Shown here: positions 1 to 33,496 of the stretch, one piece after another | Layout of the letters: the number at the start of each line of letters is the position of its first letter | Position numbering within the stretch: the first letter of the stretch is position 1 | Assembly: GCA_964403405.1 (NCBI GenBank) | Contig: CAYOGO010000001.1 | Location: 1-33,496 of the forward strand | Source of the DNA: an uncultured Lachnospiraceae bacterium | GTDB taxonomy: Bacteria; Bacillota; Clostridia; HGM11327 | Direction of reading: 5' to 3' | DNA: 33,496 nt | The notes under the pieces: model-generated | Told to the model about the DNA's origin: nothing | Seen by the model: the letters and a program-made list of their open reading frames with translations, nothing else | Database searches by the model: none | Program-made: the position numbers and the translations under genes

Positions 1-49
1 ATCTGAATGTTTCCGTTTGCATCTACATTTCTTGGCGGCATACACCCTC

Positions 50-409
50 CTATACTATCCAAAAGGTTGTCTTTGCGACAATCTCTGGATCTTCCCATTT
101 GGTGTATTCGTTCCAGTCTTGAATGATTTGCCGAAAAAATCGCATTGTTCCGCTGATTGTACCCCATCCGTTAGGAGCTTCGTACTGCTTGTATTTTTCG
201 GGATGAGCGATTAACTCGCTCAAACCCTTTTGTATAGCAGGAATAATATCAATGCAATAACCATTGTTCGCCTCATTTATCCAAGGAAGCCCTGTAGATT
301 CTTCAATCATCTTACGGACATTCCACGTTATATTTGCATCGCAGCTACCAACATCAACATACTTGTCTATACCGTCAACCTTAACTCTAAACGAGATGTC
401 ATAACTCAT
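50..409 (-). CDS. hypothetical protein (119 aa)
   Basis: Minus-strand ORF in a tight gene train. The ATG at 409 (MSYDISF...) follows a GAAGGAAGAAG SD-like run. The longer start at 469 would overlap the upstream gene by ~70 nt. Confidence 0.6.
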   Translation of the reverse strand: MSYDISFRVKVDGIDKYVDVGSCDANITWNVRKMIEESTGLPWINEANNGYCIDIIPAIQKGLSELIAHPEKYKQYEAPNGWGTISGTMRFFRQIIQDWNEYTKWEDPEIVAKTTFWIV

Positions 410-743
410 CGTCTTCTTCCTTCTCGTCCTCATAGAGTTCGAGTTTGCGGTCGTTCTCAAAGAGAGCAAGACGAATTTCGCTCAACTTATAGTAATGAAT
501 CATACCGTAGATTTTCCCATCGTCTCCGATTGTTCTTAAACCAAGCAACCATTCGCCATCACCAAGGTCAATTGCCTCTTCGATCTGGCACAATTCATAG
601 TGAGTGTCTTCGTACACACTTTCATCCATAAAAGCGTGTTGCTGCTCATATGGAGTGAAAGTCTTTTTGTATACGAGATATCTATACAGTCTGTCTCCAT
701 AGTCGAGAAGCCAAGTTTCAAAATCAGTGATTACATTAGCCAT
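399..743 (-). CDS. hypothetical acidic protein (114 aa)
   Basis: ORF whose ATG is nested in the stop region of the upstream gene (GATGGCTAA), suggesting translational coupling. Confidence 0.65.
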   Translation of the reverse strand: MANVITDFETWLLDYGDRLYRYLVYKKTFTPYEQQHAFMDESVYEDTHYELCQIEEAIDLGDGEWLLGLRTIGDDGKIYGMIHYYKLSEIRLALFENDRKLELYEDEKEEDDEL

Positions 744-1242
744 CCGACATTTCCTTTCTCATCGAGTATTCAATGATTGGTTCGGAAACATAACAAGATA
801 GGTCGCAGGATACTTTAACCGCTTCTTTCGGCGTGTGACCAAGATAAAGTGCAGCGTTAGCAAATTGCTCTCCGGCTCCGATTGCAATATAGTCCGAAAT
901 CTCGTGTACGAACATATATTCGATCTCAAACAAATGTCCTTGGTAGATTAACAGATAACTGTTTTCTACTTGACTATTTCCGACCGTGCCTTGCTTCCAT
1001 TGTGAAAATTCGACGATGAAACTTAGCACATCCTTCTCTGTTGGAGATGCGGGTTTGTGTGTCTGCATATAGTGCCACATTAAACTGATTTCTTGCGCAT
1101 ATCCAACACCGCCAACAATCATTCCGTTAATTCCTGCAATCTTCGCAAAATTAGAATTGCGCTTTGACCATCCTTTAACCAGAATTGAATCTGCCGCCAT
1201 TACGACTTTGTCTTCAAAAACTTTAGCTGCTACTACACTCAT
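736..1242 (-). CDS. HslV / proteasome-beta-like Ntn-hydrolase peptidase
   Basis: From MSVVAAKVFEDKVVMAADS the sequence aligns by eye with the HslV N-terminus (TTIVAVRKDGKVVIAGDGQV). YIAIGAGEQFANAALYL matches LIAIGSGGPYAQAAARAL. The putative nucleophile is Ser2 rather than Thr. Start chosen at the internal Met (1242). Confidence 0.55.
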   Translation of the reverse strand: MSVVAAKVFEDKVVMAADSILVKGWSKRNSNFAKIAGINGMIVGGVGYAQEISLMWHYMQTHKPASPTEKDVLSFIVEFSQWKQGTVGNSQVENSYLLIYQGHLFEIEYMFVHEISDYIAIGAGEQFANAALYLGHTPKEAVKVSCDLSCYVSEPIIEYSMRKEMSDG

Positions 1243-1843
1243 TTGCTTTCTCCTTGTCAGAAGTCCACTCACTCTGAACTCCCATAGTCATTTTTCGATG
1301 TGTTTCATAATTTGCAAGAACTTCCTCGAATGTTACGGGCTCATAGTTTTGAACCATAACCCCGACATTATAAGCATTACACTTTACGTCGAGTTGCTCA
1401 AGTTCGTATCTGTAATTATCGGTCATTTGCCATTCGTGAGAGTTGTGAACGTGACCATAGAACATATAGGCACCGTAGTGGTGTCTGTTGAAGAAAATAA
1501 TTGGGTAATGACAAAGAACAATTTTGTTTCCGTTAAGAGAAATTTCTTTGTAATCTGTGATTTCCTCAAATACCTTTCTCACCTTGCCGTGAACTCTGTC
1601 GTGATTGCCTTTAATCAGGATTTTATGACCGTTCAATCCGGCAAAAATTTCAGTCGTCTTTTCGTCGTTATACCAACTGATATCACCGAGCACATAAACC
1701 GTGTCGTCTTCGGACACTTTTCTATTCCAATTTTCAATCAGAGTTCTGTCCATTTCCTCGATGGAAAAGAACGGTCTGTTATCAAACCGAATAATGTTTT
1801 TGTGGCCAAAATGAAGGTCGCTCGTGAAGAAAACATTAGGCAT
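1223..1843 (-). CDS. calcineurin-like metallophosphoesterase
   Basis: Motifs SDLHFGH, VLGDISW, GNHD and GHVH occur in the canonical order. Confidence 0.85.
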   Translation of the reverse strand: MPNVFFTSDLHFGHKNIIRFDNRPFFSIEEMDRTLIENWNRKVSEDDTVYVLGDISWYNDEKTTEIFAGLNGHKILIKGNHDRVHGKVRKVFEEITDYKEISLNGNKIVLCHYPIIFFNRHHYGAYMFYGHVHNSHEWQMTDNYRYELEQLDVKCNAYNVGVMVQNYEPVTFEEVLANYETHRKMTMGVQSEWTSDKEKANECSSS

Positions 1844-1844
1844 T

Positions 1845-2240
1845 TCACTTTACCTCGCTTTCTACATAGTCTTCAGGAAGATCTGCGCGCTCCGCTTCTT
1901 CGTACAAATCAAGTTTACACCACTTGAGAGCATTACTGAAGTTAGTGCTCAAGCCGTGATCTTCGTGACAAGCCCAACAAAAAGCCCGTCGCATAATCGT
2001 CAAGCTGTGCTTGTTTGGATGTTTAACGTATCTACCGAGATGAAGCCAAAACAAATCTGCGAAATCTCCATAATCCCACCCTTTGAAGTCGTCCGCTCTC
2101 TTTGTTTCGTCTCCGCGCTTCTCAACTTCGGCAAAGTGTTCTTTCTCGTCGCAGTCATCGCAAATAGGTTCGTAGCTTCCACTTGCTTTGTTATATCTGG
2201 AGGTGCTTGTGTGACCTCCGCATACTCTACAAACTGACAT
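1845..2240 (-). CDS. hypothetical Cys-rich (zinc-ribbon-like) protein
   Basis: 131-aa ORF with CRVCGG...CDDCDEK. The start lies 15-35 nt downstream of a copy of the conserved 19-nt motif and has an AAAGGAAC SD. Confidence 0.65.
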   Translation of the reverse strand: MSVCRVCGGHTSTSRYNKASGSYEPICDDCDEKEHFAEVEKRGDETKRADDFKGWDYGDFADLFWLHLGRYVKHPNKHSLTIMRRAFCWACHEDHGLSTNFSNALKWCKLDLYEEAERADLPEDYVESEVK

Positions 2241-2254
2241 ATTTCGTTCCTTTC

Positions 2255-2273
2255 GTTGTCTAAAAGTGTTTTA
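2255..2273 (-). promoter_or_regulatory. conserved 19-nt motif TAAAACACTTTTAGACAAC, copy 1
   Basis: Minus-strand read TAAAACACTTTTAGACAAC sits 14 nt upstream of the ATG at 2240. Near-identical copies are at 29404, 30220 and 30614. Confidence 0.5.
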
Positions 2274-2287
2274 CTCTTTTGTTTTTG

Positions 2288-2313
2288 AAGGCGTACATTC
2301 AAGTACGCCTTCT
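2288..2313. terminator. 10-bp GC-rich stem-loop (possible terminator)
   Basis: GAAGGCGTAC-attcaa-GTACGCCTTC lies directly after the stop of the 2314-2940 gene. The T-run is only on the plus-strand side, so directionality is unclear. Confidence 0.35.
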
Positions 2314-2940
2314 TTAGAGCCTGATAATATGTTTATCTCCAAAAGCGATCTTTGTTATTTTCCCCGTTTTTACAACCCTCACAGTATGCTGTAATTTGTC
2401 GTAATCCAGAGCAATAACCTCGCAAGTACCAAGACCCGGATAAGAAATATATCTACCAACATCAACCGCCTCAATCTTTTTCATAGACAAGTCAAGATAT
2501 CTCTCATATTGCCAATTTGTTTTTGGCAGGTTGTCGTAAATATATTCTTCGCATTTCTGCTCGAATTCTTCTCGAGTAGAAAAATCTATCCCAGCCTTTT
2601 TGGTATCACGATGAAAGTCTTCCCGCAATCCTTTAACAGCCGTGCTATCGAATCTTTGTTCGTCGTACACATCAACATTGGATCCACTGACTCTATAGGC
2701 GCTTTTGGGAATACAAGGTTCGTAGCCATTGGCAGATAGGTCGTTTTGCATAAGCTCAATTGCTTCGTCAAAATCGTGACCATCATCGACATATTTTTTA
2801 ACAAGCTCGCACTCTAACTTTGCGTTAGTTCGCCGTATCGACGCAGTATATTCTCGTTGCTTTCTATCGTTTTCTTTATTGAAACCTTTGGCACTCAAAA
2901 ATACAACGACGATAACCAATACCGCAATAATTAACGGCAC
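2314..2940 (-). CDS. N-terminally membrane-anchored hypothetical protein (208 aa)
   Basis: ORF with a hydrophobic N-terminus, MPLIIAVLVIVVVFLSA. Its 5' 249 nt lie inside copy 1 of the tandem duplication. Confidence 0.7.
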   Translation of the reverse strand: MPLIIAVLVIVVVFLSAKGFNKENDRKQREYTASIRRTNAKLECELVKKYVDDGHDFDEAIELMQNDLSANGYEPCIPKSAYRVSGSNVDVYDEQRFDSTAVKGLREDFHRDTKKAGIDFSTREEFEQKCEEYIYDNLPKTNWQYERYLDLSMKKIEAVDVGRYISYPGLGTCEVIALDYDKLQHTVRVVKTGKITKIAFGDKHIIRL

Positions 2941-3389
2941 TACTGATCACCAACCTCTCCGTCTGGATAAAAGATATTTTTCCATTTTTCGTACATTACT
3001 TTATACCAGAACGCAGCGTGTCTGTCACATCCTACGATGTTCTATAGGCGCTTTTGGGAATACAAGGTTCGTAGCCATTGGCAGATAGGTCGTTTTGCAT
3101 AAGCTCAATTGCTTCGTCAAAATCGTGACCATCATCGACATATTTTTTAACAAGCTCGCACTCTAACTTTGCGTTAGTTCGCCGTATCGACGCAGTATAT
3201 TCTCGTTGCTTTCTATCGTTTTCTTTATTGAAACCTTTGGCACTCAAAAATACAACGACGATAACCAATACCGCAATAATTAACGGCACTACTGATCACC
3301 AACCTCTCCGTCTGGATAAAAGATATTTTTCCATTTTTCGTACATTACTTTATACCAGAACGCAGCGTGTCTGTCACATCCTACGATGT
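2692..3389. repeat. perfect tandem direct duplication, 2 x 349 bp
   Basis: 2692-3040 repeats at 3041-3389 (offset 349) with no mismatch seen by eye. A 3-nt microhomology (tct) sits at the junctions. Confidence 0.9.
3032..3289 (-). pseudogene. duplicated 5' fragment of the 2314-2940 gene (85-aa truncated copy)
   Basis: The first 83 aa are identical to the 208-aa protein. The ORF ends where the duplication junction changes the sequence. Confidence 0.7.
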
Positions 3390-4200
3390 TCTTGACGGCT
3401 ACGGTTAAAGCTCGAGAGTCTTGCTCTCCGCTCTCCAACATTCTGCAAAACGCTCCATTGTTTTGCAACGCTCTGGTACTAAGTCTGTGTCCGAATTGAT
3501 CAATAGCAACCACATTAAATCTCTTGACTGCCTGTGAAACTTTGTCTTTATCCATCTGGATAGATCTTGACGCCCGCATTAGGTATGGAGAATATTCATA
3601 CACTTGACGCTTCCCTGTTGGAAATCCACGATGCATATCTAACTCTGCGAACCTATGCAAAATGTTAAAATATTCAGTTGGTAGTACGATTGGCTCTCTG
3701 TTACGGAAAAGAACCGTCTTGTCGGCAACCGCGAGGTCGCTCTTTCTAATCTCTACCATTTCGGAGCGTTCAAGTCCGTGCCAACTTAATATGACAATTG
3801 ACTTAATCATCAGAAGGTCGTCTTCTTCATCAAGACCGCACCGTCTTCCGACGGCTCTAACGAAATCCAAAGCTCCGTCGAGATTGCTAAAATAGCAACT
3901 TCTGATTTCCTCGTCTGATATAACATCATCCATAGTAAGAGATGCGACGTATTCTCGTTGTTCTTGTGTCACTTTCCCAAGCTCAAAGAGCCAGTCATAC
4001 AATTCTTTGACATATTTCTTCATACGGAAGAATTGAGCCTTGCTAATCTTATCTGTGATATAGAAAAGTTCACAAGCTCTTGAATTATGTCTAAAATTAT
4101 CGTCGGCAAATACCTCTTCGATTTTTTTAATAATAATCTCAAGGCACTCTTCTTTCGGGAATTTGGCTTCACATCGCCTCAAAAACGGTTCAAAATCCAT
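3289..4200 (-). CDS. tyrosine-recombinase-like protein (divergent phage integrase family)
   Basis: ILSWHGLERSEMVEIRKSDL resembles the Arg-I box, and GHRLSTRAL and CDRHAAFWY resemble the HxxR and H..Y boxes. The match is weak. Confidence 0.45.
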   Translation of the reverse strand: MDFEPFLRRCEAKFPKEECLEIIIKKIEEVFADDNFRHNSRACELFYITDKISKAQFFRMKKYVKELYDWLFELGKVTQEQREYVASLTMDDVISDEEIRSCYFSNLDGALDFVRAVGRRCGLDEEDDLLMIKSIVILSWHGLERSEMVEIRKSDLAVADKTVLFRNREPIVLPTEYFNILHRFAELDMHRGFPTGKRQVYEYSPYLMRASRSIQMDKDKVSQAVKRFNVVAIDQFGHRLSTRALQNNGAFCRMLESGEQDSRALTVAVKNIVGCDRHAAFWYKVMYEKWKNIFYPDGEVGDQ

Positions 4201-4228
4201 AGCAGTATACCCCCAGTTTTAATAATTA

Positions 4229-4247
4229 TAGCACAGATTTAGACAAC
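4229..4247 (+). promoter_or_regulatory. plus-orientation degenerate copy of the 19-nt motif
   Basis: TAGCACAGATTTAGACAAC on the plus strand, between the 4200 start and the 4250 stop. It shares CA..TTTAGACAAC with the minus-strand copies. Confidence 0.3.
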
Positions 4248-4249
4248 CG

Positions 4250-4621
4250 TCAAGCATTATTAAGAATGTTTTTGAACTTTTCGATGTCTTCCTTTGTGTA
4301 TGTATAAGGGGTACTTATGTTATCGGAGATAAGTCGTCGTTTGCTCATTCTCTCTCCGCTAATAAGATTGTAGGCTCCGCCAATAATGGTGTCGCCTTCG
4401 ATATCGAAAAACACCGTCATATTTTCGATATCTTTATAGCCAGATAGATAATCTCGGTTCAATACATAAAAGAACTTTGATTCATCTTCTTTACTATGCA
4501 CCGAAGATTGTCGGTCATAGTAGACGGTTCCGTCTGGTGCTCGTCTTAAGTAACGAGCAAGTACATCGGGCGAATATTCGATAAGTGCTTGGGTAAATTT
4601 CTTACGCTGAGATATGTTCAT
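4250..4621 (-). CDS. hypothetical protein (123 aa)
   Basis: ORF whose ATG overlaps the integrase stop by 4 nt (coupled). Confidence 0.65.
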   Translation of the reverse strand: MNISQRKKFTQALIEYSPDVLARYLRRAPDGTVYYDRQSSVHSKEDESKFFYVLNRDYLSGYKDIENMTVFFDIEGDTIIGGAYNLISGERMSKRRLISDNISTPYTYTKEDIEKFKNILNNA

Positions 4622-5604
4622 TGGTCTGTTCCCTTCTCGGTGAGTAATTTTCCTATTGCGTCCAACCGCTCAAACACATCGTCAACTGTATATTGATTTC
4701 CTGCAATGATTTCGTTGACATTAGTTTTACCAAGAACAAAATCACTCACGGCAATTCTTGCTTTATCAAACATTATTTGATACGAGCCGAGATAACTCAT
4801 AGTCACTCTTTGATCGCTGTGATTAAGAAGTCCTTGAACCTTAGTAATTGCATTCATATCAATACAGGACTTGTCCACACAAGCGGCGATGTTTGCAAAG
4901 GACTTTCTCATCGTGTGGGATCCAATGACAAGCGGTAAGTTAAGAGCCTTACCTGCTTCTGATAAGATACGCCAACCACACTCTTCATACATTTTACCCT
5001 TGGTTTTACGGCTTGGAAAGAGAAAACCATTCAAATCAAACTCCCATTTGATTGAGTCCAAATACCTCGTCATAGCGTCAATTACAGACTCTGTAATGAG
5101 GATGTTGTTGAGTTTTCCTGTTTTCTGCTCGTAAATCTGAATTCTGGGCTTAAATGTTTTTTTGTCGTTGTCGATTATGTTACCAAACCGTAACGACAAA
5201 AGGTCTGATATACGCAACCCGAGGCTAACTCCGATAGTCCACATAGCCCAATCTCGAACTCTCCCAGCATCCAAATAATACTGTTGGATTGCTTTGAAAT
5301 CGTCATATGAACGGATTGCATCGGCGGCGTGAGCCTTGCGCTTACCGTCCGACTTGAAATCCGTATATGCGTTTGTGTCTATGGTGACCTCTCGTCGCTT
5401 TCGTCGTTTTTTAACAGGTTCTTGGGGTGCTTCTGGCAATTTCCCAAACCGTTCTTCAAGACGCTCTCTTATTCCCTGCTCGTACTCGAGTTGAATAGTG
5501 AGCCGTTTAATCTCTGCGTCTCTTTTTTTCAGTTCTCGATTCAATGCCTGAATCTGCATCAGATATACTTCTGGTGTTAGTACAACCTGAATATCCTCGT
5601 GCAT
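4618..5604 (-). CDS. int: site-specific tyrosine integrase
   Basis: GLRISDLLSL (Arg-I), GSHTMRKSFA (HxxR) and LLNHSDQRVTMSYLG (H...Y) are present. The ATG at 5604 lies 8 nt after GGAGAGGAG; the track's 5613 start is a GTG. Confidence 0.9.
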   Translation of the reverse strand: MHEDIQVVLTPEVYLMQIQALNRELKKRDAEIKRLTIQLEYEQGIRERLEERFGKLPEAPQEPVKKRRKRREVTIDTNAYTDFKSDGKRKAHAADAIRSYDDFKAIQQYYLDAGRVRDWAMWTIGVSLGLRISDLLSLRFGNIIDNDKKTFKPRIQIYEQKTGKLNNILITESVIDAMTRYLDSIKWEFDLNGFLFPSRKTKGKMYEECGWRILSEAGKALNLPLVIGSHTMRKSFANIAACVDKSCIDMNAITKVQGLLNHSDQRVTMSYLGSYQIMFDKARIAVSDFVLGKTNVNEIIAGNQYTVDDVFERLDAIGKLLTEKGTDQ

Positions 5605-5636
5605 TTTTATCACTCCTCTCCTATATTATACTACTT

Positions 5637-5858
5637 TTAGCGACAATTGTCACTATCTTCCTTTTGTTCGTCCGTCTGTTCACCACTTATCATATCTTCA
5701 AATGCGTACAATTGGTTAAATATCGCACCGAGCATTGGACAATGGATACAATCTGGAACTCCGTTATGTATGCGGCACCTTTCGGTGCCGAAGTTTACAC
5801 AAGTGACGCAATCGCGTCCATCTTGGTCTTTTACAATCTTCGTCAGTCTTGTGTACAT
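5637..5858 (-). CDS. hypothetical Cys-rich protein (73 aa)
   Basis: ORF with CVTC...C..H...C.HC spacing. It overlaps the mazF 3' end by 16 nt. Confidence 0.5.
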   Translation of the reverse strand: MYTRLTKIVKDQDGRDCVTCVNFGTERCRIHNGVPDCIHCPMLGAIFNQLYAFEDMISGEQTDEQKEDSDNCR

Positions 5859-6208
5859 ATCACGTCCGTCCTTATTCCAAACGATACCAGAATCTTCTGG
5901 TTAATGTCTTCGAGCTTTTCCAAATTTCTGACCTCCCCAAGTTTTCTCTTTATGCGTGTTTTGTCTATGACACGAACCTGTTCGCACAGCACCGTACTCT
6001 CTTTGATTACTCCGGCGTCTTCCGGCGTCAGATTTACGTGGGTCGCTGCCATACTTTTTTGCTTTGATGTAAGCGGGCATACAATCGTGGTTGGCGAATG
6101 TATGTTGCCCATTTCGTTCTGAACAACAACGGCAGGTCGTACACCGCTTTGTTCCGAACCAACTTGATTGCTTAAGTCGATCAAGTAAATTTCTCCACGA
6201 TGTATCAT
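5843..6208 (-). CDS. mazF: MazF/PemK-family endoribonuclease toxin
   Basis: RGEIYLIDLSNQVGSEQSGVRPAVVVQN...ICPLTS...VLCEQVRVIDKTRI is the classic MazF/PemK pattern. A GGGAG SD precedes the ATG. Confidence 0.9.
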   Translation of the reverse strand: MIHRGEIYLIDLSNQVGSEQSGVRPAVVVQNEMGNIHSPTTIVCPLTSKQKSMAATHVNLTPEDAGVIKESTVLCEQVRVIDKTRIKRKLGEVRNLEKLEDINQKILVSFGIRTDVICTQD

Positions 6209-6228
6209 AATTTTCTCCCGCCTTAGCG

Positions 6229-6456
6229 TTAAATAGCCTCCTCGATAGAACTAATAGCCTCATCAATGGAGTCAATCGCTGCATCCATCGCCTCGCTACA
6301 TTCTTCCGAGCGTTCGTATCTTTCGGAGTATGCCAAGTTCTCTGGCATATTGTCTCGATTCTCGTCTTCTTCGTCGCGAATTGCAACGACTTCTTCACGA
6401 GCATCGTTCAACTTGTTTCTTACTGCTCTGAGTCGAGCGCGTCTGTCCTTGTTCAT
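6229..6456 (-). CDS. small acidic helical protein (75 aa), candidate non-canonical antitoxin
   Basis: The ORF ends 20 nt upstream of mazF. It shows no AbrB/SpoVT or RHH-like MazE pattern and has the acidic helix DEEDENRDNMPENLAYSERYERSEE. Confidence 0.55.
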   Translation of the reverse strand: MNKDRRARLRAVRNKLNDAREEVVAIRDEEDENRDNMPENLAYSERYERSEECSEAMDAAIDSIDEAISSIEEAI

Positions 6457-6491
6457 ATGTTTACCTCCTTTCCGTCGTAATGATTAGGAGT

Positions 6492-6962
6492 TCAAAACAT
6501 AGGAATGAGTTCTTCCTTTTCCGCTTCCTCTTTAGAATCTTCTTTAAGGAATTGCATTCCGTCTGCAAGACGCTTAAAATATTTCCACACTCCATTGGAA
6601 TAGATGTACACATAAGCAACACATCCAGAATCAAGTTCTTTAAGTGTGTATACTTGTGCTTTCGTGTCGGTATCTCCTCTGTCGCGTCCGTAAGCAAGGG
6701 TTACGCCCTCTTGTCTGTTGGGGACGAACTTGCCATTGACTTCGGAATAACCAAAGTTGTGTGGCTTTTCTGGGTCTGGATCAATCCATTTATCAAGGAC
6801 TGAAATATCTCCGAGATCCAGAAGCTGATCGATTTTTTCGGGATAGCCATAATAAGTAAGAAGTGTCTGTCCCACTCCTTCTGGATAACCATCGGAATGA
6901 CAGTAAATCGTTCTGTACTTACCAGCTCCTGCCTGTTTTGCAATATAACATCTTGTTGACAT
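6492..6962 (-). CDS. hypothetical protein (156 aa)
   Basis: ATG at 6962 with a GAGGAA SD 3 nt upstream. The track's longer start overlaps the upstream gene. Confidence 0.65.
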   Translation of the reverse strand: MSTRCYIAKQAGAGKYRTIYCHSDGYPEGVGQTLLTYYGYPEKIDQLLDLGDISVLDKWIDPDPEKPHNFGYSEVNGKFVPNRQEGVTLAYGRDRGDTDTKAQVYTLKELDSGCVAYVYIYSNGVWKYFKRLADGMQFLKEDSKEEAEKEELIPMF

Positions 6963-6969
6963 AGATTCC

Positions 6970-7749
6970 TCACATTCTGTCATATTTAACTGCCACAATT
7001 TTGCCGTCCACCTTTGCGAATTTTTCCGGGAATAAAAACTTCTGCTTATACCTTGTTTGTTGTTCTTCCGACAAACTAAGGATGTTGTTTTCACAATGAG
7101 AAACGATAAGCGTGATATGTTCCACGCCTCGTTCTCTTAGAGCTTTTGCCGCAGCCACAAAAGTTCCGCCGTAGCTACAAATGTCATCACGAATAACAAC
7201 TCTTTTTGTGCCTTCCTCGAACCCCATAATCTCATACGATTCGATACGACCTTCCGCGTTGCGCCGCTTGTTTCCGATAATTTCGGGAAGACCACATCTG
7301 GCATACTTTTTAGCCGCCCCGGCATCTGGGAACATAATCGCATCCGCTCCTTCTGTTGCCTCATAACTCAGAGCATCCTCATAGTTAATAAGACATCTAT
7401 CAAGCAGTGCGGTGCTAACGTCGGAATGAGGGTCGAGCACTACGACTATTGAAAAATTGAGAGAGTTGATAATCTCGGCAAATGATTTGAGCGTAAACAA
7501 TCGTCCGCTTACATTTCTATCCTGACGAGCGTGAGGGATGTACGGCATATTCAGAATGTTTTTGGCGTGAGGCATTCTGTTCTGAATATCTCTTGTTATA
7601 CAATACAAAGCAAACAACTCTGCGTCGTTGTCATACATCCAACAAATTTCGTTATGTTCGTAAATATACTGTCCCGAGATTGCTACACATTTAAGTGTTC
7701 CATCACCAAATGTTTCCTGTGGTATTTCAATTCCGTTAACCGTAATCAT
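6970..7749 (-). CDS. ribose-phosphate pyrophosphokinase (PRPP synthetase)-like enzyme
   Basis: The MPYIPHARQDR, VVLDPHS, FPDAGAAKKY and VVIRDDICSYGGTF motifs of the Prs family are present. At 259 aa it is short. Confidence 0.8.
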   Translation of the reverse strand: MITVNGIEIPQETFGDGTLKCVAISGQYIYEHNEICWMYDNDAELFALYCITRDIQNRMPHAKNILNMPYIPHARQDRNVSGRLFTLKSFAEIINSLNFSIVVVLDPHSDVSTALLDRCLINYEDALSYEATEGADAIMFPDAGAAKKYARCGLPEIIGNKRRNAEGRIESYEIMGFEEGTKRVVIRDDICSYGGTFVAAAKALRERGVEHITLIVSHCENNILSLSEEQQTRYKQKFLFPEKFAKVDGKIVAVKYDRM

Positions 7750-8289
7750 TTACTTCACCTCGATCTGGCACGTTCTCATTACTGTCAAAGCAGCTTCGTG
7801 TGTTTCTGGGGTCACACCCGCACAACAACTTGAATCAACCGCAATATCAAGTTCTGGGTAATGAGCTTTAAGTAGCATCGCGTTAGACACAACGCAGATG
7901 TCAGTACACAAGCCAACAAGTTCGACATACTCGACACAAGAGCCACGAATGATTTCTGGCAATGCTGTGCTGCCGAATGTGCGCTTTGTTAGTGTGCTCA
8001 GAGCAGAACAATGCTCACAAGACTTGTCAATCAATGTTGCCATAATATCCGCATTGATTTTATGTCCGTCGGTATCTTCGATACAGTGAGGAATCGGCAA
8101 AAACTTGCCCTCTCTCGTTTCCATATAGTCCGCACCGTGGGTGTCCATCGTGCAGATTATATCTCCGTCCCAACCAATGATCTTTTCAATCACTTTTGGA
8201 ACAATAGCTTGTGCCTCTTTTGTGCCAAGCGCTCCGTCGATAAAGTCATTTTGCATATCGACGATTATTAACAGTTTCTTATTTGTCAT
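7750..8289 (-). CDS. isochorismatase-family cysteine hydrolase, nicotinamidase (PncA)-like
   Basis: LLIIVDMQNDF (Asp), the DTHG...H metal-site-like stretch and VGLCTDICV (nucleophile Cys) are present. TAAATG junction with the Prs-like gene. Confidence 0.75.
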   Translation of the reverse strand: MTNKKLLIIVDMQNDFIDGALGTKEAQAIVPKVIEKIIGWDGDIICTMDTHGADYMETREGKFLPIPHCIEDTDGHKINADIMATLIDKSCEHCSALSTLTKRTFGSTALPEIIRGSCVEYVELVGLCTDICVVSNAMLLKAHYPELDIAVDSSCCAGVTPETHEAALTVMRTCQIEVK

Positions 8290-8303
8290 ATTGATTCCTC
8301 TCC

Positions 8304-10538
8304 TTATTCGTCCTTGAACAACTTTCCCTCTTCTGTTTCAAAGAACATCTTTCTCAGCGAACAGATATCTTTAGGGATGATAACCTCTGGGTTTTCAACT
8401 TCAATATTATGAAGTGTTTTAACCCATCCGTAATACTGATTTGCAATCGCAGAAGTAAGCGCAGACGTCTTTCTTCCGTCGATATATCCCTTACGAATCG
8501 CCTCGTGAGAAATAGATCTCATAAACTTCCAGAAATTATAGTAATGGAGTTTGAGCTTCACCATATATCCGTTTGCGTCTTCAATAACAAATCCCTCGAT
8601 GTGTCTGTTCTCGTATTTGTAATCTTCGCTTGTTACAACATAGTACCAATCGAAGAATTCCTGCCAACTCTCAAGAACGTATGCCTTTTCTTTGTGCGTA
8701 AGACCGAAATCGTTCGCAACGGAACACATAGTCTCGTAGTCGTACTTTCGATATTTCATATCGTTATATACAATGTCGAGCAAGAACAGCTTGTCCTCGT
8801 CGTATTCGATGATATGAGGGTCGTTTGTCATATCTACGCACTCAAACACAAACGAAACATCGTGCTCTTTACAATACTCCTTAATTCTGTTAAGGGTTTC
8901 GTCGGTGTACTTTCTACGAAGCATATCCTTGAGCCATACGGCAAAATCTCCATCAGGACAAGATTTTGTAGTCACAAACAACGAGTCGTCGTCTGCTCCG
9001 TAAGACACAATGCCGAGATAACCATTCTCTTTCACATATGCTGCTGCCGGGAATGACAACTTATACTGAAGCATATCGAGCTTCGTCTCGGGGCGTTCGT
9101 TGATGTTAAAGAACTTATCATATGCTCTTGCGGCGACCTTTTGTCTTGGAATATCAATATACAGACCGCGAGCCTTCGTTGTCTGCTCGTCCCAAACCTT
9201 ATCGTAAAACGCCGTCTTGGTGAAATTGAACGAGGAAATGTTCCCGTACTGCTTTTCCTGCACATAACGATTCTGTCTGAGAGCAATAATCATATCTCCG
9301 ACCGTTTGCTCTCCCTTGGTAGCAGGCTCTGGACGCACTTCTCTTTCCTTAAACACATTGTTCTTGATTTCCACGACGGTATGAGTTCCGTCTGGCGTTA
9401 CCTGAACGCATCTAAGATGACCGCCAAACTCAACCTGCCCCTCAAGGTTAAACACTCTGTCATTTACTTTCGTAGGTAATTGCTTAGTATTTCTGTGTCC
9501 GTGGATCTGATAGCAATTATCTGGAGTGTTTTCAACAAAGGCGTTTGCAACAGCCTCAAAGTCGTTGTAATTACCAACACCTCTGATCATCTGCGAGGTT
9601 GCTACGGTTGTCATATTGTTGGGGATATTACTCAGTCCAGCGTGAGTAACAATGTATGTATTACCTGCATAGGTGTAGTAGGCGCATTGACCGAGCTTGC
9701 GATACAACTGCCGAACGAGTTTCTTATTGACCTGTGCATTATTAAGCTCTGTCTTCGTAACAAGCTCAAACTCCTTTGACGAACTGACACCGTCATTCGC
9801 CCATACCCATAGCCATCTCTCGTGATTACCCTCGAGCAACCACACATTAGGCTTTTGGTCAATACCCATCAAGAAGTTAATTACTTGCGCGTTCTCAACT
9901 CCTCTGTCGATATAGTCACCGCAGAAAATATACAGTTCGTCGTCTTTGAATCCGCCGTCCTGATCAAAATACTCTTTTAATGCGGTGTAACAACCGTGAA
10001 TATCGCCGATATGATGTACCTTCTTGTACTGCGATACGTCGAGAGGTTTCATCCAAATTCTGTCGAGCTCGTCGGGTTTAATGACTGTAATTCCCGACGG
10101 AATTTTCTGAGTCTGGAAACGAGCGTACATCTTGTCGATTGCATCGTCAGGCACTTGCTTGACTTCGGGACGCATACGATTGCGCTCCTTGACAACCTCG
10201 ATGGGGATATCAGTAAAGTCAACGCAATAAATGCGATACTTATATGAGTCGCAAAGCTCTTTGTAACGATTCATTTCGGATGTCTTGGAGTTCGTTGCGT
10301 CGATAACTGTGAACTCGCCGTTTTGCATACGAAGCTCCAATAGCTTAAACAGTGTGCTCCACACGACATTGTCGTTCATAGGATTGATGGCTTCTTTTCC
10401 AGACACAGTCATAATCGGGCTCGAACACTGCATTCTGATATCATCCGCCGACAGCGTATAATTCTTCAGTCCATTCTGTTCAATCCACGTTGACTTACCG
10501 CACCCGCAACTTCCTCTAAGTAATAAAAGAACTCTCAT
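8304..10538 (-). CDS. pnkp: trifunctional polynucleotide kinase / 2',3'-phosphatase / RNA ligase-type adenylyltransferase (bacterial Pnkp-like RNA repair enzyme)
   Basis: N-terminal P-loop GSCGCGKST. Central lambda-phosphatase motifs GDIHGC, GDYIDRG and GNHE. C-terminal nucleotidyltransferase motif I, KENG (VKENGYLG). Confidence 0.85.
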   Translation of the reverse strand: MRVLLLLRGSCGCGKSTWIEQNGLKNYTLSADDIRMQCSSPIMTVSGKEAINPMNDNVVWSTLFKLLELRMQNGEFTVIDATNSKTSEMNRYKELCDSYKYRIYCVDFTDIPIEVVKERNRMRPEVKQVPDDAIDKMYARFQTQKIPSGITVIKPDELDRIWMKPLDVSQYKKVHHIGDIHGCYTALKEYFDQDGGFKDDELYIFCGDYIDRGVENAQVINFLMGIDQKPNVWLLEGNHERWLWVWANDGVSSSKEFELVTKTELNNAQVNKKLVRQLYRKLGQCAYYTYAGNTYIVTHAGLSNIPNNMTTVATSQMIRGVGNYNDFEAVANAFVENTPDNCYQIHGHRNTKQLPTKVNDRVFNLEGQVEFGGHLRCVQVTPDGTHTVVEIKNNVFKEREVRPEPATKGEQTVGDMIIALRQNRYVQEKQYGNISSFNFTKTAFYDKVWDEQTTKARGLYIDIPRQKVAARAYDKFFNINERPETKLDMLQYKLSFPAAAYVKENGYLGIVSYGADDDSLFVTTKSCPDGDFAVWLKDMLRRKYTDETLNRIKEYCKEHDVSFVFECVDMTNDPHIIEYDEDKLFLLDIVYNDMKYRKYDYETMCSVANDFGLTHKEKAYVLESWQEFFDWYYVVTSEDYKYENRHIEGFVIEDANGYMVKLKLHYYNFWKFMRSISHEAIRKGYIDGRKTSALTSAIANQYYGWVKTLHNIEVENPEVIIPKDICSLRKMFFETEEGKLFKDE

Positions 10539-10733
10539 TTAACATCTCCTTGCCTCGACATCAGTGTCGTAAAATTTAATAGTTATTGTTTTAGTGCCTT
10601 TTGTGAACCTTCTTGAGCGGATTTCCGTTCTTATCATTGTATTACTTACGGTGTTACCATAAGCACCACGATCTGCTACGCAGAATTCCCCAGTGATAAT
10701 ATGTAATGTGGATTTATCTTCACAAAAAGCCAT

Positions 10734-10818
10734 TGGTGTCGCTAACAAGACTCGAACTTGTATGCATTTCTGCTCTGGTTTTTGAGACCAGTGTGTCTGC
10801 CATTTCCACCATAGCGAC
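10734..10818 (-). tRNA. tRNA-Leu (anticodon CAA), class II, CCA encoded
   Basis: Acceptor GTCGCTA/TAGCGAC; anticodon arm CTGGT-CTCAAAA-ACCAG; 13-nt variable arm; T arm ACAAG-TTCGAGT-CTTGT; discriminator A; 85 nt. Confidence 0.9.
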
Positions 10819-10979
10819 GTATTAAGCCATTCTCCAACTCTCCCAACCTTTCAGTTGCACAGGGCGTACTGTGTAGGGCGGCGCTTACCCTGAAGTTTCT
10901 ATCACCGCAGATTGTTGTATCCTCTGCAAGTACCGGCGCTTTTAGAGAATGGCGCGTTGGCTGATACAAACCAACGCAT
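10819..10979 (-). ncRNA. structured ~160-nt spacer between two tRNAs (unknown RNA)
   Basis: No credible ORF. A 9-bp long-range helix GCCATTCTC/GAGAATGGC encloses ~110 nt with internal hairpins, and a 7-bp hairpin GCGTTGG/CCAACGC sits beside it. Confidence 0.3.
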
Positions 10980-11068
10980 TGGCTGGGATGGCTGGATTTG
11001 AACCAGCGAGCAGCGTTGCTGACTTGTCGGAGTCAAAGTCCGATGCCTTACCGCTTGGCGACATCCCA
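10980..11068 (-). tRNA. tRNA-Gln(UUG)-like with an anomalous 19-nt variable arm
   Basis: U1:A72, G73 and the D arm TCGCCAAGCGGTAAGGCA match the E. coli tRNA-Gln. Anticodon arm TCGGA-CTTTGAC-TCCGA; T arm GCTGG-TTCAAAT-CCAGC. The variable region is CAAGTCAGCAACGCTGCTC (hairpin CAGC-AAC-GCTG). 89 nt. Confidence 0.7.
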
Positions 11069-11169
11069 TCGTTGCGCTTATTCTCTTACCCTTTTATATC
11101 GCGCACACCTGCTTATCCACGGCTATTGCCTGATACGAGTTTCTCAAGGGTACAGGTGGTGGTATTTCT

Positions 11170-12006
11170 TTATAAAAATCTTTCGATATAAACTCTATCC
11201 TGTGTAAACACTGGAATTTCTGCGTCAATCACCCATCGAGTTCTTGGATAGAAGCCATCCTTAATGTCTACATCGGGGTCTTGATATTCTTCTTTTACAC
11301 AACACACTCCGCGCTTAAACTCCGTAGGCATATCGTTAAAATTGATTGACTTCTCAGTCATTAACATCTCTTGGATGTCATTGCAGGACTTTCCGTGTAA
11401 TGCTTTGTGTGAGAAATTACACTGTCCGAGCATCTGAATGGCGTTTCGTGTTGCGTCCTGCTGTCTCCAGATAAAACAATTGACTACTTCTTCGACAGGA
11501 ATGTTAAAACATCGAGAGTCGAACATCGCAATTCCAATTTTTGAGAAGTACGAGTCATACAGTGCGTCGAACTCTTCTACGCTAAGTGGTTGCGAGCCAA
11601 TATCGCTTGTGTAGTAATCGTACCTACGATTGACTTCTTCCGCAAAGAACTTGTTAAACGCCATTGTAGCCATACTTGCAGAAACACTGCAAATTTTCTG
11701 AACATTGTTATCGAACCAAGCGTCTGTAGTAAGCGTATCGTAGTCCGTCAGTAGCAAGGTGATTTCGTCGGACTGAGTATATCCGAGCTTAACACACTGA
11801 ATATTCTCGCACAGATACTTCATAGTGTTGTTCATTGCGAAGTGAAAGATTTCGTCATATGGCTTCGCCAATCCTCTTGTAAAGGTGTGAAACGCCTTAC
11901 CATCAAGTCTTATAATCACGGGCATTCGACGCACGAGGTATGTCTTAGCTCGATTCTCATAATTGTTTTTCATACGGTCTCCGAGAGAGTCTTTCTTATT
12001 GCTCAT
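11170..12006 (-). CDS. tRNA-His guanylyltransferase (Thg1)-like 3'-5' polymerase (TLP)
   Basis: GDRMKNNYE...VIIRLDGKAFHTFTRGLAKPYD...GYTQSDEITLL is the Thg1-family signature. Confidence 0.85.
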   Translation of the reverse strand: MSNKKDSLGDRMKNNYENRAKTYLVRRMPVIIRLDGKAFHTFTRGLAKPYDEIFHFAMNNTMKYLCENIQCVKLGYTQSDEITLLLTDYDTLTTDAWFDNNVQKICSVSASMATMAFNKFFAEEVNRRYDYYTSDIGSQPLSVEEFDALYDSYFSKIGIAMFDSRCFNIPVEEVVNCFIWRQQDATRNAIQMLGQCNFSHKALHGKSCNDIQEMLMTEKSINFNDMPTEFKRGVCCVKEEYQDPDVDIKDGFYPRTRWVIDAEIPVFTQDRVYIERFL

Positions 12007-12033
12007 TATGTATTCAGTCCTTTCGTTTATTTA

Positions 12034-12108
12034 TGGTCGGGGCGACAGGAGTCAAACCTGCTTGACCTTGTTCCCAAAACAAGTGGGTAGTCGTTACCCT
12101 ACACCCCG
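12034..12108 (-). tRNA. tRNA-Pro (anticodon UGG), CCA encoded
   Basis: Acceptor CGGGGTG/CGCCCCG; anticodon arm CTTGT-TTTGGGA-ACAAG; T arm GCAGG-TTTGACT-CCTGT; 75 nt. Confidence 0.85.
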
Positions 12109-12170
12109 TTAATTGTTTTGAGCCGACTATTACGGGGCGCCCAGAGGGTGGACACGTTTGAATTCCACAT

Positions 12171-12253
12171 TGGTGCGGATAACAGGAGTTGAACCTGCAC
12201 GGGTAACCACCAGATCCTAAATCTGGCGTGTCTGCCAATTCCACCATATCCGC
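12171..12253 (-). tRNA. tRNA-Leu (anticodon UAG), class II, CCA encoded
   Basis: Acceptor GCGGATA/TATCCGC; anticodon arm CCAGA-TTTAGGA-TCTGG; long variable arm; T arm GCAGG-TTCAACT-CCTGT; 83 nt. Confidence 0.9.
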
Positions 12254-12749
12254 ATATAGAAGATGCATAAGTGACTCCGCTATCCGCCTCGCCCTTTGCC
12301 TTTACGCAAGACTACCATTCAATCACAACTCCATCTACGAGGACGAACCTTTCGTATGGTTTGTCGTGGTCTTTTCAGCTTTAATGATAGCAGGAGTGTT
12401 CGTGTTTCTCATCGTATACTACCAAGGTATTTGTCGTGCGGCTATGGCTTGGCGACTATTTCAGAGCCTACCTTCGGTTGTACATCGCAACCTAACCGCT
12501 ATTTCTTTATAGCCCGACGCTCTCGCGCCACCTTGGATTCCGACCGCCACTCACAGCCGTGATATGTTATCTCAATCGGGCTTTCTTGCAAATAAGAGGG
12601 CTCAAACCTCTGACTTATAGGTTTTACTCGTACAAGGAACTTCCCCTTGGAGTCTTAGCTACTACCCTAATCGTGTTCTCACTACACCATATTTGCGTAT
12701 CGCGGCTACGTGAGGCTTCCGTAGCCGTTTGTTTATTTAGTTACTGTCG
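12254..12749 (-). ncRNA. ~500-nt ORF-free, multi-helix region adjoining the tRNA cluster (candidate large structured RNA)
   Basis: Only short ORFs on the opposite strand. Minus-strand helices include CGGCTACG/CGTAGCCG (12703-12727); GCAAATA...TATTTGC closing a 110-nt tRNA-like unit with the T-arm-like AGAGG-TTTGAGC-CCTCT; AGCCCGA...TCGGGCT closing 72 nt; and GCGGTTA...TAGCCGC closing 62 nt. Confidence 0.35.
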
Positions 12750-12974
12750 TTATTGCCCGTAATAATCCTTCTCATACGACGTCTTCTTGTATACGCCAAA
12801 GAACACGCCAAGTCCTACGCCCACAAGAAGGACGAGGATGCCAAAAATAAATCTACCATTTTGTTTTCTCCTTAAAAAATGTTTAATTTCCGACTGGGAT
12901 AATTGTCGGAGTTTTCGTTGGCAAAAGCCTCCTTTGCCATTGTTGCATTGTATCCCACATAGAATACCCAGCAA
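12750..12974 (-). CDS. possible small membrane protein (start uncertain)
   Basis: The ORF carries a strong TM segment, FIFGILVLLVGVGLGVFFGV. The track's start is a TTG, and the internal AAGGAG is not followed by an in-frame ATG. Confidence 0.3.
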   Translation of the reverse strand: MLGILCGIQCNNGKGGFCQRKLRQLSQSEIKHFLRRKQNGRFIFGILVLLVGVGLGVFFGVYKKTSYEKDYYGQ

Positions 12975-13268
12975 GTTAAGCTTGAGAAATAAACAACTAA
13001 TAAAAACAACCAGCTAAGTTCGGGTCAATCTTAAAGATTTCGATTTATTGAACTTTGGCGAAAGTCCTTATATAGTCTTGCTTTCTTGGACATTCGGTTT
13101 GAGGGCGTTGATAAGTCGAGTCGATTGTGCTGCACACGGGTTTGTTATACAATAGTACCTGCCAGTTACGCGTCCTGCCGGGAATGTTCCCTCTCATCAT
13201 TTTGTTACTTTTGATATCACCAAAAGCGTTACCTTACGATAACAATATCGAATACAATGCTATTGTTT

Positions 13269-13601
13269 TTATTCAACTCGTTTGAACCAAAGGTATTCTA
13301 TATAGTCATCAGTGACATACTCACCACAGCAATCACAGTCAAACAACGCACTCATTACTGCTCCTGTTTCTTCTGGATCAAGCAGAAGCTCGTGACAAAC
13401 ATCGTACTGGAGTGTAGCGCACAGTTCCAACTCGTAGAACTCGTCTGCATCTCCGTCGCTCTTTTCCAGATAGAAGTAACAACCGCTTTCGTGATGCAAG
13501 AACACCTGAAAATCATCGTAATCAAGAACGATTTCAAACTCTTCTTCGTGAGTGTAATAGTACAGACAAAAATCTGTGTAATTGGTAATTTCGTAATCCA
13601 T
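13269..13601 (-). CDS. hypothetical acidic protein (110 aa)
   Basis: ATG at 13601 after GGGGATGAGGTG. Very rich in D, E, Y and C. Confidence 0.65.
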   Translation of the reverse strand: MDYEITNYTDFCLYYYTHEEEFEIVLDYDDFQVFLHHESGCYFYLEKSDGDADEFYELELCATLQYDVCHELLLDPEETGAVMSALFDCDCCGEYVTDDYIEYLWFKRVE

Positions 13602-13609
13602 ATTGCACC

Positions 13610-14029
13610 TCATCCCCAATATGTACCAACAAAATGCCGAATCTTGCTTCTGTAATCAAAGTCGGGAGTTAGATAAATCCCTATCTCGTACTTGAGTTCT
13701 TCGACCATTTCGTCCATATTTTTGTACGCAGCTTTGAATAGCGAAGGCAATCTACTCGCGGTCAGGATATATACGGCTTCATCGCTAAAGTCATCAATGT
13801 TTGATGGTTCTTCTTGACCGTCGTCTCTTAAAGCAAATGCTTCACCAGAAAAGTTGCTGATATAATCAACGCAAGTCAGTGCCTCTTCAACTATTTCATT
13901 GAACCCATAAGGATCTTCCTCGTAGTCGTCATCTGAATACTCGTCGCAAATCTTACTCGCAAGCTGTTTCATCATAGCATCGTCGAGCAAAATTCCGTAT
14001 GTATCAACGGCATATTCTCTCATACTCAT
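13610..14029 (-). CDS. hypothetical acidic protein (139 aa)
   Basis: ORF in the gene train, abutting the upstream stop; D/E-rich. Confidence 0.65.
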   Translation of the reverse strand: MSMREYAVDTYGILLDDAMMKQLASKICDEYSDDDYEEDPYGFNEIVEEALTCVDYISNFSGEAFALRDDGQEEPSNIDDFSDEAVYILTASRLPSLFKAAYKNMDEMVEELKYEIGIYLTPDFDYRSKIRHFVGTYWG

Positions 14030-14352
14030 TACTCGTCACCGTCCATTTCTTCTATATCATCAATGTCCCAAGTGCCATCGGAAAGCTTGTACATTTCATC
14101 ACAAGTTAATTCGCTAACAAAATCTCTTGCGGCTTCTTCAGAAACAGCACGCATAACGAGGATGCCATCATAAGAGATGTGCACTTGAAATTCTTTCTCT
14201 GGCAGATCCGCATCACATTGTTTGCATTCTGGACAGTTTCGCTCTCCGCTTGCGCCAAGACACTCACAATCTGGACTGCAAGGGATTGACTTGTCGAGTT
14301 CGCAGGGGGTTAGGCACTCACTGCAAGGTTTACCACACCAGTCTTTATGCAT
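14029..14352 (-). CDS. hypothetical Cys-rich acidic protein (107 aa)
   Basis: The N-terminal half has CGKPCSEC..C....C..C.C......CPECKQC; the C-terminal half is acidic. Confidence 0.65.
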   Translation of the reverse strand: MHKDWCGKPCSECLTPCELDKSIPCSPDCECLGASGERNCPECKQCDADLPEKEFQVHISYDGILVMRAVSEEAARDFVSELTCDEMYKLSDGTWDIDDIEEMDGDE

Positions 14353-14369
14353 AATTATTCATCTCCTAT

Positions 14370-14969
14370 TCAACTCGCAAATATTTCGTCGTATTCCATC
14401 GGCTCACACGCCGTTTCCGACCTGACTTCGCCGTCAATTTCGCATCTCAGATCTTCTACGAGTTCTAAAATCTCTTCGATGCTAAGTCCCACAATCGACA
14501 CGCTTGCGAATATTTCGCCAAGACAAAGGTCATTTTCGTGGTAGATATCGAGTATTTGCTGCTTTGCGTGTGCAATATTGCTCACCTCGATAGCGTCTGG
14601 GTTCCAGTCAATCGACGGATTAACCTCGTATAATTGACCGTCCTTAACCACCCAACGCCACCTGTCTCCGCACTCGCCAGAAATCTCTATATAAGACCCT
14701 TCGTTGCAGAACTCCGCAATAACACTAAGGAACTCTCGCTGATCCCAAAGCTTCTCTCCTTCGTTATCAATGAGATATTCAGATAGGTCTGTGTTAAAAG
14801 TCGCTATCATATTGAATTCGACTGCAAGGTCTTCGATCTTATCGTACCGATTCCAGTCGTCCATTTTTCGTTCATCTCGCATCCATTTCTTTATGGCGTC
14901 AACTGCGAAATTTGTATTTCTTAATGGAAGCTCGATACTTCCCTCAACTTGCTCTATGTAATATCCCAT
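14370..14969 (-). CDS. hypothetical acidic protein (199 aa)
   Basis: Long ORF in the gene train. Confidence 0.7.
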   Translation of the reverse strand: MGYYIEQVEGSIELPLRNTNFAVDAIKKWMRDERKMDDWNRYDKIEDLAVEFNMIATFNTDLSEYLIDNEGEKLWDQREFLSVIAEFCNEGSYIEISGECGDRWRWVVKDGQLYEVNPSIDWNPDAIEVSNIAHAKQQILDIYHENDLCLGEIFASVSIVGLSIEEILELVEDLRCEIDGEVRSETACEPMEYDEIFAS

Positions 14970-14980
14970 AAATTCCTCCG

Positions 14981-15280
14981 TTACAACAAGTGAAGCCTGT
15001 CCATAATCGTTTCACAGACAAAGTTATAGTCATCATCAGACAAAAGATTTCTCGGGAACAACCACAATACAGGCCACTCGTCATCAATGGAAAACTCCAT
15101 CTCGAGAGTTGCTATCTGTTCAGGTTCAAACTCATCATCGCCCACATAAACGGGTACTATTAGTTCGTAAGTTCCGAATTTGCTTACGTTCTTAACCTCA
15201 ATTTCTCCACGCTTCTCGCACATCTGGTCAATTCGCTTAATTATTCTTTCTTCTGTCAAAGACAACACCCCTTTGATCAA
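14981..15280 (-). CDS. hypothetical protein (~92-99 aa, non-ATG start)
   Basis: ORF with only TTG or GTG start options. AAAGGGGTG lies 6 nt before the TTG at 15259. Confidence 0.5.
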   Translation of the reverse strand: MIKGVLSLTEERIIKRIDQMCEKRGEIEVKNVSKFGTYELIVPVYVGDDEFEPEQIATLEMEFSIDDEWPVLWLFPRNLLSDDDYNFVCETIMDRLHLL

Positions 15281-15289
15281 AGTATTGTT

Positions 15290-15820
15290 TTATTTCAAGG
15301 GACATTCCGCAGTACAACAATCGCCGTTCAAATAACACGGAACGTCCTTGTCCGTAGCGACATCGTAATATGGATTACATACAGGAATCTGTCTTTCTTC
15401 AAGGTACTCCTTAACAAATTCAACCACGTCGCCAATCATTTCCATATCCCAGTCGATTTCGTTAATCGCAAGAGATTGCAACAATTCAAAAGCTGCGCTG
15501 TCAATCATATCGTTTCGCTCAACAGAAAAATCGTCAAACCCGCTATCGTCTCTTCTTACACATTCGCCATCAAGAAAGTGATAGTCGCCAGCATACGCAC
15601 AATCGGCACAATCGTTTGTTTCGTCTCCGCCCAGAGGACATTCAAGCCCACACATCTCTTGTTCCATACAAATTAGCTCGTCTTCCGACGCAGCGTCTTG
15701 ACAAGCGCCGCAATAATACGGAATATCGTGTTCTTCAATGTCTGGAAATCTCTCTTTCAAAGAATCAATAGTTTGCTGATCATATTGTTTATATCCGCAC
15801 TTTTTACAAACTAACGCCAT
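15290..15820 (-). CDS. hypothetical Cys-rich acidic protein (176 aa)
   Basis: ATG preceded by ATAGGAGAA; several CxxC pairs. Confidence 0.7.
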   Translation of the reverse strand: MALVCKKCGYKQYDQQTIDSLKERFPDIEEHDIPYYCGACQDAASEDELICMEQEMCGLECPLGGDETNDCADCAYAGDYHFLDGECVRRDDSGFDDFSVERNDMIDSAAFELLQSLAINEIDWDMEMIGDVVEFVKEYLEERQIPVCNPYYDVATDKDVPCYLNGDCCTAECPLK

Positions 15821-16013
15821 AATTCATTCTCCTATGTATTTAATCGAAATGCTCTGCCTAACACCGCGTTCGTTACTTTACGCAATCGCTGTCGCCCTAA
15901 AGAAGTAGTCACGACTGTCTTACGACATCAACTTCCCCTACGCTCTTGTTCTTTAGGTCTCAGGGGTAGTGGTTTGCAGAGCCCTACTGGAACCCCCTTT
16001 TCGGATTGATATA

Positions 16014-16322
16014 TTATTGTACTATGCACCTATCGTATACGGTAAAATAGTACACAACCTCGCCGTTCTGCCATTGTTCTTTTAAGCTATATTGGATGGA
16101 TATATCTGGAGTAAACATTGCCATACCGCAAGTTTTAGAATACTCACCCCACAATCTTTTAACTTCCAGACATATCGTACGATATTCTTTTGAACCTCTC
16201 AAAAAATGATTGGACGGATTCATTAAGGTACATCTAATTTCTTTCAATTCATCATACCGTTCAATTTGTTTGGAAAGAACGCTAATTTTTTCGCTTAGAG
16301 ACATCATAGATAAGTCAGGCAT
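16014..16322 (-). CDS. hypothetical protein (102 aa)
   Basis: ORF in the gene train; weak SD. Confidence 0.55.
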   Translation of the reverse strand: MPDLSMMSLSEKISVLSKQIERYDELKEIRCTLMNPSNHFLRGSKEYRTICLEVKRLWGEYSKTCGMAMFTPDISIQYSLKEQWQNGEVVYYFTVYDRCIVQ

Positions 16323-16419
16323 ATCATCATCGTATGAGAAATTTTATCTCTCAACCCAACGCAAAATGTTTCGAGGTAGTGGGACAACGCGTTATCGCCA
16401 AAACTTAATTTGATTATCA

Positions 16420-16734
16420 TCAGGCACAACCTCCGCAGCATCCATACGAAACCCTCTCATTGAACACTCGGTCAATTTCATCAGCGTACATTTGTAGCTC
16501 TAAAGGCAGTTTGTCTCCCATTCTTTCGTGAATGGATGGTAGTTTGTATCTAACCCTCCTCCAGAACACCAAAAACGACCTCAACGAGTCATCGTCTGCG
16601 CTCTTTTTGTATGGACTAAACTTATATTCCCGACCGTCTACTTCGATAATCAAAGTCCCTCGACACAGATTAGGATACTCTCCGTCGTATGATATAAATC
16701 TAACGTGTTCAACAACACTGTTATTGATGAGCAT
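16420..16734 (-). CDS. hypothetical protein (104 aa)
   Basis: ORF whose start overlaps the upstream gene by 14 nt. Confidence 0.6.
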   Translation of the reverse strand: MLINNSVVEHVRFISYDGEYPNLCRGTLIIEVDGREYKFSPYKKSADDDSLRSFLVFWRRVRYKLPSIHERMGDKLPLELQMYADEIDRVFNERVSYGCCGGCA

Positions 16735-17254
16735 AAATATCCCCCATCTTATCTTGACATTCTTTCAAAAACGCTTTCAGATCGTTTTCGTTCATAAGTT
16801 CTTTGAGTTTTGCATAGAACAACTCATTTTGAATCCGTTCTCGACGTTTTTGCACGCCAGATTTGGCAATTTTTAACGCTCTTTCGGTATGCATCTTTTC
16901 AATATGTAGCTTTCTAAGTTGATTCTTTTTAATTGATAATGCCACTCCTGCCCTGTCAAACCACGCCTTGCACTCTCTGCTCATTGGTTTGTCGCGCTTT
17001 GTCTTTGCAATGGTCATTTTAGCTTTGATGCCTGTAATTTCCTCGTCGAGTTCATCAATGTCGCGGTCTATATCATCGAGTTCATCGGAAATTGCTACTA
17101 CATCACTTGCGTTGCAATCTTCATATCTAAAATGCTTACACGTTTCCCTGTCCTCGTAAGCACAAGCGGTTTCCTCAATCGTTTCTGCCGAGGAATAATC
17201 AGAATGCCAAAATTCCAAGCAGACATTAAAGTGTTCACAATCTCCGCATCTCAT
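16721..17254 (-). CDS. hypothetical protein with N-terminal Cys cluster and coiled-coil (177 aa)
   Basis: ATG at 17254 lies 8 nt after AAGGAGA and 1 nt after the upstream TGA. The track's 17320 start would overlap by 65 nt. Confidence 0.65.
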   Translation of the reverse strand: MRCGDCEHFNVCLEFWHSDYSSAETIEETACAYEDRETCKHFRYEDCNASDVVAISDELDDIDRDIDELDEEITGIKAKMTIAKTKRDKPMSRECKAWFDRAGVALSIKKNQLRKLHIEKMHTERALKIAKSGVQKRRERIQNELFYAKLKELMNENDLKAFLKECQDKMGDIYAHQ

Positions 17255-17255
17255 A

Positions 17256-17735
17256 TCACATCTCTCCTTGATACTTTTTGATAGAAAATCTATCGGTGTA
17301 GTCTTCTTGCTCGTGGTCACCCCACACCAATACCTCGGTACACCCTGTCGGCGTATCTGATTTACTCTGCATCTCCTTGCGAACTAATGCGATGTCCTGA
17401 TCAACAATCTTTGTTGCCGTTTCCTCGAGATAAATTGTTATCTCTTGGTTGTTACCACCAGCATTATAAGCCTCCGCAACAATCACGTGTGTTTCGTCAA
17501 AAGGAATACTAATCTTTTTGTTGCCTGTCAATGGAGTGCCATCTTCGATTTTGAAATACTTTCTAATACCCTGAAGCATTTCTTCGTCTTCGATAAAGAA
17601 AATATCCCTATGTTTATCAGATTGAATTTGACCAAGTACATTTGATATGAACTGACCAAATCTCCAATCAGGAACTCTTTCCCAAGTTGCGGCGAGCTGC
17701 TCACAGAACTCTTTTATGCGTTTTGGCTCTCTCAT
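17256..17735 (-). CDS. hypothetical protein (159 aa)
   Basis: ORF overlapping the upstream stop by 4 nt. Confidence 0.7.
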   Translation of the reverse strand: MREPKRIKEFCEQLAATWERVPDWRFGQFISNVLGQIQSDKHRDIFFIEDEEMLQGIRKYFKIEDGTPLTGNKKISIPFDETHVIVAEAYNAGGNNQEITIYLEETATKIVDQDIALVRKEMQSKSDTPTGCTEVLVWGDHEQEDYTDRFSIKKYQGEM

Positions 17736-18052
17736 ACCGCACCTCTATTCATTACGGTATCGAAATCCATTAACTCCGTGGCAACTACTTCGTCAAAGTG
17801 CTGATCACCCCACATATTGTACTGGTACTCTCCGACAATCGGAGCCAGAGGTGTGTTGGTCGGTGCTCCAAAAGCACTTCTGATTGTGTCAACCTTGTCC
17901 GTATCAAAGCTGTCGCAACAGCACAAACCGGGAACAATTCCACGTCTGGTCTGACACAAGACCATATCACCCGCTTTCAAAGTTCTTCCATCAGGAACTC
18001 TAAAAATGTACTTTCCATCACCTGTGTGTTTAATGATTACAATTCTTTCCAT
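17732..18052 (-). CDS. hypothetical protein (106 aa)
   Basis: ORF with a GAAAGGAAATCGGT-ATG start context. It is the first gene after paralogous leader A. Confidence 0.65.
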   Translation of the reverse strand: MERIVIIKHTGDGKYIFRVPDGRTLKAGDMVLCQTRRGIVPGLCCCDSFDTDKVDTIRSAFGAPTNTPLAPIVGEYQYNMWGDQHFDEVVATELMDFDTVMNRGAV

Positions 18053-18430
18053 ACCGATTTCCTTTCTCTGACTATTTACAATCCACGTAGTGTAAAGCTT
18101 GGTCGTAATCCTGAGGATGTCTCGAGAACAAGCTCTGGACAGCGTTAATCATCTGCGAATAGGTGGCTTTCGATTGATGTTTCGTAGAAAAAGTTTAATA
18201 TTTTCTTTGAAAAGATACCAAATTCGTGGAGGATTGGTCTTGACAATCGGACAACTGATTGCGATGACGGCTTCGTGAGCGTTCGTTTCTGGGCAGGCAT
18301 CTCCTTGGATACCGTCCGCCCGCCAGTGGGTTCTTCCGACATTTTGTTACCTTGAATATCATCCAAGGCACCCATCTAATGATGAGCAATAACGATTGTA
18401 AATTAGTTTTTATTTAATCAAACTTGTATT

Positions 18431-18619
18431 TTATTTGCGAGCGTCTGCAATTGACGCAATCATATTGGCGCTGACTATGCCAAAGTTGATTCCAAGCAAC
18501 CAAATATAAAGGTTGTCATTTGTTGCTGTAACGATGTTAAAAATACCAAGGATTGTAAGCAGTATCAGCCAAACGGCATCCAATATTACTCGATTCCATC
18601 TGTTCCAAAACTTTCTCAT
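18431..18619 (-). CDS. small two-TM membrane protein (62 aa)
   Basis: Two hydrophobic segments (ILDAVWLILLTILGIF and LLGINFGIVSANMIASI). The ATG overlaps the DGR RT stop by 4 nt. Confidence 0.55.
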   Translation of the reverse strand: MRKFWNRWNRVILDAVWLILLTILGIFNIVTATNDNLYIWLLGINFGIVSANMIASIADARK

Positions 18620-19659
18620 ATTGCCTCCTGTGCTGTATTATTAAATAGCTGCGATACGAATTCATCCATACTTTCCAATAGTCTGTGACAGTTTCCGTGA
18701 GATGCGTGATTTTTCCAAGGCTCATACTTCTCTGTGAACGATTCCATCGTCATCTTCCCATTGATTACAAGTCTTGCGTACTTTCTCAATCTTTTCTTGA
18801 TTTGTCGTTTGTTTTCGCCAGTTAATCGACGAATGATAACACCGTCTTCGGTAATGTATGTATGAAATCCAAGAAATCTCAACCCTTTGCGTATCGACAC
18901 GATTTCCGTTTTATTGTTCAAAGTCAGGTGTAAAGTATCGAGATATTCTTCAATACGCTTGAGGCAATACTTCAAATATTCTTTGTCTTCGGATATTAGA
19001 TAAAAGTCATCCATATATCTTCCGTAATACTTACACCCGAGCTCTTCGGTAATAAAGATGTCAAGCCCCGCCAGATAAATCAAAGCGAAAACCTGACTGC
19101 ACTGATTACCAAGCGGCAGACCGTTCCCGTCTGTGCTGTCTATAAACAGATCGCACAACCACTGGATCTCCTCGTCCGTGAAATACTGACGAATGATTGC
19201 TTTCATCACATCGTGATCAATGCTATAAAAGAACTTCGTTATATCACACTTGAGAATATATCCATCGCATCCGTGTTCTTGGTAGAACAAACGCATATTC
19301 TCGGAAAGCCGGTCTAACCCAAACAAGGTTCCTTTCCCAATCTGTCCTGCGTAATTGTCTTTAATGAAAACTTCTTTCATTCTCGGCAATAATACGTAGT
19401 CACATAGGCAGTGCTGTAAAACCTTGTCGCGGAAAGAACCTGATTTGATGTTTCGCGGTTTGGGTTCAGTGACAACAAATTCTGCGTAAGGAGATATTTG
19501 GTATGTATGTTCAATCAACTGTCGCCTCATAACGCATATGTTTTCAAGTGCCATAGCGTCAAATTTTATAGCGCCTTTCTTTTTTCCCTTTCCCCTCATA
19601 GACTTCTTGTATGACTTATACAAGTTGCCGAAATCTGTTACAATCTGAAAATCTCCCAT
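18616..19659 (-). CDS. diversity-generating retroelement (DGR) reverse transcriptase
   Basis: RT motifs include the DGR-specific LPLGNQCSQ ([I/L]GxxxSQ) and YMDDF. The gene lies immediately downstream of the TR. Confidence 0.92.
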   Translation of the reverse strand: MGDFQIVTDFGNLYKSYKKSMRGKGKKKGAIKFDAMALENICVMRRQLIEHTYQISPYAEFVVTEPKPRNIKSGSFRDKVLQHCLCDYVLLPRMKEVFIKDNYAGQIGKGTLFGLDRLSENMRLFYQEHGCDGYILKCDITKFFYSIDHDVMKAIIRQYFTDEEIQWLCDLFIDSTDGNGLPLGNQCSQVFALIYLAGLDIFITEELGCKYYGRYMDDFYLISEDKEYLKYCLKRIEEYLDTLHLTLNNKTEIVSIRKGLRFLGFHTYITEDGVIIRRLTGENKRQIKKRLRKYARLVINGKMTMESFTEKYEPWKNHASHGNCHRLLESMDEFVSQLFNNTAQEAI

Positions 19660-19773
19660 AATATTCCTTTGTATTTATCCCACATCCTGTGAGAAAGGTT
19701 ATATGCTCTTTTGATAGTGTGGAGCACTCCTTGTAGCCACCGAAGTGACTTATAGACCTCACTTATCCACCAG

Positions 19774-19856
19774 AACGGGCGAACGCCGCCGTTGTCATTG
19801 TCGCAGTCGTTCCAGTTCAGAACGCCATTCGAGTTGACGTAGCAAACGTTACGAGC
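19774..19856 (-). repeat. DGR template repeat (TR), 83 nt
   Basis: Aligns over 83 nt with 20282-20364 (9 differences) and 29482-29564 (10 differences). Every difference is at a plus-strand T of the TR, which is A on the transcribed minus strand. Confidence 0.92.
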
Positions 19857-19881
19857 ATCAGCATATAGCCTAAAACATCAA

Positions 19882-20244
19882 TCAGGTCTTCCGCCAAGCA
19901 AGTGTCATATTTTTGATGTCGTGAACCAAGCCAGTCCACGTCTCGCTTGTGGCATAACTAATGAGGTGAGCGTGAAGACTATACTTCACAAGACTCATAA
20001 GCTTATTACACTTTGTAATTGCGCTTGTCTGTAACTCAAACCTCTTTGCTTTGTGTTGTGGCGTTTCAGCTCTATATCCGTTAGCATCAAGAATATCACT
20101 ATGGATATCAAGTGCGTATTCTTGGAGCCGAGTAGCCAATCTTTGAAATTTAACGGGATAATGACTTCGGTTGGTGGTTATGTCAAAAATCGAGAAGTAA
20201 AGTGCCTCGCTCTTTCCCGCAATTTCAAATGTTGTTTCTGGCAT
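19882..20244 (-). CDS. avd: DGR accessory variability determinant (Avd-like four-helix-bundle protein)
   Basis: 120-aa helical basic protein located between the target gene and the TR, which is the canonical position and size. Confidence 0.7.
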   Translation of the reverse strand: MPETTFEIAGKSEALYFSIFDITTNRSHYPVKFQRLATRLQEYALDIHSDILDANGYRAETPQHKAKRFELQTSAITKCNKLMSLVKYSLHAHLISYATSETWTGLVHDIKNMTLAWRKT

Positions 20245-20250
20245 AGTGTG

Positions 20251-20853
20251 TTAAATCAAGAGAGAAGATTTCAAGATACAAAACGGGCGAACGCCGCCGC
20301 TGCCAATGTCGCAGGCGTTCCAGTCCAGAACGCCATTCGAGCGGACGCAGCAAACGTCACGAGCGTATCCCTCTACATCTGCACTTACTCTTGTCGCCGT
20401 ATGCCACCAACTTCCGTATGCGGGCAAGAATTTTCTGTACGCTCTGTATCTTTCTGTCGTCAGAATAGACACATAGTCTTCACAAACCTTTACTCCCGTT
20501 CCGTCATCAGCCGTCAGGTCTGTCTGATGCTTCACGATATTTTCCTTACCTACAGCACCTGCGATTTCCTTATAGAAATCGTTATTCAAGTAGGCGCGGA
20601 TATCGCTGTTGAGATAATCGCCCGTCTTTCCGAACGCCATCTTCTTAACGAAATCCTTGGCGATAACCGCCGTAACACCATTCAGATGCTGAAGAACAAT
20701 GTATTCTCTTTTGCCGAGCTTAATAATCGCTCCGGGCTCGTGCTCTCCAAGAGCTTTACATCCCTCGGGAGACAATGTAATAATAACAGTACCGTCATTC
20801 TCGCTCGTTGTTACCCTTACGTTGGGTGCGTTGTTTACAATTTCAACTCTCAT
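20251..20853 (-). CDS. DGR target protein 1 (C-type-lectin-fold variable C-terminus)
   Basis: ATG at 20853 after AGGAGAAAATCA. The C-terminus ...WWHTATRVS...NGVLDWNACDIGSGGVRPFCIL contains VR1. Confidence 0.85.
   Translation of the reverse strand: MRVEIVNNAPNVRVTTSENDGTVIITLSPEGCKALGEHEPGAIIKLGKREYIVLQHLNGVTAVIAKDFVKKMAFGKTGDYLNSDIRAYLNNDFYKEIAGAVGKENIVKHQTDLTADDGTGVKVCEDYVSILTTERYRAYRKFLPAYGSWWHTATRVSADVEGYARDVCCVRSNGVLDWNACDIGSGGVRPFCILKSSLLI
20282..20364 (-). repeat. DGR variable repeat VR1
   Basis: 83-nt match to the TR with 9 A-site substitutions. It ends 31 nt before the stop codon. A GC-rich IMH-like GGCGGCGTTCGCCCG lies at its 3' end. Confidence 0.9.
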
Positions 20854-20881
20854 TGATTTTCTCCTGTTATGTAAAAGATTT

Positions 20882-21418
20882 TTAAGAAACACGGAGTACA
20901 CCTCCGTTCACTTCCGTATATCCATCTTCGCTTAGTAACTCCCCAAGCTTTTCGTAGTCTATACATTCAAGAAGCGTTTCCTTGCTGAACATTCCATCGT
21001 CTGCGAATTGCTCAGCAAGTTCGGTCAAAGTAGTTCTTGGATAGAAATCGACATCTCTGTCCTCGACCTTGTCGATTGCATCTTCCAACGAATATCCTTC
21101 GCTATCTATTAACGCTACCATCGCGTCATATTCATAGTCCTGTAAGTCCTCAATGCGTTCAACCAAGTCGCTCGCACTGTATGGATTCTCACAATCGGAC
21201 TGAGTTAAAATCTCGGAACTAAAGTCCAAAACCTCATATGTGTCTGACGGACTATCTCCAGCCATCAAACTGTCAAAGTCGTACTCTGCGTCTGGATCAA
21301 TTCCCATTTCTTCTAACATCTCGTTGAATTCGTTTTCCGTAAACGGTAAATCAATCCACCTCGGTGCGACCTGACGATTACTGCTTCCTATGAGCAGTTT
21401 GGAATAAGTATTTATCAT
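20882..21418 (-). CDS. ardA: ArdA-like antirestriction (DNA-mimic) protein
   Basis: APRWIDLPFTENEFNEMLEEMGID...EY and the C-terminal CIDYEKLGELLSEDGYTEVNGGVLRV parallel Tn916 ArdA (GAWFTFPIDFEEVKEKIGL...; NYIDYQAYGRDL...HGIFEIV). Highly acidic. ATG at 21418 after GAGAGGTG. Confidence 0.6.
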   Translation of the reverse strand: MINTYSKLLIGSSNRQVAPRWIDLPFTENEFNEMLEEMGIDPDAEYDFDSLMAGDSPSDTYEVLDFSSEILTQSDCENPYSASDLVERIEDLQDYEYDAMVALIDSEGYSLEDAIDKVEDRDVDFYPRTTLTELAEQFADDGMFSKETLLECIDYEKLGELLSEDGYTEVNGGVLRVS

Positions 21419-21420
21419 AT

Positions 21421-21951
21421 TCACCTCTCGTCTTCCGCCCATTCAACTATCAGCTCTTCCAAAAAAGCCACATCTTCTTGTGGAATTGGTCGCGCCAACC
21501 ATTGTGTGCCGTATATAAATCCTCTATCGTCTTCCAGACCGATTTCTTTAAGGTACGCCCTTGCGGCAGAGTAATCATATTTATTTTGTTTCTTCCATTC
21601 TTTCAGAGCCAACTCTTGGACTTGTGTTCCAGCAGTTAAATCGTTAAGATGGTACGCTCTCCATATTCTAACGAGTCTATCGAAAGATGCAAGTTCAAGT
21701 TCTGGTACTCTTTCTCGATACATCTCGACTATTCGCTCTATGCACTGATCGCCGTATCTGCCTTTTCGTGGTGAAGCACATATACTAAGAACTGGTATAT
21801 TGTCTGCCTGCAAAGTGTCATACCGAATCACATTCTTTTCTGTCAAGCTTATTTCAAATTGCAAACATCTTGTGCTCTTTCTGAAGTATTTGCCGAGCTT
21901 CGCAAACTTTCCGCACGGCATTAACCGTAGATATATCGTATGTTCCTTCAT
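21421..21951 (-). CDS. hypothetical protein (176 aa)
   Basis: ATG at 21951 lies 5 nt after GGAGG. Confidence 0.65.
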   Translation of the reverse strand: MKEHTIYLRLMPCGKFAKLGKYFRKSTRCLQFEISLTEKNVIRYDTLQADNIPVLSICASPRKGRYGDQCIERIVEMYRERVPELELASFDRLVRIWRAYHLNDLTAGTQVQELALKEWKKQNKYDYSAARAYLKEIGLEDDRGFIYGTQWLARPIPQEDVAFLEELIVEWAEDER

Positions 21952-21962
21952 ACGCACCTCCG

Positions 21963-22772
21963 TTACACAGAAGTTATTCCAATTACATCTTCCCAGCTAA
22001 GACCATTGTCTTCCACATCTGGTTCTTCTGTACATACTGGCATATCTTCTGCTTCGTCGTCTGGGTCGTCCTCCCACTCGTCTTCCTCGAAGTCGTCTTC
22101 TGTATATCCCCATATGTCCATTGCTAACGCACGGTCGTCCTCTACATCGAGCTCGCTTCCATATCCTTCGCTATACCACATCTGCCCGCAATTGTTTCCG
22201 ATATCTTCATCAGCCCAACGGTGAGTGAAGTCAAGGTCTGGATATTTTTCAGCCAGAGCCTCAATAATCGGGAATGGCGCAGACCAAGCGGTCTGAAACA
22301 CCAACATTCCTTCATCGAGACTCCATTCAGCGTTACAAGCATTCCACTTTGTGCCCCAGTTACGACGACACCAGTCAAACCAAGTGTAACAACCGTAATG
22401 TTCTCGATTGTACATATACTGCTTACCGTCTTCGTAAAGTTTGTCCCATACTTCGGGAGACGTCTCTGTGGAATTCTTGAGCCGCGAAACGACTTCGTTA
22501 GCCCAGTCGTTGTTAAAACAATTGGAGATCAACCCAGAAAGGTTTGTTTGCTCGACGGGAATTGTCAACCGTTCCGTAACATAATAAGCAATCGCTCTGT
22601 CTGTATTTGAGCCCGACTCAATATTCAGAGACTCAGGCATAGGAATGAGCTTGTTGAAGTCAAATGCTCGTTCTTCGTTTTCTGTCGATAGCTTTAACTC
22701 GCGGACTAACGCCGCAACTTTTTCGTCACCGATATTTTCAAAAATAATTTCGTTTTGTACCCAGTTTGGCAT
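21963..22772 (-). CDS. DUF1281/Api92-like protein with acidic tail
   Basis: MPNWVQNEI...RNWGTKWNA...FQTAWSAPFP pattern, remembered from plasmid and phage ferredoxin-like DUF1281 proteins. The C-terminal 60 aa are extremely D/E-rich. Confidence 0.55.
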   Translation of the reverse strand: MPNWVQNEIIFENIGDEKVAALVRELKLSTENEERAFDFNKLIPMPESLNIESGSNTDRAIAYYVTERLTIPVEQTNLSGLISNCFNNDWANEVVSRLKNSTETSPEVWDKLYEDGKQYMYNREHYGCYTWFDWCRRNWGTKWNACNAEWSLDEGMLVFQTAWSAPFPIIEALAEKYPDLDFTHRWADEDIGNNCGQMWYSEGYGSELDVEDDRALAMDIWGYTEDDFEEDEWEDDPDDEAEDMPVCTEEPDVEDNGLSWEDVIGITSV

Positions 22773-22782
22773 TACTCCTCCT

Positions 22783-22974
22783 TTATGAGACTGTCAATCT
22801 CCCATCAAATGTGATTGGAGTATGATGCACCATTCCTGCTGATTGCCTAAAACGGTACTTGAGGTTGGATATCGCTCGTGCTTCTGAAACAGCCCAAGTG
22901 GAGGCTCTCCAGTGTCTCGCAGCCAGATTATCGAAAGCGTAGACTGCGCCTTCATATGTGTATTTTCTGCTCAT
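22783..22974 (-). CDS. hypothetical protein (63 aa)
   Basis: ATG at 22974 lies 6 nt after AAAGGAG. It is the first gene after paralogous leader B. Confidence 0.55.
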   Translation of the reverse strand: MSRKYTYEGAVYAFDNLAARHWRASTWAVSEARAISNLKYRFRQSAGMVHHTPITFDGRLTVS

Positions 22975-23314
22975 AAATTCTCCTTTCACTATTTGCTTGT
23001 TATTGATTCCTTACAATCCAACGCGGTTGAAGCTCATCAGAAAGATTTCTTCTGAAGAAGTATTTCAGCTCAATTTTGATGTCTTTGAAAGTATCGAGTT
23101 CGTTTGTTTTCAAGGTTTTCCTTTGAAAACAACAGCAATAACATTGGGATTTTCGGTAGTTTCTGCACTTGCGAGCAGTTTCCTGTGGCAAACGGTTCGC
23201 CAGCAATGTGCTGCGCCAACGTCTTCCTTCGGAAGCCGGCTCTCCATCGTCTCGCTTCTTCGGACATTGTGTCACGTTTGATATCATCAAACGCATCATC
23301 AAACAAAGTTAATG

Positions 23315-23344
23315 ATAATAGCGATTGTAAGCTGTATCCGTCAA
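23315..23344 (-). promoter_or_regulatory. candidate sigma-A-type promoter (TTGACG-18-TATTAT)
   Basis: Minus-strand cTTGACGgatacagcttacaatcgcTATTATc at the head of leader B. Confidence 0.4.
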
Positions 23345-23400
23345 GATACTCAAAAATTCTTGGTGGCTTGTAAGCTTGAAAGAATTTTTCTTGAAAATTC

Positions 23401-23456
23401 CTCCTCTGTCGTAGAACAAATCTGCGCCTTGCGCAGATTTGTTCTTCGTCTGAGGA
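23401..23456. other. perfect 14-bp inverted repeat inside an extended CTCCTC/GAGGAG stem
   Basis: GAACAAATCTGCGC-ctt-GCGCAGATTTGTTC (23414-23444), flanked by ctcctc...gaggag. No U-tract on either strand. Confidence 0.6.
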
Positions 23457-23569
23457 GCGAATTTTTAGTAATCATCGTTGTATTGCATTCGGTATGACCA
23501 GATGCTCTATCAAATAAGGGGAATATGTATGTGATAGAAAGACCTATCCAGACGGATAATTATGTTTAA

Positions 23570-24712
23570 TTACGGATTAAGCAAAGCCTTCGCCGTAGCT
23601 AAAACATCTTTATTGAATTTTGTGGAGTACGCATTGAGAATTTTGTCAATCTCCTCGCCCTCTACCATCTTGTAGTAGGCAACGAGACCAAGGAAATGCT
23701 GTACGTCCTCGAGTTCCCAAGCAACGCCTTTCGCATCGTCAGTCATAAACTGGAAGATCATTGCTTTGAAGACCTTTTTCTTTTCGTGACCGATTGTAAT
23801 CTTGTTCTCTTTGTTGAGCATAACTCCCAAATTCCAGTTTCTTCCCGCCGAAGAACCATATCTGGTCTTCTCTGCGTTAAGCGTAAACGGAGCTGAGAAC
23901 TGATTGAAAATGTCGGTTATCTTGTTCTGCACGGCCGTCCAATGGAAACTGAACTGGCTGGAAATCAACATATCGTCAGCGTATCTTGTATAACAAAGAT
24001 GCGGACTGTATTCACGACACATCTTTGCAATCGCGTGATCGATGGGAATCATCATCATATTCGTCAGCATTGGACTGGTGGGCGTTCCCTGCGGCAAACC
24101 GCCATTCAGGAAACAAAGAGATAATGCTTTTTGAAGCACCTCTCTGTATCCGTAATCATAATTTACGAACACACAAAACGGATAAAGCTCGCAGAGCATA
24201 TCCATCAAAAACTTCTCTGTAGTGGACGGAAAGAAACCCTGTGCATCGAGTTTTAAGAACCAACGGGAGTTGTTTGTCTGGTGACGCTTTACGCTGTCAA
24301 TCGTGCTTCTACCGTGAACATACGCAAAAGCGGTAGTATGATAGGATGCGAAAAATTTCTTTTCGAGAATTTCTTTCAGCTCTCTCAAAGCCTTCATCAG
24401 CTCGTCTTGGGGAGCATCTATCTTACGCAAACCGCCACTTCTTTTAGGAATTTTGAAACTTCTATAAAGCACAGACTTATCTTCCGTATTGATAAGACCT
24501 GCGTACTTTTCGTTAAAAGCCACGAGAGCTTCATACATACCACGGAAGTTTGTCTTTTCGATCAAATTGGGGTTAATGTTGTTTGTGAGCCACGTCCTTG
24601 TGTCTCTGGTGTCTTTCGCCGGCATAAAATCCGACTCACTACATCCGTTCAGGATATCGTCAAACGTGAGCTGATACGTTCTCGGTTCGACATTTACGGT
24701 AATATACGGCAT
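23570..24712 (-). CDS. retron-type reverse transcriptase (380 aa)
   Basis: Block-by-block similarity to the Ec86 RT: FKIPKRSGGLRKIDAP, KLDAQGFFPS, GLPQGTPTSPMLTN, YTRYADDMLIS and LGVMLNKENKITIGHEKKKVFKAMI (the VTG-region equivalent). ATG at 24712 after AAAGGAAC. Confidence 0.85.
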   Translation of the reverse strand: MPYITVNVEPRTYQLTFDDILNGCSESDFMPAKDTRDTRTWLTNNINPNLIEKTNFRGMYEALVAFNEKYAGLINTEDKSVLYRSFKIPKRSGGLRKIDAPQDELMKALRELKEILEKKFFASYHTTAFAYVHGRSTIDSVKRHQTNNSRWFLKLDAQGFFPSTTEKFLMDMLCELYPFCVFVNYDYGYREVLQKALSLCFLNGGLPQGTPTSPMLTNMMMIPIDHAIAKMCREYSPHLCYTRYADDMLISSQFSFHWTAVQNKITDIFNQFSAPFTLNAEKTRYGSSAGRNWNLGVMLNKENKITIGHEKKKVFKAMIFQFMTDDAKGVAWELEDVQHFLGLVAYYKMVEGEEIDKILNAYSTKFNKDVLATAKALLNP

Positions 24713-24725
24713 ATTGTTCCTTTCT

Positions 24726-25054
24726 TTCTGTAATCGCGAGGTACAGATGACTGTCTGAAGACTCACCGCGGTCGGCGATGCATCTTCTGCGTCGTCATCG
24801 CAAGGTTAACAGGCGGTAGTCGGGTGGGCAAAGCTGTAAGGAAAACGGGTGTGATTTGGTAATGACGGGTTGGTTTCAAGTAAATTTAATATTAACTTGA
24901 CACTTATCCGCACGAAATGGCTCCGAGCACCTCGTTACTCCTGATGGAGGCGTCACGCCTTCTGTCCCACTGGGGCTGCCATCTCTTGACATTTTGGTAC
25001 TTTCGGTAAAACCCAAAGCCTTGTGTCCGAAGAAACAAGAATAACATTACAGAA
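24726..25054 (-). ncRNA. candidate RT-associated ncRNA (retron msr-msd-like)
   Basis: 329-nt region free of ORFs >=60 aa between rnhA and the RT. It is bounded by the 9-nt inverted repeat TTCTGTAAT (25054-25046) / ATTACAGAA (24734-24726), with a G right after the 5' arm. A UUCG-capped hairpin lies at ~25020-25040, and there are several GC hairpins. Confidence 0.4.
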
Positions 25055-25059
25055 TTGTT

Positions 25060-25500
25060 TTATTTTTGATTGTTGGTGTAAGCCTCTACGGCAAGTTGGT
25101 CACAGCGCTCGTTTTCTGGGTGACCATTATGTCCTTTGATCCAAACAAATTTGACTTTGTGAACCTTGAGTAGCGATAAGAGTTCTTCCCATAAGTCTGA
25201 GTTCTGGGCAGGCTTACGGTTAGACTTTCTCCAACCATTTGCCTTCCAGCTTTCAGCCCAACCTTTCTCAATGCCGTTTACAACGTACTGAGAATCGGTT
25301 GTCAAAACAACCTCGCACGGCTCTCTTAATGCATACAGTGCTTGAATAGCAGCCGTCAACTCCATTCGGTTGTTCGTCGTGTCTGGGTTAAACCCCGATA
25401 ATTCTTTGATCGCGGAGCCGTACCTTAATACGGCTCCCCAACCACCACTTCCGGGATTGCCAGAGCACGCCCCGTCTGTGAATATTTCGACACGCTTCAT
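25060..25500 (-). CDS. rnhA: ribonuclease HI
   Basis: [25 protein letters not shown]...TTNNRMEL...TDSQYV...[16 protein letters not shown] is near-collinear with E. coli RNase HI, with the DEDD residues present. ATG at 25500 after GAGGAA. Confidence 0.95.
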
Positions 25501-25519
25501 ATATGTTTTCCTCAACGAA

Positions 25520-26206
25520 TTACATCGTCATAATATCCATAGCGAACGGATTGCAGACAACGATCTTCTGCAATTCGCCGCCACGAATGAGGTTCATAAA
25601 GTTTGTAACGCCGAGAGCACAAATTACCCTAACTGTAGGGGCGACACCGAGCTCTGTGCCGCAGGCTGTTACAGGAGTAGCCTCGTGTGCTTCGTCGTGA
25701 GAGAAAGCCATCGACTTGATAAGATTGTCCACCTGACGCATATCGCCCCAGTCTGCGGCGTAATGCTGTGCATCTTCAAGACGCGTTCTGAAATCAAACA
25801 CGGCTTTGATTGCCTTGTTCATACGATTCTTCTCGCAGATTTCACGTCTCAAGTCGATATTATCAACGGCAAGGAACACGTAACCGTTGAGCTTCTGATC
25901 TGTGTATCCCTGCCCGAACACCTCTATGGTGCTTTCCGCTTCGGGGTTGATATCACAGATGATTTTCTTAACTGCTTCAACCTTAGGTTTCTTGACGTCG
26001 CTCTGTACGAACATCTGATTTGCAAGGTTGTGCGGCTCGACAATGTCGAAATCATAAAGAACGAATTTCGTCACGCCGAGTCTTGCGAGATTTTCTGCGA
26101 CAGTAGATCCCACGCTGCCACAACCGATGATGTGGCACTTGCCACGTACGTTGACCGGATCAAAGTATTCGATAGACTTTGTTAAATCCATTAGTGCCAC
26201 CCCCAT
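25520..26206 (-). CDS. minimal ThiF/MoeB-type E1-like adenylyltransferase (~223-228 aa)
   Basis: [38 protein letters not shown] is a Rossmann/ATP loop of the E1 superfamily. The start is at 26206 or the TAATG-coupled 26191. Confidence 0.8.
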
Positions 26207-27102
26207 TCTCTCGAGTAGAACGGATCACTCGGGTCTTCGTCAACCCCATAGTAATCATCGTCGTCATCTCTTACGTTTGTGCTTTTTGTGTCGTTTTTTT
26301 TACTGTATCCAGTTCCTGCGGCGGACGGAGTTTTAGCCGTCGGCTTCTGAGAACCACCATACGAGTTTCCGCCGTATGAACTTCCGTTGTACGAACCTCC
26401 ATATCCATTGTAGGAACTGCCGTAACTCTTACCGCCGTAAGACGAAACAGTCTGCACAGCAACTTTCTTTGCCTCCAAAACGAAATTGTCAACGGTATCG
26501 CCGTCGTCGAGCATCACCATCATATCAATTTCCTTGGCAGTCGTCGAATACATAGCGTTGTACGTTAAATCGTAGATTTCTGCGCTCCAATCGTGACTTT
26601 TGTTGATGATGAGGAAGATGTAGAATGTATCGTTATTGGCATCGGGTTTAGGAAGCTGGGTGATAACGTCCTTGCGATAATCGGTATCGGTTACGGACGG
26701 AGATACCGGCATATTGACGTGAGAATGTCCGTGGAAACGGAGCGCGTTAAATTTTTCGTCGTCAAGACCGTTAATCCAGTTGGAATATTTCTCCTGATCG
26801 GATGTAACGGTTGCGGCGGTTACAGTGTGAGGAGGAACAAGAATATCGTAAATCTCAAACTCACACTCGGAGAGACGTCTGACTAAGCCGTGCCACTGAA
26901 CCTCCGTAGAAAATTCAGAGACGAGAGCCGTCATCTTAATCCACGCCATAGGCGTGAAGTAAAGCAACGCACATCTGTCGTCGCTCTTAAAATTCTGTCG
27001 GATGTCAATGCTACCATAGCACTTCGAGTTGAGAATCTGCGCTCTCAAGGCTTCGATAATGCGTGTAGCCTCATCCTGCGGTACATAAATTGGCTTAGCC
27101 AT
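26191..27102 (-). CDS. JAB/MPN (JAMM) metallopeptidase with S/Y/G-rich low-complexity tail
   Basis: JAMM motif H126-S-H128-x7-S136-x2-D139 (nt 26686-26727). C-terminal SSYGGKSYGSSYNGYGGSYNGSSYGGNSYGG is followed by an acidic DDDDDYYGVDED stretch. Confidence 0.8.
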   Translation of the reverse strand: MAKPIYVPQDEATRIIEALRAQILNSKCYGSIDIRQNFKSDDRCALLYFTPMAWIKMTALVSEFSTEVQWHGLVRRLSECEFEIYDILVPPHTVTAATVTSDQEKYSNWINGLDDEKFNALRFHGHSHVNMPVSPSVTDTDYRKDVITQLPKPDANNDTFYIFLIINKSHDWSAEIYDLTYNAMYSTTAKEIDMMVMLDDGDTVDNFVLEAKKVAVQTVSSYGGKSYGSSYNGYGGSYNGSSYGGNSYGGSQKPTAKTPSAAGTGYSKKNDTKSTNVRDDDDDYYGVDEDPSDPFYSREWGWH

Positions 27103-28468
27103 TCTGCTGTTCTCCTTCGTTTAAGATTTTGAGAAATTCATTCACCGATACCATCTTGCCGTCGGTGAGTTTGATGCAACGCACACTTCTGTGGCGGTCG
27201 AGCCAGTTAATCATATTGCCGACAACGGTCGAGTCGCCAAAGTTCAAGTTCTTTGTCGCACCAATAGCCTGTTCAATGGCGAGTTGCCACTCTCCGCTAT
27301 CGGCATACTTGGAATAATACTGGTCGTTTCCTCCCGAACATCTGTAAAAATAAATGTGCGGGTGAGGAAGCAAATCTTCGCGGCTAAGTTCTTTATGCAT
27401 ACTGATGTATCTCATACTACCCAGAGAGAATACTGCGTTTACAACGAACACACCCTTGTGTTCTGCAAAAATTGCATTCATAACTCTCGGAATTTCGTCG
27501 GACGATGCCTCAGTATGAATATAAGATCTCTTTTTCTTGTAGATGGAAATAAACTCATCCTCATCGTAAAACTCAAGAGTCTCCGTGATTCCAAACTTGA
27601 TTGTGTCGCCATCCGTGTAAACGATATCCAGACACTTGTGACTGCTGAAAAAGTCAAACAACTCCGTAGTTGCCTCCTCGGGAGCTTCTTCAAGCGCCTT
27701 GAGCAATCTCTGGTTGTCGGACAATTGTCTGTAAAGCTTTTCCATCTCAAGCTGGTATCGTTGAATCGAGTTGATATTGTTATTGACGGCGCTTCTATAC
27801 GACGACAACTGCGTTTCCCTGATGGATTTCTCAAATCCATCGAGGTACTTGTGCAAGGACATATCTCTGAAGTCGAGCTTCTCTGCTGCACGGTTTATGT
27901 AGTCAACAAGGATGTTTTCTGCTTCAGCTTCACTCACATCCTTGTTGTTTACAGAGATAGCCTTGAAAAATGCCTGCTCTTCAGCAGAGAGTTCAGAGGT
28001 GAAATACCACCGAAACACTCTGGCAAAGGTCGAGATAAATCCTTGTATCCACTTAGCCGTAGCCTGTCTATCAACAGCGACTACAACTCTCTGCTTGTCC
28101 ACATTTACGAACACTCTGGTCTTCGCAAACTGGCTCAAGTATCTGCTGATAGGGTATGGAGGTTTATCAAGAGACTCCCAACCATCGTGTGTCAGCTCGC
28201 TCGGGAAATACCCATTTCTTGTTTCGCAGATGATAACCGCATACCCGTCTGCGTCAAACGCGGCTCTGATGTCTCGCTCATTGCTGATTCTATGCATCAA
28301 GACGGTCGATCCCTTGACAATGCTGTCAAGAGTCCATTCGGTACGCTCGATGATAATGGCTCTTAAAAACGCCACCAACGAGTAGTCGCCATTTACGGAA
28401 TTTGCTCCGCCAAGGATATTATCGGCTTCGCGACCTACCAGCCTCATCCTTTCTTTGGAAATTTGCAA
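27095..28468 (-). CDS. 457-aa protein with candidate C-terminal E2 (UBC)-like domain
   Basis: TTG start 7 nt after AAAGGGGTG. The C-terminal LPHPHIYFYRCSGG...EWQLAIEQAIG resembles the HPN...C flap plus following helix of E2 enzymes. The N-terminal ~290 aa are unrecognised, with a coiled-coil at 200-265. Confidence 0.4.
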   Translation of the reverse strand: MQISKERMRLVGREADNILGGANSVNGDYSLVAFLRAIIIERTEWTLDSIVKGSTVLMHRISNERDIRAAFDADGYAVIICETRNGYFPSELTHDGWESLDKPPYPISRYLSQFAKTRVFVNVDKQRVVVAVDRQATAKWIQGFISTFARVFRWYFTSELSAEEQAFFKAISVNNKDVSEAEAENILVDYINRAAEKLDFRDMSLHKYLDGFEKSIRETQLSSYRSAVNNNINSIQRYQLEMEKLYRQLSDNQRLLKALEEAPEEATTELFDFFSSHKCLDIVYTDGDTIKFGITETLEFYDEDEFISIYKKKRSYIHTEASSDEIPRVMNAIFAEHKGVFVVNAVFSLGSMRYISMHKELSREDLLPHPHIYFYRCSGGNDQYYSKYADSGEWQLAIEQAIGATKNLNFGDSTVVGNMINWLDRHRSVRCIKLTDGKMVSVNEFLKILNEGEQQNG

Positions 28469-28497
28469 GGTATTTCACCCCTTTCTGTCTTACCTAA

Positions 28498-28740
28498 TTA
28501 GAGCGCGAGTGCGCCATCTGCCTTGACAATGGCGTTAAGGTTCGCAGTGGAACCATCGGCAACTCTGAGCTCCTCAAAGGTCTTGCCGAAGTCTGCTGCG
28601 GAGAGGATTGCACCGTCGAGATTGACCATCGAAGTAGAAGTATCAACGCCAAGCTCGGCGAAAACCTCACGGGGAGTGGAGGTTACATCTGCGGAAACGG
28701 TGCGGCGGGTAGTGTTAGTTCTTACATTGATCGAAATCAT
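28498..28740 (-). CDS. ThiS/MoaD-like ubiquitin-like beta-grasp protein (80 aa)
   Basis: ATG at 28740 lies 10 nt after AAGGAG. VNLDGAIL...LRVADGSTANLNAIVKADG-ALAL parallels the ThiS pattern vNg..v...l.dGD.v.i...v.GG. Gly76 is followed by a 4-aa tail. Confidence 0.55.
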   Translation of the reverse strand: MISINVRTNTTRRTVSADVTSTPREVFAELGVDTSTSMVNLDGAILSAADFGKTFEELRVADGSTANLNAIVKADGALAL

Positions 28741-28826
28741 AATTACTTTTCTCCTTGAAATCAAATGTTTTTTGTTTTGTTTTTTTTGGTGTTCGTAACC
28801 CTGTTATCGCCTCAGGGGTGCCTTAA

Positions 28827-29225
28827 TTAGGCGTTGGTGATACCACCAATGAGAGCTGCTCTCTCGGTCTTGATGGTCGCAACCACTTCGGGAAGCGATG
28901 CCTCAAGAGCGTTAACGTGAGCAAGAGCTGCGCCGACAACATCGGCTACGTACTCACCAGCGTTGGGAGTACCCTCGGGAAGCTTCTCGGGAATATCGCC
29001 GGTAACGATTGCGTAACCGTCAGCGTTGACTGCGCCGAAGGTAGCGCCGTTCTTGGAGATGCAGGACTTGCCAGCAACATAGGACATACCGAAGATGTCG
29101 TTGCCATCGCTGTCCTTGATCTTCAGAGCATCGGGACGATACCTCTTGACAAGCTCAAGGTCTTCCTTCTTGATGGTGGAGGTGAGAACGTACTTTGCTA
29201 CGTCTCTGTGAAGAGTGATTTTCAT
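28827..29225 (-). CDS. hypothetical protein (132 aa) with ...LIGG-ITNA C-terminus
   Basis: ORF whose third codon positions look visibly G/C-rich compared with its neighbours. AAAGGGAAAACCT precedes the ATG. Confidence 0.7.
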   Translation of the reverse strand: MKITLHRDVAKYVLTSTIKKEDLELVKRYRPDALKIKDSDGNDIFGMSYVAGKSCISKNGATFGAVNADGYAIVTGDIPEKLPEGTPNAGEYVADVVGAALAHVNALEASLPEVVATIKTERAALIGGITNA

Positions 29226-29280
29226 AGGTTTTCCCTTTCTTTTTCTGGGCTTTGCCCGAATTTTTTGATGCTATAGCATC

Positions 29281-29355
29281 TGGTAGTGGGTACGGGAATC
29301 GAACCCGTGTCATTGCCGTGAAAGAGCAATGTCTTAACCACTTGACTAACCCACC
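29281..29355 (-). tRNA. tRNA-Glu (anticodon UUC), CCA encoded
   Basis: Anticodon loop CTTTCAC is identical to E. coli tRNA-Glu. T arm ACGGG-TTCGATT-CCCGT; acceptor GGTGGGT/ACCCACT (G1:U72); 75 nt. Confidence 0.85.
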
Positions 29356-29403
29356 GTGTACCGCTCATCTCGGAGCGGTTATTCTTTATTTTGTTTGCCG
29401 TTT

Positions 29404-29422
29404 GTTGTCTAAAAGTGGTTTA
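29404..29422 (-). promoter_or_regulatory. conserved 19-nt motif, copy 2 (TAAACCACTTTTAGACAAC)
   Basis: Lies between the stop of DGR target 2 and tRNA-Glu. Confidence 0.5.
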
Positions 29423-29441
29423 TGAGACCGAGAATTTTGTC

Positions 29442-30194
29442 TCAACTGTGAGCAGTCAAGACACAAGATTTCAAGATACAAAACGGGCGAACGCCGCCGC
29501 CGTCACAGTCGCAGCCGTTCCAGTCCAGAACGCCAAGCGAGCCGACGTAGCAAACGTTACGAGCGTATCCGCTTTCTTCGATAGCGCTCTTTCGTGTGGC
29601 AGTCCACCACCATCCGTCTGAACGAATGTGTTTGCTGTACTTTCGATAACTGTCAACCGTCATCAGAGAGATATAGTCTTCGACAAATCCGTAATCAGCT
29701 CTGCCGTCCTCTGGCGTTGTGTCAACGCGATGCTTGATGATATTCTCTGCTCCAACAACCGCAGCAAGCTCGTTGTAATATTCTTCGTTTAGATATCGAC
29801 GAACCCTGCTCGTTTCGTAATCTGCTTCGTCTCCGAAAGCCATAAAGTTTACAAAATCATAGTGTAGCAAAAGCACGTTCTCTCCGATGTAATCAAGCAC
29901 GATATACTTCCATCTGCCAAGTCTAACTTGACTGCCAACGGTAGGCAAACCATCTGCCGTACCAGATACGTTATACGAATTCATATCAATGATTTTTTGT
30001 GCAGGAACTTCTGCGGGAATAAAGTTCTGGTAGATACACCCTGTACTCTCTCCGGGCATACCTGCAAACAACGGACACCCTGCACAGCCCGTAGTTCTTC
30101 CCCAACAAAACTCTTGGATGCTATTTATCGCATCCGCTACATTTTGCGGCAACCCGATTGCCTCGGGTGTAATAGTGGTTTCTCTTTCTGACAT
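29442..30194 (-). CDS. DGR target protein 2 (remote target, 250 aa)
   Basis: The C-terminus ...WWWTATRKS...LGVLDWNGCDCDGGGVRPFCIL is paralogous to target 1 and carries VR2. GAAGGGAG SD. Confidence 0.85.
   Translation of the reverse strand: MSERETTITPEAIGLPQNVADAINSIQEFCWGRTTGCAGCPLFAGMPGESTGCIYQNFIPAEVPAQKIIDMNSYNVSGTADGLPTVGSQVRLGRWKYIVLDYIGENVLLLHYDFVNFMAFGDEADYETSRVRRYLNEEYYNELAAVVGAENIIKHRVDTTPEDGRADYGFVEDYISLMTVDSYRKYSKHIRSDGWWWTATRKSAIEESGYARNVCYVGSLGVLDWNGCDCDGGGVRPFCILKSCVLTAHS
29482..29564 (-). repeat. DGR variable repeat VR2
   Basis: 83-nt match to the TR with 10 substitutions, all at TR adenines (minus strand). It shares the same IMH-like 3' end and downstream TTTTGTATCTTGAAATCTT as VR1. 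Confidence 0.9.
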
Positions 30195-30219
30195 ATCGAA
30201 TATCTCCCTTCGTTTTATC

Positions 30220-30238
30220 GTTGTCTAAAGATGTTTTA
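30220..30238 (-). promoter_or_regulatory. conserved 19-nt motif, copy 3 (TAAAACATCTTTAGACAAC)
   Basis: 25 nt upstream of the ATG of DGR target 2. Confidence 0.5.
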
Positions 30239-30244
30239 TTTGTT

Positions 30245-30354
30245 TGGTGAAAAGGGGTGGATTTGAACCACCGAAGCCAGACAAGCCACTTGTGCACCAA
30301 GCTTATAAGGCGAAGATTTACGGTCTCCCGCTTTGTCCACTTGCATACCTTTTC
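30245..30354 (-). tRNA. aberrant 110-nt tRNA-Tyr(GUA)-like gene (39-nt variable region, C33)
   Basis: Acceptor GAAAAGG/CCTTTTC, discriminator A plus CCA, and T arm GGTGG-TTCAAAT-CCACC are canonical. Anticodon arm GGAGA-CCGTAAA-TCTTC has C at position 33. The variable region is 39 nt with the hairpin ACAAG-TGG-CTTGT. Confidence 0.5.
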
Positions 30355-30357
30355 GTA

Positions 30358-30579
30358 TTATTCTACAACTTCAAAAGTGTCCTTGAAAAGACGCGAAGTA
30401 ACCTTAACGGTTACGCTTTTGCCATACTCTACCACGGCAAAACTCCTATCGGCAATATCCTTGTCTATAATCCTCGCACCACAATTTTGGCATAACTCTG
30501 GTGTGGTTATCCGAAGATCCGCAACAATATTTCCACAACGTTTGCACTGAACGCCGTCTACAAAGCTGATTTTTGCCAC
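30358..30579 (-). CDS. small zinc-ribbon protein (73 aa)
   Basis: GTG start 5 nt after GGAGGGAG; CKRCG...CQNCG. Confidence 0.6.
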   Translation of the reverse strand: MAKISFVDGVQCKRCGNIVADLRITTPELCQNCGARIIDKDIADRSFAVVEYGKSVTVKVTSRLFKDTFEVVE

Positions 30580-30613
30580 TGCTCTCCCTCCGTTCTGTTG
30601 ATCTTTTGCAGAT

Positions 30614-30632
30614 GTTGTCTAAAAGTGTTTTA
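30614..30632 (-). promoter_or_regulatory. conserved 19-nt motif, copy 4
   Basis: TAAAACACTTTTAGACAAC begins immediately after the -10 box of the consensus promoter at 30633-30661. Confidence 0.5.
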
Positions 30633-30661
30633 ATTATAACACTTGAATTTCGGTTTGTCAA
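30633..30661 (-). promoter_or_regulatory. consensus sigma-A promoter TTGACA-17-TGtTATAAT
   Basis: Minus-strand cctcTTGACAaaccgaaattcaagTGtTATAATt has perfect -35 and -10 boxes with an extended -10. Confidence 0.75.
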
Positions 30662-30694
30662 GAGGTTTTTGAAAATTTGTCAGGATAAATTTTT

Positions 30695-30838
30695 TCAGAT
30701 CCTATCCACATACCTGACCTTTACAGTATATCCTTGGAACTCTGCTTCTCTTGCGTCGTCTACTGTATACACAGTTTTGATATGCGTTCCCCAAGAATTA
30801 TATACAAGAAACTCTCTGAATCCACTTCTTACATACAT
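30695..30838 (-). CDS. unlisted small ORF (47 aa: MYVRSGFREFLVYNSWGTHIKTVYTVDDAREAEFQGYTVKVRYVDRI)
   Basis: Below the ORF-track cut-off. ATG at 30838 lies 6 nt after AAAGGAG and directly downstream of the terminator at 30859-30893. Confidence 0.45.
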   Translation of the reverse strand: MYVRSGFREFLVYNSWGTHIKTVYTVDDAREAEFQGYTVKVRYVDRI

Positions 30839-30858
30839 AAGATACTCCTTTACTACAT

Positions 30859-30893
30859 AAGAAAAGCACCCTATTTTTCTTTAGGGTGCTTTT
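30859..30893 (-). terminator. intrinsic terminator (bidirectional shape)
   Basis: AGCACCCTA-loop-TAGGGTGCT is a 9-bp stem followed by TTTTCTT on the minus strand, 13 nt after the stop of the 30906 gene. Confidence 0.8.
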
Positions 30894-30905
30894 CAAATAT
30901 ATGTT

Positions 30906-31196
30906 TTATTTGTTATGCTTACTCCTTTGTAACGCCTTTATGATTAAAGGCACAGAGGCGACAATCAGAATAAGCCCGGGGACGAGGGCGAACATCGCTT
31001 CAAACTCCATACAATCAGCGTAAAGGTAAACTCCTATTGCCGATGCCGCTAAACCCACTAAAAGCATAGCAATTAAAGCCACTCCCTGCACTGTTGTCAA
31101 GCGTGACTTTTGTTGCTTGATCGGACACCCACAGTGAATACAGCTCTGGGCTTGATCGGATATTTCTTTTCCGCAATCTGGACATTTGATAAGCAT
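30906..31196 (-). CDS. zinc-ribbon membrane protein
   Basis: MLIKCPDCGKEIS...CIHCGCPI is followed by two TM segments. The start at the internal Met (31196) avoids overlap with the upstream gene. Confidence 0.65.
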   Translation of the reverse strand: MLIKCPDCGKEISDQAQSCIHCGCPIKQQKSRLTTVQGVALIAMLLVGLAASAIGVYLYADCMEFEAMFALVPGLILIVASVPLIIKALQRSKHNK

Positions 31197-31210
31197 TGCA
31201 CTTTCCTCTT

Positions 31211-31594
31211 TTACTTGCTTTTCGGAATCCACAAGTCTTCAACAAAGAACGTAATCTGGAACAGATCCTCACCTGCGGGATTGGTAGTGATGTTAATACC
31301 GTCGCAGAGCTTGAGAGTGTCGATAAATTCCTTGAGGCTCGCTTCTTTTTCGCCAAGAGCAAGCTCACCGCTGAACAGAACCTGAATATATCCCTGCTCA
31401 TACTTCGGCTCGAGCATACATCTGATGATCTTGCAATCATACTCTGTTTCGAGCTTCTGACAGTAGGCAATAATATCGTTCATTTTATCGCACTTGTCCA
31501 TATTAAACTCATACTTATCGTTGTTTTTGGACTTGTAATCTGCGAGAAATGCCTTAATGACATCTTTTGCAAATTCATTTTCAATAAAGTTCAC
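31211..31594 (-). CDS. hypothetical protein (127 aa)
   Basis: GTG at 31594 lies 7 nt after AAAGGAG. Confidence 0.6.
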   Translation of the reverse strand: MNFIENEFAKDVIKAFLADYKSKNNDKYEFNMDKCDKMNDIIAYCQKLETEYDCKIIRCMLEPKYEQGYIQVLFSGELALGEKEASLKEFIDTLKLCDGINITTNPAGEDLFQITFFVEDLWIPKSK

Positions 31595-31692
31595 ACGCAC
31601 ACTCCTTTCTTGCGGAGGCTGGACAGTCGCCGCACATTATTCAGTTACAACGACTATCAGGCGTTTGTGATACATTGAAAATGTTGGATATT

Positions 31693-31719
31693 GAGAAAGG
31701 CGTGTTTACGGCACACGCC
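31693..31719 (-). terminator. terminator/attenuator hairpin in a 5' leader
   Basis: Minus-strand GGCGTGT-gccgtaa-ACACGCC followed by TTTCTC, ~90-110 nt downstream of the consensus promoter at 31808-31836 and ~95 nt upstream of the next start codon. Confidence 0.5.
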
Positions 31720-31807
31720 CGAAACCGTTTGTGTAAGGCAGAGCCTTATGCACGCGGTATCTTTCGATACCATACAAAACCAACACCACTCGGTTTCGTA
31801 CAAGGTT

Positions 31808-31836
31808 ATTATATCATACCAAGCACAATTTGTCAA
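31808..31836 (-). promoter_or_regulatory. consensus sigma-A promoter TTGACA-17-TGaTATAAT
   Basis: Minus-strand ggcTTGACAaattgtgcttggtaTGaTATAATaacc. Confidence 0.75.
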
Positions 31837-32134
31837 GCCTCTTGCTTGATTTTGCTCGGGTTGATAACCAGACTGCGAATCGCTATTTTAGCGATACACA
31901 TATATTAAGGTTTTGCGGTGCTAAACATCAACACCGTAAACTCTAATTGTCACACAAGTGTGGGCTTCCCCCCCCCACGAGGAAGCCCCGATATAGAAAT
32001 CACTCAGGCTGATAGGTTCAGCCATAGAAACCCGTGCAAGCTTGTTGCCACACGAGGCAAGGCTACGCCCGTCGTTAGTGACGCTTACTCCACCGCAACT
32101 TGGTACAGGCGATGGTCTGCTATGCAAGTATGTA

Positions 32135-32899
32135 TTACTTGTTCTTGGGAGCGTGGGTCTTGACCTTGTACGCTTCACCGAGGCAGTGAGCAAAGACCGA
32201 CATCATAACGGTCTTAAACTGACGCTCGTTGAGCATTGCGATGGTGCACTTTTCTTTGGTATCCATCTTGGTTACGGCGTCCTGAATAAAGGCGATATCG
32301 TGGTTGTTGCACTTGTAGGCGTTTTTGCCCTCACCGTTATCGACGAAAATCGCCCCGTCGATAATCTCCTGAAGCAACGACACGATCTGGGTGTTACTGT
32401 CAGGTGTTTCACCGTTCTTCTTCTTGTTCGCCGCACTGATGAAGTAATAACTCTTTTTGGCGAGGTCAGACGCCTTGATAGAGTACACATCAGTCTCACG
32501 CAAGGTGAGCAAGGCAAGAAGCTTTGCCGAATTTGACGCCCACGTCTTATCGAGGCGACCAAACTCGCAGAACTTTTCGAGGTCGATACGAGCCTTTTTC
32601 TTTTCGAGGCTCACACCTGTGATGAGATCGGTTTCCTTATCACGGTCTTCCTTGATTTTGAAGACCTCGATATAGAACTGCTTTACTGCGGCGATCATCG
32701 GGTTTTCTGCCTGCATAAACTTGTCGTACTCGACATTGCATACCGACAGATTGAGGGTGGAAACCTTTTCCTTGAGTGCGGACATACCCTTGTTGTACGC
32801 AACGAGGTCACCTTTATGCAATGCCTCGACCACCTCTTTGAGGGTGTCCTGTGCTTCTTTTTCGCATACCGATGCGATTTCTGCAAATGTTTTTGCCAT
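32135..32899 (-). CDS. hypothetical, probably abundant protein (254 aa)
   Basis: ATG (MAKTFAEI) lies 7 nt after AAAGGAG. Codons appear G/C3-rich, like 28498-29225. No domain recognised. Confidence 0.7.
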   Translation of the reverse strand: MAKTFAEIASVCEKEAQDTLKEVVEALHKGDLVAYNKGMSALKEKVSTLNLSVCNVEYDKFMQAENPMIAAVKQFYIEVFKIKEDRDKETDLITGVSLEKKKARIDLEKFCEFGRLDKTWASNSAKLLALLTLRETDVYSIKASDLAKKSYYFISAANKKKNGETPDSNTQIVSLLQEIIDGAIFVDNGEGKNAYKCNNHDIAFIQDAVTKMDTKEKCTIAMLNERQFKTVMMSVFAHCLGEAYKVKTHAPKNK

Positions 32900-32950
32900 A
32901 GTTAAATCTCCTTTGCTGGCATATAGTTTATTTACAGGCATAAGCCCATA

Positions 32951-32984
32951 TTCAAAAGCCCGATACCTTTATCGCATCGGGCTC
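32951..32984 (-). terminator. intrinsic terminator
   Basis: Minus-strand AGCCCGAT-gcgataaaggt-ATCGGGCT followed by TTTTG. Confidence 0.75.
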
Positions 32985-33002
32985 TTTATATATAGGTTTA
33001 TG

Positions 33003-33039
33003 CAAAGAGCCTACCGTATCTCATAACTACGGCAGGCTC
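33003..33039 (-). terminator. intrinsic terminator (tandem with 32951-32984)
   Basis: Minus-strand GAGCCTGCCGTA-gttatgaga-TACGGTAGGCTC (12 bp with one G:U) followed by TTTGC. Confidence 0.65.
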
Positions 33040-33496
33040 GCAAATTTCGTAGTTTTGTGTATCACACTTTCGTCAGTCCTACGACTTGCAACACACCTAA
33101 CAGCCTTTACCTCGTCGAGGCTCGGAACATCATTACTCCTCAAGCCATTTAACGCATACCCCGTCGGAGCATACACAACTTGATTTGTCAAGCAAGGTGT
33201 ATCACAAGTTTTCAAAAAGATTACTTGTGCTTATTGTCAGTTATACAAGCCGTATTTGGGTTTAGACAAATACCCCTTGCCATTTTCACTATCTGACACG
33301 GCGTGGGTCTACTCCCACACGCCTGAAGCGACGCCTTTTTGTATCGTTAAGGTCGTTACTCTTGTAGGCAAGAGTACCCCTTTACCGCTATTGCTCGGTA
33401 AGGTTGAGCATTACAGCAACGCACATATTCCGTCAGCCAAAGGCTGTCCACCCACACCACGAGGAGGCTTGTGCATTATGGGCGTTGGCAAGTTTT

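Follow-up and report, generated by a model that had tools for sequence, protein, structure and literature searches.

Genes and tRNAs at the locus

A Pnkp-like fusion gene and the gene for a Thg1-like protein (TLP) lie amongst four tRNA genes, all on the minus strand, in the 33.5-kb window (i.e. the whole stretch of DNA that was analysed). An earlier note had described a kinase/lambda-phosphatase-type/KENG-ligase fusion beside a Thg1-family enzyme, with tRNA-Leu (CAA), a Gln-UUG-like tRNA, tRNA-Pro (UGG) and tRNA-Leu (UAG) around them. Both ORFs were recovered at exactly the coordinates first given, with all of the domains named, and ARAGORN and Rfam agreed on the four tRNAs (Rfam scores of 45–60 bits against a gathering score of 29).

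Table 1. Features of the locus and the matches on which each call is based
Feature	Position	Strand	Basis
tRNA-Leu (UAG), class II, CCA encoded	12171–12253	-	ARAGORN; Rfam 57.9 bits
tRNA-Pro (UGG), CCA encoded	12034–12108	-	ARAGORN; Rfam 45.4 bits
TLP, 278 aa, BtTLP type	11170–12006	-	Pfam Thg1; phrog_4717; PDB 4kgk
tRNA-Gln (UUG), 89 nt	10980–11068	-	ARAGORN; Rfam 59.5 bits
tRNA-Leu (CAA), class II, CCA encoded	10734–10818	-	ARAGORN; Rfam 56.5 bits
Pnkp-like fusion gene, 744 aa	8304–10538	-	ORF
Domain 1, P-loop polynucleotide 5'-OH kinase, aa 1–165	10044–10538	-	Pfam AAA_33
Domain 2, lambda-phosphatase/CthPnkp-type dinuclear metallophosphoesterase, aa 166–398	9345–10043	-	Pfam Metallophos
Domain 3, ATP-dependent RNA ligase, Rnl1/Trl1 type, aa 399–744	8304–9344	-	PF09511
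Isochorismatase/nicotinamidase-like gene	7750–8289	-	Pfam, PHROG, NCBIfam
Ribose-phosphate pyrophosphokinase-like gene	6970–7749	-	Pfam, PHROG, NCBIfam

CCA is encoded and the acceptor stem fully paired in all four tRNAs (e.g. GCGGATA/TATCCGC in tRNA-Leu (UAG), with every position paired). The wording 'Gln-UUG-like' was apt, as this gene joins a canonical Gln body (U1-A72, G73, CCA) to a variable-region hairpin of about 14 extra nt that is absent from 75-nt tRNA-Gln homologues. Long-arm tRNA-Gln genes with differing stem sequences recur in three related loci (i.e. L118, L119 and L170) and in 43 IMG/VR contigs. The TLP start codon is 27 nt downstream of the 3' end of tRNA-Pro (UGG), which is also directly upstream of the TLP gene in L170–L172, where the whole block Leu(UAG)-Pro(UGG)-TLP is kept. 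Similarly, tRNA-Leu (CAA) directly precedes the Pnkp-like gene in L125, a 97% relative.

The isochorismatase-like gene lies immediately downstream of the Pnkp-like gene. This gene and the pyrophosphokinase-like gene are what is left of an NAD+ salvage cluster of which relatives have the full set: in L125, L119 and L171, NAMPT and NAD synthase genes, and in some cases a Macro gene, come after the two. Genes of counter-defence type in the window and its relatives comprise ArdA-like anti-restriction, NAD+ salvage, Macro and reverse transcriptase genes, whilst integrases and toxin genes, including PemK/MazF-type toxins in relatives, are found nearby. The best explanation is that the stretch belongs to a mosaic accessory/counter-defence region of a large (about 110–160 kb) human gut phage.

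Domains and catalytic motifs of the two enzymes

A check of the domains had been proposed in the earlier note and was made here with Pfam. AAA_33 matched aa 4–142 of the 744-aa protein (E 9e-19), Metallophos aa 173–307 (E 1e-12) and RNA_lig_T4_1 (PF09511) aa 455–667 (E 6e-42), and the motif sets of all three domains were full and intact. In the PDB the kinase domain best matched that of Pnkp from Clostridium thermocellum (4gp6, E 3e-6), and a P-loop, GSCGCGKS, was read at aa 9–16. The phosphatase domain matched lambda phosphatase (1g5b, E about 1e-8) and contained GDIHG (178–182), GDYIDRG (207–213), GNHE (237–240), H299 and H346/H348 (HGH); it presumably heals 2',3'-cyclic-phosphate and 3'-phosphate ends. 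Loss of the C-terminal nucleotidyltransferase motifs had been named as grounds for abandoning the repair reading, and these motifs were present (i.e. I, K503-E-N-G; III, E566; IV, E648-G-F-V; V, K661-x-K663), as was a helical C-terminal module. In addition, K671xxR674 aligned with the RxxR of Trl1.

The ligase half matched Trl1-LIG (E 2e-11) and T4 Rnl1 (E 1e-5) in the PDB, with no match to the CthPnkp ligase at E<=10. An AF2 model of this domain (pLDDT 87) gave Foldseek TMq values of 0.71–0.75 to Trl1-LIG and 0.55 to T4 Rnl1, with no match to Rnl4. Sequence and model thus place the ligase in a Trl1/Rnl1-type, autonomous class and not in the Hen1-dependent Rnl4 type. The enzyme had been described as a Pnkp without Hen1, which is a misleading label. 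NCBIfam equivalog TIGR04075 scored 74 bits against a cut-off of 750 and aligned with aa 4–383, i.e. the kinase-phosphatase half only, in which alone the protein resembles bacterial Pnkp; the ligases differ, being of Rnl4 type in the latter and of Trl1/Rnl1 type here. Identity as a bacterial Pnkp missing its partner was rejected on the basis of this low score and the ligase class. With a ligase of this type, a missing Hen1 is expected and unremarkable.

The TLP scored 102.6 bits with Pfam Thg1 (E 2e-29; cut-off 29.2 bits) and also matched phrog_4717 (E 6e-93) and the TLP of Bacillus thuringiensis (BtTLP; crystal structure 4kgk, E 4e-72). The catalytic carboxylates, whose presence the earlier note had made a test of its reading, were retained: D35, D80 and E81 correspond to BtTLP D30, D75 and E76, and E17 and R33 align with E12 and R28. 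The HINNLYN motif was absent from the 278-aa protein, which differs from BtTLP in an extra insertion of ~33 aa (aa 125–157). These alignments identify the protein as a bacterial-type TLP akin to BtTLP, with intact catalytic residues and a predicted activity of templated 3'-5' RNA polymerization. To our knowledge, a physiological substrate has been demonstrated for no bacterial or phage TLP, and we know of no nuclease shown to produce 5'-truncated tRNAs during phage defence. In vitro, 5'-truncated tRNAs are the preferred substrates of BtTLP (PMC3061083).

Linkage of the two genes across phages

Co-occurrence of Pnkp and TLP genes in related phages, as anticipated by the earlier note, was observed in part. 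The two genes are <=10 kb apart in at least nine related loci (i.e. L118, L170–L172, L083, L091, L099/L100 and L106), but the trifunctional enzyme was found in 0 of 80 TLP-centred loci. Spacing is 9 kb in L118 and 3.6 kb in L170–L172, with either gene order; amongst relatives of 83–97% identity the order flips and the distance between the genes ranges from 0.6 to 9 kb, both varying even where the Pnkp-like proteins are 83–90% identical, and in relatives of 85% identity no TLP was present within 10 kb. In the wider set, five of 31 Pnkp-like loci had a TLP nearby. Both genes also occur in the Fusobacterium phages Fnu1 and FNU2, 12–14 kb apart.

Amongst cultured phages, the fusion enzyme belongs to phrog_8238 (130 records) and the TLP family comprises 159 records. 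Approximately 126 of the 130 records with the fusion enzyme seem to lack a TLP, as judged from host-genus tallies: 94 are Staphylococcus and 18 Lactobacillus phages, neither genus appears in the TLP tally and one Staphylococcus phage only was present among the 60 TLP matches listed. Conversely, about 44 Bacillus phage records have the TLP and no fusion enzyme. Most cultured carriers therefore have one gene without the other; the pair is not a conserved operon and its linkage is real but loose.

Other end-processing enzymes were found near the TLP gene. A standalone metallophosphoesterase lies 1–1400 bp downstream in 14 of the 80 loci (in seven of the 14 the two genes are <=3 bp apart) and a kinase-HD fusion lies 2–7.5 kb away in 39, giving one or both healing enzymes in 48 loci, many of them contributed by a small number of related phage clades. 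In large phages with transcription from a single strand, genes that are 2–8 kb apart are only weakly suggestive of a functional connection. An unrelated RNA ligase is 4.2 kb from the TLP gene of XacN1.

Possible functions of the locus

tRNA repair or counter-defence is the most economical reading of the role of this locus. The fusion enzyme and the TLP probably, though far from certainly, form a compact RNA/tRNA-maintenance part as independent, complementary tRNA-repair modules rather than an obligate two-gene system. The 744-aa protein would be a self-sufficient heal-and-seal RNA repair enzyme, in which the CthPnkp-like kinase would phosphorylate 5'-OH ends, the lambda-phosphatase-like domain would strip 2',3'-cyclic or 3' phosphates and the Trl1/Rnl1-type ligase would reseal the break. 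We infer that the substrates are tRNAs, most plausibly those whose anticodon loops have been severed by ribotoxins of the host. In T4, anticodon-loop repair is the work of Pnkp plus Rnl1. The TLP would rebuild the missing 5' nucleotides of a tRNA acceptor stem by copying the 3' strand. The one requirement common to both enzymes is a 5'-kinase, because ligase and TLP alike need a 5'-monophosphate; cooperation between them is putative. The tRNAs of the window may be ordinary phage-supplied tRNAs, putatively co-transcribed with the repair genes; a promoter/terminator scan gave background level only. The phage repair kit proposed earlier is thus retained in its three-domain architecture, TLP active site and interleaved tRNAs, but not as a conserved operon, as order and spacing vary. 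We infer a counter-defence purpose; nothing ties the kit to a particular nuclease amongst the tRNA-targeting defences previously suggested (PrrC, RloC, PARIS/Retron-type tRNases and VapC-like).

Chance adjacency of unrelated accessory genes in a recombination hot spot is an unlikely but serious alternative, in which deletion of intervening small ORFs and movement of the Pnkp block left the genes side by side, and the TLP acts in phage tRNA biogenesis (i.e. G-1 addition to a phage tRNA-His without an encoded G-1, or correction of RNase P miscleavage in the tRNAs of the phage itself) and not in damage repair. The variable order and spacing amongst close relatives and the integrases and toxin genes close by are consistent with this, and the unit conserved in the clade, tRNA-Leu(UAG)-tRNA-Pro(UGG)-TLP, links the TLP to tRNAs and not to the Pnkp-like enzyme. 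Furthermore, L099 and L100 have a TLP and a phage tRNA-His (GUG) with C73 but with T, not G, at -1, which makes post-transcriptional addition of G-1 necessary; in vitro, TLPs carry out this addition opposite C73 (PMC3061083). However, ARAGORN detected no tRNA-His in the window, the TLP-adjoining tRNA arrays of L013, L014, L066, L076 and L078 have none, and XacN1 has a TLP yet encodes G-1 of tRNA-His. No tRNA genes were found in the first 118 kb of the 131-kb Fnu1 genome or in the 67 kb read of the 88-kb PMBT8 genome, both with a TLP, leaving no phage tRNA there for the TLP to act on, and about 65 of the 80 TLP loci have no tRNA within 8 kb. The healing enzymes that repeatedly adjoin the TLP argue likewise, as tRNA-His maturation needs neither phosphoesterase nor kinase.

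An obligate coupled pathway with genes selected as a unit, the strong form of the earlier proposal, is improbable. Here, a host nuclease would cut the acceptor stem in its 5' strand and produce 5'-OH and 2',3'>p ends, the fusion kinase would supply the 5'-phosphate for 3'-5' polymerization of the missing nucleotides by the TLP, and the fusion enzyme would separately reseal anticodon-loop cuts. TLPs need a 5'-monophosphate or 5'-triphosphate, which polynucleotide kinase provides (PMC2904730), and the linked loci (at least nine), the pair in an unrelated Fusobacterium phage genus and the 48 loci with flanking healing enzymes point the same way. Nevertheless, each gene is dispensable to the other, as in the Staphylococcus and Lactobacillus records (seemingly mostly fusion enzyme alone) and the Bacillus records (TLP alone), order and spacing are not fixed, and the Fnu1 genes are 14 kb apart on opposite strands. 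More improbable still is general nucleic-acid end repair by the 744-aa enzyme (of toxin-cut mRNA/rRNA or 3'-phosphate/5'-OH DNA nicks), with tRNA genes for codon supply only. CthPnkp-type kinase/phosphatase modules do accept DNA and RNA ends in vitro, the tRNA-specificity C-terminal module of T4 Rnl1 is not clearly shared at the TMq given above, and PemK/MazF-type toxin genes occur near the locus in relatives. Against this, the closest characterized ligases, Trl1 and T4 Rnl1, are both tRNA ligases, and the gene lies within a tRNA cluster or next to one in the window, L098, L101, L118, L125 and L170–L172. Codon supply is also no obvious explanation for tRNA-Leu (UAG), as CUA makes up only 6% of Leu codons in the phage.

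The earlier note was aware of no characterization of this pairing. In 2010, however, gene neighbourhoods in bacteria had already led to the prediction of a Thg1-PNK-RNA ligase-Macro association with a role in RNA repair (PMC2904730), and Thg1 was listed amongst phage RNA-repair enzymes in 2021 (PMC7824862). The idea of repair by Thg1, kinase and ligase is not new, and the fusion enzyme and TLP both come from established phage families. The locus is a tidy but fairly ordinary case, in which common phage families meet in a loose pairing that had been predicted before.

Layout of the locus and its surroundings

Both open reading frames described in the earlier note, encoding proteins of 744 and 278 aa (the latter a Thg1-like protein, TLP), were found at exactly the claimed coordinates on the minus strand. 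The four tRNA genes that the note had placed around them (i.e. Leu-CAA, a Gln-UUG-like gene, Pro-UGG and Leu-UAG) were likewise all found on this strand with both ARAGORN and Rfam. The transcriptional order is tRNA-Leu(UAG), tRNA-Pro(UGG), TLP, tRNA-Gln(UUG), tRNA-Leu(CAA), the 744-aa gene, an isochorismatase-like gene and a PRPP-synthetase-like gene, and all confidently assigned genes of the 33.5-kb window are encoded on the same strand. Scans for sigma-70 promoters (16 versus 13.1±3.4) and terminators (9 versus 5.1±2.5) gave numbers similar to those for shuffled sequence. An Rfam E-value scan for RNA genes in the ORF-poor stretch of ~1 kb and in the inter-tRNA spacers returned the four tRNAs only, and a megablast search for cultured-phage DNA relatives of the region returned only an 80-bp tRNA match. 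Codon supply was considered as the reason for carriage of the tRNAs and was set aside: CUA is rare (6% of Leu codons), and codon usage in the window is uninformative without a host genome.

Positions of features in the window and in the loci fetched for comparison (L-numbers; L173 is XacN1)
Feature	Source	Position	Strand	Detail
Integrase	window	4618-5613
Isochorismatase/nicotinamidase-like and PRPP-synthetase-like genes	window	6970-8289	minus
744-aa protein	window	8304-10538	minus
tRNA-Leu-CAA	window	10734-10818	minus	ARAGORN and Rfam
tRNA-Gln-UUG	window	10980-11068	minus	ARAGORN and Rfam
TLP (278 aa)	window	11170-12006	minus
tRNA-Pro-UGG	window	12034-12108	minus	ARAGORN and Rfam
tRNA-Leu-UAG	window	12171-12253	minus	ARAGORN and Rfam
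ORF-poor stretch	window	12254-13268
Retroelement-like parts	window	18616-20901, 29442-30194	minus
Reverse transcriptase	window	18616-19659	minus	phrog_1423, E 6e-110
Avd protein	window	19882-20244	minus
phrog_9958 proteins	window	20251-20901, 29442-30194	minus	candidate retroelement targets
ArdA-like gene	window	20882-21442
Second reverse-transcriptase-like gene	window	23570-24766	minus	adjoins RNase H and 228-aa ORF (region to 26206)
RNase H	window	25060-25515
Long-arm tRNA-Gln	L118	4200-4289
Long-arm tRNA-Gln	L119/L120	15453-15544
Long-arm tRNA-Gln	L170	16314-16408
Long-arm tRNA-Gln	L171	14073-14167
Long-arm tRNA-Gln	L127-L169
Class-II tRNA	L118	2670-2761
TLP ORFs	L118	146-541, 541-969		131 and 142 aa
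NAD+ salvage cluster	L125	2933-6514
NAD+ salvage cluster	L119/L120	18200-22181
NAD+ salvage cluster	L171	18307-20852
TLP-metallophosphoesterase	L003-L015, L024, L025			e.g. L011 8829-9623, lambda-type, right after TLP
Kinase-HD	39 loci			e.g. L052 5062-5967
tRNA-His(GUG)	L099	50-121
tRNA-His(GUG)	L100	193-264
tRNA-His	L173	34132-34207

The tRNA-Gln(UUG) of the window combines a canonical Gln body (U1-A72, G2-C71, G3-C70, G10, G73 and CCA) with a variable region of ~19 nt containing a hairpin of 3-4 bp, while 75-nt homologues (e.g. in L014) have a variable region of 5 nt. Among relatives with the long arm the stems differ yet compensate (AGCA/TGCT, CAGC/GCTG, GGC/GCC, AGC-GAAA-GCT and GAG/CTC), and a pattern scan turned up the long-arm tRNA-Gln in another 43 IMG/VR contigs, most of them gut phages of ~45 kb. 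We know of no earlier description of a class-II-like tRNA-Gln, and the long variable arm is mildly new. In one relative (L118) ARAGORN also called a class-II tRNA of 92 nt whose anticodon loop measures 8 nt ('anticodon ataa'); it could be frameshift-suppressor-like or an artefact.

The isochorismatase/nicotinamidase-like and PRPP-synthetase-like genes lie directly downstream of the 744-aa gene. In relatives NAMPT, NAD synthase and in some cases a Macro-domain protein come next, completing an NAD+ salvage or reconstitution cluster of a type that phages employ against NAD-depleting defences; the window is without NAMPT and NadE and has a phrog_1987 ORF there, with an integrase further downstream. 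Elsewhere the window contains parts resembling a diversity-generating retroelement (i.e. reverse transcriptase, Avd and two candidate targets) and a trio of a second reverse-transcriptase-like gene, an RNase H and a 228-aa ORF. This trio also occurs upstream of the homologue of the 744-aa gene in L119-L124, and the window DNA over the 228-aa ORF aligns with a stretch of these loci comprising a ThiF-family gene and part of its upstream gene. An anti-defence role and a retron-like element are both possibilities for the trio.

Domains and relatives of the 744-aa protein

The kinase/lambda-type phosphatase/KENG-ligase fusion claimed in the earlier note was borne out by three Pfam domains and by the presence of every expected catalytic motif. 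An AAA_33 domain (aa 4-142, E 9e-19), with the kinase P-loop at aa 9-16, precedes a Metallophos domain (aa 173-307, E 1e-12) and an RNA_lig_T4_1 domain (PF09511, aa 455-667). The best PDB match of the kinase was the corresponding domain of Clostridium thermocellum Pnkp (4gp6, E 3e-6). The phosphatase is similar to lambda phosphatase and the PP1 family, and has the motifs GDIHG (178-182), GDYIDRG (207-213), GNHE (237-240), H299 and H346/H348. Against TIGR04075, the NCBIfam equivalog for bacterial Pnkp, the protein scored 74.2 bits as compared to a cut-off of 750, and only aa 4-383 aligned, with profile positions 10-405 of 851, the rest of the profile being unmatched.

The ligase matched PF09511 over positions 1-227 of the 227 in the profile (E 6e-42; 144 bits versus a cut-off of 28.3) and contains motifs I (K503ENG), III (E566), IV (E648GFV) and V (K661xK663). 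PDB sequence matches included the ligase domain of fungal Trl1 (Trl1-LIG; E 2e-11) and T4 Rnl1 (E 1e-5); the ligase chain of CthPnkp was not among the matches at E≤10. An AlphaFold2 model of aa 399-744, built from 31 homologues (mean pLDDT 87, pTM 0.85), was compared with the PDB using Foldseek and TM-scores normalised to the query (TMq). The ligase resembled Trl1-LIG (TMq 0.71-0.75 over 370-380 columns) more than T4 Rnl1 (0.55, rmsd 7.6-11.7 Å), whose specificity for the tRNA anticodon loop comes from its own C-terminal domain, with values of about 0.5 for Rnl3 and about 0.42 for Rnl2 and Rnl5, and no Rnl4 (Pnkp-C/Hen1-N) structure was present among the 50 Foldseek matches listed, all at E≤0.001. 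Trl1-LIG was the top match of aa 399-744 in sequence and, through the predicted model, in fold; identity was 20-22%, and the match spans the Rnl1-like N sub-domain, nucleotidyltransferase motifs I/III/IV/V and much of the helical C-terminal part.

RNA ligases are divided into clades by the modules added to the nucleotidyltransferase core, and only Rnl4 needs Hen1 (PMC6379707). No methyltransferase, Hen1 included, was found among the window ORFs scanned, which took in some but not all of the small ones, and the absence of Hen1 is expected because the ligase is not of the Rnl4 type. The earlier description of a Pnkp without Hen1 was therefore correct as to Hen1 but not as to the enzyme, of which only the kinase-phosphatase half is Pnkp-like. 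The 744-aa protein joins healing domains like those of bacterial Pnkp to a sealing domain of the Trl1/Rnl1 type. That a phage family labelled 'RNA ligase' or 'Pnkp' apparently carries a Trl1-like ligase and not Rnl4, as judged from alignments and the predicted fold, is mildly new.

A K671-F-M-R674 motif is invariant in the 31 homologues and aligns with RQWR of Candida glabrata Trl1, although confidence in the HMMER alignment is low there. The RxxR of Trl1, an element located after motif V, has been proposed to bind the 2'-PO4 (PMC6379707), and this 'Rnl6' clade requires a 3'-OH,2'-PO4 end. As a side possibility, the Trl1-like ligase, through its conserved KxxR, might likewise seal 2'-PO4 ends as the eukaryotic tRNA ligases do which, if true, would connect it with the NAD+ and Macro genes neighbouring in relatives. 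Tpt1/KptA was not found in the window.

The 744-aa protein was compared with known systems. Bacterial Pnkp/Hen1 has the same domain order (i.e. kinase-metallophosphoesterase-ligase), a similar kinase and the same phosphatase motifs; its ligase, however, is an Rnl4 activated by Hen1-N, to which the 744-aa ligase has no match in sequence or fold. Trl1 has the order LIG-KIN-CPD and a 2H-family cyclic phosphodiesterase, whereas the 744-aa protein is ordered KIN-phosphatase-LIG, with a metallophosphoesterase instead and no 2H/CPD. The presumed functional analogue is T4 Pnkp plus Rnl1, a phage-encoded counter to PrrC that shares 5'-kinase activity, removal of 3'/2',3'-phosphates and PF09511 ATP-dependent sealing. 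The T4 phosphatase is of the DxDxT (HAD) type as opposed to a dinuclear metallophosphoesterase and, unlike the T4 proteins, the 744-aa protein has the modules for all three activities in one polypeptide. PrrC, the opponent of the T4 system, is without support as an opponent of the window locus.

The phage family phrog_8238 ('RNA ligase') matched the 744-aa protein over its full length (aa 1-734, E 4e-223). Homologues of 28-47% identity were detected by tblastn in 130 cultured phage records, where they are annotated as RNA ligase, polynucleotide kinase or phosphatase; these comprised 94 records for Staphylococcus phages (Twort-like and Sextaecvirus), 18 for Lactobacillus phages, five for Bacillus phages (SPbeta-like), five for Fusobacterium phages and four for Brochothrix phages. 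Phages with this family (i.e. Twort-like/Herelleviridae, SPbeta-like Bacillus, Lactobacillus, Brochothrix and Fusobacterium) have the same three domains and are mostly without a TLP. In a search of metagenome proteins the homologues at E≤1e-10 numbered at least 4,514. Single-domain matches may account for part of them, and the three-domain architecture was present in all 120 of the top 120.

The Thg1-like protein and its genomic partners

The 278-aa protein matched Pfam Thg1 (PF04446; 102.6 bits, cut-off 29.2) and the phage family phrog_4717 (E 6e-93). Its residues E17, R33, D35, D80 and E81 correspond to E12, R28, D30, D75 and E76 of BtTLP, the Bacillus thuringiensis homologue, for which a catalytic role has been shown or argued (PMC3701042). 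Presence of the conserved carboxylates D35, D80 and E81 upholds the claim of a Thg1-family enzyme, and the protein is nearer to BtTLP (crystal structure 4kgk, E 4e-72) than to Thg1 (E 1e-5 to 1e-10). Eukaryal-type Thg1 adds a non-templated G-1 opposite A73 and recognises the anticodon (GUG) through the HINNLYN motif. The HINN motif is absent from the window protein, in which the equivalent stretch is IWRQQDATRNAIQ, which places it with the TLPs as opposed to the true tRNA-His guanylyltransferases. Bacterial and archaeal TLPs, BtTLP included, have the same catalytic residues and also miss the Thg1 anticodon motif; the window TLP differs from BtTLP in being phage-encoded and in having an insertion of ~33 aa (aa 125-157). 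In L118, which has a 90% identical homologue of the 744-aa protein, two overlapping ORFs take the place of a single TLP gene and the break point coincides with the site of this insertion; the split could reflect a TLP that truly consists of two pieces, a pseudogene or a frameshift introduced during assembly.

BtTLP prefers refilling of 5'-truncated tRNAs over G-1 addition (PMC3061083) and, by analogy, templated 3'-5' repair of 5'-truncated tRNAs would be the expected activity of the window TLP. Mitochondrial-type tRNA 5'-editing, in which a TLP is combined with tRNA genes mismatched within the first three pairs of the acceptor stem, was excluded because the acceptor stems of all five tRNAs in the window are fully paired; CCA is encoded. 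A TLP was carried by 159 phage records, whose hosts include Bacillus, Prevotella, Caulobacter, Mycobacterium and Xanthomonas, and such a gene was called 'highly unusual' in one phage genome paper (PMC3601020).

Linkage of the TLP with homologues of the 744-aa gene (Pnkp-like genes) was variable among relatives. L125 (Pnkp-like 97% identical) carries tRNA-Leu(CAA), the Pnkp-like gene, isochorismatase, a Prs-like gene, NAMPT and NAD synthase, and the contig ends just upstream. In L118 the TLP, tRNAs including the long-arm Gln and ~5.5 kb of small ORFs precede the Pnkp-like gene, the two genes being 9 kb apart. L170-L172 (TLP 85-89%, Pnkp-like 83-84%) have an order reversed with respect to the window (i.e. 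Pnkp-like, one further gene, Band_7, tRNA-Leu(UAG), tRNA-Pro(UGG), TLP) and a distance of 3.6 kb, and L119-L124 (Pnkp-like 85%) have no TLP within 10 kb. A TLP lies 0.8-4 kb downstream of the Pnkp-like gene in five of 31 wider IMG/VR loci, while the trifunctional enzyme was found in none of 80 TLP-centred IMG/VR loci (TLP 44-76% identity, ±8 kb), only ~15 of which have a tRNA nearby. For the cultured phages Fnu1, PMBT8 and Bc431v3, annotation tables were uninformative alone and local tblastn was used. The Fusobacterium phages Fnu1 and FNU2 have both genes 12-14 kb apart, on opposite strands in Fnu1; in PMBT8, which has a TLP, the 67 kb examined yielded no Pnkp-like gene. As judged by host-genus tallies, the 94 staphylococcal and 18 Lactobacillus records with the enzyme are without a TLP. 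Since presence, order and spacing are mixed across relatives, IMG/VR loci and cultured phages, the linkage is recurrent in at least two unrelated phage lineages but neither obligatory nor syntenically fixed. Co-occurrence of the two genes, whose absence from related phages the earlier note had named as a ground for refutation, thus recurs without being general, and the tight packing seen in the window stems from deletions and rearrangements that took place locally within a mosaic region.

Repeat neighbours of the TLP were identified by clustering the ORFs of the 80 TLP loci. Fourteen loci have a standalone metallophosphoesterase 1-1,400 bp downstream of the TLP (gap ≤3 bp in seven), and in 39 a ~300-aa fusion of an AAA_33 kinase and an HD phosphohydrolase is encoded on the TLP strand at a distance of 2-7.5 kb. 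One or both were near the TLP in 48 of the 80 loci. Many of these loci derive from a few related clades, and LigA, RecJ and other nucleic-acid enzymes are encoded in these regions too. These gut-phage contigs yielded no RNA ligase by homology to that of the window, which suggests a module working without sealing. The conserved TLP neighbours in L052 and L011 mostly had no Pfam match. In the jumbo phage XacN1 a 40-kb region contains the TLP, an RNA ligase 4.2 kb away from it that is unrelated to that of the window, and a Macro-domain gene.

An RNA-repair role was predicted in 2010 from bacterial Thg1-PNK-(Macro)-(RNA ligase) neighbourhoods (Anantharaman, Iyer & Aravind, PMC2904730), and Thg1 was later counted among jumbo-phage RNA-repair enzymes in 2021 (Iyer et al., PMC7824862). 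Both papers share the idea of a kinase making 5'-phosphates for Thg1/TLP and an RNA ligase, with RNA repair during conflicts as the role. Their cases are bacterial operons with a standalone PNK and sporadic Thg1 in jumbo phages, whereas the window has a trifunctional Trl1-like fusion as partner, in a gut phage of ~110-160 kb and among tRNA genes. The neighbourhoods of TLPs and healing enzymes match the 2010 prediction and extend it to phages, and the recurrent flanking of gut-phage TLPs by metallophosphoesterase or kinase-HD genes is mildly new. No biochemical study of either phage family was found in the literature, in agreement with the note, which was aware of no characterisation of the pairing, but the association itself had been predicted. 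Both gene families and their conceptual association are already known from literature and databases; the locus is an unusually compact case.

Possible roles in tRNA repair

The earlier note had read the locus as a phage kit for tRNA repair. In our judgement it is somewhat probable that the 744-aa enzyme and the TLP are independent but complementary tRNA-repair modules. The fusion enzyme would heal the 5'-OH and 2',3'>p ends generated by metal-independent ribotoxins and reseal the tRNA in the manner of T4 Pnkp and Rnl1, while the TLP would refill acceptor stems truncated at the 5' end. The kinase activity could feed both the ligase and the TLP, and the phage tRNAs may replenish depleted pools. 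Genes in the surroundings (i.e. an ArdA-like gene, parts resembling a diversity-generating retroelement, the other reverse-transcriptase-like gene with its RNase H, and genes of an NAD+ salvage cluster that is complete in relatives) support a conflict setting for the locus.

Other explanations were weighed against these complementary modules. An obligate pathway coupling the two proteins would draw on the recurrence of the pair, but with the two genes so often apart it is quite improbable. The TLP could instead be a maturation enzyme adding G-1 to phage tRNA-His. Two loci with both genes (L099 and L100), in which the TLP is 2 kb downstream of the Pnkp-like gene, encode a tRNA-His(GUG) with C73, a T at position -1 and no CCA; G-1 is therefore not genome-encoded in these phages and would have to be added after transcription. 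However, tRNA-His is absent from the window and from the tRNA arrays adjoining the TLP in other loci, XacN1 has a TLP together with a tRNA-His whose G-1 is encoded, and Fnu1 and PMBT8 have a TLP and no tRNA genes in the parts examined, such that G-1 addition is not supported as a general explanation. The fusion enzyme may also act on a non-tRNA substrate. A further and rather unlikely reading is that phage TLPs and end-healing enzymes are a counter-defence that rebuilds the 5' strand of the tRNA acceptor stem after cleavage by a host immune nuclease. The healing partner would then be the fused kinase-phosphatase-ligase in the window and a standalone metallophosphoesterase or kinase-HD in relatives. 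Such acceptor-stem repair, if true, would give bacterial-type Thg1-like proteins their first physiological role and would imply that gut bacteria have a class of defence nucleases, so far unrecognised, that target acceptor stems.

For annotation, 'Pnkp' in the Pnkp/Hen1 sense should be avoided for the 744-aa family, as should 'tRNA-His guanylyltransferase' for the TLP. The trifunctional enzyme is notable in itself, being abundant, including in therapeutic-type Twort-like staphylococcal phages, and combining Pnkp-type healing with a eukaryote-like Trl1-type ligase. The main finding is unsurprising to a specialist and points to tractable cultured systems for TLP function. The 5'-repair activity of bacterial-type TLPs was reportedly found in vitro in 2010. 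If the functional reading is true, the clade of the window and the cultured Fusobacterium Latrobevirus phages, which have both genes, would be natural systems for studying TLPs in vivo.

Follow-up and report, generated by a model that had tools for sequence, protein, structure and literature searches.

An active DGR with two small DUF6273 targets on a probable fragment of a large gut Clostridia phage

The DNA analysed here (the window, 33,496 nt) comprises positions 1-33,496 of the forward strand of contig CAYOGO010000001.1 (GCA_964403405.1), assigned to an uncultured Lachnospiraceae bacterium. It contains a DGR cassette whose components are all encoded on the minus strand in the order target, Avd, TR, RT, which is the BPP-1 order (target-avd-TR-RT); a previous sequence-only reading had described a complete DGR of BPP-1-type organisation, and this description stands. 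The DGR reverse transcriptase gene (18616-19659) is an intact ORF coding for 347 aa that is similar to RVT_1 (E 1.3e-14) and to the DGR-type family phrog_1423 (E 6e-110). Its translation contains the LGNQCSQ and YMDDF motifs indicated in that reading, that is, the [I/L]GxxxSQ motif and the YxDD catalytic site by which the DGR clade is recognised. Upstream of the RT gene are the spacer RNA region Sp (19660-19773, between TR and RT; characterised by alignment and RNAalifold with six relatives), the 83-nt TR (19774-19856, with 18 adenines and ending in GGCGGCGTTCGCCCGTT at 19790-19774) and the 5' arm of an 11-bp duplex bracketing the TR (19860-19870, pairing with 19707-19697). Then follows a gene for a 120-aa accessory protein (19882-20244), which had been called Avd-like, lies between target and TR, and matched phrog_3206, "Avd protein of DGR" (E 1.4e-13), and nothing in Pfam or NCBIfam. 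The adjacent target 1 (20251-20853) is a 200-aa, single-domain DUF6273 protein (PF19789) containing VR1 (20282-20364). A second, remote DUF6273 target of 250 aa (target 2; 29442-30194, minus strand), containing VR2 (29482-29564), is located 9.2 kb from the cassette. A perfect sigma-70 consensus promoter (TTGACA-17-TGTTATAAT; 30633-30661, minus strand) is predicted about 440 nt ahead of target 2. Five near-consensus sigma-70 sites were found, every one of them on the coding strand, with 0.25 expected.

A repeat search revealed an 86-nt direct repeat (19771-19856 and 20279-20364) with 88% identity. When the 83-nt core was compared base by base, TR and VR1 differed at nine positions, and all nine corresponded to a plus-strand T of the TR, i.e., to an adenine of the coding strand, in agreement with the sequence-only reading. 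The probability of nine out of nine differences landing by chance on the 18 adenines among 83 bases is 1.5e-7. The comparison of TR with VR2 gave the same pattern (10/10 changes at adenines), and a blastn search of the whole 1.6-Mb MAG with the TR returned VR1 and VR2 only. An extra C>T difference (19773/20281), just 3' of a GC-rich block, is also present in VR2, indicating that it marks the end of the TR/VR homology and is no mutation of a non-adenine base. The GC-rich block itself, GGCGGCGTTCGCCCG(TT), ends the TR (19790-19774), VR1 (20298-20282) and VR2 (29498-29482), consistent with the IMH-like element that had been proposed to close the VR. This 17-mer is the same in the three copies, and divergence begins one base further (C versus T). 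Beyond it, VR1 and VR2 have about 20 nt of further common flank that is absent from the TR, the sequence being compatible with an IMH/IMH* feature. An exact scan of IMG/VR with the 17-mer detected 13 contigs, none of them from the same phage. The TR shows a marked codon design: its 18 adenines all occupy codon positions 1 or 2 and none position 3, seven codons are of the AAY type, and a stop codon is unreachable. VR1 corresponds to amino acids 164-191 of target 1, at the 3' end of the gene; 11 codons are recoded, giving about 4e10 possible proteins, all of them stop-free.

The Sp region contains a UUCG-capped hairpin (19750-19735), an invariant ATCAAAAGAG (19715-19706), the 3' arm of the duplex (19707-19697), a second hairpin (19694-19678) and an A-rich run (19677-19666). 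Compensatory changes were observed by RNAalifold, using six relatives, in the 11-bp duplex (19870-19860 with 19707-19697) that brackets the TR. This covariation extended to a larger set of 101 loci, among which 55 distinct arm pairs were found; at each of pairs 4-11, 98% or more of the pairings were canonical and 2-7 pair types occurred, and pairing over all 12 scored positions was 89% versus 29-48% when the partner was slid. Handa et al. described an avd:Sp "cPRT Stop" duplex and an Avd-binding stem-loop in BPP-1 and 207 other DGRs. The RNA elements found here match both of these, the duplex bracketing the TR being the analogue of the cPRT Stop, and the Sp elements match those of the BPP-1 DGR RNA; a priming site may be assigned within Sp.

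Both targets belong to the DUF6273 family. Target 1 matched PF19789 with 33.5 bits (cut-off 23.5) and phrog_9958 (E 2e-30), and its N-terminal start, MRVEIVNN, is common to its homologues. Target 2 matched PF19789 with 38.3 bits (E 1.6e-9), is 51% identical to target 1 across 161 aa, and carries an 85-aa N-terminal extension with four cysteines. The AF2 model of target 1 was confident (pLDDT 91.4), with strands 166-170 and 176-180 spanning the VR; in that of target 2 the domain reached pLDDT > 90 and the N-terminal extension about 40. The best Foldseek match of target 1 in the PDB was the N-terminal DUF6273 domain of an IgA peptidase from T. ramosa (9qa6; E 6e-5), and its matches in BFVD were DUF6273 proteins from gut phages. 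A C-type lectin fold had been anticipated for the target: a confident structure was indeed obtained, but direct matches to lectin domains (CD23, Ly49 and NKG2A) were weak (E 0.4-3). The C-type-lectin-like fold of the targets is thus proposed mainly on the basis of published work, in which DUF6273 was assigned a CLec fold (PMC10743442). Two more specific identities were considered and discarded. Mtd was not found in a profile search of PDB sequences with the target, which returned only noise, and the first 50 PDB matches that Foldseek gave for target 1 included neither Mtd nor TvpA; together with its length (200 aa versus 381 aa), this ruled out target 1 as an Mtd. Tentaclins combine DUF6273 with Ig-like/Fn3 domains; no Ig or Fn3 domain was found in target 1 or target 2, both being single-domain proteins with a C-terminal VR, and this identity was also rejected. 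The conserved cysteines 124, 168, 181 and 192 were checked as disulfide pairs and strict pairing was not found, so they have no bearing either way on an extracellular role. Inspection of the translations by eye revealed no hydrophobic, signal-peptide-like stretch at the N-terminus of either target.

Independent assemblies of the same phage were retrieved through exact-protein look-ups of neighbouring genes, from runs SRR17221322, SRR17221326, SRR17221341, SRR22923222, SRR22923233 and SRR22923244. Outside the VRs, contigs from these six runs matched the window at 99.9-100%, the exceptions being one substitution in the RT gene (a single nucleotide difference in an independent assembly, in which the TR was unchanged) and single-base length differences upstream of target 2 in three contigs. 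VR1 and VR2 did differ among the six-run assemblies, at 9-14 positions per VR. Pooling six VR versions, 60 changes were counted in 108 A-site opportunities versus 1 in 390 at the remaining positions (Fisher p = 3e-46), and each of the 18 TR adenines was changed at least once. The sole non-adenine change was a T>G at TR position 19841 in one contig. Most of the A-site changes were A>G (49/60), a skew for which we have no explanation. This ratio of A-site to other changes indicates that the element is active, and the RT is intact, which answers the refutation test set by the sequence-only reading; the heterogeneity is between assemblies, i.e., between samples. Variation was likewise centred on the 11 A-bearing codons when 16 sequences of the target 1 protein cluster (90% identity, 85 members) were aligned, namely the 15 listed members and the window copy, with just scattered single substitutions elsewhere.

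The same data bear on a different explanation, in which the likeness of TR and VRs would be a relic of an inactive DGR and the VR differences would be old fixed mutations or the result of gene conversion between paralogues. The 3' flank common to VR1 and VR2 fits such an origin, and so does a chimeric Logan contig (L094) that joins the upstream part of target 2 to the downstream part of target 1, whose VR can be assigned to neither and which is readable as recombination between the paralogues. De Bruijn assemblers join sequences at shared repeats, and the L094 join is what would be expected of them. Moreover, the flanks are almost identical over kilobases and yet each VR shows many differences, 60 of 61 of them at TR adenines; new bases restricted to A-sites cannot be produced by gene conversion between paralogues; and the RT, Avd, TR and RNA elements are intact and conserved. 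A relic is therefore already contradicted by the observations, and we consider it extremely improbable.

An active DGR with the parts described above would operate as follows, largely by analogy with BPP-1. The avd-TR-Sp-RT region would be transcribed, and the transcript would fold so that the 11-bp duplex brackets the TR and the UUCG hairpin follows it. RT and Avd would copy the TR, probably by cis-priming, into a cDNA with random misincorporation opposite adenines, and this cDNA would substitute VR1 in the adjacent gene and VR2 in the paralogous one. Homing to the VRs may be directed by their common GC-rich 3' block and the flank of about 20 nt that they both have. The recoded codons are predicted by the structural model to lie on the beta-hairpin face of the putative C-type-lectin-like domain. 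Altogether, the locus is very probably a functional DGR carried by a large phage of gut Clostridia (about 100 kb or larger), of which the window is a fragment, and its two targets hypervariable ligand-binding proteins; this judgement applies jointly to how the DGR works and to the targets being binding proteins, the identity of the ligand lying outside it.

The gene neighbourhood was compared with that of related loci. In the window, ArdA (PF07275, 33.1 bits, cut-off 27) adjoins target 1 upstream, and no structural genes are present within the 33 kb. The sequence-only reading had singled out as the notable point a small target in an accessory-gene block next to ArdA that was not an obvious tail fibre. 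Its size, the ArdA neighbour and the location outside a tail module are correct, but in relatives with 70-74% RT identity Thg1-like or other genes occupy the position upstream of the target. Since adjacency to ArdA is not conserved, a specific link to this gene was rejected. The placement is not distinctive either: it is the standard layout of the RT clade and was already in the literature. Among 160 loci of the clade, about 100 have two small targets, 150 an Avd homologue and 77 an SSB gene at 10 kb or less, and across the clade the cassette lies in non-structural modules; targets placed among non-structural genes are typical of it. In a complete relative of 163.7 kb (G001), the structural arm holds a separate DGR targeting a 2570-aa DUF6273 protein, and the orthologous DGR with two small targets occupies the opposite arm. 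In relatives of about 55 kb, an SbcC-like gene and Ant border one end of the cassette, and RecT, an MBL hydrolase and SSB border the opposite end. A tblastn search of the MAG with the structural proteins of G001 gave nothing except one small fragment, and a megablast of 25 kb against INPHARED found no related phage, the sole match being 80 nt over tRNA-Leu (12171-12253). In another relative (L001), the first ~50 codons of the target are inverted and no flanking inverted repeats were found; this is probably an assembly artefact.

What the two targets do for the phage is a matter of weighing. They could be adhesins or receptor binders, attached to the virion or released, like Mtd or the "tgt2" proteins of nd4 and nd12, a reading towards which we lean and which we hold to be quite possible, if somewhat short of probable. 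[quoted passage not shown] To our knowledge, Mtd is the only phage DGR target characterised experimentally, and it is a receptor-binding protein, which also argues against a role away from the virion. Evidence against a virion role comes from the lack of structural genes in the window and from the non-structural placement across the clade. The targets might instead be early, leaderless cytoplasmic binders that deploy their hypervariable face in the conflict between phage and host, possibly by binding or inhibiting defence proteins that vary among hosts, or by excluding competitors; we regard this as rather unlikely. In its favour, both targets are surrounded by genes of counter-defence or auxiliary type (ArdA, a DUF1281_C protein, a retron-type RT with a ThiF/E1 gene, a Pnkp/RNA ligase, a Thg1-like gene, tRNAs and PRPP/NAD genes), perfect sigma-70 consensus promoters are predicted on the coding strand, including the site 440 nt ahead of target 2, and the N-termini by eye do not resemble signal peptides. 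The two arms of G001, the position of the cassette in the ~55-kb relatives and the frequency of a nearby SSB gene point in the same direction, and Benler et al. (2021) made the same proposal for a Quimbyvirus target located in a defence island (PMC8008677).

Gene position is nevertheless weak evidence, as large phages can have scattered structural genes. Proximity to replication genes may moreover be mechanistic, since homing efficiency varies with replication direction. No similarity of the targets to known anti-defence proteins was found, which also counts against a non-virion role. A bolder version is that the small DUF6273 targets of the clade form an early-expressed, cytoplasmic repertoire of hypervariable binders, an "antibody-like" counter-defence against variable host defence proteins, while in large relatives the giant structural fibre protein keeps a DGR of its own; as a whole we judge it improbable.

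The locus reveals no new mechanism, and this kind of system has already been described: there are published examples of small DUF6273 targets, of DGRs with two targets and of DGR targets located in defence islands. It is a clean active DGR of a large gut phage in which neither target is among the structural genes, and the comparative data show that this arrangement prevails across an entire RT clade of gut Clostridia phages. It thereby sharpens a question raised for Quimbyvirus and Shimadzu, namely the role of small free-standing, DGR-diversified, lectin-like proteins. VR variants across samples, a conserved RNA scaffold and a compact 200-aa target would make the clade handy for experimental tests.

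Compared with BPP-1 (mtd-avd-TR-Sp-brt), the locus shares the gene order, the adenine-specific transfer from TR to VR, the Avd, the location of the VR at the 3' end of its gene, the GC-rich element closing the VR, and an RNA in which sequence upstream of the TR pairs with the spacer and a stem-loop follows the TR. It differs in that the target is not Mtd, with which it has no sequence similarity and which is missing from its top fold matches. At 200 aa versus 381 aa, the target lacks the beta-prism and beta-sandwich with which Mtd docks on the tail fibre; a second target is also present 9.2 kb away, and the cassette is not part of a tail module. The small targets themselves resemble nd4_tgt2 and nd12_tgt2, single-domain DUF6273 proteins of 234 and 294 aa whose C-terminal VR forms a surface beta-hairpin (Baykov et al., 2023; PMC10743442); tblastn against the nd4 and nd12 ORFs gave 28-35% identity, and there too a single TR serves two DUF6273 targets. 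In contrast, the other target of nd4 and nd12 is a large tentaclin (DUF6273 and Ig-like), whereas here both are small and devoid of Ig-like domains, and the phage is much larger. Two VRs per TR, a second target remote from the RT, and DUF6273 with a C-terminal VR are also found in the two-target DGRs of the Faecalibacterium/Roseburia phages Toutatisvirus (bioRxiv 2024.10.15.618418), Lelie/CP11 (PMC11792537) and Shimadzu, in which both VRs were modified experimentally (bioRxiv 10.1101/575076); one target there is tail-module or Hoc-like, and here neither is. Finally, Quimbyvirus has a DGR target amid counter-defence genes, including a tRNA ligase, for which a non-structural role was suggested, and its activity was inferred from A-site differences among near-identical genomes (Benler et al., 2021; PMC8008677). 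The present locus is like it in the surroundings of the target and in the activity test, and unlike it in that Quimbyvirus has Bacteroidetes as its host phylum, a frameshifted RT, and one of two targets adjoining tail-fibre genes.

Contig C1, which the window covers in full, is the largest in a 354-contig, 1.6-Mb MAG, and nearly all its likely genes lie on the minus strand. A repeat search of the window returned a direct repeat (19771-19856 and 20279-20364), and base-by-base comparison of the 83-nt cores of the template repeat (TR, 19856-19774) and the first variable repeat (VR1, 20364-20282), read on the coding strand, gave nine differences, all at TR adenines (P = 1.5e-7 for chance placement of all nine on adenines). 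The adenine-only pattern described in the sequence-only reading was thus reproduced, and realignment revealed no non-adenine substitution within the core. Immediately beyond the GC-rich block, position 19773 shows a further difference (C>T); since the second variable repeat (VR2) carries the same change, TR/VR homology ends there. The other cassette parts proposed in that reading were also recovered on the minus strand: a 347-aa RT (18616-19659) containing LGNQCSQ and YMDDF and matching RVT_1 as well as the DGR-type PHROG 1423 (E 6e-110); between target and TR, an Avd gene (19882-20244) matching the "Avd protein of DGR" family of PHROG (E 1.4e-13); and the small 200-aa target 1 (20251-20853), a DUF6273 protein by a match exceeding the Pfam threshold, with the ArdA gene directly upstream. 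The DGR is real, complete and active, and is a new representative of an already known type. A 62-aa hydrophobic ORF resembling two membrane helices (18431-18619) overlaps the stop codon of the RT gene; this ORF is kept in the strain relatives L094 and L107 and absent from more distant ones such as L001.

Blastn searches of the whole MAG detected only two imperfect TR copies, VR1 and VR2 (29479-29564), and contig C1 carries both. VR2 lies at the 3' end of a second DUF6273 ORF of 250 aa on the minus strand (target 2, 29442-30194), which shares 51% identity with target 1 over 161 aa. VR2 differs from the TR core at 10 positions, all adenines. About 20 nt of 3' flank, common to both VRs and missing from the TR, plausibly constitute a homing-signal extension. 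Read in the target frame, the TR places its 18 adenines at codon positions 1 (seven) and 2 (11) and none at position 3; the 11 adenine-bearing codons are seven AAY, three GAC and one TAC. Stop codons cannot arise through substitution at TR adenines, and about 4e10 proteins are theoretically possible.

Assemblies of the same phage were found through exact copies of neighbouring proteins, yielding 13 Logan contigs from six runs and two accession series. Apart from the VRs, these contigs are 99.9-100% identical to the window, the exceptions being a single substitution within the RT gene and, in three contigs, single-base length differences upstream of target 2; the TR is unchanged in L094, the sole Logan contig covering it. 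Four of the contigs cover a whole VR, and they carry four different VR sequences. When the six VR versions (20282-20364, 29482-29564 and those of L094-L106) were pooled, changes were found at 60 of 108 adenine opportunities versus one of 390 others (Fisher p = 3e-46), each of the 18 TR adenines being altered at least once. The lone non-adenine change, T>G at TR 19841, is beside an unchanged A in the VR2 variant of L105 (SRR22923222); a rare non-A event or an error of assembly could explain it. DGR mutagenesis is usually regarded as near-random; here A>G accounted for 49 of the 60 adenine changes, a skew that could reflect misincorporation bias of the RT or selection for Asp, Ser or Gly. Several Logan contigs begin or end within VRs, and L094 is chimeric across the repeat; assemblers usually break or join contigs in this way at DGR repeats. 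At the protein level, the 90%-identity cluster holding the closest relatives of target 1 has 85 distinct members, and when 20 close homologues were aligned, hypervariability fell on the columns of the adenine-bearing codons (aa 166, 169, 171, 173, 177, 179, 180 and 182-185), with only scattered single substitutions elsewhere. VR differences all but confined to adenines between near-identical assemblies, together with these hypervariable columns, show that the element diversifies its targets in nature.

The avd-TR-RT interval was aligned for six relatives with RT identities of 70-78%, among which the spacer is highly conserved. The 11 nt directly upstream of the TR (19870-19860) pair with spacer positions 19707-19697 in an 11-bp duplex showing compensatory changes. 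The arms form 55 distinct pairs across 101 related loci, and duplex pairs 4-11 are at least 98% paired, with two to seven canonical pair types each. Over 12 scored positions pairing reached 89% versus 29-48% with the partner slid, the percentage paired being inflated by the choice of arms scoring at least 10/12, which leaves the covariation unaffected. A UUCG-capped hairpin (19750-19735, minus strand) follows the TR, and a second hairpin and an A-rich run come after the duplex. These elements are counterparts of the avd:Sp duplex ("cPRT Stop"), Avd-binding stem-loop and A-minor adenosines of BPP-1, predicted in 207 other DGRs (Handa et al., bioRxiv 2023.10.23.563531). By this correspondence the mechanism is very probably the canonical one, and cDNA would be primed from the invariant ATCAAAAG stretch of the spacer.

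The nearest relatives of the window are uncultured IMG/VR phages of 100-164 kb, together with contigs that were binned into Clostridia MAGs of ruminant and other guts. One arm of the complete 163.7-kb relative G001 encodes terminase, portal, tape measure, tail protein and endolysin, and includes a second DGR (2368-12707; RT 2368-3660, TR 3941-4073, VR 5001-5130) whose VR lies at the C-terminus of a 2570-aa DUF6273-containing ORF adjoining endolysin and tail genes. The orthologue of the window's DGR occupies the other arm; of its two small targets, one adjoins it and the second is 22 kb distant. G001 thus runs two DGRs with separate TRs. Like signs (a 2071-aa ORF and a TR-like match) were seen in G003. 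In about 100 of 160 loci that have a related RT, two targets of roughly 170-260 aa stand in tandem directly upstream of Avd; the rest mostly have one, and about 16, mostly the most distant, yielded none. Relatives with RT identities of 70-74% have a neighbour other than ArdA. An SSB homologue lies within 10 kb in 77 of the 160 loci, and in the 55-kb relative to which L014 belongs the cassette has an SbcC-like gene and Ant to one side and RecT, an MBL hydrolase and SSB to the other. This layout and neighbourhood indicated that the small-target cassette is a self-contained module, habitually in early or replication regions, of which the window is a variant with the second target parted by 9.2 kb of accessory genes. 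SSB, RecT, SbcC-like and MBL-hydrolase genes recur beside the cassette in L014 and 76 other clade loci. In L001, a segment of about 445 bp (8495-8940), inverted relative to the flanks, takes in the terminal part of a PTH2-like gene, the adjoining intergenic region and roughly the first 50 codons of the DGR target; no terminal inverted repeats surround this segment, which is therefore probably an assembly artefact. In a reconstituted DGR, homing depends on replication direction (PMC12875486), which offers a possible mechanistic reason for cassettes lying near replication genes and for both targets sharing the TR's orientation. With the recurrent SSB/RecT neighbours, it raises the possibility that cDNA homing is coupled with phage single-strand annealing or replication proteins.

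The AF2 model of target 1 (pLDDT 91.4) shows a globular domain, with the VR on its last strands (166-170 and 176-180), and a short beta-hairpin at the N-terminus. In the PDB, this model matches strongly only the IgA peptidase of Thomasclavelia ramosa, in the DUF6273 domain at that enzyme's N-terminus (E 6e-5), whereas matches to C-type lectin domains are weak (E 0.4-3); matches in the viral structure library are DUF6273 proteins of gut phages. In target 2 the domain is well modelled and preceded by an 85-aa extension without a confident model (29940-30194), whose conserved C-x6-C-x2-C-x13-C pattern marks the 250-aa target type, is absent from the 200-aa type, and might be a metal-binding or docking module.

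We lean, at slightly less than even odds, towards the two targets being virion-attached or released adhesins or receptor binders; non-virion binders serving phage-host conflict are a somewhat less probable reading. Neither N-terminus contains a signal-peptide-like hydrophobic stretch in translations read by eye, and the contig has no recognisable structural gene. Its content includes ArdA, a DUF1281_C protein, Pnkp/RNA ligase, a Thg1-like gene, five tRNAs, PRPP-synthetase-like genes and an integrase. Between the two targets (23570-28764), a retron-type RT (NF038233 E 7e-56; PADLOC RT_II-A E 9e-52) precedes RNase H and a ThiF/E1-like gene, a block conserved in the strain relatives L107 and L108. 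Five putative near-consensus sigma-70 promoters (4225-4253, 5625-5653, 30633-30661, 31072-31100 and 31808-31836; 0.25 expected by chance) lie on the coding strand, two being 12/12 matches with extended -10 and one lying 440 nt upstream of target 2. In the relative L005, a longer conserved promoter-like repeat (AAAAAACTATTGACA...TATAAT) precedes several accessory genes, the DGR target included.

Several features of this arrangement have published parallels. Small single-domain DUF6273 targets like those of the window are nd4_tgt2 and nd12_tgt2 (PMC10743442), and one TR likewise serves two DUF6273 targets in Toutatisvirus (bioRxiv 2024.10.15.618418) and Lelie/CP11 (PMC11792537). A remote second target also occurs in Shimadzu, where modification of orf43, whose function is unassigned, was shown experimentally (bioRxiv 10.1101/575076). 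As in the window, where the targets lie outside structural genes and with counter-defence genes, a DGR target of Quimbyvirus is within a counter-defence island, and a non-structural role was proposed for it (PMC8008677).

Follow-up and report, generated by a model that had tools for sequence, protein, structure and literature searches.

A retron-clade reverse transcriptase with several putative ncRNA units, located beside a ubiquitin-like operon in gut phages

Introduction

In bacteria, retrons are known to act in defence, with a single template and a toxic effector. The window analysed here, a stretch of 33,496 nucleotides, carries within a phage a gene for a reverse transcriptase (RT) preceded by a long ORF-poor region, and this raises the question of whether the two constitute a retron and which genes act with them. 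A preliminary description of this DNA had proposed a phage-borne, retron-like RT-ncRNA module with a dedicated RNase H. We compared the locus with about 80 related phage loci, in which the identity of the RT to the one described here ranges from 36 to 97%. Relatives of the RT were obtained only from tblastn searches and metagenome collections, and megablast of the locus against GenBank phages found no near relatives. The following features of the window are referred to throughout.

23420-23455, minus strand: terminator-like hairpin (GAACAAATCTGCGC-AAG-GCGCAGATTTGTTC), about 120 nt past the RT stop, which closes the operon
23570-24712, minus strand: retron-clade RT, 380 amino acids, ATG at 24712
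25060-25515, minus strand: RNase HI, likely start ATG at 25500
25520-26206, minus strand: ThiF-family E1-like adenylyltransferase (E1; PF00899, 3e-23)
26191-27102, minus strand: JAMM/MPN+ metalloprotease (JAMM), with the motif HSHVNMPVSPSVTD, of the form HxHx7Sx2D, preceded by a conserved Glu67
27095-28468, minus strand: p457, a conserved protein with invariant His371 and Cys377
28498-28740, minus strand: ubiquitin-like beta-grasp protein (Ubl), 80 amino acids
28827-29225, minus strand: p132, first gene of the conserved block

Results

The reverse transcriptase

The ORF and the four motifs quoted for the RT in the preliminary description were all present at 23570-24712 on the minus strand, and retron models dominated the matches to the protein, in line with the module that had been proposed. 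The top 25 matches in PADLOC were all to retron RT models (best RT_II-A, 7.6e-52). The best match in NCBIfam was to retron_St85_RT (NF038233), with a score of 189.7 bits that lies below the curated cut-off of 235 bits for that model, and the NCBIfam Drt2 equivalog scored 41.6 bits against a cut-off of 390. The top matches in the PDB were also exclusively retron RTs, with Ec83 (7e-28) followed by Ec78, Ec86 and Ec67. The RT had been described as not of the DGR type, and we agree. A separate, typical DGR lies at 18616-20901.

The RT family forms its own clade, represented in hundreds of contigs, and the YADD motif along with 80 other columns is invariant across members that are 35-97% identical. 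Alignment with Ec83 showed that NAKIH, the NAXXH motif of region X, corresponds to SVKRH in the phage protein, and that VTG of region Y corresponds to NLG. The N, A, V and T of these two motifs are therefore substituted, but H144 and G296 are invariant throughout the family. In retron RTs, conservation within regions X and Y is highest at this H and this G (PMC7736814). The N-terminus of the phage RT is longer than that of the solved retron RTs by approximately 45-55 residues. Judged by its sequence, the 380-amino acid protein is a retron-clade RT in which the catalytic YADD is kept, and it is very probably a retron-type enzyme with a cognate structured ncRNA.

The unit upstream of the RT

The spacer of 347 nt between the RNase HI and RT genes contains only ORFs of 46 and 47 amino acids, in agreement with the earlier statement that it holds none of 60 or more. 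The 9-nt inverted repeat and the G next to its 5' arm, both reported previously, were found at 25054-25046, 25045 and 24734-24726, and delimit a predicted unit with the following parts.

24726-25054, minus strand: ncRNA unit U1, 329 nt, the putative cognate of the RT
25046-25054, minus strand: a1, TTCTGTAAT
25045, minus strand: candidate branching G, directly after a1
25020-25039, minus strand: hairpin H1
25000-25018, minus strand: hairpin H2
24988-24999, minus strand: tail, UACCAAAAUGUC
about 24755-24987, minus strand: hypervariable core
about 24735-24754, minus strand: a2-proximal segment, conserved in close relatives only
24726-24734, minus strand: a2, ATTACAGAA, which ends 13 nt before the RT ATG

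It had been cautioned that such a short repeat may well occur by chance. This caveat is fair for a single sequence, but it does not hold when many loci are taken together. A repeat statistic that permitted G-U pairs was uninformative, with a mean of 9.2 for the real loci and 7.5-7.8 for the nulls, while random windows gave 7-8 bp. It was replaced by a test in which only Watson-Crick pairs were counted, in windows anchored by an nhmmer match on hairpin 2 and by the RT start. Watson-Crick runs of at least 8 were present in 39 of the 47 real loci, whereas the two controls, shuffles and cross-locus pairings, gave 3.5% and 1.3%, respectively; runs of at least 9 were seen in 0.6% of shuffles of the anchored windows. 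Approximately 25 distinct arm sequences were found, and complementarity was kept in each; TTCTGTAAT/ATTACAGAA, for example, is exchanged for CTTGTGAC/GTCACAAG, AAAAAATTGTGAT/ATCACGATTTTTT and others with the pairing preserved. Of the 47 loci, which were anchored independently, 40 have a G directly after the 5' arm, and the branching-G column was invariant in alignment A3. The end of a2 lay 11-31 nt from the RT start across the approximately 80 loci. The a1/a2 and branching-G geometry of retrons, which had been suggested from this one sequence, is thus upheld by arms that covary across homologues.

Covariation across homologous loci was seen in H1 and H2 as well as in the arms. RNAalifold, applied to a plain MAFFT alignment, detected compensatory changes in all six pairs of H2. 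Double changes were present in 23 of the 24 pairs of the structural alignment, and its covariation score was 0.786, as against 0.235 for shuffled alignments (none of 500 shuffles reached the real value) and approximately 0.1 for slid controls. The percentage of paired cells in the structural alignment is circular, because that alignment was built with a stem-seeking parser. The fold of the whole upstream region was not significant when taken alone (z = -1.56), and the case for U1 as an ncRNA is carried by covariation and not by fold energy. The interior hairpins and the three ACCCG(T/A) repeats listed in the preliminary description are present, but they fall within the hypervariable part and are not conserved. 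A search of the whole window at Rfam gathering thresholds returned tRNAs only, and a search of 22900-25200 at E values up to 10 returned no relevant family, with weak spurious matches to the terminator hairpin. We conclude that 24726-25054 is a predicted ncRNA of the retron style.

Several units in one genome

The unit is not confined to the upstream side of the RT. It belongs to a multi-copy family that flanks the RT, and the window contains four such RNA units, U1 to U4.

23010-23331, minus strand: U4, 322 nt, downstream of the RT (a1 CTTACAATC, G at 23322, a2 GATTGTAAG)
18074-18403, minus strand: U3, 330 nt, downstream of the DGR RT (a1 ATTTACAATC, G at 18393, a2 GATTGTAAAT)
12945-13260, minus strand: U2, about 316 nt (a1 GCATTGTATTC, G at 13249, a2 GGATACAATGC)

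The units share a layout in which a closing stem formed by a1 and a2 encloses, in order, the G after a1, two covarying hairpins, a short conserved tail and a core of 200-250 nt, and an NTG is conserved at a fixed distance past H2. Anchored at the G, 111 of 123 units gave an a1/a2 score of at least 7, and with a shifted anchor only 4 of 123 did so. U3 and U4 are paralogues whose arm differences are compensatory, and each of them stops 21-22 nt short of the next ORF. U4 also carries a Bacteroidota-like TAACTTTG box.

In a typical relative, the RT is directly preceded by one unit and directly followed by one or two more; over all loci, 60 units were adjacent on the upstream side and 52 lay just downstream. 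Two loci, L013 and L028, contain tandem arrays with a spacing of approximately 280-420 nt, which leaves no room for genes. Unit matches obtained with the covariance model and nhmmer were all on the gene strand, and only a single match was found in the 70 unrelated retron loci.

The hypervariable core

Divergence in the core of the unit (approximately 200-250 nt) was equal to, or several-fold above, that at synonymous sites of the adjacent RT. Core identity in three groups of near-identical phages was 79, 72 and 55%, compared to RT third-codon identities of 95, 90 and 90.5%, respectively. In loci that encode an identical RT protein, all differences in the ncRNA were located within positions 108-268, and the downstream units showed the same core-restricted divergence. 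Substitutions were spread evenly over the bases (A 31, T 29, G 27 and C 27), and this unbiased spectrum excludes DGR-like adenine mutagenesis of the core. Neither a template/variable repeat pair for the units nor a second copy of the core was found within the window.

Folding energies of the core, measured against dinucleotide shuffles, ruled out a stable msd hairpin (mean z = -0.7; z < -2 in only 9% of 79 units), and RNAalifold on two close groups gave only scattered support inside the core. A small ORF initiated at the conserved NTG was considered and discarded, with a median length of 27 codons as compared to 15 and 25 for the two remaining frames; the core has indels that are not multiples of three, including some of 1-2 nt, and U3 and U4 share no protein similarity. 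The core was also rejected as a guide or spacer, as it gave only chance 10-12-mers elsewhere in the window, and the four cores of the window had no match in 50,697 phage records. An internal UGUCAAG motif was dismissed as a universal element, since only 10 of the 24 arm classes contain it. The best explanation for the confinement of the excess divergence to the core is that selection on the cDNA is diversifying, or that error-prone cDNA recombines back into its own locus.

The ubiquitin-like operon

The RNase HI scored 222 bits against its profile (cut-off 160), and the DEDD-H active-site residues are visible. Its position next to the RT had been noted correctly, but the suggestion of a dedicated partner is not supported, since the gene is a sub-clade-specific accessory that may lie on either side of the RT. 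It was found only in the sub-clade with an RT identity of at least 53%, where some loci have it upstream and others downstream of the RT, and was absent within 5 kb of the RT in the rest of the family.

Genes of the conserved block are arranged in the order p132, Ubl, p457, JAMM, E1, (RNase HI), ncRNA and RT, with the RT and ncRNA forming the 3' end. Of 64 representative loci, 60 contain the block of Ubl, E1, JAMM, p457 and p132, and the genes that flank it vary on both sides, although this signal of conserved order partly reflects shared ancestry because all the loci come from one phage lineage. The block is kept down to 36% RT identity and 21-29% p457 identity, and highly divergent homologues of p457 (29-32% identity) were still found within the same block as the RT. 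One locus, L052, has the RT and ncRNA, and the block is absent within 5 kb. The conserved partner of the RT is therefore the Ubl-E1-JAMM-p457-p132 operon, and not RNase HI. A functional link between the RT and the Ubl module is suggested by the gene order, and we consider it somewhat likely.

An AF2 model of the Ubl (pLDDT 82) gave ubiquitin as the top Foldseek matches, with a probability of 1.0 and TM scores of 0.6-0.7. The C-terminus consists of an invariant VKADGA and, after it, 2-3 variable tail residues. Some relatives have the Ubl as an N-terminal fusion to p132, a protein in which the Cys is not conserved, and one source labels a Ubl homologue as 'sulfur carrier protein ThiS'. The JAMM motif HxHx7Sx2D was present in all 58 full-length homologues, along with the conserved Glu. 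A PRTRC-type ThiF cassette was rejected, as the match, at E = 6.5e-6, was weak and fell well short of the cut-off.

For p457, no match was found in Pfam, NCBIfam, PHROGs or PADLOC, and a confident model (pLDDT 91) matched no fold in the PDB. An assignment as a PP-loop protein, considered on account of an SGGxD-like stretch, was unsupported by the fold search. No E2 was recognised in the operon, and p457 could be a candidate E2-like component.

Discussion

We read the locus as a new retron variant that may operate in phage-host or phage-phage conflict. The complete package, in which a widespread lineage of gut phages of roughly 100 kb, with a range of approximately 45-150 kb, carries a retron-type RT and its cognate msr/msd-like ncRNA linked to a Ubl module, is in our judgement moderately likely. 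The RNA units probably serve as templates for cDNA synthesis. The RT would recognise the hairpins common to the units and prime on the 2'-OH of the conserved G, so that part of the core of each unit would be copied into msDNA-like single-stranded cDNA. RNase HI, encoded by the phage in the sub-clade and supplied by the host elsewhere, would trim the template RNA. The resulting RT-cDNA complexes, several per phage, could control or cooperate with the Ubl conjugation module, which would act as the output arm; here JAMM would expose the C-terminus of the Ubl, E1 would adenylate it, and p457 is the candidate transfer enzyme. The system may serve to exclude competing phages or elements, a role to which we give slightly less than even weight. 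A role in counter-defence, or as a decoy against the host, seems less likely, and the remaining weight goes to some other role. All the roles put forward earlier (decoy, counter-defence, exclusion) are conjectural. In the most elaborate form of this proposal, a single RT would generate a repertoire of cDNAs that signal via Ubl conjugation, and the cores would be the reverse-transcribed segments, rewritten by recombination of error-prone cDNA or by an arms race with cDNA-binding factors of the host or of phages. We regard such a multi-template retron as speculative and distinctly doubtful.

The RT and its ncRNA could also be a stand-alone retron, with RNase HI as the sole functional partner and the Ubl-E1-JAMM genes merely syntenic with the phage backbone. 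The gene order could then be due to descent within one phage lineage; L052 has RT and ncRNA but no Ubl block nearby, RNase HI adjoins the RT even after switching side, and neither E1 nor JAB occurs in any described retron type. Retention of the block in nearly all representative loci despite freely varying flanks, and the lack of an RNase HI gene less than 5 kb away in most family members, lead us to consider this explanation unlikely. A different objection concerns the units of approximately 320 nt, which may be structured small RNAs or 5' leaders and not RT templates, with the copy upstream of the RT being one of many. Their occurrence in multiple copies, the ends of U4 and U3 at approximately 21-22 nt before the next ORF, the NTG at a fixed distance after H2, the Bacteroidota-like box in U4 and a core devoid of excess structure would all fit such RNAs. 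We find this improbable, as essentially all loci have a unit that ends 11-31 nt before the RT, the a1/a2 stem with the following G is specifically a retron geometry, the tandem arrays of L013 and L028 leave no space for genes, and ORFs in the NTG frame are no longer than those in the other two frames, and the indels are not multiples of three.

The same units could be used in a DRT-like mechanism, in which unbranched cDNA, primed by protein or RNA, is made from the ncRNA and the core is a template with some other output. DRT2 and DRT9 have been reported to yield repetitive or concatemeric cDNA products. The phage locus resembles them in having an RT with an adjacent structured ncRNA template and in lacking a classical toxin gene; the long, unstructured template region, the degenerate retron motifs and the repetition of a UGUCAAG-type motif in some units are also compatible with such a mechanism. 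It is nonetheless an improbable account of the locus, since the RT falls in another clade and retron models far outscore those of DRTs (as the Drt2 score illustrates), the a1/a2 stem and the G after a1 are conserved in the retron style, the units are multi-copy, and the internal motif is restricted to fewer than half of the arm classes. Finally, the units may be non-autonomous, SINE-like retro-mobile elements that the RT has spread in the phage genome. Several copies per genome at variable positions and in a single orientation, and the U3/U4 paralogues with their compensatory arm differences, would be expected of such elements, but recent mobile copies would not each have arms and a core of their own, or show so strong a preference for sites directly flanking the RT, and we judge mobility of this kind to be very improbable.

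Our preferred reading, that of a retron variant with several templates, places retron machinery in abundant gut phages in another format, with several templates per RT and a Ubl operon as the conserved partner. If correct, it would extend the effector repertoire of retrons to protein tagging and raise the question of how viruses use retron cDNA, and comparative data alone would have read out which segment of the RNA is reverse-transcribed. A compact RT that accepts several long, weakly structured templates would be attractive for genome editing with retrons. Should the cores indeed be rewritten by cDNA from multiple templates, the locus would represent a self-diversifying natural retron coupled to protein tagging.

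Classical retrons comprise types I-XIII of Mestre et al. 2020 (PMC7736814). ThiF, ubiquitin and JAB are unmentioned among the 13 types of that classification (PMC7736814), and the phage partners Ubl, E1, JAMM, p457 and p132 occur in none of them. Like Ec86/Eco1, Ec83, Ec78 and St85/Sen2, the phage locus has a retron-clade RT with an ncRNA directly upstream, an a1/a2 stem that closes the RNA, a conserved G after a1 and short msr-type hairpins that are presumably recognised by the RT, and the phage protein keeps the H of region X and the G of region Y. It differs from these systems in the SVKRH and NLG sequences that stand for NAXXH and VTG, in the extra N-terminal residues, and in the presence of several ncRNA units on both sides of the RT gene. 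The phage template, of approximately 250 nt, has no excess structure and changes faster than synonymous sites, and the stable msd hairpin of classical retrons is absent from the core. An RNase HI is encoded alongside the RT in one sub-clade, and the ncRNA has no Rfam match even at E = 10. The combination of a retron-type RT, several ncRNA units with fast-changing cores and a Ubl operon is outside the retron types described so far. The locus is also similar to DGRs in that a phage RT lies beside a sharply bounded hypervariable segment, but here the units lack a template/variable repeat pair, all four bases are hit equally and the segment is non-coding.

Bil, Bub and CBASS Cap2/Cap3 are bacterial ubiquitin-like conjugation systems. 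They share with the phage operon a beta-grasp Ubl with a processed C-terminus (predicted in the phage protein), a ThiF-type E1 and a JAMM peptidase. The phage operon, unlike these systems, has no recognisable E2, is encoded by a phage and is accompanied by an RT; its Ubl ends in Ala (KADGA or KADNA) and not in Gly-Gly, and matches to the PADLOC E1-E2/JAB models span only the nucleotide-binding part of its E1. CysO/Mec+/MoeZ and QbsE/QbsD/QbsC are sulfur-carrier systems with a carrier that is trimmed by JAMM. Like them, the phage operon encodes a ThiF/MoeB-like enzyme, a JAMM protease and a small beta-grasp protein that is extended at the C-terminus. In the phage operon, however, the Ubl lacks a Gly-Gly terminus and the accessory region holds no sulfurtransferase or biosynthetic genes.

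Retrons are also found on prophages and satellites, as in the case of Ec73 on phiR73 and of Ec67, and retron-type RT annotations were seen in jumbo phages of Klebsiella and Staphylococcus. These have in common with the present locus a retron-type RT on a phage-like genome. Ubl modules or multi-copy ncRNAs are unreported there, and their RTs are only 24-28% identical to the phage RT described here.

A retron-type reverse transcriptase with a covarying upstream RNA

23570-24712, minus strand: retron-type reverse transcriptase (RT), 380 aa, ATG at 24712
25060-25515, minus strand: RNase HI, likely ATG at 25500

The RT reading frame had the position and length stated in the preliminary description, and matched RVT_1 in Pfam. 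Its 25 best matches in PADLOC were all retron RT models (top RT_II-A, 7.6e-52), and the best NCBIfam model was retron_St85_RT at 189.7 bits, under the 235-bit cut-off, with group II and DRT models scoring far below. The closest solved structures were all retron RTs, namely Ec83 (7e-28) followed by Ec78, Ec86 and Ec67, in line with the earlier retron-like assignment. On alignment with Ec83, SVKRH was found opposite NAKIH and NLG opposite VTG, so that only the H and G are retained and the other motif residues are replaced; H and G are the most conserved residues of the retron RT motifs NAXXH and VTG (PMC7736814). The N-terminus is ~45-55 residues longer than in solved retron RTs, and residues 1-80 form a family-specific extension, starting with a near-invariant MPYIT, which is missing from those structures and for which no homologue was detectable.

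The 347-nt spacer between RNase HI and RT contained ORFs of only 46 and 47 aa, in agreement with the proposed absence of any ORF of at least 60 aa. The inverted repeat described there, TTCTGTAAT (25054-25046) and ATTACAGAA (24734-24726, ending 13 nt before the ATG), was present, and so were the G (25045) and the small hairpins, including the one capped by UUCG. Alignment of close relatives revealed conservation of ~75 nt at the 5' end and ~20 nt at the 3' end, but not of the middle. The terminal arms (a1 and a2) differed in sequence between relatives with complementarity kept: TTCTGTAAT/ATTACAGAA in the window and the related phage locus L007, CTTGTGAC/GTCACAAG in the 74% group, and AAAAAATTGTGAT/ATCACGATTTTTT in a relative at 43%. 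Across 94 loci, with ~25 arm variants, the usual pattern was a 5' arm 250-450 nt upstream, mostly followed by G, and a 3' arm whose end lies 11-31 nt upstream of the ATG.

One 9-mer repeat by itself carries little weight, as the preliminary description had cautioned, and we therefore tested the repeat independently, in windows set by an nhmmer match to hairpin 2 and by the RT start. The test did not discriminate when G-U pairs were allowed. However, Watson-Crick-only runs of at least 8 were found in 39 of 47 non-redundant loci, compared to 3.5% in shuffles and 1.3% when different loci were paired, so that the caution holds for one repeat but not across loci. A G directly followed the 5' arm in 40 of the 47, and was itself followed, after a linker of 3-6 nt, by the variable hairpin H1, the shape-conserved hairpin H2 and a tail like UAACAAAUUGUC.

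RNAalifold, run on a plain MAFFT alignment, recovered H2 with compensatory changes in 6/6 pairs. When 38 distinct sequences were aligned with structure taken into account, double changes were seen in 23/24 pairs of a1/a2, H1 and H2, with a covariation score of 0.786 compared to 0.235 for shuffles (0/500 reached 0.786) and ~0.1 for slid partners. The paired-cell percentage of this alignment is circular, because a stem-seeking parser built it; independent support for the RNA comes from the RNAalifold/MAFFT result and the Watson-Crick-only run test. Covariation across homologous loci, the kind of evidence asked for earlier, was observed for a1/a2, H1 and H2. Nothing similar was found in Rfam. We consider it very likely that the RT is of retron type and that the structured ncRNA is its cognate.

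The ncRNA is present in multiple copies

A covariance model was built from the 5' part of the ncRNA unit (a1, G, H1, H2, tail, variable core, a2) and used to search the loci. Besides those upstream of the RT, matches were obtained at one or two sites just 3' of the RT in most loci, and at further sites; all were on the gene strand. An nhmmer profile gave 126 matches, of which just 1 fell in 70 unrelated retron loci. An a1/a2 score of at least 7, anchored at the G, was seen in 111/123 family-locus units, compared to 4/123 with the anchor moved 12 nt. Units adjoined the RT upstream (60), lay just downstream (52) or were elsewhere (9), and the median length from G to a2 was 299 nt. Arms were also confirmed by eye in loci L043, L024 and L050. 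Some loci carried tandem arrays, with eight copies in L013; these arrays (L013, 6151-9771; L012; L043, 6601-6922) hold up to eight units, spaced about 300-420 nt apart, 3' of RT and RNase HI.

The window holds four units, each with its own complementary arms:

24726-25054, minus strand: U1, upstream of RT, 48 bits with the covariance model
12945-13260, minus strand: U2, about 11 kb away, 41.5 bits
18074-18403, minus strand: U3, downstream of the RT of a separate diversity-generating retroelement (DGR), 21.5 bits
23010-23331, minus strand: U4, downstream of RT, 16.6 bits, E = 0.11

The model scores of U3 and U4 are weak, and their membership comes from the arms, the common architecture and the U3/U4 repeats. 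The presence of multiple copies accounts both for the ORF-poor gap of ~580-690 nt after RT and for the direct repeats 3' of both RT genes. U1, U2 and U3 each have a comparable A-rich motif (AATAAAAAC[A/T]A) a few nt 5' of a1 (25055-25070, 13262-13275 and 18404-18418, minus strand), and U4 contains TAACTTTG, which resembles the -7 promoter box of Bacteroidota; such elements could serve as promoters of the units or in their processing.

A hypervariable core within the units

Three groups of near-identical phages (g1, g2 and g3) were compared. Within them, identity was 94-99.5% for the msr-like part and 96-98% for the RT beside it.

Identity of the core and of RT third codon positions
g1: core 79%, RT third codon positions 95%
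g2: core 72%, RT third codon positions 90%
g3: core 55%, RT third codon positions 90.5%

Variable columns began directly after the H2 tail and ended 20-30 nt before the 3' end. Among four loci with identical RT protein, all ncRNA differences fell within positions 108-268, and the core rate approximated the synonymous rate and was not above it. Cores of downstream units behaved as those of upstream units. Core substitutions showed no base bias, which rules out DGR-type mutagenesis. Indels were not multiples of three, and ORFs from a conserved NTG were no longer than those in other frames. The core folded no more stably than shuffled sequence (mean z = -0.7), had no universal internal motif, and had no other match in the window or among GenBank phages. 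Its sharp bounds suggest, speculatively, that the cDNA is subject to an arms race or that error-prone cDNA recombines back into its own template; were the latter true, the variable segment would be an imprint left by reverse transcription.

Conserved partner genes: a ubiquitin-like system

A tblastn search with window proteins placed p457 (a conserved unassigned protein), a JAB-like (JAMM) protease and a ThiF-type E1 5' of the RT in every locus whose flank was long enough. Clustering the ORFs of 64 representative loci defined a block in the order p132 (also conserved and unassigned), a ~78-aa protein, p457, JAMM, (acidic protein), ThiF, (RNase HI, DUF6273-like or ~95-aa gene), ncRNA and RT. 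In the window, RT is followed by a strong hairpin. ThiF was present in 60/64 loci, the JAMM protein in 59/64 and p457 in 57/64, and the genes flanking the block on either side were variable. Even at their most divergent (29-32% identity), p457 homologues remained in the same block with RT; in L052, RT and ncRNA were found with no block within 5 kb.

The ~78-aa protein is modelled as a beta-grasp fold whose best structural matches are ubiquitin, and is hence called Ubl. It ends in VKADGA, which is invariant, plus 2-3 further residues that vary, and in other clades terminates at KADNA. In L037, L049, L053 and L072 the first block gene encodes Ubl fused to the N-terminus of a p132 homologue (205-232 aa), and the junction ...KADNA-A... 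implies that JAMM would process a Ubl-protein fusion. HxHx7Sx2D was found in 58/58 full-length JAB-like proteins, with a conserved Glu. A confident model of p457, with invariant His371 and Cys377, had no fold match in the PDB.

RNase HI matches its NCBIfam equivalog model well above the cut-off (222 bits against 160), but tblastn found it only in loci with RT identity of at least 53%, 5' of RT in some and 3' in others. The dedicated RNase HI of the preliminary description is thus a genuine gene, but gene distribution identifies it as a clade-specific accessory and the ubiquitin-like system as the conserved partner. In the clade at 45-50% RT identity (L028, L037, L055 and others) its slot between ThiF and ncRNA is taken by a ~265-aa DUF6273-like gene, which falls weakly into one family with the DGR target (E = 6.5e-4); other loci have a ~180-aa acidic protein between JAMM and ThiF.

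Comparison with known retrons

Comparative sequence analysis thus identifies a retron-clade RT, a covarying multi-copy ncRNA of retron geometry, a fast-diverging core and a conserved Ubl/E1/JAMM operon. The RT clade, adjacent ncRNA, a1/a2 arms and conserved G are those of retrons, whereas a stable msd hairpin, full NAXXH and VTG motifs, a described effector type and a score above the NCBIfam cut-off were absent or only partly seen. The retron classification holds no association with ThiF, ubiquitin or JAB (PMC7736814), and our literature search found none. Three features are new with respect to known retrons: the arrangement with several templates, a core that is hypervariable, and the partnership with Ubl.

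From these features, the system would work like a retron: RT would recognise the hairpins common to the units, prime on the conserved G and copy part of each core into cDNA, RNase HI would trim the template, and RT-cDNA complexes would work with the Ubl module. Synthesis of cDNA from the units is probable, and a functional link between RT and the Ubl module reasonably likely.

Phage setting and possible roles

In keeping with the proposed phage location, the window has all its genes on one strand, five tRNAs, a Pnkp/RNA-ligase, a Thg1-like enzyme, a PRPP synthetase, an integrase and a full DGR. RT relatives of 97-73% identity lay on metagenomic contigs of up to about 100-220 kb, some labelled Alistipes MAGs. 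A profile search of IMG/VR gave >560 candidate RT loci, the best 80 of which (44-62% identity) were on viral contigs that ranged from 8 to 147 kb and mostly measured 45-147 kb. A few more relatives were binned in Clostridia and Lachnospiraceae MAGs, and GenBank held one gut-phage scaffold with a 43% identical RT.

Both retrons and Ubl systems are familiar as modules of defence, and it is common for phages to carry them; we therefore lean slightly, and tentatively, towards exclusion of competitors as the role. Counter-defence genes are abundant nearby (tRNA repair enzymes, tRNAs and PRPP synthetase, with ArdA and Api92-like genes in relatives), and we regard a counter-defence or decoy role as somewhat less likely.

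Genes that probably act in host takeover or counter-defence are clustered at 6970-12253 (minus strand), and the cluster includes four tRNAs (Leu-CAA, Gln, Pro and Leu-TAG); one relative also has an NMN transporter gene nearby. The tyrosine integrase suggests that the phage may be temperate.

4618-5613, minus strand: tyrosine integrase (phrog_216, 2e-27)
6970-7749, minus strand: PRPP synthetase, in the cluster
8304-10538, minus strand: Pnkp/RNA-ligase fusion, in the cluster
11170-12006, minus strand: Thg1-like tRNA-His guanylyltransferase, in the cluster
21963-22772, minus strand: Api92-like DUF1281_C protein, downstream of RT

Relatives carry ArdA anti-restriction, DUF3846, LPD28 and DpnD-PcfM genes (L003-L006 at about 8900-9780; L173 at 10567-12649), which are typical of anti-defence or leading-region islands.

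Apart from the retron-type RT, a complete DGR lies at 18616-20901 (minus strand), its template and variable repeats being 88% identical with mismatches at coding-strand adenines.

18616-19659, minus strand: DGR RT, 347 aa
19771-19856, minus strand: template repeat
19882-20244, minus strand: Avd
20251-20901, minus strand: target gene (phrog_9958)
20279-20364, minus strand: variable repeat, in the 3' end of the target gene
29442-30194: paralogue of the target

Follow-up and report, generated by a model that had tools for sequence, protein, structure and literature searches.

Bil (bacterial ISG15-like) antiviral operons were reportedly described by Hor et al. in 2024. These and related antiviral operons encode Ubl, E1, E2 and JAB proteins (Chambers et al., PMC10557695), and CBASS Cap2/Cap3 consists of an E1-E2 fusion plus a JAB protein (PMC10097602). 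The Bub pathways use oxyester (Ser) intermediates and a serine protease, and in BubAB the Ubl is made as a fusion precursor and cleaved by the pathway peptidase (Ye et al., PMC11601596). E1/JAB/E2 operons on mobile elements appear in rows 6a-6e of Iyer et al. (2006; PMC1779556), a paper that makes no mention of RT or retron. Retrons are tripartite systems of a reverse transcriptase (RT), an msr/msd ncRNA and an effector, classified as types I-XIII (Mestre et al., 2020; PMC7736814); the main text of that paper does not mention ThiF, ubiquitin or JAB. The first-pass annotation of the DNA studied here knew of no association between an RT and a Ubl conjugation system. In the literature that could be searched, no paper was located that connects a retron or RT to a Ubl, E1 or JAB system, and the pairing of an RT and retron RNA with Ubl tagging is apparently undescribed there.

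The window (the whole 33,496-nt stretch of DNA that was analysed) carries a tightly conserved gene block typical of a large family of uncultured phages from gut and rumen, in which a retron-type RT and a structured RNA are joined to a complete ubiquitin-like tagging pathway. From 29225 down to 23570 all genes lie on the minus strand, in the order proposed earlier. The first gene encodes p132 (132 aa, 28827-29225), followed by the Ubl precursor (80 aa, 28498-28740), a 457-aa Cys protein with a TTG start (27095-28468), a JAMM/JAB metallopeptidase (26191-27102), a ThiF-type E1 of 228 aa (25520-26206; Pfam ThiF 3e-23), rnhA (RNase HI, 25060-25500; Pfam RNase_H 4e-47), an ORF-free stretch (24713-25059) and the RT (380 aa, 23570-24712). 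The spacings read from the sequence equal those given at first pass: 29 nt from the Ubl stop to the TTG start of the 457-aa gene, overlaps of 8 nt (457-aa/JAB) and 16 nt (JAB/E1), and 19 nt from the E1 stop to the rnhA ATG. A strong hairpin follows the RT on the same strand (23394-23465, -41.6 kcal/mol, z = -10.1), and it had been claimed that no terminator precedes it. This holds in so far as the three minus-strand matches that a terminator scan gave in the block are weak, with stems of 5-6 bp that fall in coding sequence (8 sites in the sequence vs 7.7 expected in shuffles, no excess); the hairpin itself, however, has a poor U-tract, with TTTT three bases beyond the stem. It is plausibly a terminator or possibly a processing site.

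The RT starts at MPYIT (an upstream GTG is not used as start) and matches Pfam RVT_1 (7.5e-18), PADLOC RT_II-A (9e-52), and the NCBIfam retron St85 model (7e-56, below its cut-off, vs 3.5e-22 for group II intron RT). As expected for a retron, its top 25 PADLOC matches are all retron RT types, and YADD and the other catalytic residues are invariant (91/91). Unlike retron RTs, the clade carries a specific N-terminal extension of about 95 aa and rarely shows the canonical motifs: literal NAXXH occurs in 2/92 and VTG in 1/92 sequences, and both are absent from the window RT. RNase HI matches the NCBIfam ribonuclease HI model above cut-off (2e-66). The gene is in the place where the first-pass annotation put it, but its inclusion in a "super-module" needs correction: it was found in just 15/134 loci (before the RNA in 5, after the RT in 10) and, judged by this distribution, this lineage has RNase HI as an optional accessory and not as a core component.

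The ORF-free stretch between rnhA and the RT contains a retron-type (msr/msd-like) ncRNA unit of 329 nt, unit A (24726-25054, minus strand). Its a1 arm lies at 25046-25054, the branch-G candidate at 25045 and the a2 arm at 24726-24734 with a G just 5' of it; two 5' hairpins follow the branch-G candidate and precede a variable body. In the MFE fold a1 pairs with a2, and SL1 and SL2 are formed. Covariation bears out the reading of this stretch as an ncRNA. Of the 140 cells of the a1/a2 stem, 138 pair, with several pair types (shuffle mean 93.5, maximum 114), and SL2 shows compensatory changes at 8/9 pairs. Unit A scores 55.8 bits with the CM; no Rfam family was found for the RNA. The G after a1 is present in 21/21 sequences, and a G 5' of a2 occurs in 92/107 RT-linked units and 73/80 orphan units vs 11/40 controls, in agreement with the "two opposing G residues" described as a retron feature by Mestre et al. 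(2020; PMC7736814). The ncRNA bears the hallmarks of a retron RNA. The module resembles retrons in having the ncRNA directly upstream of the RT on the same strand, with the a1/a2 stem, G after a1, opposing G and 5' hairpins, and in having accessory genes in the operon. It differs in being phage-encoded and not located in bacterial defence islands, in an accessory part that consists of a five-protein Ubl pathway lying upstream, and in its long ncRNA units (about 290-330 nt), which are multi-copy in each genome.

The first reading had seen a single ORF-free RNA element; the structured RNA stands, and the number is amended to four units (A-D) in the window alongside one retron-type RT. Unit B (23010-23331, minus strand; CM 37.5 bits, E = 1e-6) is likewise complete and comes directly after the RT. 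It lies before a 63-aa gene; its a1 is CTTACAATC, followed by G, and its a2 is GATTGTAAG. Its MFE fold has a1/a2 closed and SL1 and SL2 formed (z = -3.6). Two dispersed copies on the minus strand, both folded, are unit C (18075-18402; CM 36.9 bits; a1 TTTACAATC, then G; a2 GATTGTAAA) and unit D, upstream of a tRNA cluster (12947-13258; CM 46 bits, E = 1e-8; a1 ATTGTATTC, then G; a2 GGATACAAT). Units often flank the RT in relatives as well: one is found immediately upstream of every informative RT, and another right after the RT stop in 50/107. The units are dispersed along the genome, and all unit motif matches (226/226) are on the gene strand. SL2 is common to the units of one genome and differs between genomes. 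An exact-pattern search of 2.9 million viral contigs returned one match, in an RT-bearing contig. The units are multi-copy and some precede unrelated genes, tRNAs or another unit, so the RNA could act independently of the RT. The a1 sequences look like -10 promoter hexamers, and promoter-like matches overlap the a1 of unit B.

On the Ubl side, no sequence or fold comparison supports the label "E2-like" for the 457-aa protein. None of 68 family members matched a Pfam E2 family, HHalign against UbcH5B gave nothing, and the AF2 model (pLDDT 93.4) had no PDB match (orphan fold); the sole BFVD match was one uncharacterised metagenomic phage protein. The family is large, with 2092 representatives after clustering at 50%, and its invariant residues are limited to His371, Cys377 and Gly379 (93/93 sequences). 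We consider it a candidate thioester carrier or ligase. The "JAB" label, by contrast, is backed by a perfect JAMM motif, E67...H126-S-H128-x7-S136-x2-D139, invariant in 91/91 sequences. The JAB protein has a low-complexity C-terminal tail rich in Gly, Tyr and Ser; Pfam Prok-JAB matched weakly in 8/26 members, and the PADLOC JAB model matched the window protein at about 1e-3. The E1 is predicted to be a minimal ThiF-type adenylating enzyme with G28-x-G30-x-x-G33, R42, D52, D115, R120 and Cys182 invariant (78/78). Mean pairwise identity is 31-54% for the 457-aa protein, Ubl and p132 vs 60% for E1, the first three evolving much faster.

An 88-aa ORF with a TTG start was rejected as the Ubl; the ATG with RBS gives 80 aa, and the window protein ends in ...VKADGA plus a LAL tail. 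Across the family the C-terminus keeps the motif K-x-x-[G/N/S]-[A/G], after which come 0-4 variable residues. Most Ubls terminate in Asn-Ala rather than Gly-Gly. The Ubl profile gave weak, full-length matches in the PDB, mostly to ubiquilin, SAMP2, DSK2 and ubiquitin domains, and HHalign against ubiquitin gave E = 0.0017 over 63 columns. The position of the 132-aa gene at the head of the run was correct; it can now be counted as part of the core module, being present in nearly all informative loci. The AF2 model of p132 (pLDDT 94.6) shows a 7-stranded sheet and a 39-aa C-terminal helix, without a PDB fold match, and there was no Pfam, PHROG or PADLOC match. About 10 loci encode p132 as a C-terminal fusion to the Ubl, and the junction falls exactly at the conserved Ubl end. 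p132 is a candidate partner or substrate of the Ubl.

Like Bil, the module has Ubl, E1, a Cys-dependent carrier and JAB in one operon, and a role in virus-host conflict is expected. Unlike Bil, its carrier lacks a recognisable UBC fold, its E1 is a minimal 228-aa ThiF domain, its Ubl ends in Asn-Ala or Gly-Ala, and it is phage-encoded and coupled to an RT; the PADLOC Bil models gave no match, nor did the Ubl or the 457-aa protein match any PADLOC model. Cap2-type (E1-E2) models of PADLOC and NCBIfam match the E1 in their E1 part (PADLOC down to 2e-18), and a JAB partner is present as in CBASS, but the E1 lacks a fused E2, a separate Ubl takes the place of the CD-NTase tail, and there is no cyclase or effector. 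The Ubl-p132 fusions parallel the BubAB precursor, and the chemistry is likewise diverged and non-canonical; the invariant Cys182 and Cys377 and the JAMM peptidase set the module apart from Bub, to which no homology was detected. Similar parts occur in rows 6a-6e of Iyer et al. and in the PRTRC cassette, mobile-element-borne operons of ThiF, JAB and a small Ubl. The E1 shows a weak NCBIfam PRTRC ThiF match (6.5e-6, far below cut-off); no other PRTRC component matches the module.

The first-pass annotation proposed looking for co-localisation of the RT and the Ubl cassette, and the outcome was strongly positive. The cassette (457-aa protein, JAB and E1) is upstream on the same strand in 134/143 distinct RT relatives fetched, and the other 9 are too near a contig end to judge, so that no RT without the cassette was found among 134 informative loci, all of them recruited by similarity to module proteins, by which diverged members without one half could be missed. 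Searching from the 457-aa side, the RT was found after E1 in every locus with enough downstream DNA. The RT identity across relatives goes down to about 31-36%, and their contigs (~45-300 kb) have differing flanking genes. The best flanking gene family occurs in 43/134 loci, none in more than a third, and only the core families are universal; mosaic exchange has therefore reshuffled everything but the block. In some loci DUF6273 genes, tRNAs or RNase H are inserted inside the block, but its halves are never split onto different strands or moved to distant places, one 5.8-kb insertion excepted. The pairwise-identity matrix of the RT correlates with those of E1, the 457-aa protein, JAB and p132 (r = 0.92-0.96; p = 0.001 in Mantel tests). 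In 16/21 loci the a1 arm starts <=16 nt from the upstream stop codon, which leaves no room for a separate promoter, and at least E1 or rnhA, the RNA and the RT should be co-transcribed. The earlier proposal of one linked, co-transcribed RT and Ubl module is supported to this extent.

We put at roughly 55% the probability that the block works as a single phage module, inherited together and for the most part transcribed together, with p132, Ubl, 457-aa Cys protein, JAMM peptidase, ThiF-type E1, ncRNA and RT as its seven core parts and RNase HI as an option. All module enzymes retain their catalytic residues, and the core parts are consistently found together. By analogy with the respective families, the RT would bind the conserved 5' hairpins of the ncRNA, use the 2'-OH of the G that follows a1 to prime cDNA and copy the variable body into msDNA-like single-stranded DNA, and RNase H of phage or host would trim the template. 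The extra units, sharing the same hairpin identity, are probably read by the same RT. The JAMM peptidase would cut the Ubl precursor at K-A-D-[G/N]-[A/G], shedding the 0-4 residue tail or freeing p132 in the fusions; E1 would adenylate the Ubl and load it on Cys182, and the 457-aa protein may take it on Cys377 and hand it to a target, with p132 as the strongest candidate for target or adaptor. The direction of the coupling and the biological output are guesses: as in tripartite retrons, the RT-msDNA complex might gate or direct conjugation, or conjugation might gate RT-msDNA, and the output might serve phage-host or phage-phage conflict, not core replication.

It is quite improbable, in our judgement, that the retron and the Ubl system are independent and adjacent merely through co-inheritance in one phage lineage, with no functional coupling. 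The Mantel correlation is expected whenever two genes are inherited vertically together, E1-plus-JAB pairs of distant phages occur without RT, and accessory genes often cluster in islands, as in the window, where the surrounding region is accessory and anti-defence-like, containing ArdA, genes for tRNA repair, NAD-salvage-like genes and a DGR. Yet co-occurrence is complete at such RT divergence and among unrelated flanks, the block alone escaped mosaic reshuffling, insertions do not separate its halves (bar the 5.8-kb one), and the RNA begins a few bases from the E1 stop codon. A somewhat better, though still unlikely, alternative is that the ~320-nt units serve phages as RNA elements of general use (as operon leaders, in processing or stability, or as regulatory RNAs for another factor), that one of them just happens to lie before the RT gene, and that the RT template is elsewhere. 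The excess of units over RTs in the window, their positions before unrelated genes, tRNAs and each other, the resemblance of a1 to -10 hexamers and the missing NAXXH and VTG motifs would fit. A promoter within a1, however, would strip a1 from the RNA, and a1 covaries with a2; the stem, branch G and opposing G form a specific retron signature. A unit immediately upstream of every informative RT (half having another immediately downstream), the uniform strand, an SL2 identity that follows the genome, and the RT-bearing contig as sole exact-pattern match also speak against it.

We give the same low weight to a replication or recombination device, in which the RT makes ssDNA from multiple units to prime or seed the synthesis or recombination of phage DNA, RNase H does the processing, and replication proteins are regulated by the Ubl pathway. 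In L001 and some 25 further loci the block is flanked by SSB-like, SNF2 helicase, Sak4-like ATPase and primase-helicase genes, RNase HI has been recruited repeatedly, the units are dispersed along one strand, and distant E1-plus-JAB pairs adjoin genes for primase, UDG and exonuclease; in crAss-like replication modules, the ThiF and metalloprotease genes may likewise regulate replication proteins. In the window, on the other hand, the neighbours are anti-defence-like, no replication gene family is conserved beside the block, and the fast evolution of the 457-aa protein, Ubl and p132 relative to E1 fits a conflict interface better than housekeeping. To our knowledge, all known retrons and bacterial Ubl conjugation systems act in immunity. 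Least probable of all is a ThiS/MoaD-ThiF-type sulfur-carrier pair of Ubl and E1 that thiolates nucleic acid (tRNA or cDNA) instead of tagging protein. In its favour, the best named E1 matches are ThiF and MoeB, a tRNA-Glu(UUC) gene is directly upstream of p132 in the window and relatives carry tRNA genes within the module; but these embedded tRNAs are mostly Leu(UAA) and of varying identity, thus not an s2U set, and the block has no conserved rhodanese, cysteine desulfurase or PP-loop thiolase. Ubls ending in Asn-Ala differ from the Gly-Gly of sulfur carriers, and the JAMM peptidase, invariant-Cys partner, precursor tails and Ubl-p132 fusions point to protein conjugation.

The distant phage pairs consist of a ThiF and a "metalloprotease" gene and come from crAss-like (phiCrAss001-type), Flavobacterium FpV4-type and Xanthomonas jumbo phages. 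They are phage-borne like the module and share 26-31% identity in E1, but RT, ncRNA, p132, Ubl and 457-aa protein were not detected there; the pair of FpV4 shows a weak JAB match. As the pairs sit in replication modules that have no RT, the Ubl half can work without one.

Every gene in the window lies on the minus strand, and the many PHROG matches together with five tRNA genes indicate that this is phage DNA. The module begins with a 132-aa protein, p132 (28827-29225), and continues through Ubl (28498-28740; 80 aa, from an ATG with a good RBS upstream), a 457-aa protein (27095-28468), a JAB peptidase (26191-27102; 303 aa), a ThiF-type E1 (25520-26206; 228 aa, Pfam ThiF 3e-23) and RNase HI (25060-25500; NCBIfam 2e-66). 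An ORF-free stretch follows, and then the reverse transcriptase (RT, 23570-24712, starting at MPYIT), all on the minus strand. The gene order from 29225 to 23570 described in the first-pass annotation was confirmed, and its spacings are exact (a 29-nt gap between Ubl and the 457-aa gene, overlaps of 8 and 16 nt, and an rnhA ATG placed 19 nt after the E1 stop). The 457-aa gene has start/stop overlaps with its neighbors and sits between Ubl and JAB. Terminator-like sites are not in excess over shuffled sequence. The hairpin after the RT, previously described as carrying a U-tract, is indeed very stable (-41.6 kcal/mol, z = -10); its U-tract is poor.

The first-pass annotation had also proposed that the RT and the ubiquitin-like genes form one linked module, and co-localization was checked from both sides. 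The 457-aa protein has 70 close relatives, all without annotation. Its alignment was used to fetch 31 loci from viral contigs, metagenomes and MAGs, and every sufficiently long locus among them shows the same order: p132, Ubl, 457-aa protein, JAB, E1, about 300 nt without an ORF, and RT. From the RT side, two alignment-based IMG/VR scans yielded 159 additional loci (scans with single proteins yielded almost nothing, and alignment-based scans were required). After merging and dereplication there were 143 distinct RT genes, with RT identities down to about 31-36%, on contigs of about 45 kb to 300 kb that include MAG bins labeled Clostridia, Christensenellaceae, Eubacteriales and Bacteroidales. 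A cassette of the 457-aa protein, JAB and E1 is found upstream on the same strand in 134 of the 143; the other nine RT genes are too near a contig end to judge, and none was found to lack the cassette. Clustering of the flanking ORFs showed that the core families alone are universal, the commonest neighbor occurring in 43/134 loci. The RT and each of the cassette proteins have correlated pairwise-identity matrices (r = 0.81-0.96, Mantel p = 0.001), which fits co-inheritance as one unit and falls short of proof. Comparative evidence supports a single linked RT and Ubl module of new architecture about as strongly as sequence data permit. Megablast of the block against GenBank phages gave no match, and tblastn found the whole module on one scaffold only, the unverified gut-phage MT835544.1.

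RNase HI, counted as part of the super-module in the first-pass annotation, was ruled out as a core component. It is present in only 15 of the 134 loci, on either side of the RT, and is therefore an optional recruit; it may plausibly have been recruited for msDNA maturation in hosts without RNase HI. Two other insertions were seen among the fetched relatives. Many carry a tRNA gene, mostly tRNA-Leu(UAA), between the Ubl and 457-aa genes (loci L036, L039, L050, L061, L065, L080, L090 and L100), where RNase P/Z processing would cut the operon transcript. L061 and L087 have suppressor-type tRNAs as well (anticodons CTA and TCA), a hint that these phages recode stop codons. In about 29 loci in total, L039-L060 among them, an inserted DUF6273-like gene of 265-275 aa separates E1 from the RT-linked RNA unit and stretches the gap to about 1.2 kb. 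The inserted gene belongs to the same family as the targets of the diversity-generating retroelement (DGR) in the window.

The RT is best described as retron-type. In PADLOC the top 25 matches are all retron RT types (best RT_II-A, 9e-52), and in NCBIfam retron St85 (7e-56) is far ahead of group II intron RT (3.5e-22) and Drt2 (1e-10), so that the retron matches are about thirty orders of magnitude better than the group II intron match. With St85 it scores 189.5, short of that model's cut-off of 235. The module differs from retrons in its RT motifs: the literal NAXXH and VTG motifs are mostly absent (2/92 and 1/92 RTs of the clade). An N-L-G in the window RT (G296 invariant) is what we take to stand at the VTG position, judged against the Ec86 sequence rather than by a tool alignment. 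The RT also has a 95-aa N-terminal extension specific to the clade. Because of the missing motifs, the score below cut-off and the extension, and despite the retron best matches, we call it a retron-type RT of a divergent new clade.

The ORF-free stretch between RNase HI and the RT contains a 329-nt RNA (unit A, 24726-25054, minus strand) with the hallmarks of a retron ncRNA. Its closing stem is formed by a 7-9 bp arm at the RNA 5' end (a1, TTCTGTAAT) and a second arm about 320 nt downstream, just 5' of the RT ribosome-binding site (a2, ATTACAGAA). Among 20 non-identical relatives pairing is kept in 138/140 stem cells, and each position shows three to four pair types; in shuffles the number of pairing cells averages 93.5 of 140 and does not exceed 114. 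A stem score of at least 7 was reached in 89% of 101 loci vs 32% of the control. A G directly follows a1 in 21/21 sequences (the branch G), and an opposing G lies 5' of a2 in 92/107 RT-linked units and 73/80 orphan units vs 11/40 controls; the pair matches the "two opposing G residues" of the retron consensus (Mestre et al., 2020, PMC7736814). The branch G is followed by two hairpins, SL1 and SL2, the latter with compensatory changes at 8/9 pairs, and the unconstrained minimum-free-energy fold gives a1/a2, SL1 and SL2. No Rfam family matches the RNA at gathering or lax thresholds. The a1 arm starts at most 16 nt from the preceding stop codon in 16/21 loci, so the RNA must be transcribed by read-through from E1 or rnhA. 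Judged by these hallmarks, the ORF-free stretch is a retron-type ncRNA, and the RNA architecture of the module works like that of retrons.

A covariance model built on the 5' 70 nt of the unit found three more intergenic matches in the window, giving four units in all. Unit B (23010-23331) is directly 3' of the RT, unit C (18075-18402) is 5 kb further on and unit D (12947-13258) 10 kb further on, all on the minus strand. They are complete (312-329 nt): every one has a covarying a1/a2 pair of its own along with branch G, opposing G, SL1 and SL2. Their minimum-free-energy folds close a1/a2, and none has an RT of its own. The four units have only the 5' 80 nt in common. Their bodies are unrelated in sequence, and the body of unit A has no match of 13 nt or longer in the rest of the window. 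Retrons have one ncRNA per RT, whereas here there are four units in the window and paralogous 5' motifs in 63/107 loci (10 kb fetched on either side). All 226 motif matches are on the gene strand, and 80/118 orphan copies have an a1/a2 score of at least 7 vs 40/214 random controls. The SL2 stem and loop are identical among units of one genome and different between genomes, a pattern subject to ascertainment since orphan copies were found by similarity to the unit of their own genome. As search tools, a purely structural descriptor (a1/a2, G and two hairpins) was too permissive, with 18 and 12 matches on the two strands of the window, and a strict regular expression and an exact IUPAC pattern were too narrow. 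The units were also considered as MITEs, which was ruled out: the terminal repeats covary rather than being conserved, and the interiors are unrelated. A fifth, weak partial match is at 10629-10664. Between unit D and tRNA-Leu, about 600 nt (12260-12850, minus strand) contain no convincing ORF and several GC-rich hairpins, with no match in Rfam.

The enzymes of the Ubl half retain their catalytic residues. In JAB, E67, H126, S127, H128, S136 and D139 are invariant in 91/91 sequences and form a perfect JAMM/MPN+ motif (E...HxH-x7-S-x2-D). In its C-terminal third (26191-26500 of the window), a low-complexity stretch rich in Gly, Tyr and Ser leads into an acidic, aromatic tail, with the composition but not the sequence kept across relatives. 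In E1, GxGxxG, R42, D52, D115 and Cys182 are invariant in 78/78 (adenylation domain plus catalytic Cys). Ubl looks, weakly, like a beta-grasp Ubl: most matches of its profile in PDB are Ubl domains at E = 0.03-1, and HHalign to ubiquitin gave E = 0.0017 at a probability of 15%. Its C-terminus has a conserved K-x-x-[G/N/S]-[A/G], after which come 0-4 variable residues. The end is NA in 54 sequences, GA in 5, SA in 4 and GG in 4, so an exposed Gly-Gly end for activation is not the rule in this family; in the window it is ADGA then LAL, and in most relatives ...ADNA. About ten loci encode Ubl and p132 as a single polypeptide, Ubl first, with the junction exactly at the Ubl motif (...VVKADNA followed by AVIKIVG...). 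These fusions argue for precursor processing at the motif, as in BubAB and in ubiquitin-ribosomal fusions, and tie p132 functionally to Ubl as substrate, adaptor or cargo.

The 457-aa protein, labeled E2-like in the first-pass annotation, could not be verified as such. Its AF2 model (pLDDT 93) has no Foldseek match in PDB at E <= 0.001 and no UBC structure among the results, and a single match in BFVD, an uncharacterized phage protein. No Pfam E2 or Prok-E2 family matches any of 68 members, a PDB profile search gave coiled-coil noise only, and the E2 label was dropped after HHalign against UbcH5B showed nothing. With 2092 representatives at 50% clustering the family is large, and His371-x5-Cys377-x-Gly379 is invariant in 93/93, which suggests a Cys-based active site. 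This protein is the weak point of a cascade reading. The AF2 model of p132 also has no PDB match in Foldseek at E <= 0.001 and points to an orphan fold, as for the 457-aa protein. Pfam, PHROGs, PADLOC and NCBIfam returned nothing for p132, Ubl or the 457-aa protein. A sulfur-carrier reading was considered and rejected: the tRNAs embedded in the module are not of one constant identity, and there is no thiolase.

The most far-reaching reading, to which we give a probability of about 0.3, is a new kind of phage system in which one retron-type RT reverse-transcribes dispersed and tandem units and the DNA-RNA-protein complexes are coupled to a non-canonical protein-tagging cascade. In the same tentative reading each unit would join a conserved handle for protein binding to a 200-240-nt template that differs from unit to unit, Ubl would end in Asn-Ala, the carrier would be an orphan-fold Cys protein, and p132 would be the tagged substrate or adaptor. 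For the mechanism that we consider most likely, the firm part, as far as comparative sequence goes, is the invariant seven-part block, intact catalytic residues in all enzymes, the retron hallmarks of the RNA and the fusion junction. Judging from the known families, the RT would prime on the branch G and copy the unit body into RNA-linked single-stranded DNA. JAB would trim Ubl, E1 would adenylate it and hold it on Cys182, the 457-aa protein would carry it on Cys377, and p132 would be its target or adaptor. Retron RT-msDNA complexes gate their effectors; by analogy, we guess that the RT-msDNA complex gates conjugation here, or that conjugation gates the RT-msDNA. Under the far-reaching reading, nucleic-acid synthesis and ubiquitin-like conjugation would be directly linked during infection, one of them controlling the other.

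Alternatives bear on both the RNA units and the output. A unit immediately follows the RT stop in 50/107 loci, often as two in tandem. The multi-copy units are most simply read as several templates of a single trans-acting reader, most likely the RT. Alternatively, the units may be a general phage RNA element. For the output, a role in phage-host or phage-phage conflict is our guess. It fits the anti-defense-like neighborhood (ArdA, Pnkp-like and Thg1-like tRNA repair genes, NAD-salvage-like genes and a DGR) and the fast evolution of the 457-aa protein, p132 and JAB, which evolve faster than E1 and RT. A replication or recombination device is a serious rival to such a conflict role because other lineages carry the block among replication genes.

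Among known families, the module comes closest to retrons and to the Ubl operons of bacteria (Bil, CBASS Cap2/Cap3, Bub and the mobile-element E1/JAB operons of Iyer et al., 2006, PMC1779556). The module is like Ubl conjugation systems in its E1 and JAMM peptidase and differs in having no recognizable UBC-fold E2 and mostly no Gly-Gly Ubl end. Curated models for Bil, CBASS type II and Bub are not matched for all components. In PADLOC, the "E1-E2" models are matched by the E1 domain alone, JAB gives a weak match, and Ubl, p132 and the 457-aa protein give none; NCBIfam has no above-cut-off match except RNase HI. Distantly related ThiF-type E1 proteins (26-31% identity) occur without an RT inside replication modules of cultured or reference phages, namely Flavobacterium phage FpV4, Xanthomonas phage PhiXhv-15 and the crAss-like phage cr126_1 (L112, L113 and L114), where E1 adjoins large hypothetical or "metalloprotease" proteins. 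The E1-plus-"metalloprotease" gene pair of these phages may be related to the module. Since such distant E1-plus-JAB phage pairs exist without an RT, RT coupling is a derived feature of the module clade. ThiF, ubiquitin and JAB are never mentioned in the main text of the 2020 retron classification (PMC7736814), nor RT in the 2006 survey of prokaryotic Ubl systems (PMC1779556). A full-text literature search, with most subscription journals outside it, found no paper joining a retron or RT with a Ubl system. The RT-Ubl pairing is provisionally new. We regard the module as a new type of retron whose accessory pathway is without precedent, and there is a fair chance that it will prove categorically new once its chemistry is known.

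Few topics in prokaryotic immunity are as active as retrons and bacterial ubiquitin-like systems, and at least 134 distinct phage loci join the two in a single invariant block. The module bears on what retron cDNA can signal to and on the purpose of phage-encoded E1/JAB genes. The Asn-Ala Ubl, the orphan-fold carrier, the Ubl-substrate fusion precursor and a possibly multi-template RT are of biochemical interest, and retron RTs accepting several natural templates would be of interest for retron genome editing. The Ubl-p132 fusions and multi-copy RNA units were unforeseen and raise the interest further. The parts are few and compact, making heterologous reconstitution feasible.

Several other elements were observed in the window. 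A complete DGR is present on the minus strand, with a second RT at 18616-19659 (347 aa, phrog_1423, 6e-110), a template repeat at 19739-19862 and variable repeats at 20247-20370 and 29447-29570, located at the 3' ends of two DUF6273 genes (20251-20901 and 29442-30194). The repeats differ at template adenines, and the second target gene is the one close upstream of the module. Downstream of unit B, 20882-21442 and 21963-22772 encode an antirestriction protein of the ArdA type (Pfam 1e-7) and a DUF1281_C/Api92-like protein. A cluster at 6970-12253 resembling anti-defense or tRNA repair contains a Pnkp-like kinase-phosphatase-RNA ligase (744 aa, phrog_8238, 4e-223), a Thg1-like tRNA-His guanylyltransferase, four tRNA genes, and PRPP-synthetase-like and isochorismatase/nicotinamidase-like proteins, possibly for NAD salvage. 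An integrase-like gene is found at 4618-5613 (minus strand, phrog_216, 2e-27) and some relatives (L015, L028 and L030) are on 200-300-kb MAG contigs, so some members of this phage family may be temperate or integrated.

Follow-up and report, generated by a model that had tools for sequence, protein, structure and literature searches.

The window analysed here, a stretch of DNA of 33,496 nt (GCA_964403405.1 CAYOGO010000001.1:1-33496; coordinates are counted from its first letter), contains a discrete conserved phage module of six genes and a structured RNA, made up of p132, a ubiquitin-like protein (Ubl), p457, a JAB protease, an E1, in some loci an RNase H, and then a retron-type reverse transcriptase (RT) preceded by its retron-like RNA (Table 1). 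The module as a whole is inherited jointly and its genomic surroundings are variable. All the loci that carry it come from related uncultured gut phages or gut phage metagenomes. No counterpart of the module was found in the literature, among Pfam families or in cultured phages, and the combination of a Ubl, an E1, a JAB, two unknown proteins and a retron-type RT is one for which we found no earlier description.

Table 1 Coordinates of the module features in the window
Feature	Coordinates	Strand	Description
p132	28827..29225	-	132 aa, family unknown; directly upstream of the Ubl gene
Ubl	28498..28740	-	80 aa, predicted ubiquitin-like beta-grasp; ends ...AIVKADGALAL
p457	27095..28468	-	457 aa, TTG start; invariant H371 and C377
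JAB/JAMM metalloprotease (putative)	26191..27102	-	303 aa; JAMM motif
Minimal E1 (putative)	25520..26206	-	228 aa; single ThiF-type adenylation domain
RNase HI	25060..25515	-	Pfam RNase_H 4e-47; NCBIfam ribonuclease HI 2e-66 (above cut-off)
Retron-like non-coding RNA (putative)	24726..25054	-	329 nt; a1/a2-flanked, covarying
Retron-clade RT (putative)	23570..24712	-	380 aa from the ATG at 24712

The original prediction was a phage-borne cassette of four consecutive minus-strand genes encoding a Ubl, an E2, a JAB and a minimal E1. The four ORFs were confirmed at exactly the coordinates claimed, together with both overlaps, one of 8 nt between the p457 and JAB ORFs (27095-27102), by which p457 is coupled in translation to JAB, and one of 16 nt between the JAB and E1 ORFs (26191-26206). 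The motifs that had been named (JAMM, the ThiF loop and a His/Cys motif) were also present and conserved well beyond chance, with the exception of H369 of p457. The phage-borne Ubl, JAB and minimal E1 held, but the E2/UBC assignment of the 457-aa protein did not, and the four-gene block, although all present, proved incomplete, since the genes for p132, RNase HI, the RNA and the RT travel along with it. Both the membership of p132 in the module and the link to the RT, which is tight though not universal, had been overlooked. A survey of the gene neighbourhoods of homologues of the 457-aa protein, proposed at the same time, showed that the module gene order recurs across related loci. A likeness to PRTRC cassettes was not upheld: the NCBIfam model PRTRC_ThiF scored 25.6 bits against a cut-off of 144.75, and no ParB-like match was found among the module genes.

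The Pfam ThiF family (PF00899) matched residues 23-210 of the 228-aa protein (3e-23, 82.7 bits against a cut-off of 28.1), and the GCGSVG loop from which a minimal E1 had been predicted belongs to a GCGxVGS motif conserved in 19 homologues, in agreement with that prediction. D52, K73 and D115 are present, the Lys (K73) and Asp (D115) being conserved among the 19 homologues, and Cys182, which lies in the predicted crossover loop, is invariant in them. In all 19, an invariant Asn (HNLANQ) stands where the canonical NLxRQ motif has its Arg, so that adenylation activity is not guaranteed, and no CxxC zinc motif was found in the 228-aa E1. The best PADLOC matches were Cap2-type 'E1-E2' models (2e-18), the PDB matches were UBA1, UBA6, UBA5, MccB (4e-7), Cap2, ThiF and MoeB, and the best NCBIfam matches were ThiF models, all under cut-off. 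By family, the 228-aa protein is a ThiF-type E1 and hence a putative adenylating enzyme.

The JAMM motif predicted for JAB (H126xH128-x7-S136-xx-D139) was borne out and can be extended by E67; all of these residues are invariant in 40 homologues, and the JAMM site is intact. The window JAB gave no match above cut-off to Pfam JAB or Prok-JAB, and a weak Pfam Prok-JAB match was obtained for 7 of its 40 relatives (best E 0.019). PADLOC JAB models matched weakly, at 1e-3, and a profile search of the PDB returned Rpn11 only, at E 0.23 and with the motif residues aligned. The tail of the protein is low-complexity and rich in Y, G and S, and ends in a conserved acidic C-terminal 'DDDPxSPFY' motif.

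The fold of the Ubl was examined on an AF2 model of a homologue, the fusion protein P0191, which is 32% identical over the Ubl domain; a Ubl homologue could be aligned to the window Ubl across its whole length. The result showed a beta-grasp domain with the order beta-beta-alpha-beta-beta-alpha-beta (pLDDT about 86-92), and Foldseek against the PDB matched it to ISG15 (the best match), FAT10, ubiquitin and SUMO (E 3e-4 to 2e-3, probability 1.0; TM 0.6-0.69, rmsd 2.8 A over about 80 columns), while Pfam gave no match to the Ubl. Modelling thus points to a ubiquitin-fold beta-grasp Ubl; the 80-aa protein had been called ThiS/MoaD-like, of which the beta-grasp fold stands, but the top structural matches are conjugating Ubls and not ThiS or MoaD. 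The consensus of the tail is VKADG-A followed by 0-3 extra residues, the window Ubl having ALAL after G76. Instead of GG, the tail usually has one Gly, with some exceptions; the variants include KNA, QNA, GDGG and ADAG, and N-A is found in divergent and fused forms.

The gene for p132, a protein with no match in Pfam, NCBIfam, PHROG or PADLOC, directly precedes that for the Ubl in nearly every related locus looked at, both in loci anchored on p457 and in 70 of the 80 anchored on the RT, and it belongs to the module. In some phages (L007, L010/L011, P0191-P0199) the two are joined as Ubl–linker–p132 fusions of 206-233 aa with p132 at the C-terminus, and the linker, predicted to be disordered, starts directly after the KADNA tail of the Ubl. 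The p132 domain of P0191 was modelled by AF2 with a pLDDT of 92-97 as a beta-hairpin, a helix, five strands and two long helices.

The AF2 model of p457 is confident (pLDDT 93.5) and shows three parts: approximately residues 1-195 form an N-terminal alpha/beta domain, residues 212-261 a long coiled-coil helix and residues 262-457 (nt 27098-27685) the C-terminal domain. This architecture is the same in all among the 150 matches listed of a family that comprises 1971 clusters at 50% identity. An HPH-x5-C motif in the C-terminal domain had been likened to the active site of E2s. H371 (nt 27356-27358) and C377 (nt 27338-27340) are indeed invariant in 52 homologues, and in 92 diverse representatives, which are more distant relatives at 20-40% identity, H371, C377, G379 and D412 are the only four invariant columns; H369, the first His of 'HPH', is variable and is Asn in most relatives. 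In the model, H371 and C377 sit in a loop after strands 339-350 and 354-358. The His-x5-Cys comes between four successive strands and the helices, an arrangement shared with E2-like proteins, and the succession of secondary-structure elements would be compatible with a UBC core plus a helical insert.

The identification of p457 as an E2 was not supported by any of the searches made. No match to E2 families, or to any other family, was obtained by Pfam (52 members), PADLOC (30 members), NCBIfam or a PDB profile search, and hhalign against five eukaryotic E2s gave a probability of 0.1%. Foldseek with the full-length model found neither an E2 nor another known fold in the PDB (best E 0.27, to unrelated proteins), and in BFVD it found one uncharacterized phage homologue only and no E2. 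As far as Foldseek can tell, p457 therefore lacks the UBC-like fold on which the original prediction depended, and the order of its elements and the His-x5-Cys are the hints that are left. We regard p457 as a candidate thioester acceptor and not as an identified E2; its invariant Cys could serve other chemistry.

The best PDB matches of the RT were the retron RTs Ec83 (7e-28), Ec78, Ec86 and Ec67 (down to 4e-14), compared to 8e-8 at best for group II intron RTs. PADLOC retron RT types matched at 9e-52, and the best NCBIfam match was the retron St85 family, at 189.5 bits, which is under its cut-off of 235. Compared with characterized retron RTs, the protein is extended at its N-terminus by about 75 aa. 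On the basis of its sequence relatives, the RT appears to be of retron type and to fall in the retron clade.

The non-coding RNA upstream of the RT is closed by a1 (25054-25046, TTCTGTAAT), which is followed by a conserved G at 25045, and a2 (24734-24726, ATTACAGAA), which precedes the RT start codon by 13 nt; across loci the distance from a2 to the RT start is about 8-20 nt. Between them are two hairpins and a box, GTACCAAAATGTCA (down to about 24983), and then a variable region. Complementarity is kept in 11 distinct a1/a2 pairs, with a mean stem of 7.5 within a locus compared to 3.7 between loci; the conserved G at the 3' end of a1 is found in 14 of 15 loci, and the two hairpins show double compensatory changes in 11 of 13 pairs. 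A covariance model, R1, gave 62 matches, all on the coding strand, and in roughly two-thirds of the loci searched a match lies 270-400 nt upstream of the RT. Rfam, including its msr families, returned no match. Its position upstream of the RT, the closing a1/a2 stem and the conserved G make the RNA retron-like in predicted form. The motif was also found elsewhere, several times per genome and far from the cassette as well, which complicates a simple one-retron reading. Some loci have an RNase H gene next to the module, on either side of the RT. In the window the RNase HI gene starts 4 nt past the E1 stop codon, and in another locus (L013) the two genes share 4 nt, so that in both RNase H is translationally coupled to E1.

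Comparison with known systems showed partial likeness to several. Bil (BilABCD) operons likewise encode a Ubl that is free, a JAB/JAMM peptidase and an E1, and where Bil has its E2 the module has another Cys-bearing protein, p457; the Ubl model has ISG15 as its best match, and virus-host conflict is the context in both. However, the module E1 is a single 228-aa domain, whereas that of Bil is large and has an IAD-AAD-CYS architecture (PMC11601596). BilB can be recognised as an E2, whereas in p457, which is 457 aa long, no UBC fold was detected; p132 and the retron RT with its RNA are additions relative to Bil, and the module is encoded by phages, not in bacterial defence islands. In type I Bub (6E.1/DUF6527) the Ubl is fused to a ~130-aa partner and freed by the JAB of the operon (BubAB; PMC11601596). 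The Ubl–p132 fusions of some phages, with a disordered linker past the tail, resemble this arrangement, but in p132 no catalytic residue could be identified where an E2 would have one. In Bub the partner is an E2 of UBC fold whose catalytic residue is Ser, JAB is fused to E1 and a DUF6527 protease is added, whereas in the module JAB and E1 are separate, no DUF6527 match was found and the E1 keeps its crossover Cys. With type II CBASS the module shares a JAB partner (Cap3 in CBASS) and an E1 whose best PADLOC matches are Cap2-type models, with Cap2 structures also matched. CBASS has no Ubl, because the C-terminus of the CD-NTase is the substrate, and its E2 is fused to the E1 in Cap2; no CD-NTase was found in the module, and p457 matches no known fold.

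The SAMP/UbaA/JAMM and TtuB/TtuC systems likewise lack a recognisable E2 and combine a small protein of beta-grasp fold with a minimal ThiF-type E1 and a JAMM protease. Their Ubls have a GG terminus and also serve as sulfur carriers for tRNA thiolation or MoCo enzymes, whereas the module Ubl ends in (G/N)-A plus extra residues and p457, p132 and the RT are added. The likeness to retrons lies in the RT, whose nearest solved relatives are retron RTs, in the RNA directly upstream with its covarying a1/a2 and conserved G, and in the conserved protein genes that adjoin the RT where retron effectors sit. The RT, however, scores under the NCBIfam retron cut-off and has the N-terminal extension, and the RNA is long (about 300-330 nt), occurs as a motif several times per genome and matches no Rfam msr family. 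To our knowledge, an E1/JAB/Ubl effector set has not been described for any retron type, and none was found in the literature.

The mechanism that we favour, to which as a whole we give an even chance, is a retron-linked conflict module in which the Ubl is processed, activated and relayed by p457. JAB would remove the extra residues that follow the conserved (G/N)-A of the Ubl tail, or cut the Ubl–p132 fusion, a step modelled on the cleavage of Ubl–E2 fusions by the JAB of type I Bub operons; this processing is inferred. E1 would then adenylate the exposed C-terminus and hold the Ubl as a thioester on Cys182, from which it would pass to the invariant Cys377 of p457, with His371 assisting, p457 being E2-like in role with a fold not recognisably UBC. 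From p457 the Ubl would go to a target protein, and p132 may be a cofactor, adaptor or first substrate. The RT, RNA and RNase H are predicted to make branched RNA–DNA (msDNA), which might sense a trigger and gate the protein module, as in other retrons, or might itself be the module's object.

E2-independent Ubl systems exist (SAMP, TtuB and Urm1), and a thioester relay via p457 is therefore not required. In a system of this type E1 alone would activate and conjugate the Ubl and JAB would process it or reverse the conjugation, leaving p457 as a target, a regulator or an effector, for example a Cys/His hydrolase switched by the Ubl or the retron. E1, Ubl and JAB being the sole identifiable parts, the lack of a detectable UBC fold in p457 and the single-domain E1, near UbaA, TtuC, ThiF and MoeB in size, all fit, and the reading is possible, if on the unlikely side: it does not account for the E2-like placement of the His-x5-Cys of p457 or for the tight coupling of p457 translation to JAB and E1, and each of the bacterial Ubl conjugation operons characterized (Bil, Bub, Cap2) has an E2-like part (PMC11601596). 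Sulfur transfer, in which a ThiS/MoaD-like Ubl would be thiocarboxylated by E1 after JAB had exposed its C-terminus, as for CysO/Mec+, and p457 would use that sulfur to thiolate a nucleic acid or cofactor, appears very doubtful. It would suit the likeness of the sequence pattern to ThiS (JGI names one homologue ThiS), the ThiF models among the NCBIfam matches of E1 and the tRNA and RNA-repair genes in the window. The tail, however, is not GG, no rhodanese, cysteine desulfurase or PP-loop enzyme was seen in the module, p457 gave no match to a TtuA-like fold or to any other that is known, the Ubl is closest in structure to conjugating Ubls and not to ThiS or MoaD, and the Ubl–p132 fusions suit a processed modifier better. 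MccB-like chemistry, by which the ThiF-like enzyme would modify the C-terminus of a small protein, e.g., by nucleotidylation, without conjugation, recalls the match of E1 to MccB and the Asn that some tails have where others have Gly; but the substrate here is a folded 80-aa ubiquitin-like domain and no short peptide, the tail Asn is not the terminal residue, and a JAB protease with a Cys-bearing partner suits a conjugation cycle, making this the most improbable reading of all.

The other alternative concerns the linkage itself, namely that the Ubl cassette and the retron are independent neighbours, side by side merely from shared phage gene order. The RT lies downstream of E1 in 17 of 18 informative loci anchored on p457, and the order p132–Ubl–p457–JAB–E1–RT is complete in 70 of the 80 RT-anchored loci, nearly all exceptions being cut by contig ends; co-occurrence thus holds from p457 and from the RT alike. 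It persists to about 22% p457 identity, with neighbour genes that fall into 28 different clusters on each side, and among GenBank phages the sole RT above 30% identity sits in the sole record that also has p457. These results, together with the coupling of RNase H to E1 in the window and L013, argue against such independent neighbours, a reading that we consider unlikely. In its favour, one lineage (L015/L016) has kept the five protein genes and lost the RT, with tRNA genes in place, implying that coupling to the RT is not obligatory in cis; E1 and RT are separated by 159 to 1260 nt, sometimes with other ORFs between them; copies of the RNA motif lie far away from the cassette as well; and since all loci come from related uncultured gut phages, as sampled in gut phage metagenomes, part of the linkage could be shared ancestry.

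The favoured reading, that of a retron-linked Ubl module, agrees with its surroundings. The phage arm had been described as rich in anti-defence genes, and ArdA, NAD-salvage and RNA-repair genes as well as tRNAs were found in the window; the anti-defence neighbours support a role of the module in conflict. Judged from sequence, the module appears to be a distinct addition to the bacterial Ubl systems, and its role is most likely in inter-virus or virus-host conflict, as defence on a possibly temperate phage or as counter-defence.

The module encodes a ubiquitin-fold protein whose tail looks processed, an E1 and a JAMM protease, together with two conserved uncharacterized proteins (p457 and p132), a retron-type reverse transcriptase (RT) and an RNA. 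The original prediction of a phage ThiS-like ubiquitin-like protein (Ubl), an E2-like candidate, a JAB and a minimal E1 had placed the four open reading frames correctly, and the 8-nt and 16-nt gene overlaps that it described are real. The minus strand is the coding strand of all genes in the module region, base composition is even throughout the window, and promoter and terminator scans gave results at chance level.

Features of the module and its surroundings (positions in the window unless a related locus is named)
Feature	Position	Strand	Remarks
p132	28827-29225	-
Ubl	28498-28740	-	80 aa
p457	27095-28468	-	457 aa
JAB	26191-27102	-	303 aa
JAB low-complexity tail	26191-26500	-	C-terminal third; Tyr/Gly/Ser-rich, variable length, then conserved acidic end motif DDDPxSPFY
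E1	25520-26206	-	228 aa
RNase HI	25060-25515	-
Retron-like RNA	25054-24726	-	329 nt, between RNase H and RT; retron architecture; 9-nt a1 TTCTGTAAT, G (25045), two hairpins, conserved box GTACCAAAATGTCA, variable stretch, a2 ATTACAGAA
RT	23570-24712	-
Extra RNA-motif copies	23258-23322, 18333-18393, 13191-13249, 10628-10703 (weak)	-
Second RT	18616-19659	-	PHROG 1423 type, 6e-110
Paralogous DUF6273/phrog_9958 proteins	29442-30194, 20251-20901
NAD-salvage/RNA-repair/ArdA arm	6970-8289, 8304-10538, 11170-12006, 20882-21442
tRNA genes (five)	10734-12253 and 29281-29355
tRNA-like match	30248-30354	-	107 nt
RT-less natural variant	L015 13130-14512 and L016		499-kb scaffold and 7.6-kb contig
DUF2828 + DUF7788 protein, ~512 aa	L014 7544-9085, L015 7566-9101, L016 1089-2624		just upstream of p132

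The assignment of the 228-aa protein as a ThiF-type E1 was confirmed by its Pfam match (82.7 bits against a cut-off of 28.1). Cap2-type E1 domains were its closest relatives among defence models, and its matches among solved structures were UBA1, UBA6, UBA5, MccB, Cap2, ThiF and MoeB. Comparison of 19 homologues showed conservation of the nucleotide loop, DFD, a Lys, the Asp of DNxxxR and the Cys C182, which lies within 'TPVTAC' immediately ahead of the GVAPTV segment; CxxC zinc motifs are absent. At residues 59-64, the Arg of the canonical NLxRQ is replaced throughout the family by an invariant Asn (HNLANQ), a caveat for activity that may mean altered nucleotide handling. The family also has its own conserved block of 17 residues after the DNxxxR motif.

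The 303-aa protein itself had no Pfam match. E67, H126, H128, S136 and D139 were invariant in 40 of 40 homologues, and a profile built from these 40 had a single PDB match, Rpn11, in which the motif residues line up; weak matches to the PADLOC JAB models and to Pfam Prok-JAB were also obtained. The predicted JAMM motif stands, and the protein is accepted as a putative divergent JAMM protease. The acidic motif at its C-terminus looks like a short docking motif for a partner.

Searches of Pfam, NCBIfam, PHROGs and PADLOC with Ubl, p132 and p457 returned nothing, and PDB sequence and profile searches with p132 and Ubl gave nothing useful. Ubl was modelled through a naturally occurring Ubl–p132 fusion homologue, P0191, using 65 aligned relatives including the window proteins (pLDDT 88). 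Residues 4-73 of the model form a beta-beta-alpha-beta-beta-alpha-beta unit, which matched ISG15, FAT10, ubiquitin and SUMO with probability 1.0, a TM score of 0.6-0.69 and an rmsd of 2.8 A, so the beta-grasp fold claimed for the 80-aa protein was right. The Ubl tail consists of a conserved VKADG-A followed by 0-3 variable residues, and divergent members have their C-terminus exactly at ...KNA or ...QNA, suggesting that Ubl may be trimmed to a (G/N)-A or G end.

The p132 gene (132 aa) lies just upstream of the Ubl gene in every locus found from p457, and in several phages (L007, L010/L011 and the nine protein clusters P0191-P0199) Ubl, a linker and p132 form a single protein; in the P0191 model the linker is disordered and starts directly after the KADNA tail. 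A precedent exists in type I Bub: the Ubl is produced as a fusion with its E2, BubB (~133 aa), and is freed by the JAB of the operon, which cuts after the conserved Gly (PMC11601596). p132 is therefore part of the module. It may serve as an adaptor or a substrate, or as a partner resembling an E2 or a UEV. By analogy with BubAB, p132 was considered as a true E2, a reading that was not adopted: its sole invariant Ser is near the N-terminus, the loop that would hold the E2 nucleophile is variable with indels, and no conserved nucleophile was found at an E2-like position.

The E2 likeness predicted for p457 was not borne out by any search. In the AF2 model (pLDDT 93.5), a helix of 50 residues separates an N-terminal alpha/beta domain from the C-terminal domain. 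With the full-length model, Foldseek found neither an E2 nor another fold in the PDB (best E 0.27, unrelated proteins) and a single uncharacterized phage homologue in BFVD; no match was obtained with Pfam (52 members searched), PADLOC (30 C-domains), NCBIfam or PHROGs, and PDB sequence and profile searches yielded coiled-coil noise only. Alignment of the C-domain profile with five eukaryotic E2s by hhalign gave a probability of 0.1%, which does not count as evidence, the sole aligned stretch being PHPHIYFY / YHPNINSNG. A profile search of 1.84 billion representatives with the C-domain recovered a large family of 1971 clusters at 50% identity; the best 150 of these share the same architecture and contain no bridge to an annotated E2 family. 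Among 92 representatives of 20-40% identity only four columns are invariant, H371 and C377 being two of them. In the model the C-domain runs helix, two strands, helical insert, two strands, the loop with H371 and C377, and helices, an order compatible with a UBC core bearing an insert. A PP-loop reading of the p457 segment 'CSGGND' was rejected: the chain there is predicted as helix-loop-helix, and the fold search gave no adenine nucleotide hydrolase.

A survey of p457 neighbourhoods, as suggested in the original prediction, showed the same RT downstream of E1 in 17 of 18 informative loci. Conversely, a scan of IMG/VR starting from the RT recovered at least 561 relatives, and the complete order p132–Ubl–p457–JAB–E1–RT was present in 70 of the best 80 (44-62% identity), almost all of the others being interrupted by contig ends. 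Since the flanking genes of 71 loci fall into 28 different clusters on each side, the six genes travel together while what surrounds them varies. Some loci also have RNase HI, on one side of the RT or the other; in the window its gene begins 4 nt past the E1 stop codon, and in the related locus L013 it overlaps E1 by 4 nt. One lineage (L015/L016) has lost the RT and has tRNA genes instead; all five protein genes remain, as do about 60 nt from the start of the RNA, and this lineage would be a useful natural control for the cassette's dependence on the RT. In this lineage and in L014, a protein with DUF2828 and DUF7788 precedes p132; the window has no such protein.

Among solved structures, the RT matched the retron RTs Ec83, Ec78, Ec86 and Ec67 best (7e-28 to 4e-14), ahead of group II intron RTs (8e-8), and its best NCBIfam model was retron St85, under the cut-off. 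The a2 repeat lies 13 nt before the RT start codon. Across loci 11 different a1 sequences occur, each with a matching a2, and the mean a1/a2 stem length is 7.5 within a locus versus 3.7 between loci. The G after a1 is kept in 14 of 15 loci, and in 11 of 13 hairpin pairs both bases have changed in a compensatory way. With a covariance model built on the 5′ part there were 62 matches in 63 sources, all 62 on the coding strand, and in about two-thirds of loci a match lies 270-400 nt upstream of the RT. Rfam has no family matching the RNA or its repeated motif. The fold of the whole 293-nt gap was no more stable than those of shuffled sequences (z = -0.1); support for the RNA comes from covariation. 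On the architectural tests applied, RT and RNA come out as a putative retron.

Each genome has several copies of the motif found at the 5′ end of the RT-leader RNA, which comprises the G, the two covarying hairpins and the box GTNACAAAATGTCAGAG; all of them are on the coding strand. A second copy directly follows the RT in most related loci, among them L001, L003, L004, L013, L014 and L018, so that the RT gene is mostly sandwiched between two motif units. Extra copies usually open with a conserved a1, 'TACAATC', followed by G. The copies at 13249 and 18393 in the window, like most second copies elsewhere, have their own closing stem of 8-11 bp, roughly 280-315 nt further downstream, as with GCATTGTATTC/GGATACAATGC at +293 and ATTTACAATC/GATTGTAAAT at +309; none was found for the copy at 23322. 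These copies could be additional RT templates, a 5′ leader family, a new class of structured RNA or something else. They leave the covariation evidence unweakened and imply an RNA biology broader than one retron. One copy is directly downstream of the second RT, which is suspected to be of the DGR kind, with the two paralogous DUF6273/phrog_9958 proteins as possible diversification targets.

The window is phage-like. It carries an integrase and an arm comprising genes of NAD-salvage type (PRPP-synthetase-like and isochorismatase/nicotinamidase-like), a Pnkp/RNA-ligase fusion, a Thg1-like tRNA-His guanylyltransferase, ArdA and the five tRNAs, a typical anti-defence and RNA-repair repertoire. 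A further segment matches the full length of the Rfam tRNA model with 31.3 bits, barely over gathering, but is not called by ARAGORN; it may be a tRNA interrupted by an insertion or intron, or an element resembling a tRNA. A 70-kb contig in the bin of a Eubacteriales MAG carries a 96% identical copy; further relatives are in Clostridia MAGs, one Bacteroidales MAG and IMG/VR viral contigs of 20-150 kb. None of the cultured phages had the module, megablast of the gene block against GenBank phages gave 0 matches, and p457 occurs in one GenBank phage record only, a contig of uncultured origin from the human gut.

The module would function like the bacterial Ubl machineries Bil, Bub and Cap2/Cap3, but was placed in none of them. 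Compared with Bil, its E1 has the wrong architecture and there is no recognisable E2; compared with Bub, its JAB and E1 are separate, the E1 retains its Cys and DUF6527 was not found; unlike in CBASS, the Ubl is free and a CD-NTase was not found. The PRTRC likeness raised in the original prediction was dropped, the ThiF score being far under the PRTRC cut-off and no ParB-like gene being seen. We know of no described retron type with an E1/JAB/Ubl effector set. In the literature searched, nothing linked retrons with E1, JAB or Ubl proteins or described this phage module, and nothing relevant appeared on phage-encoded retrons or Ubl systems. The module is rated as a new form of Ubl conjugation-type operon; that it forms a new retron class is less likely, though a real possibility.

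The preferred reading is a Ubl activation and transfer module with a retron part, which as an overall picture has an even chance of being right, any single inferred step having considerably less. JAB would trim the Ubl tail or cleave the fusion and so expose the Ubl C-terminus; E1 would adenylate it and form a thioester on C182; and Ubl would pass to C377 of p457 and then to a target, p132 being a cofactor or substrate. RT, RNA and RNase H would make msDNA, which would be either the gate of the protein arm or the object on which that arm acts, on the model of the RT–RNA–effector logic of known retrons. More specifically, and more doubtfully, this may be a new retron type whose protein arm is a complete machine for Ubl activation and transfer, with msDNA gating conjugation or the machinery tagging the RT/msDNA complex or its targets, p457 having a fold unrelated to known E2s and the phages spreading extra RNA copies around their genomes as further templates.

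Other explanations differ in what they make of p457, the RT and Ubl. As a conserved Cys/His protein of unmatched fold, p457 may do an E2's job, but filing it as an E2 is not justified; that it is instead the target or effector of an E2-independent, SAMP/TtuB-like system is unlikely. Two independent systems that are simply adjacent would be a still less probable explanation: the RT-less lineage keeps it alive, and against it stand the variable flanks and a co-occurrence that holds in both directions. The structures nearest to the Ubl model are conjugating modifiers, and a sulfur-carrier pathway appears very improbable; MccB-like C-terminal chemistry is hardly credible. For the Ubl module with its retron part, the nearby ArdA, NAD salvage, RNA repair, tRNAs and integrase fit a role in phage–host or phage–phage conflict, and the evidence favours neither defence by a temperate phage nor counter-defence.

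To our knowledge, descriptions of bacterial Ubl conjugation (Bil, Bub and CBASS Cap2/Cap3) have until now treated it as host defence; here a full Ubl toolkit would be in phage hands. Although abundant in gut metagenomes, the family is missing from cultured phages and has no Pfam or PHROG annotation. Its compact 228-aa E1, candidate transfer enzyme with a confident but unmatched predicted fold and natural Ubl–partner fusion make it testable by co-expression. The strict RT linkage joins two conflict machineries, reverse-transcribed DNA and protein tagging, a pairing not found in the literature searched. If the link is functional, the module would represent a new class of retron effector, in which the status of msDNA may be read out by a protein-modification cascade.
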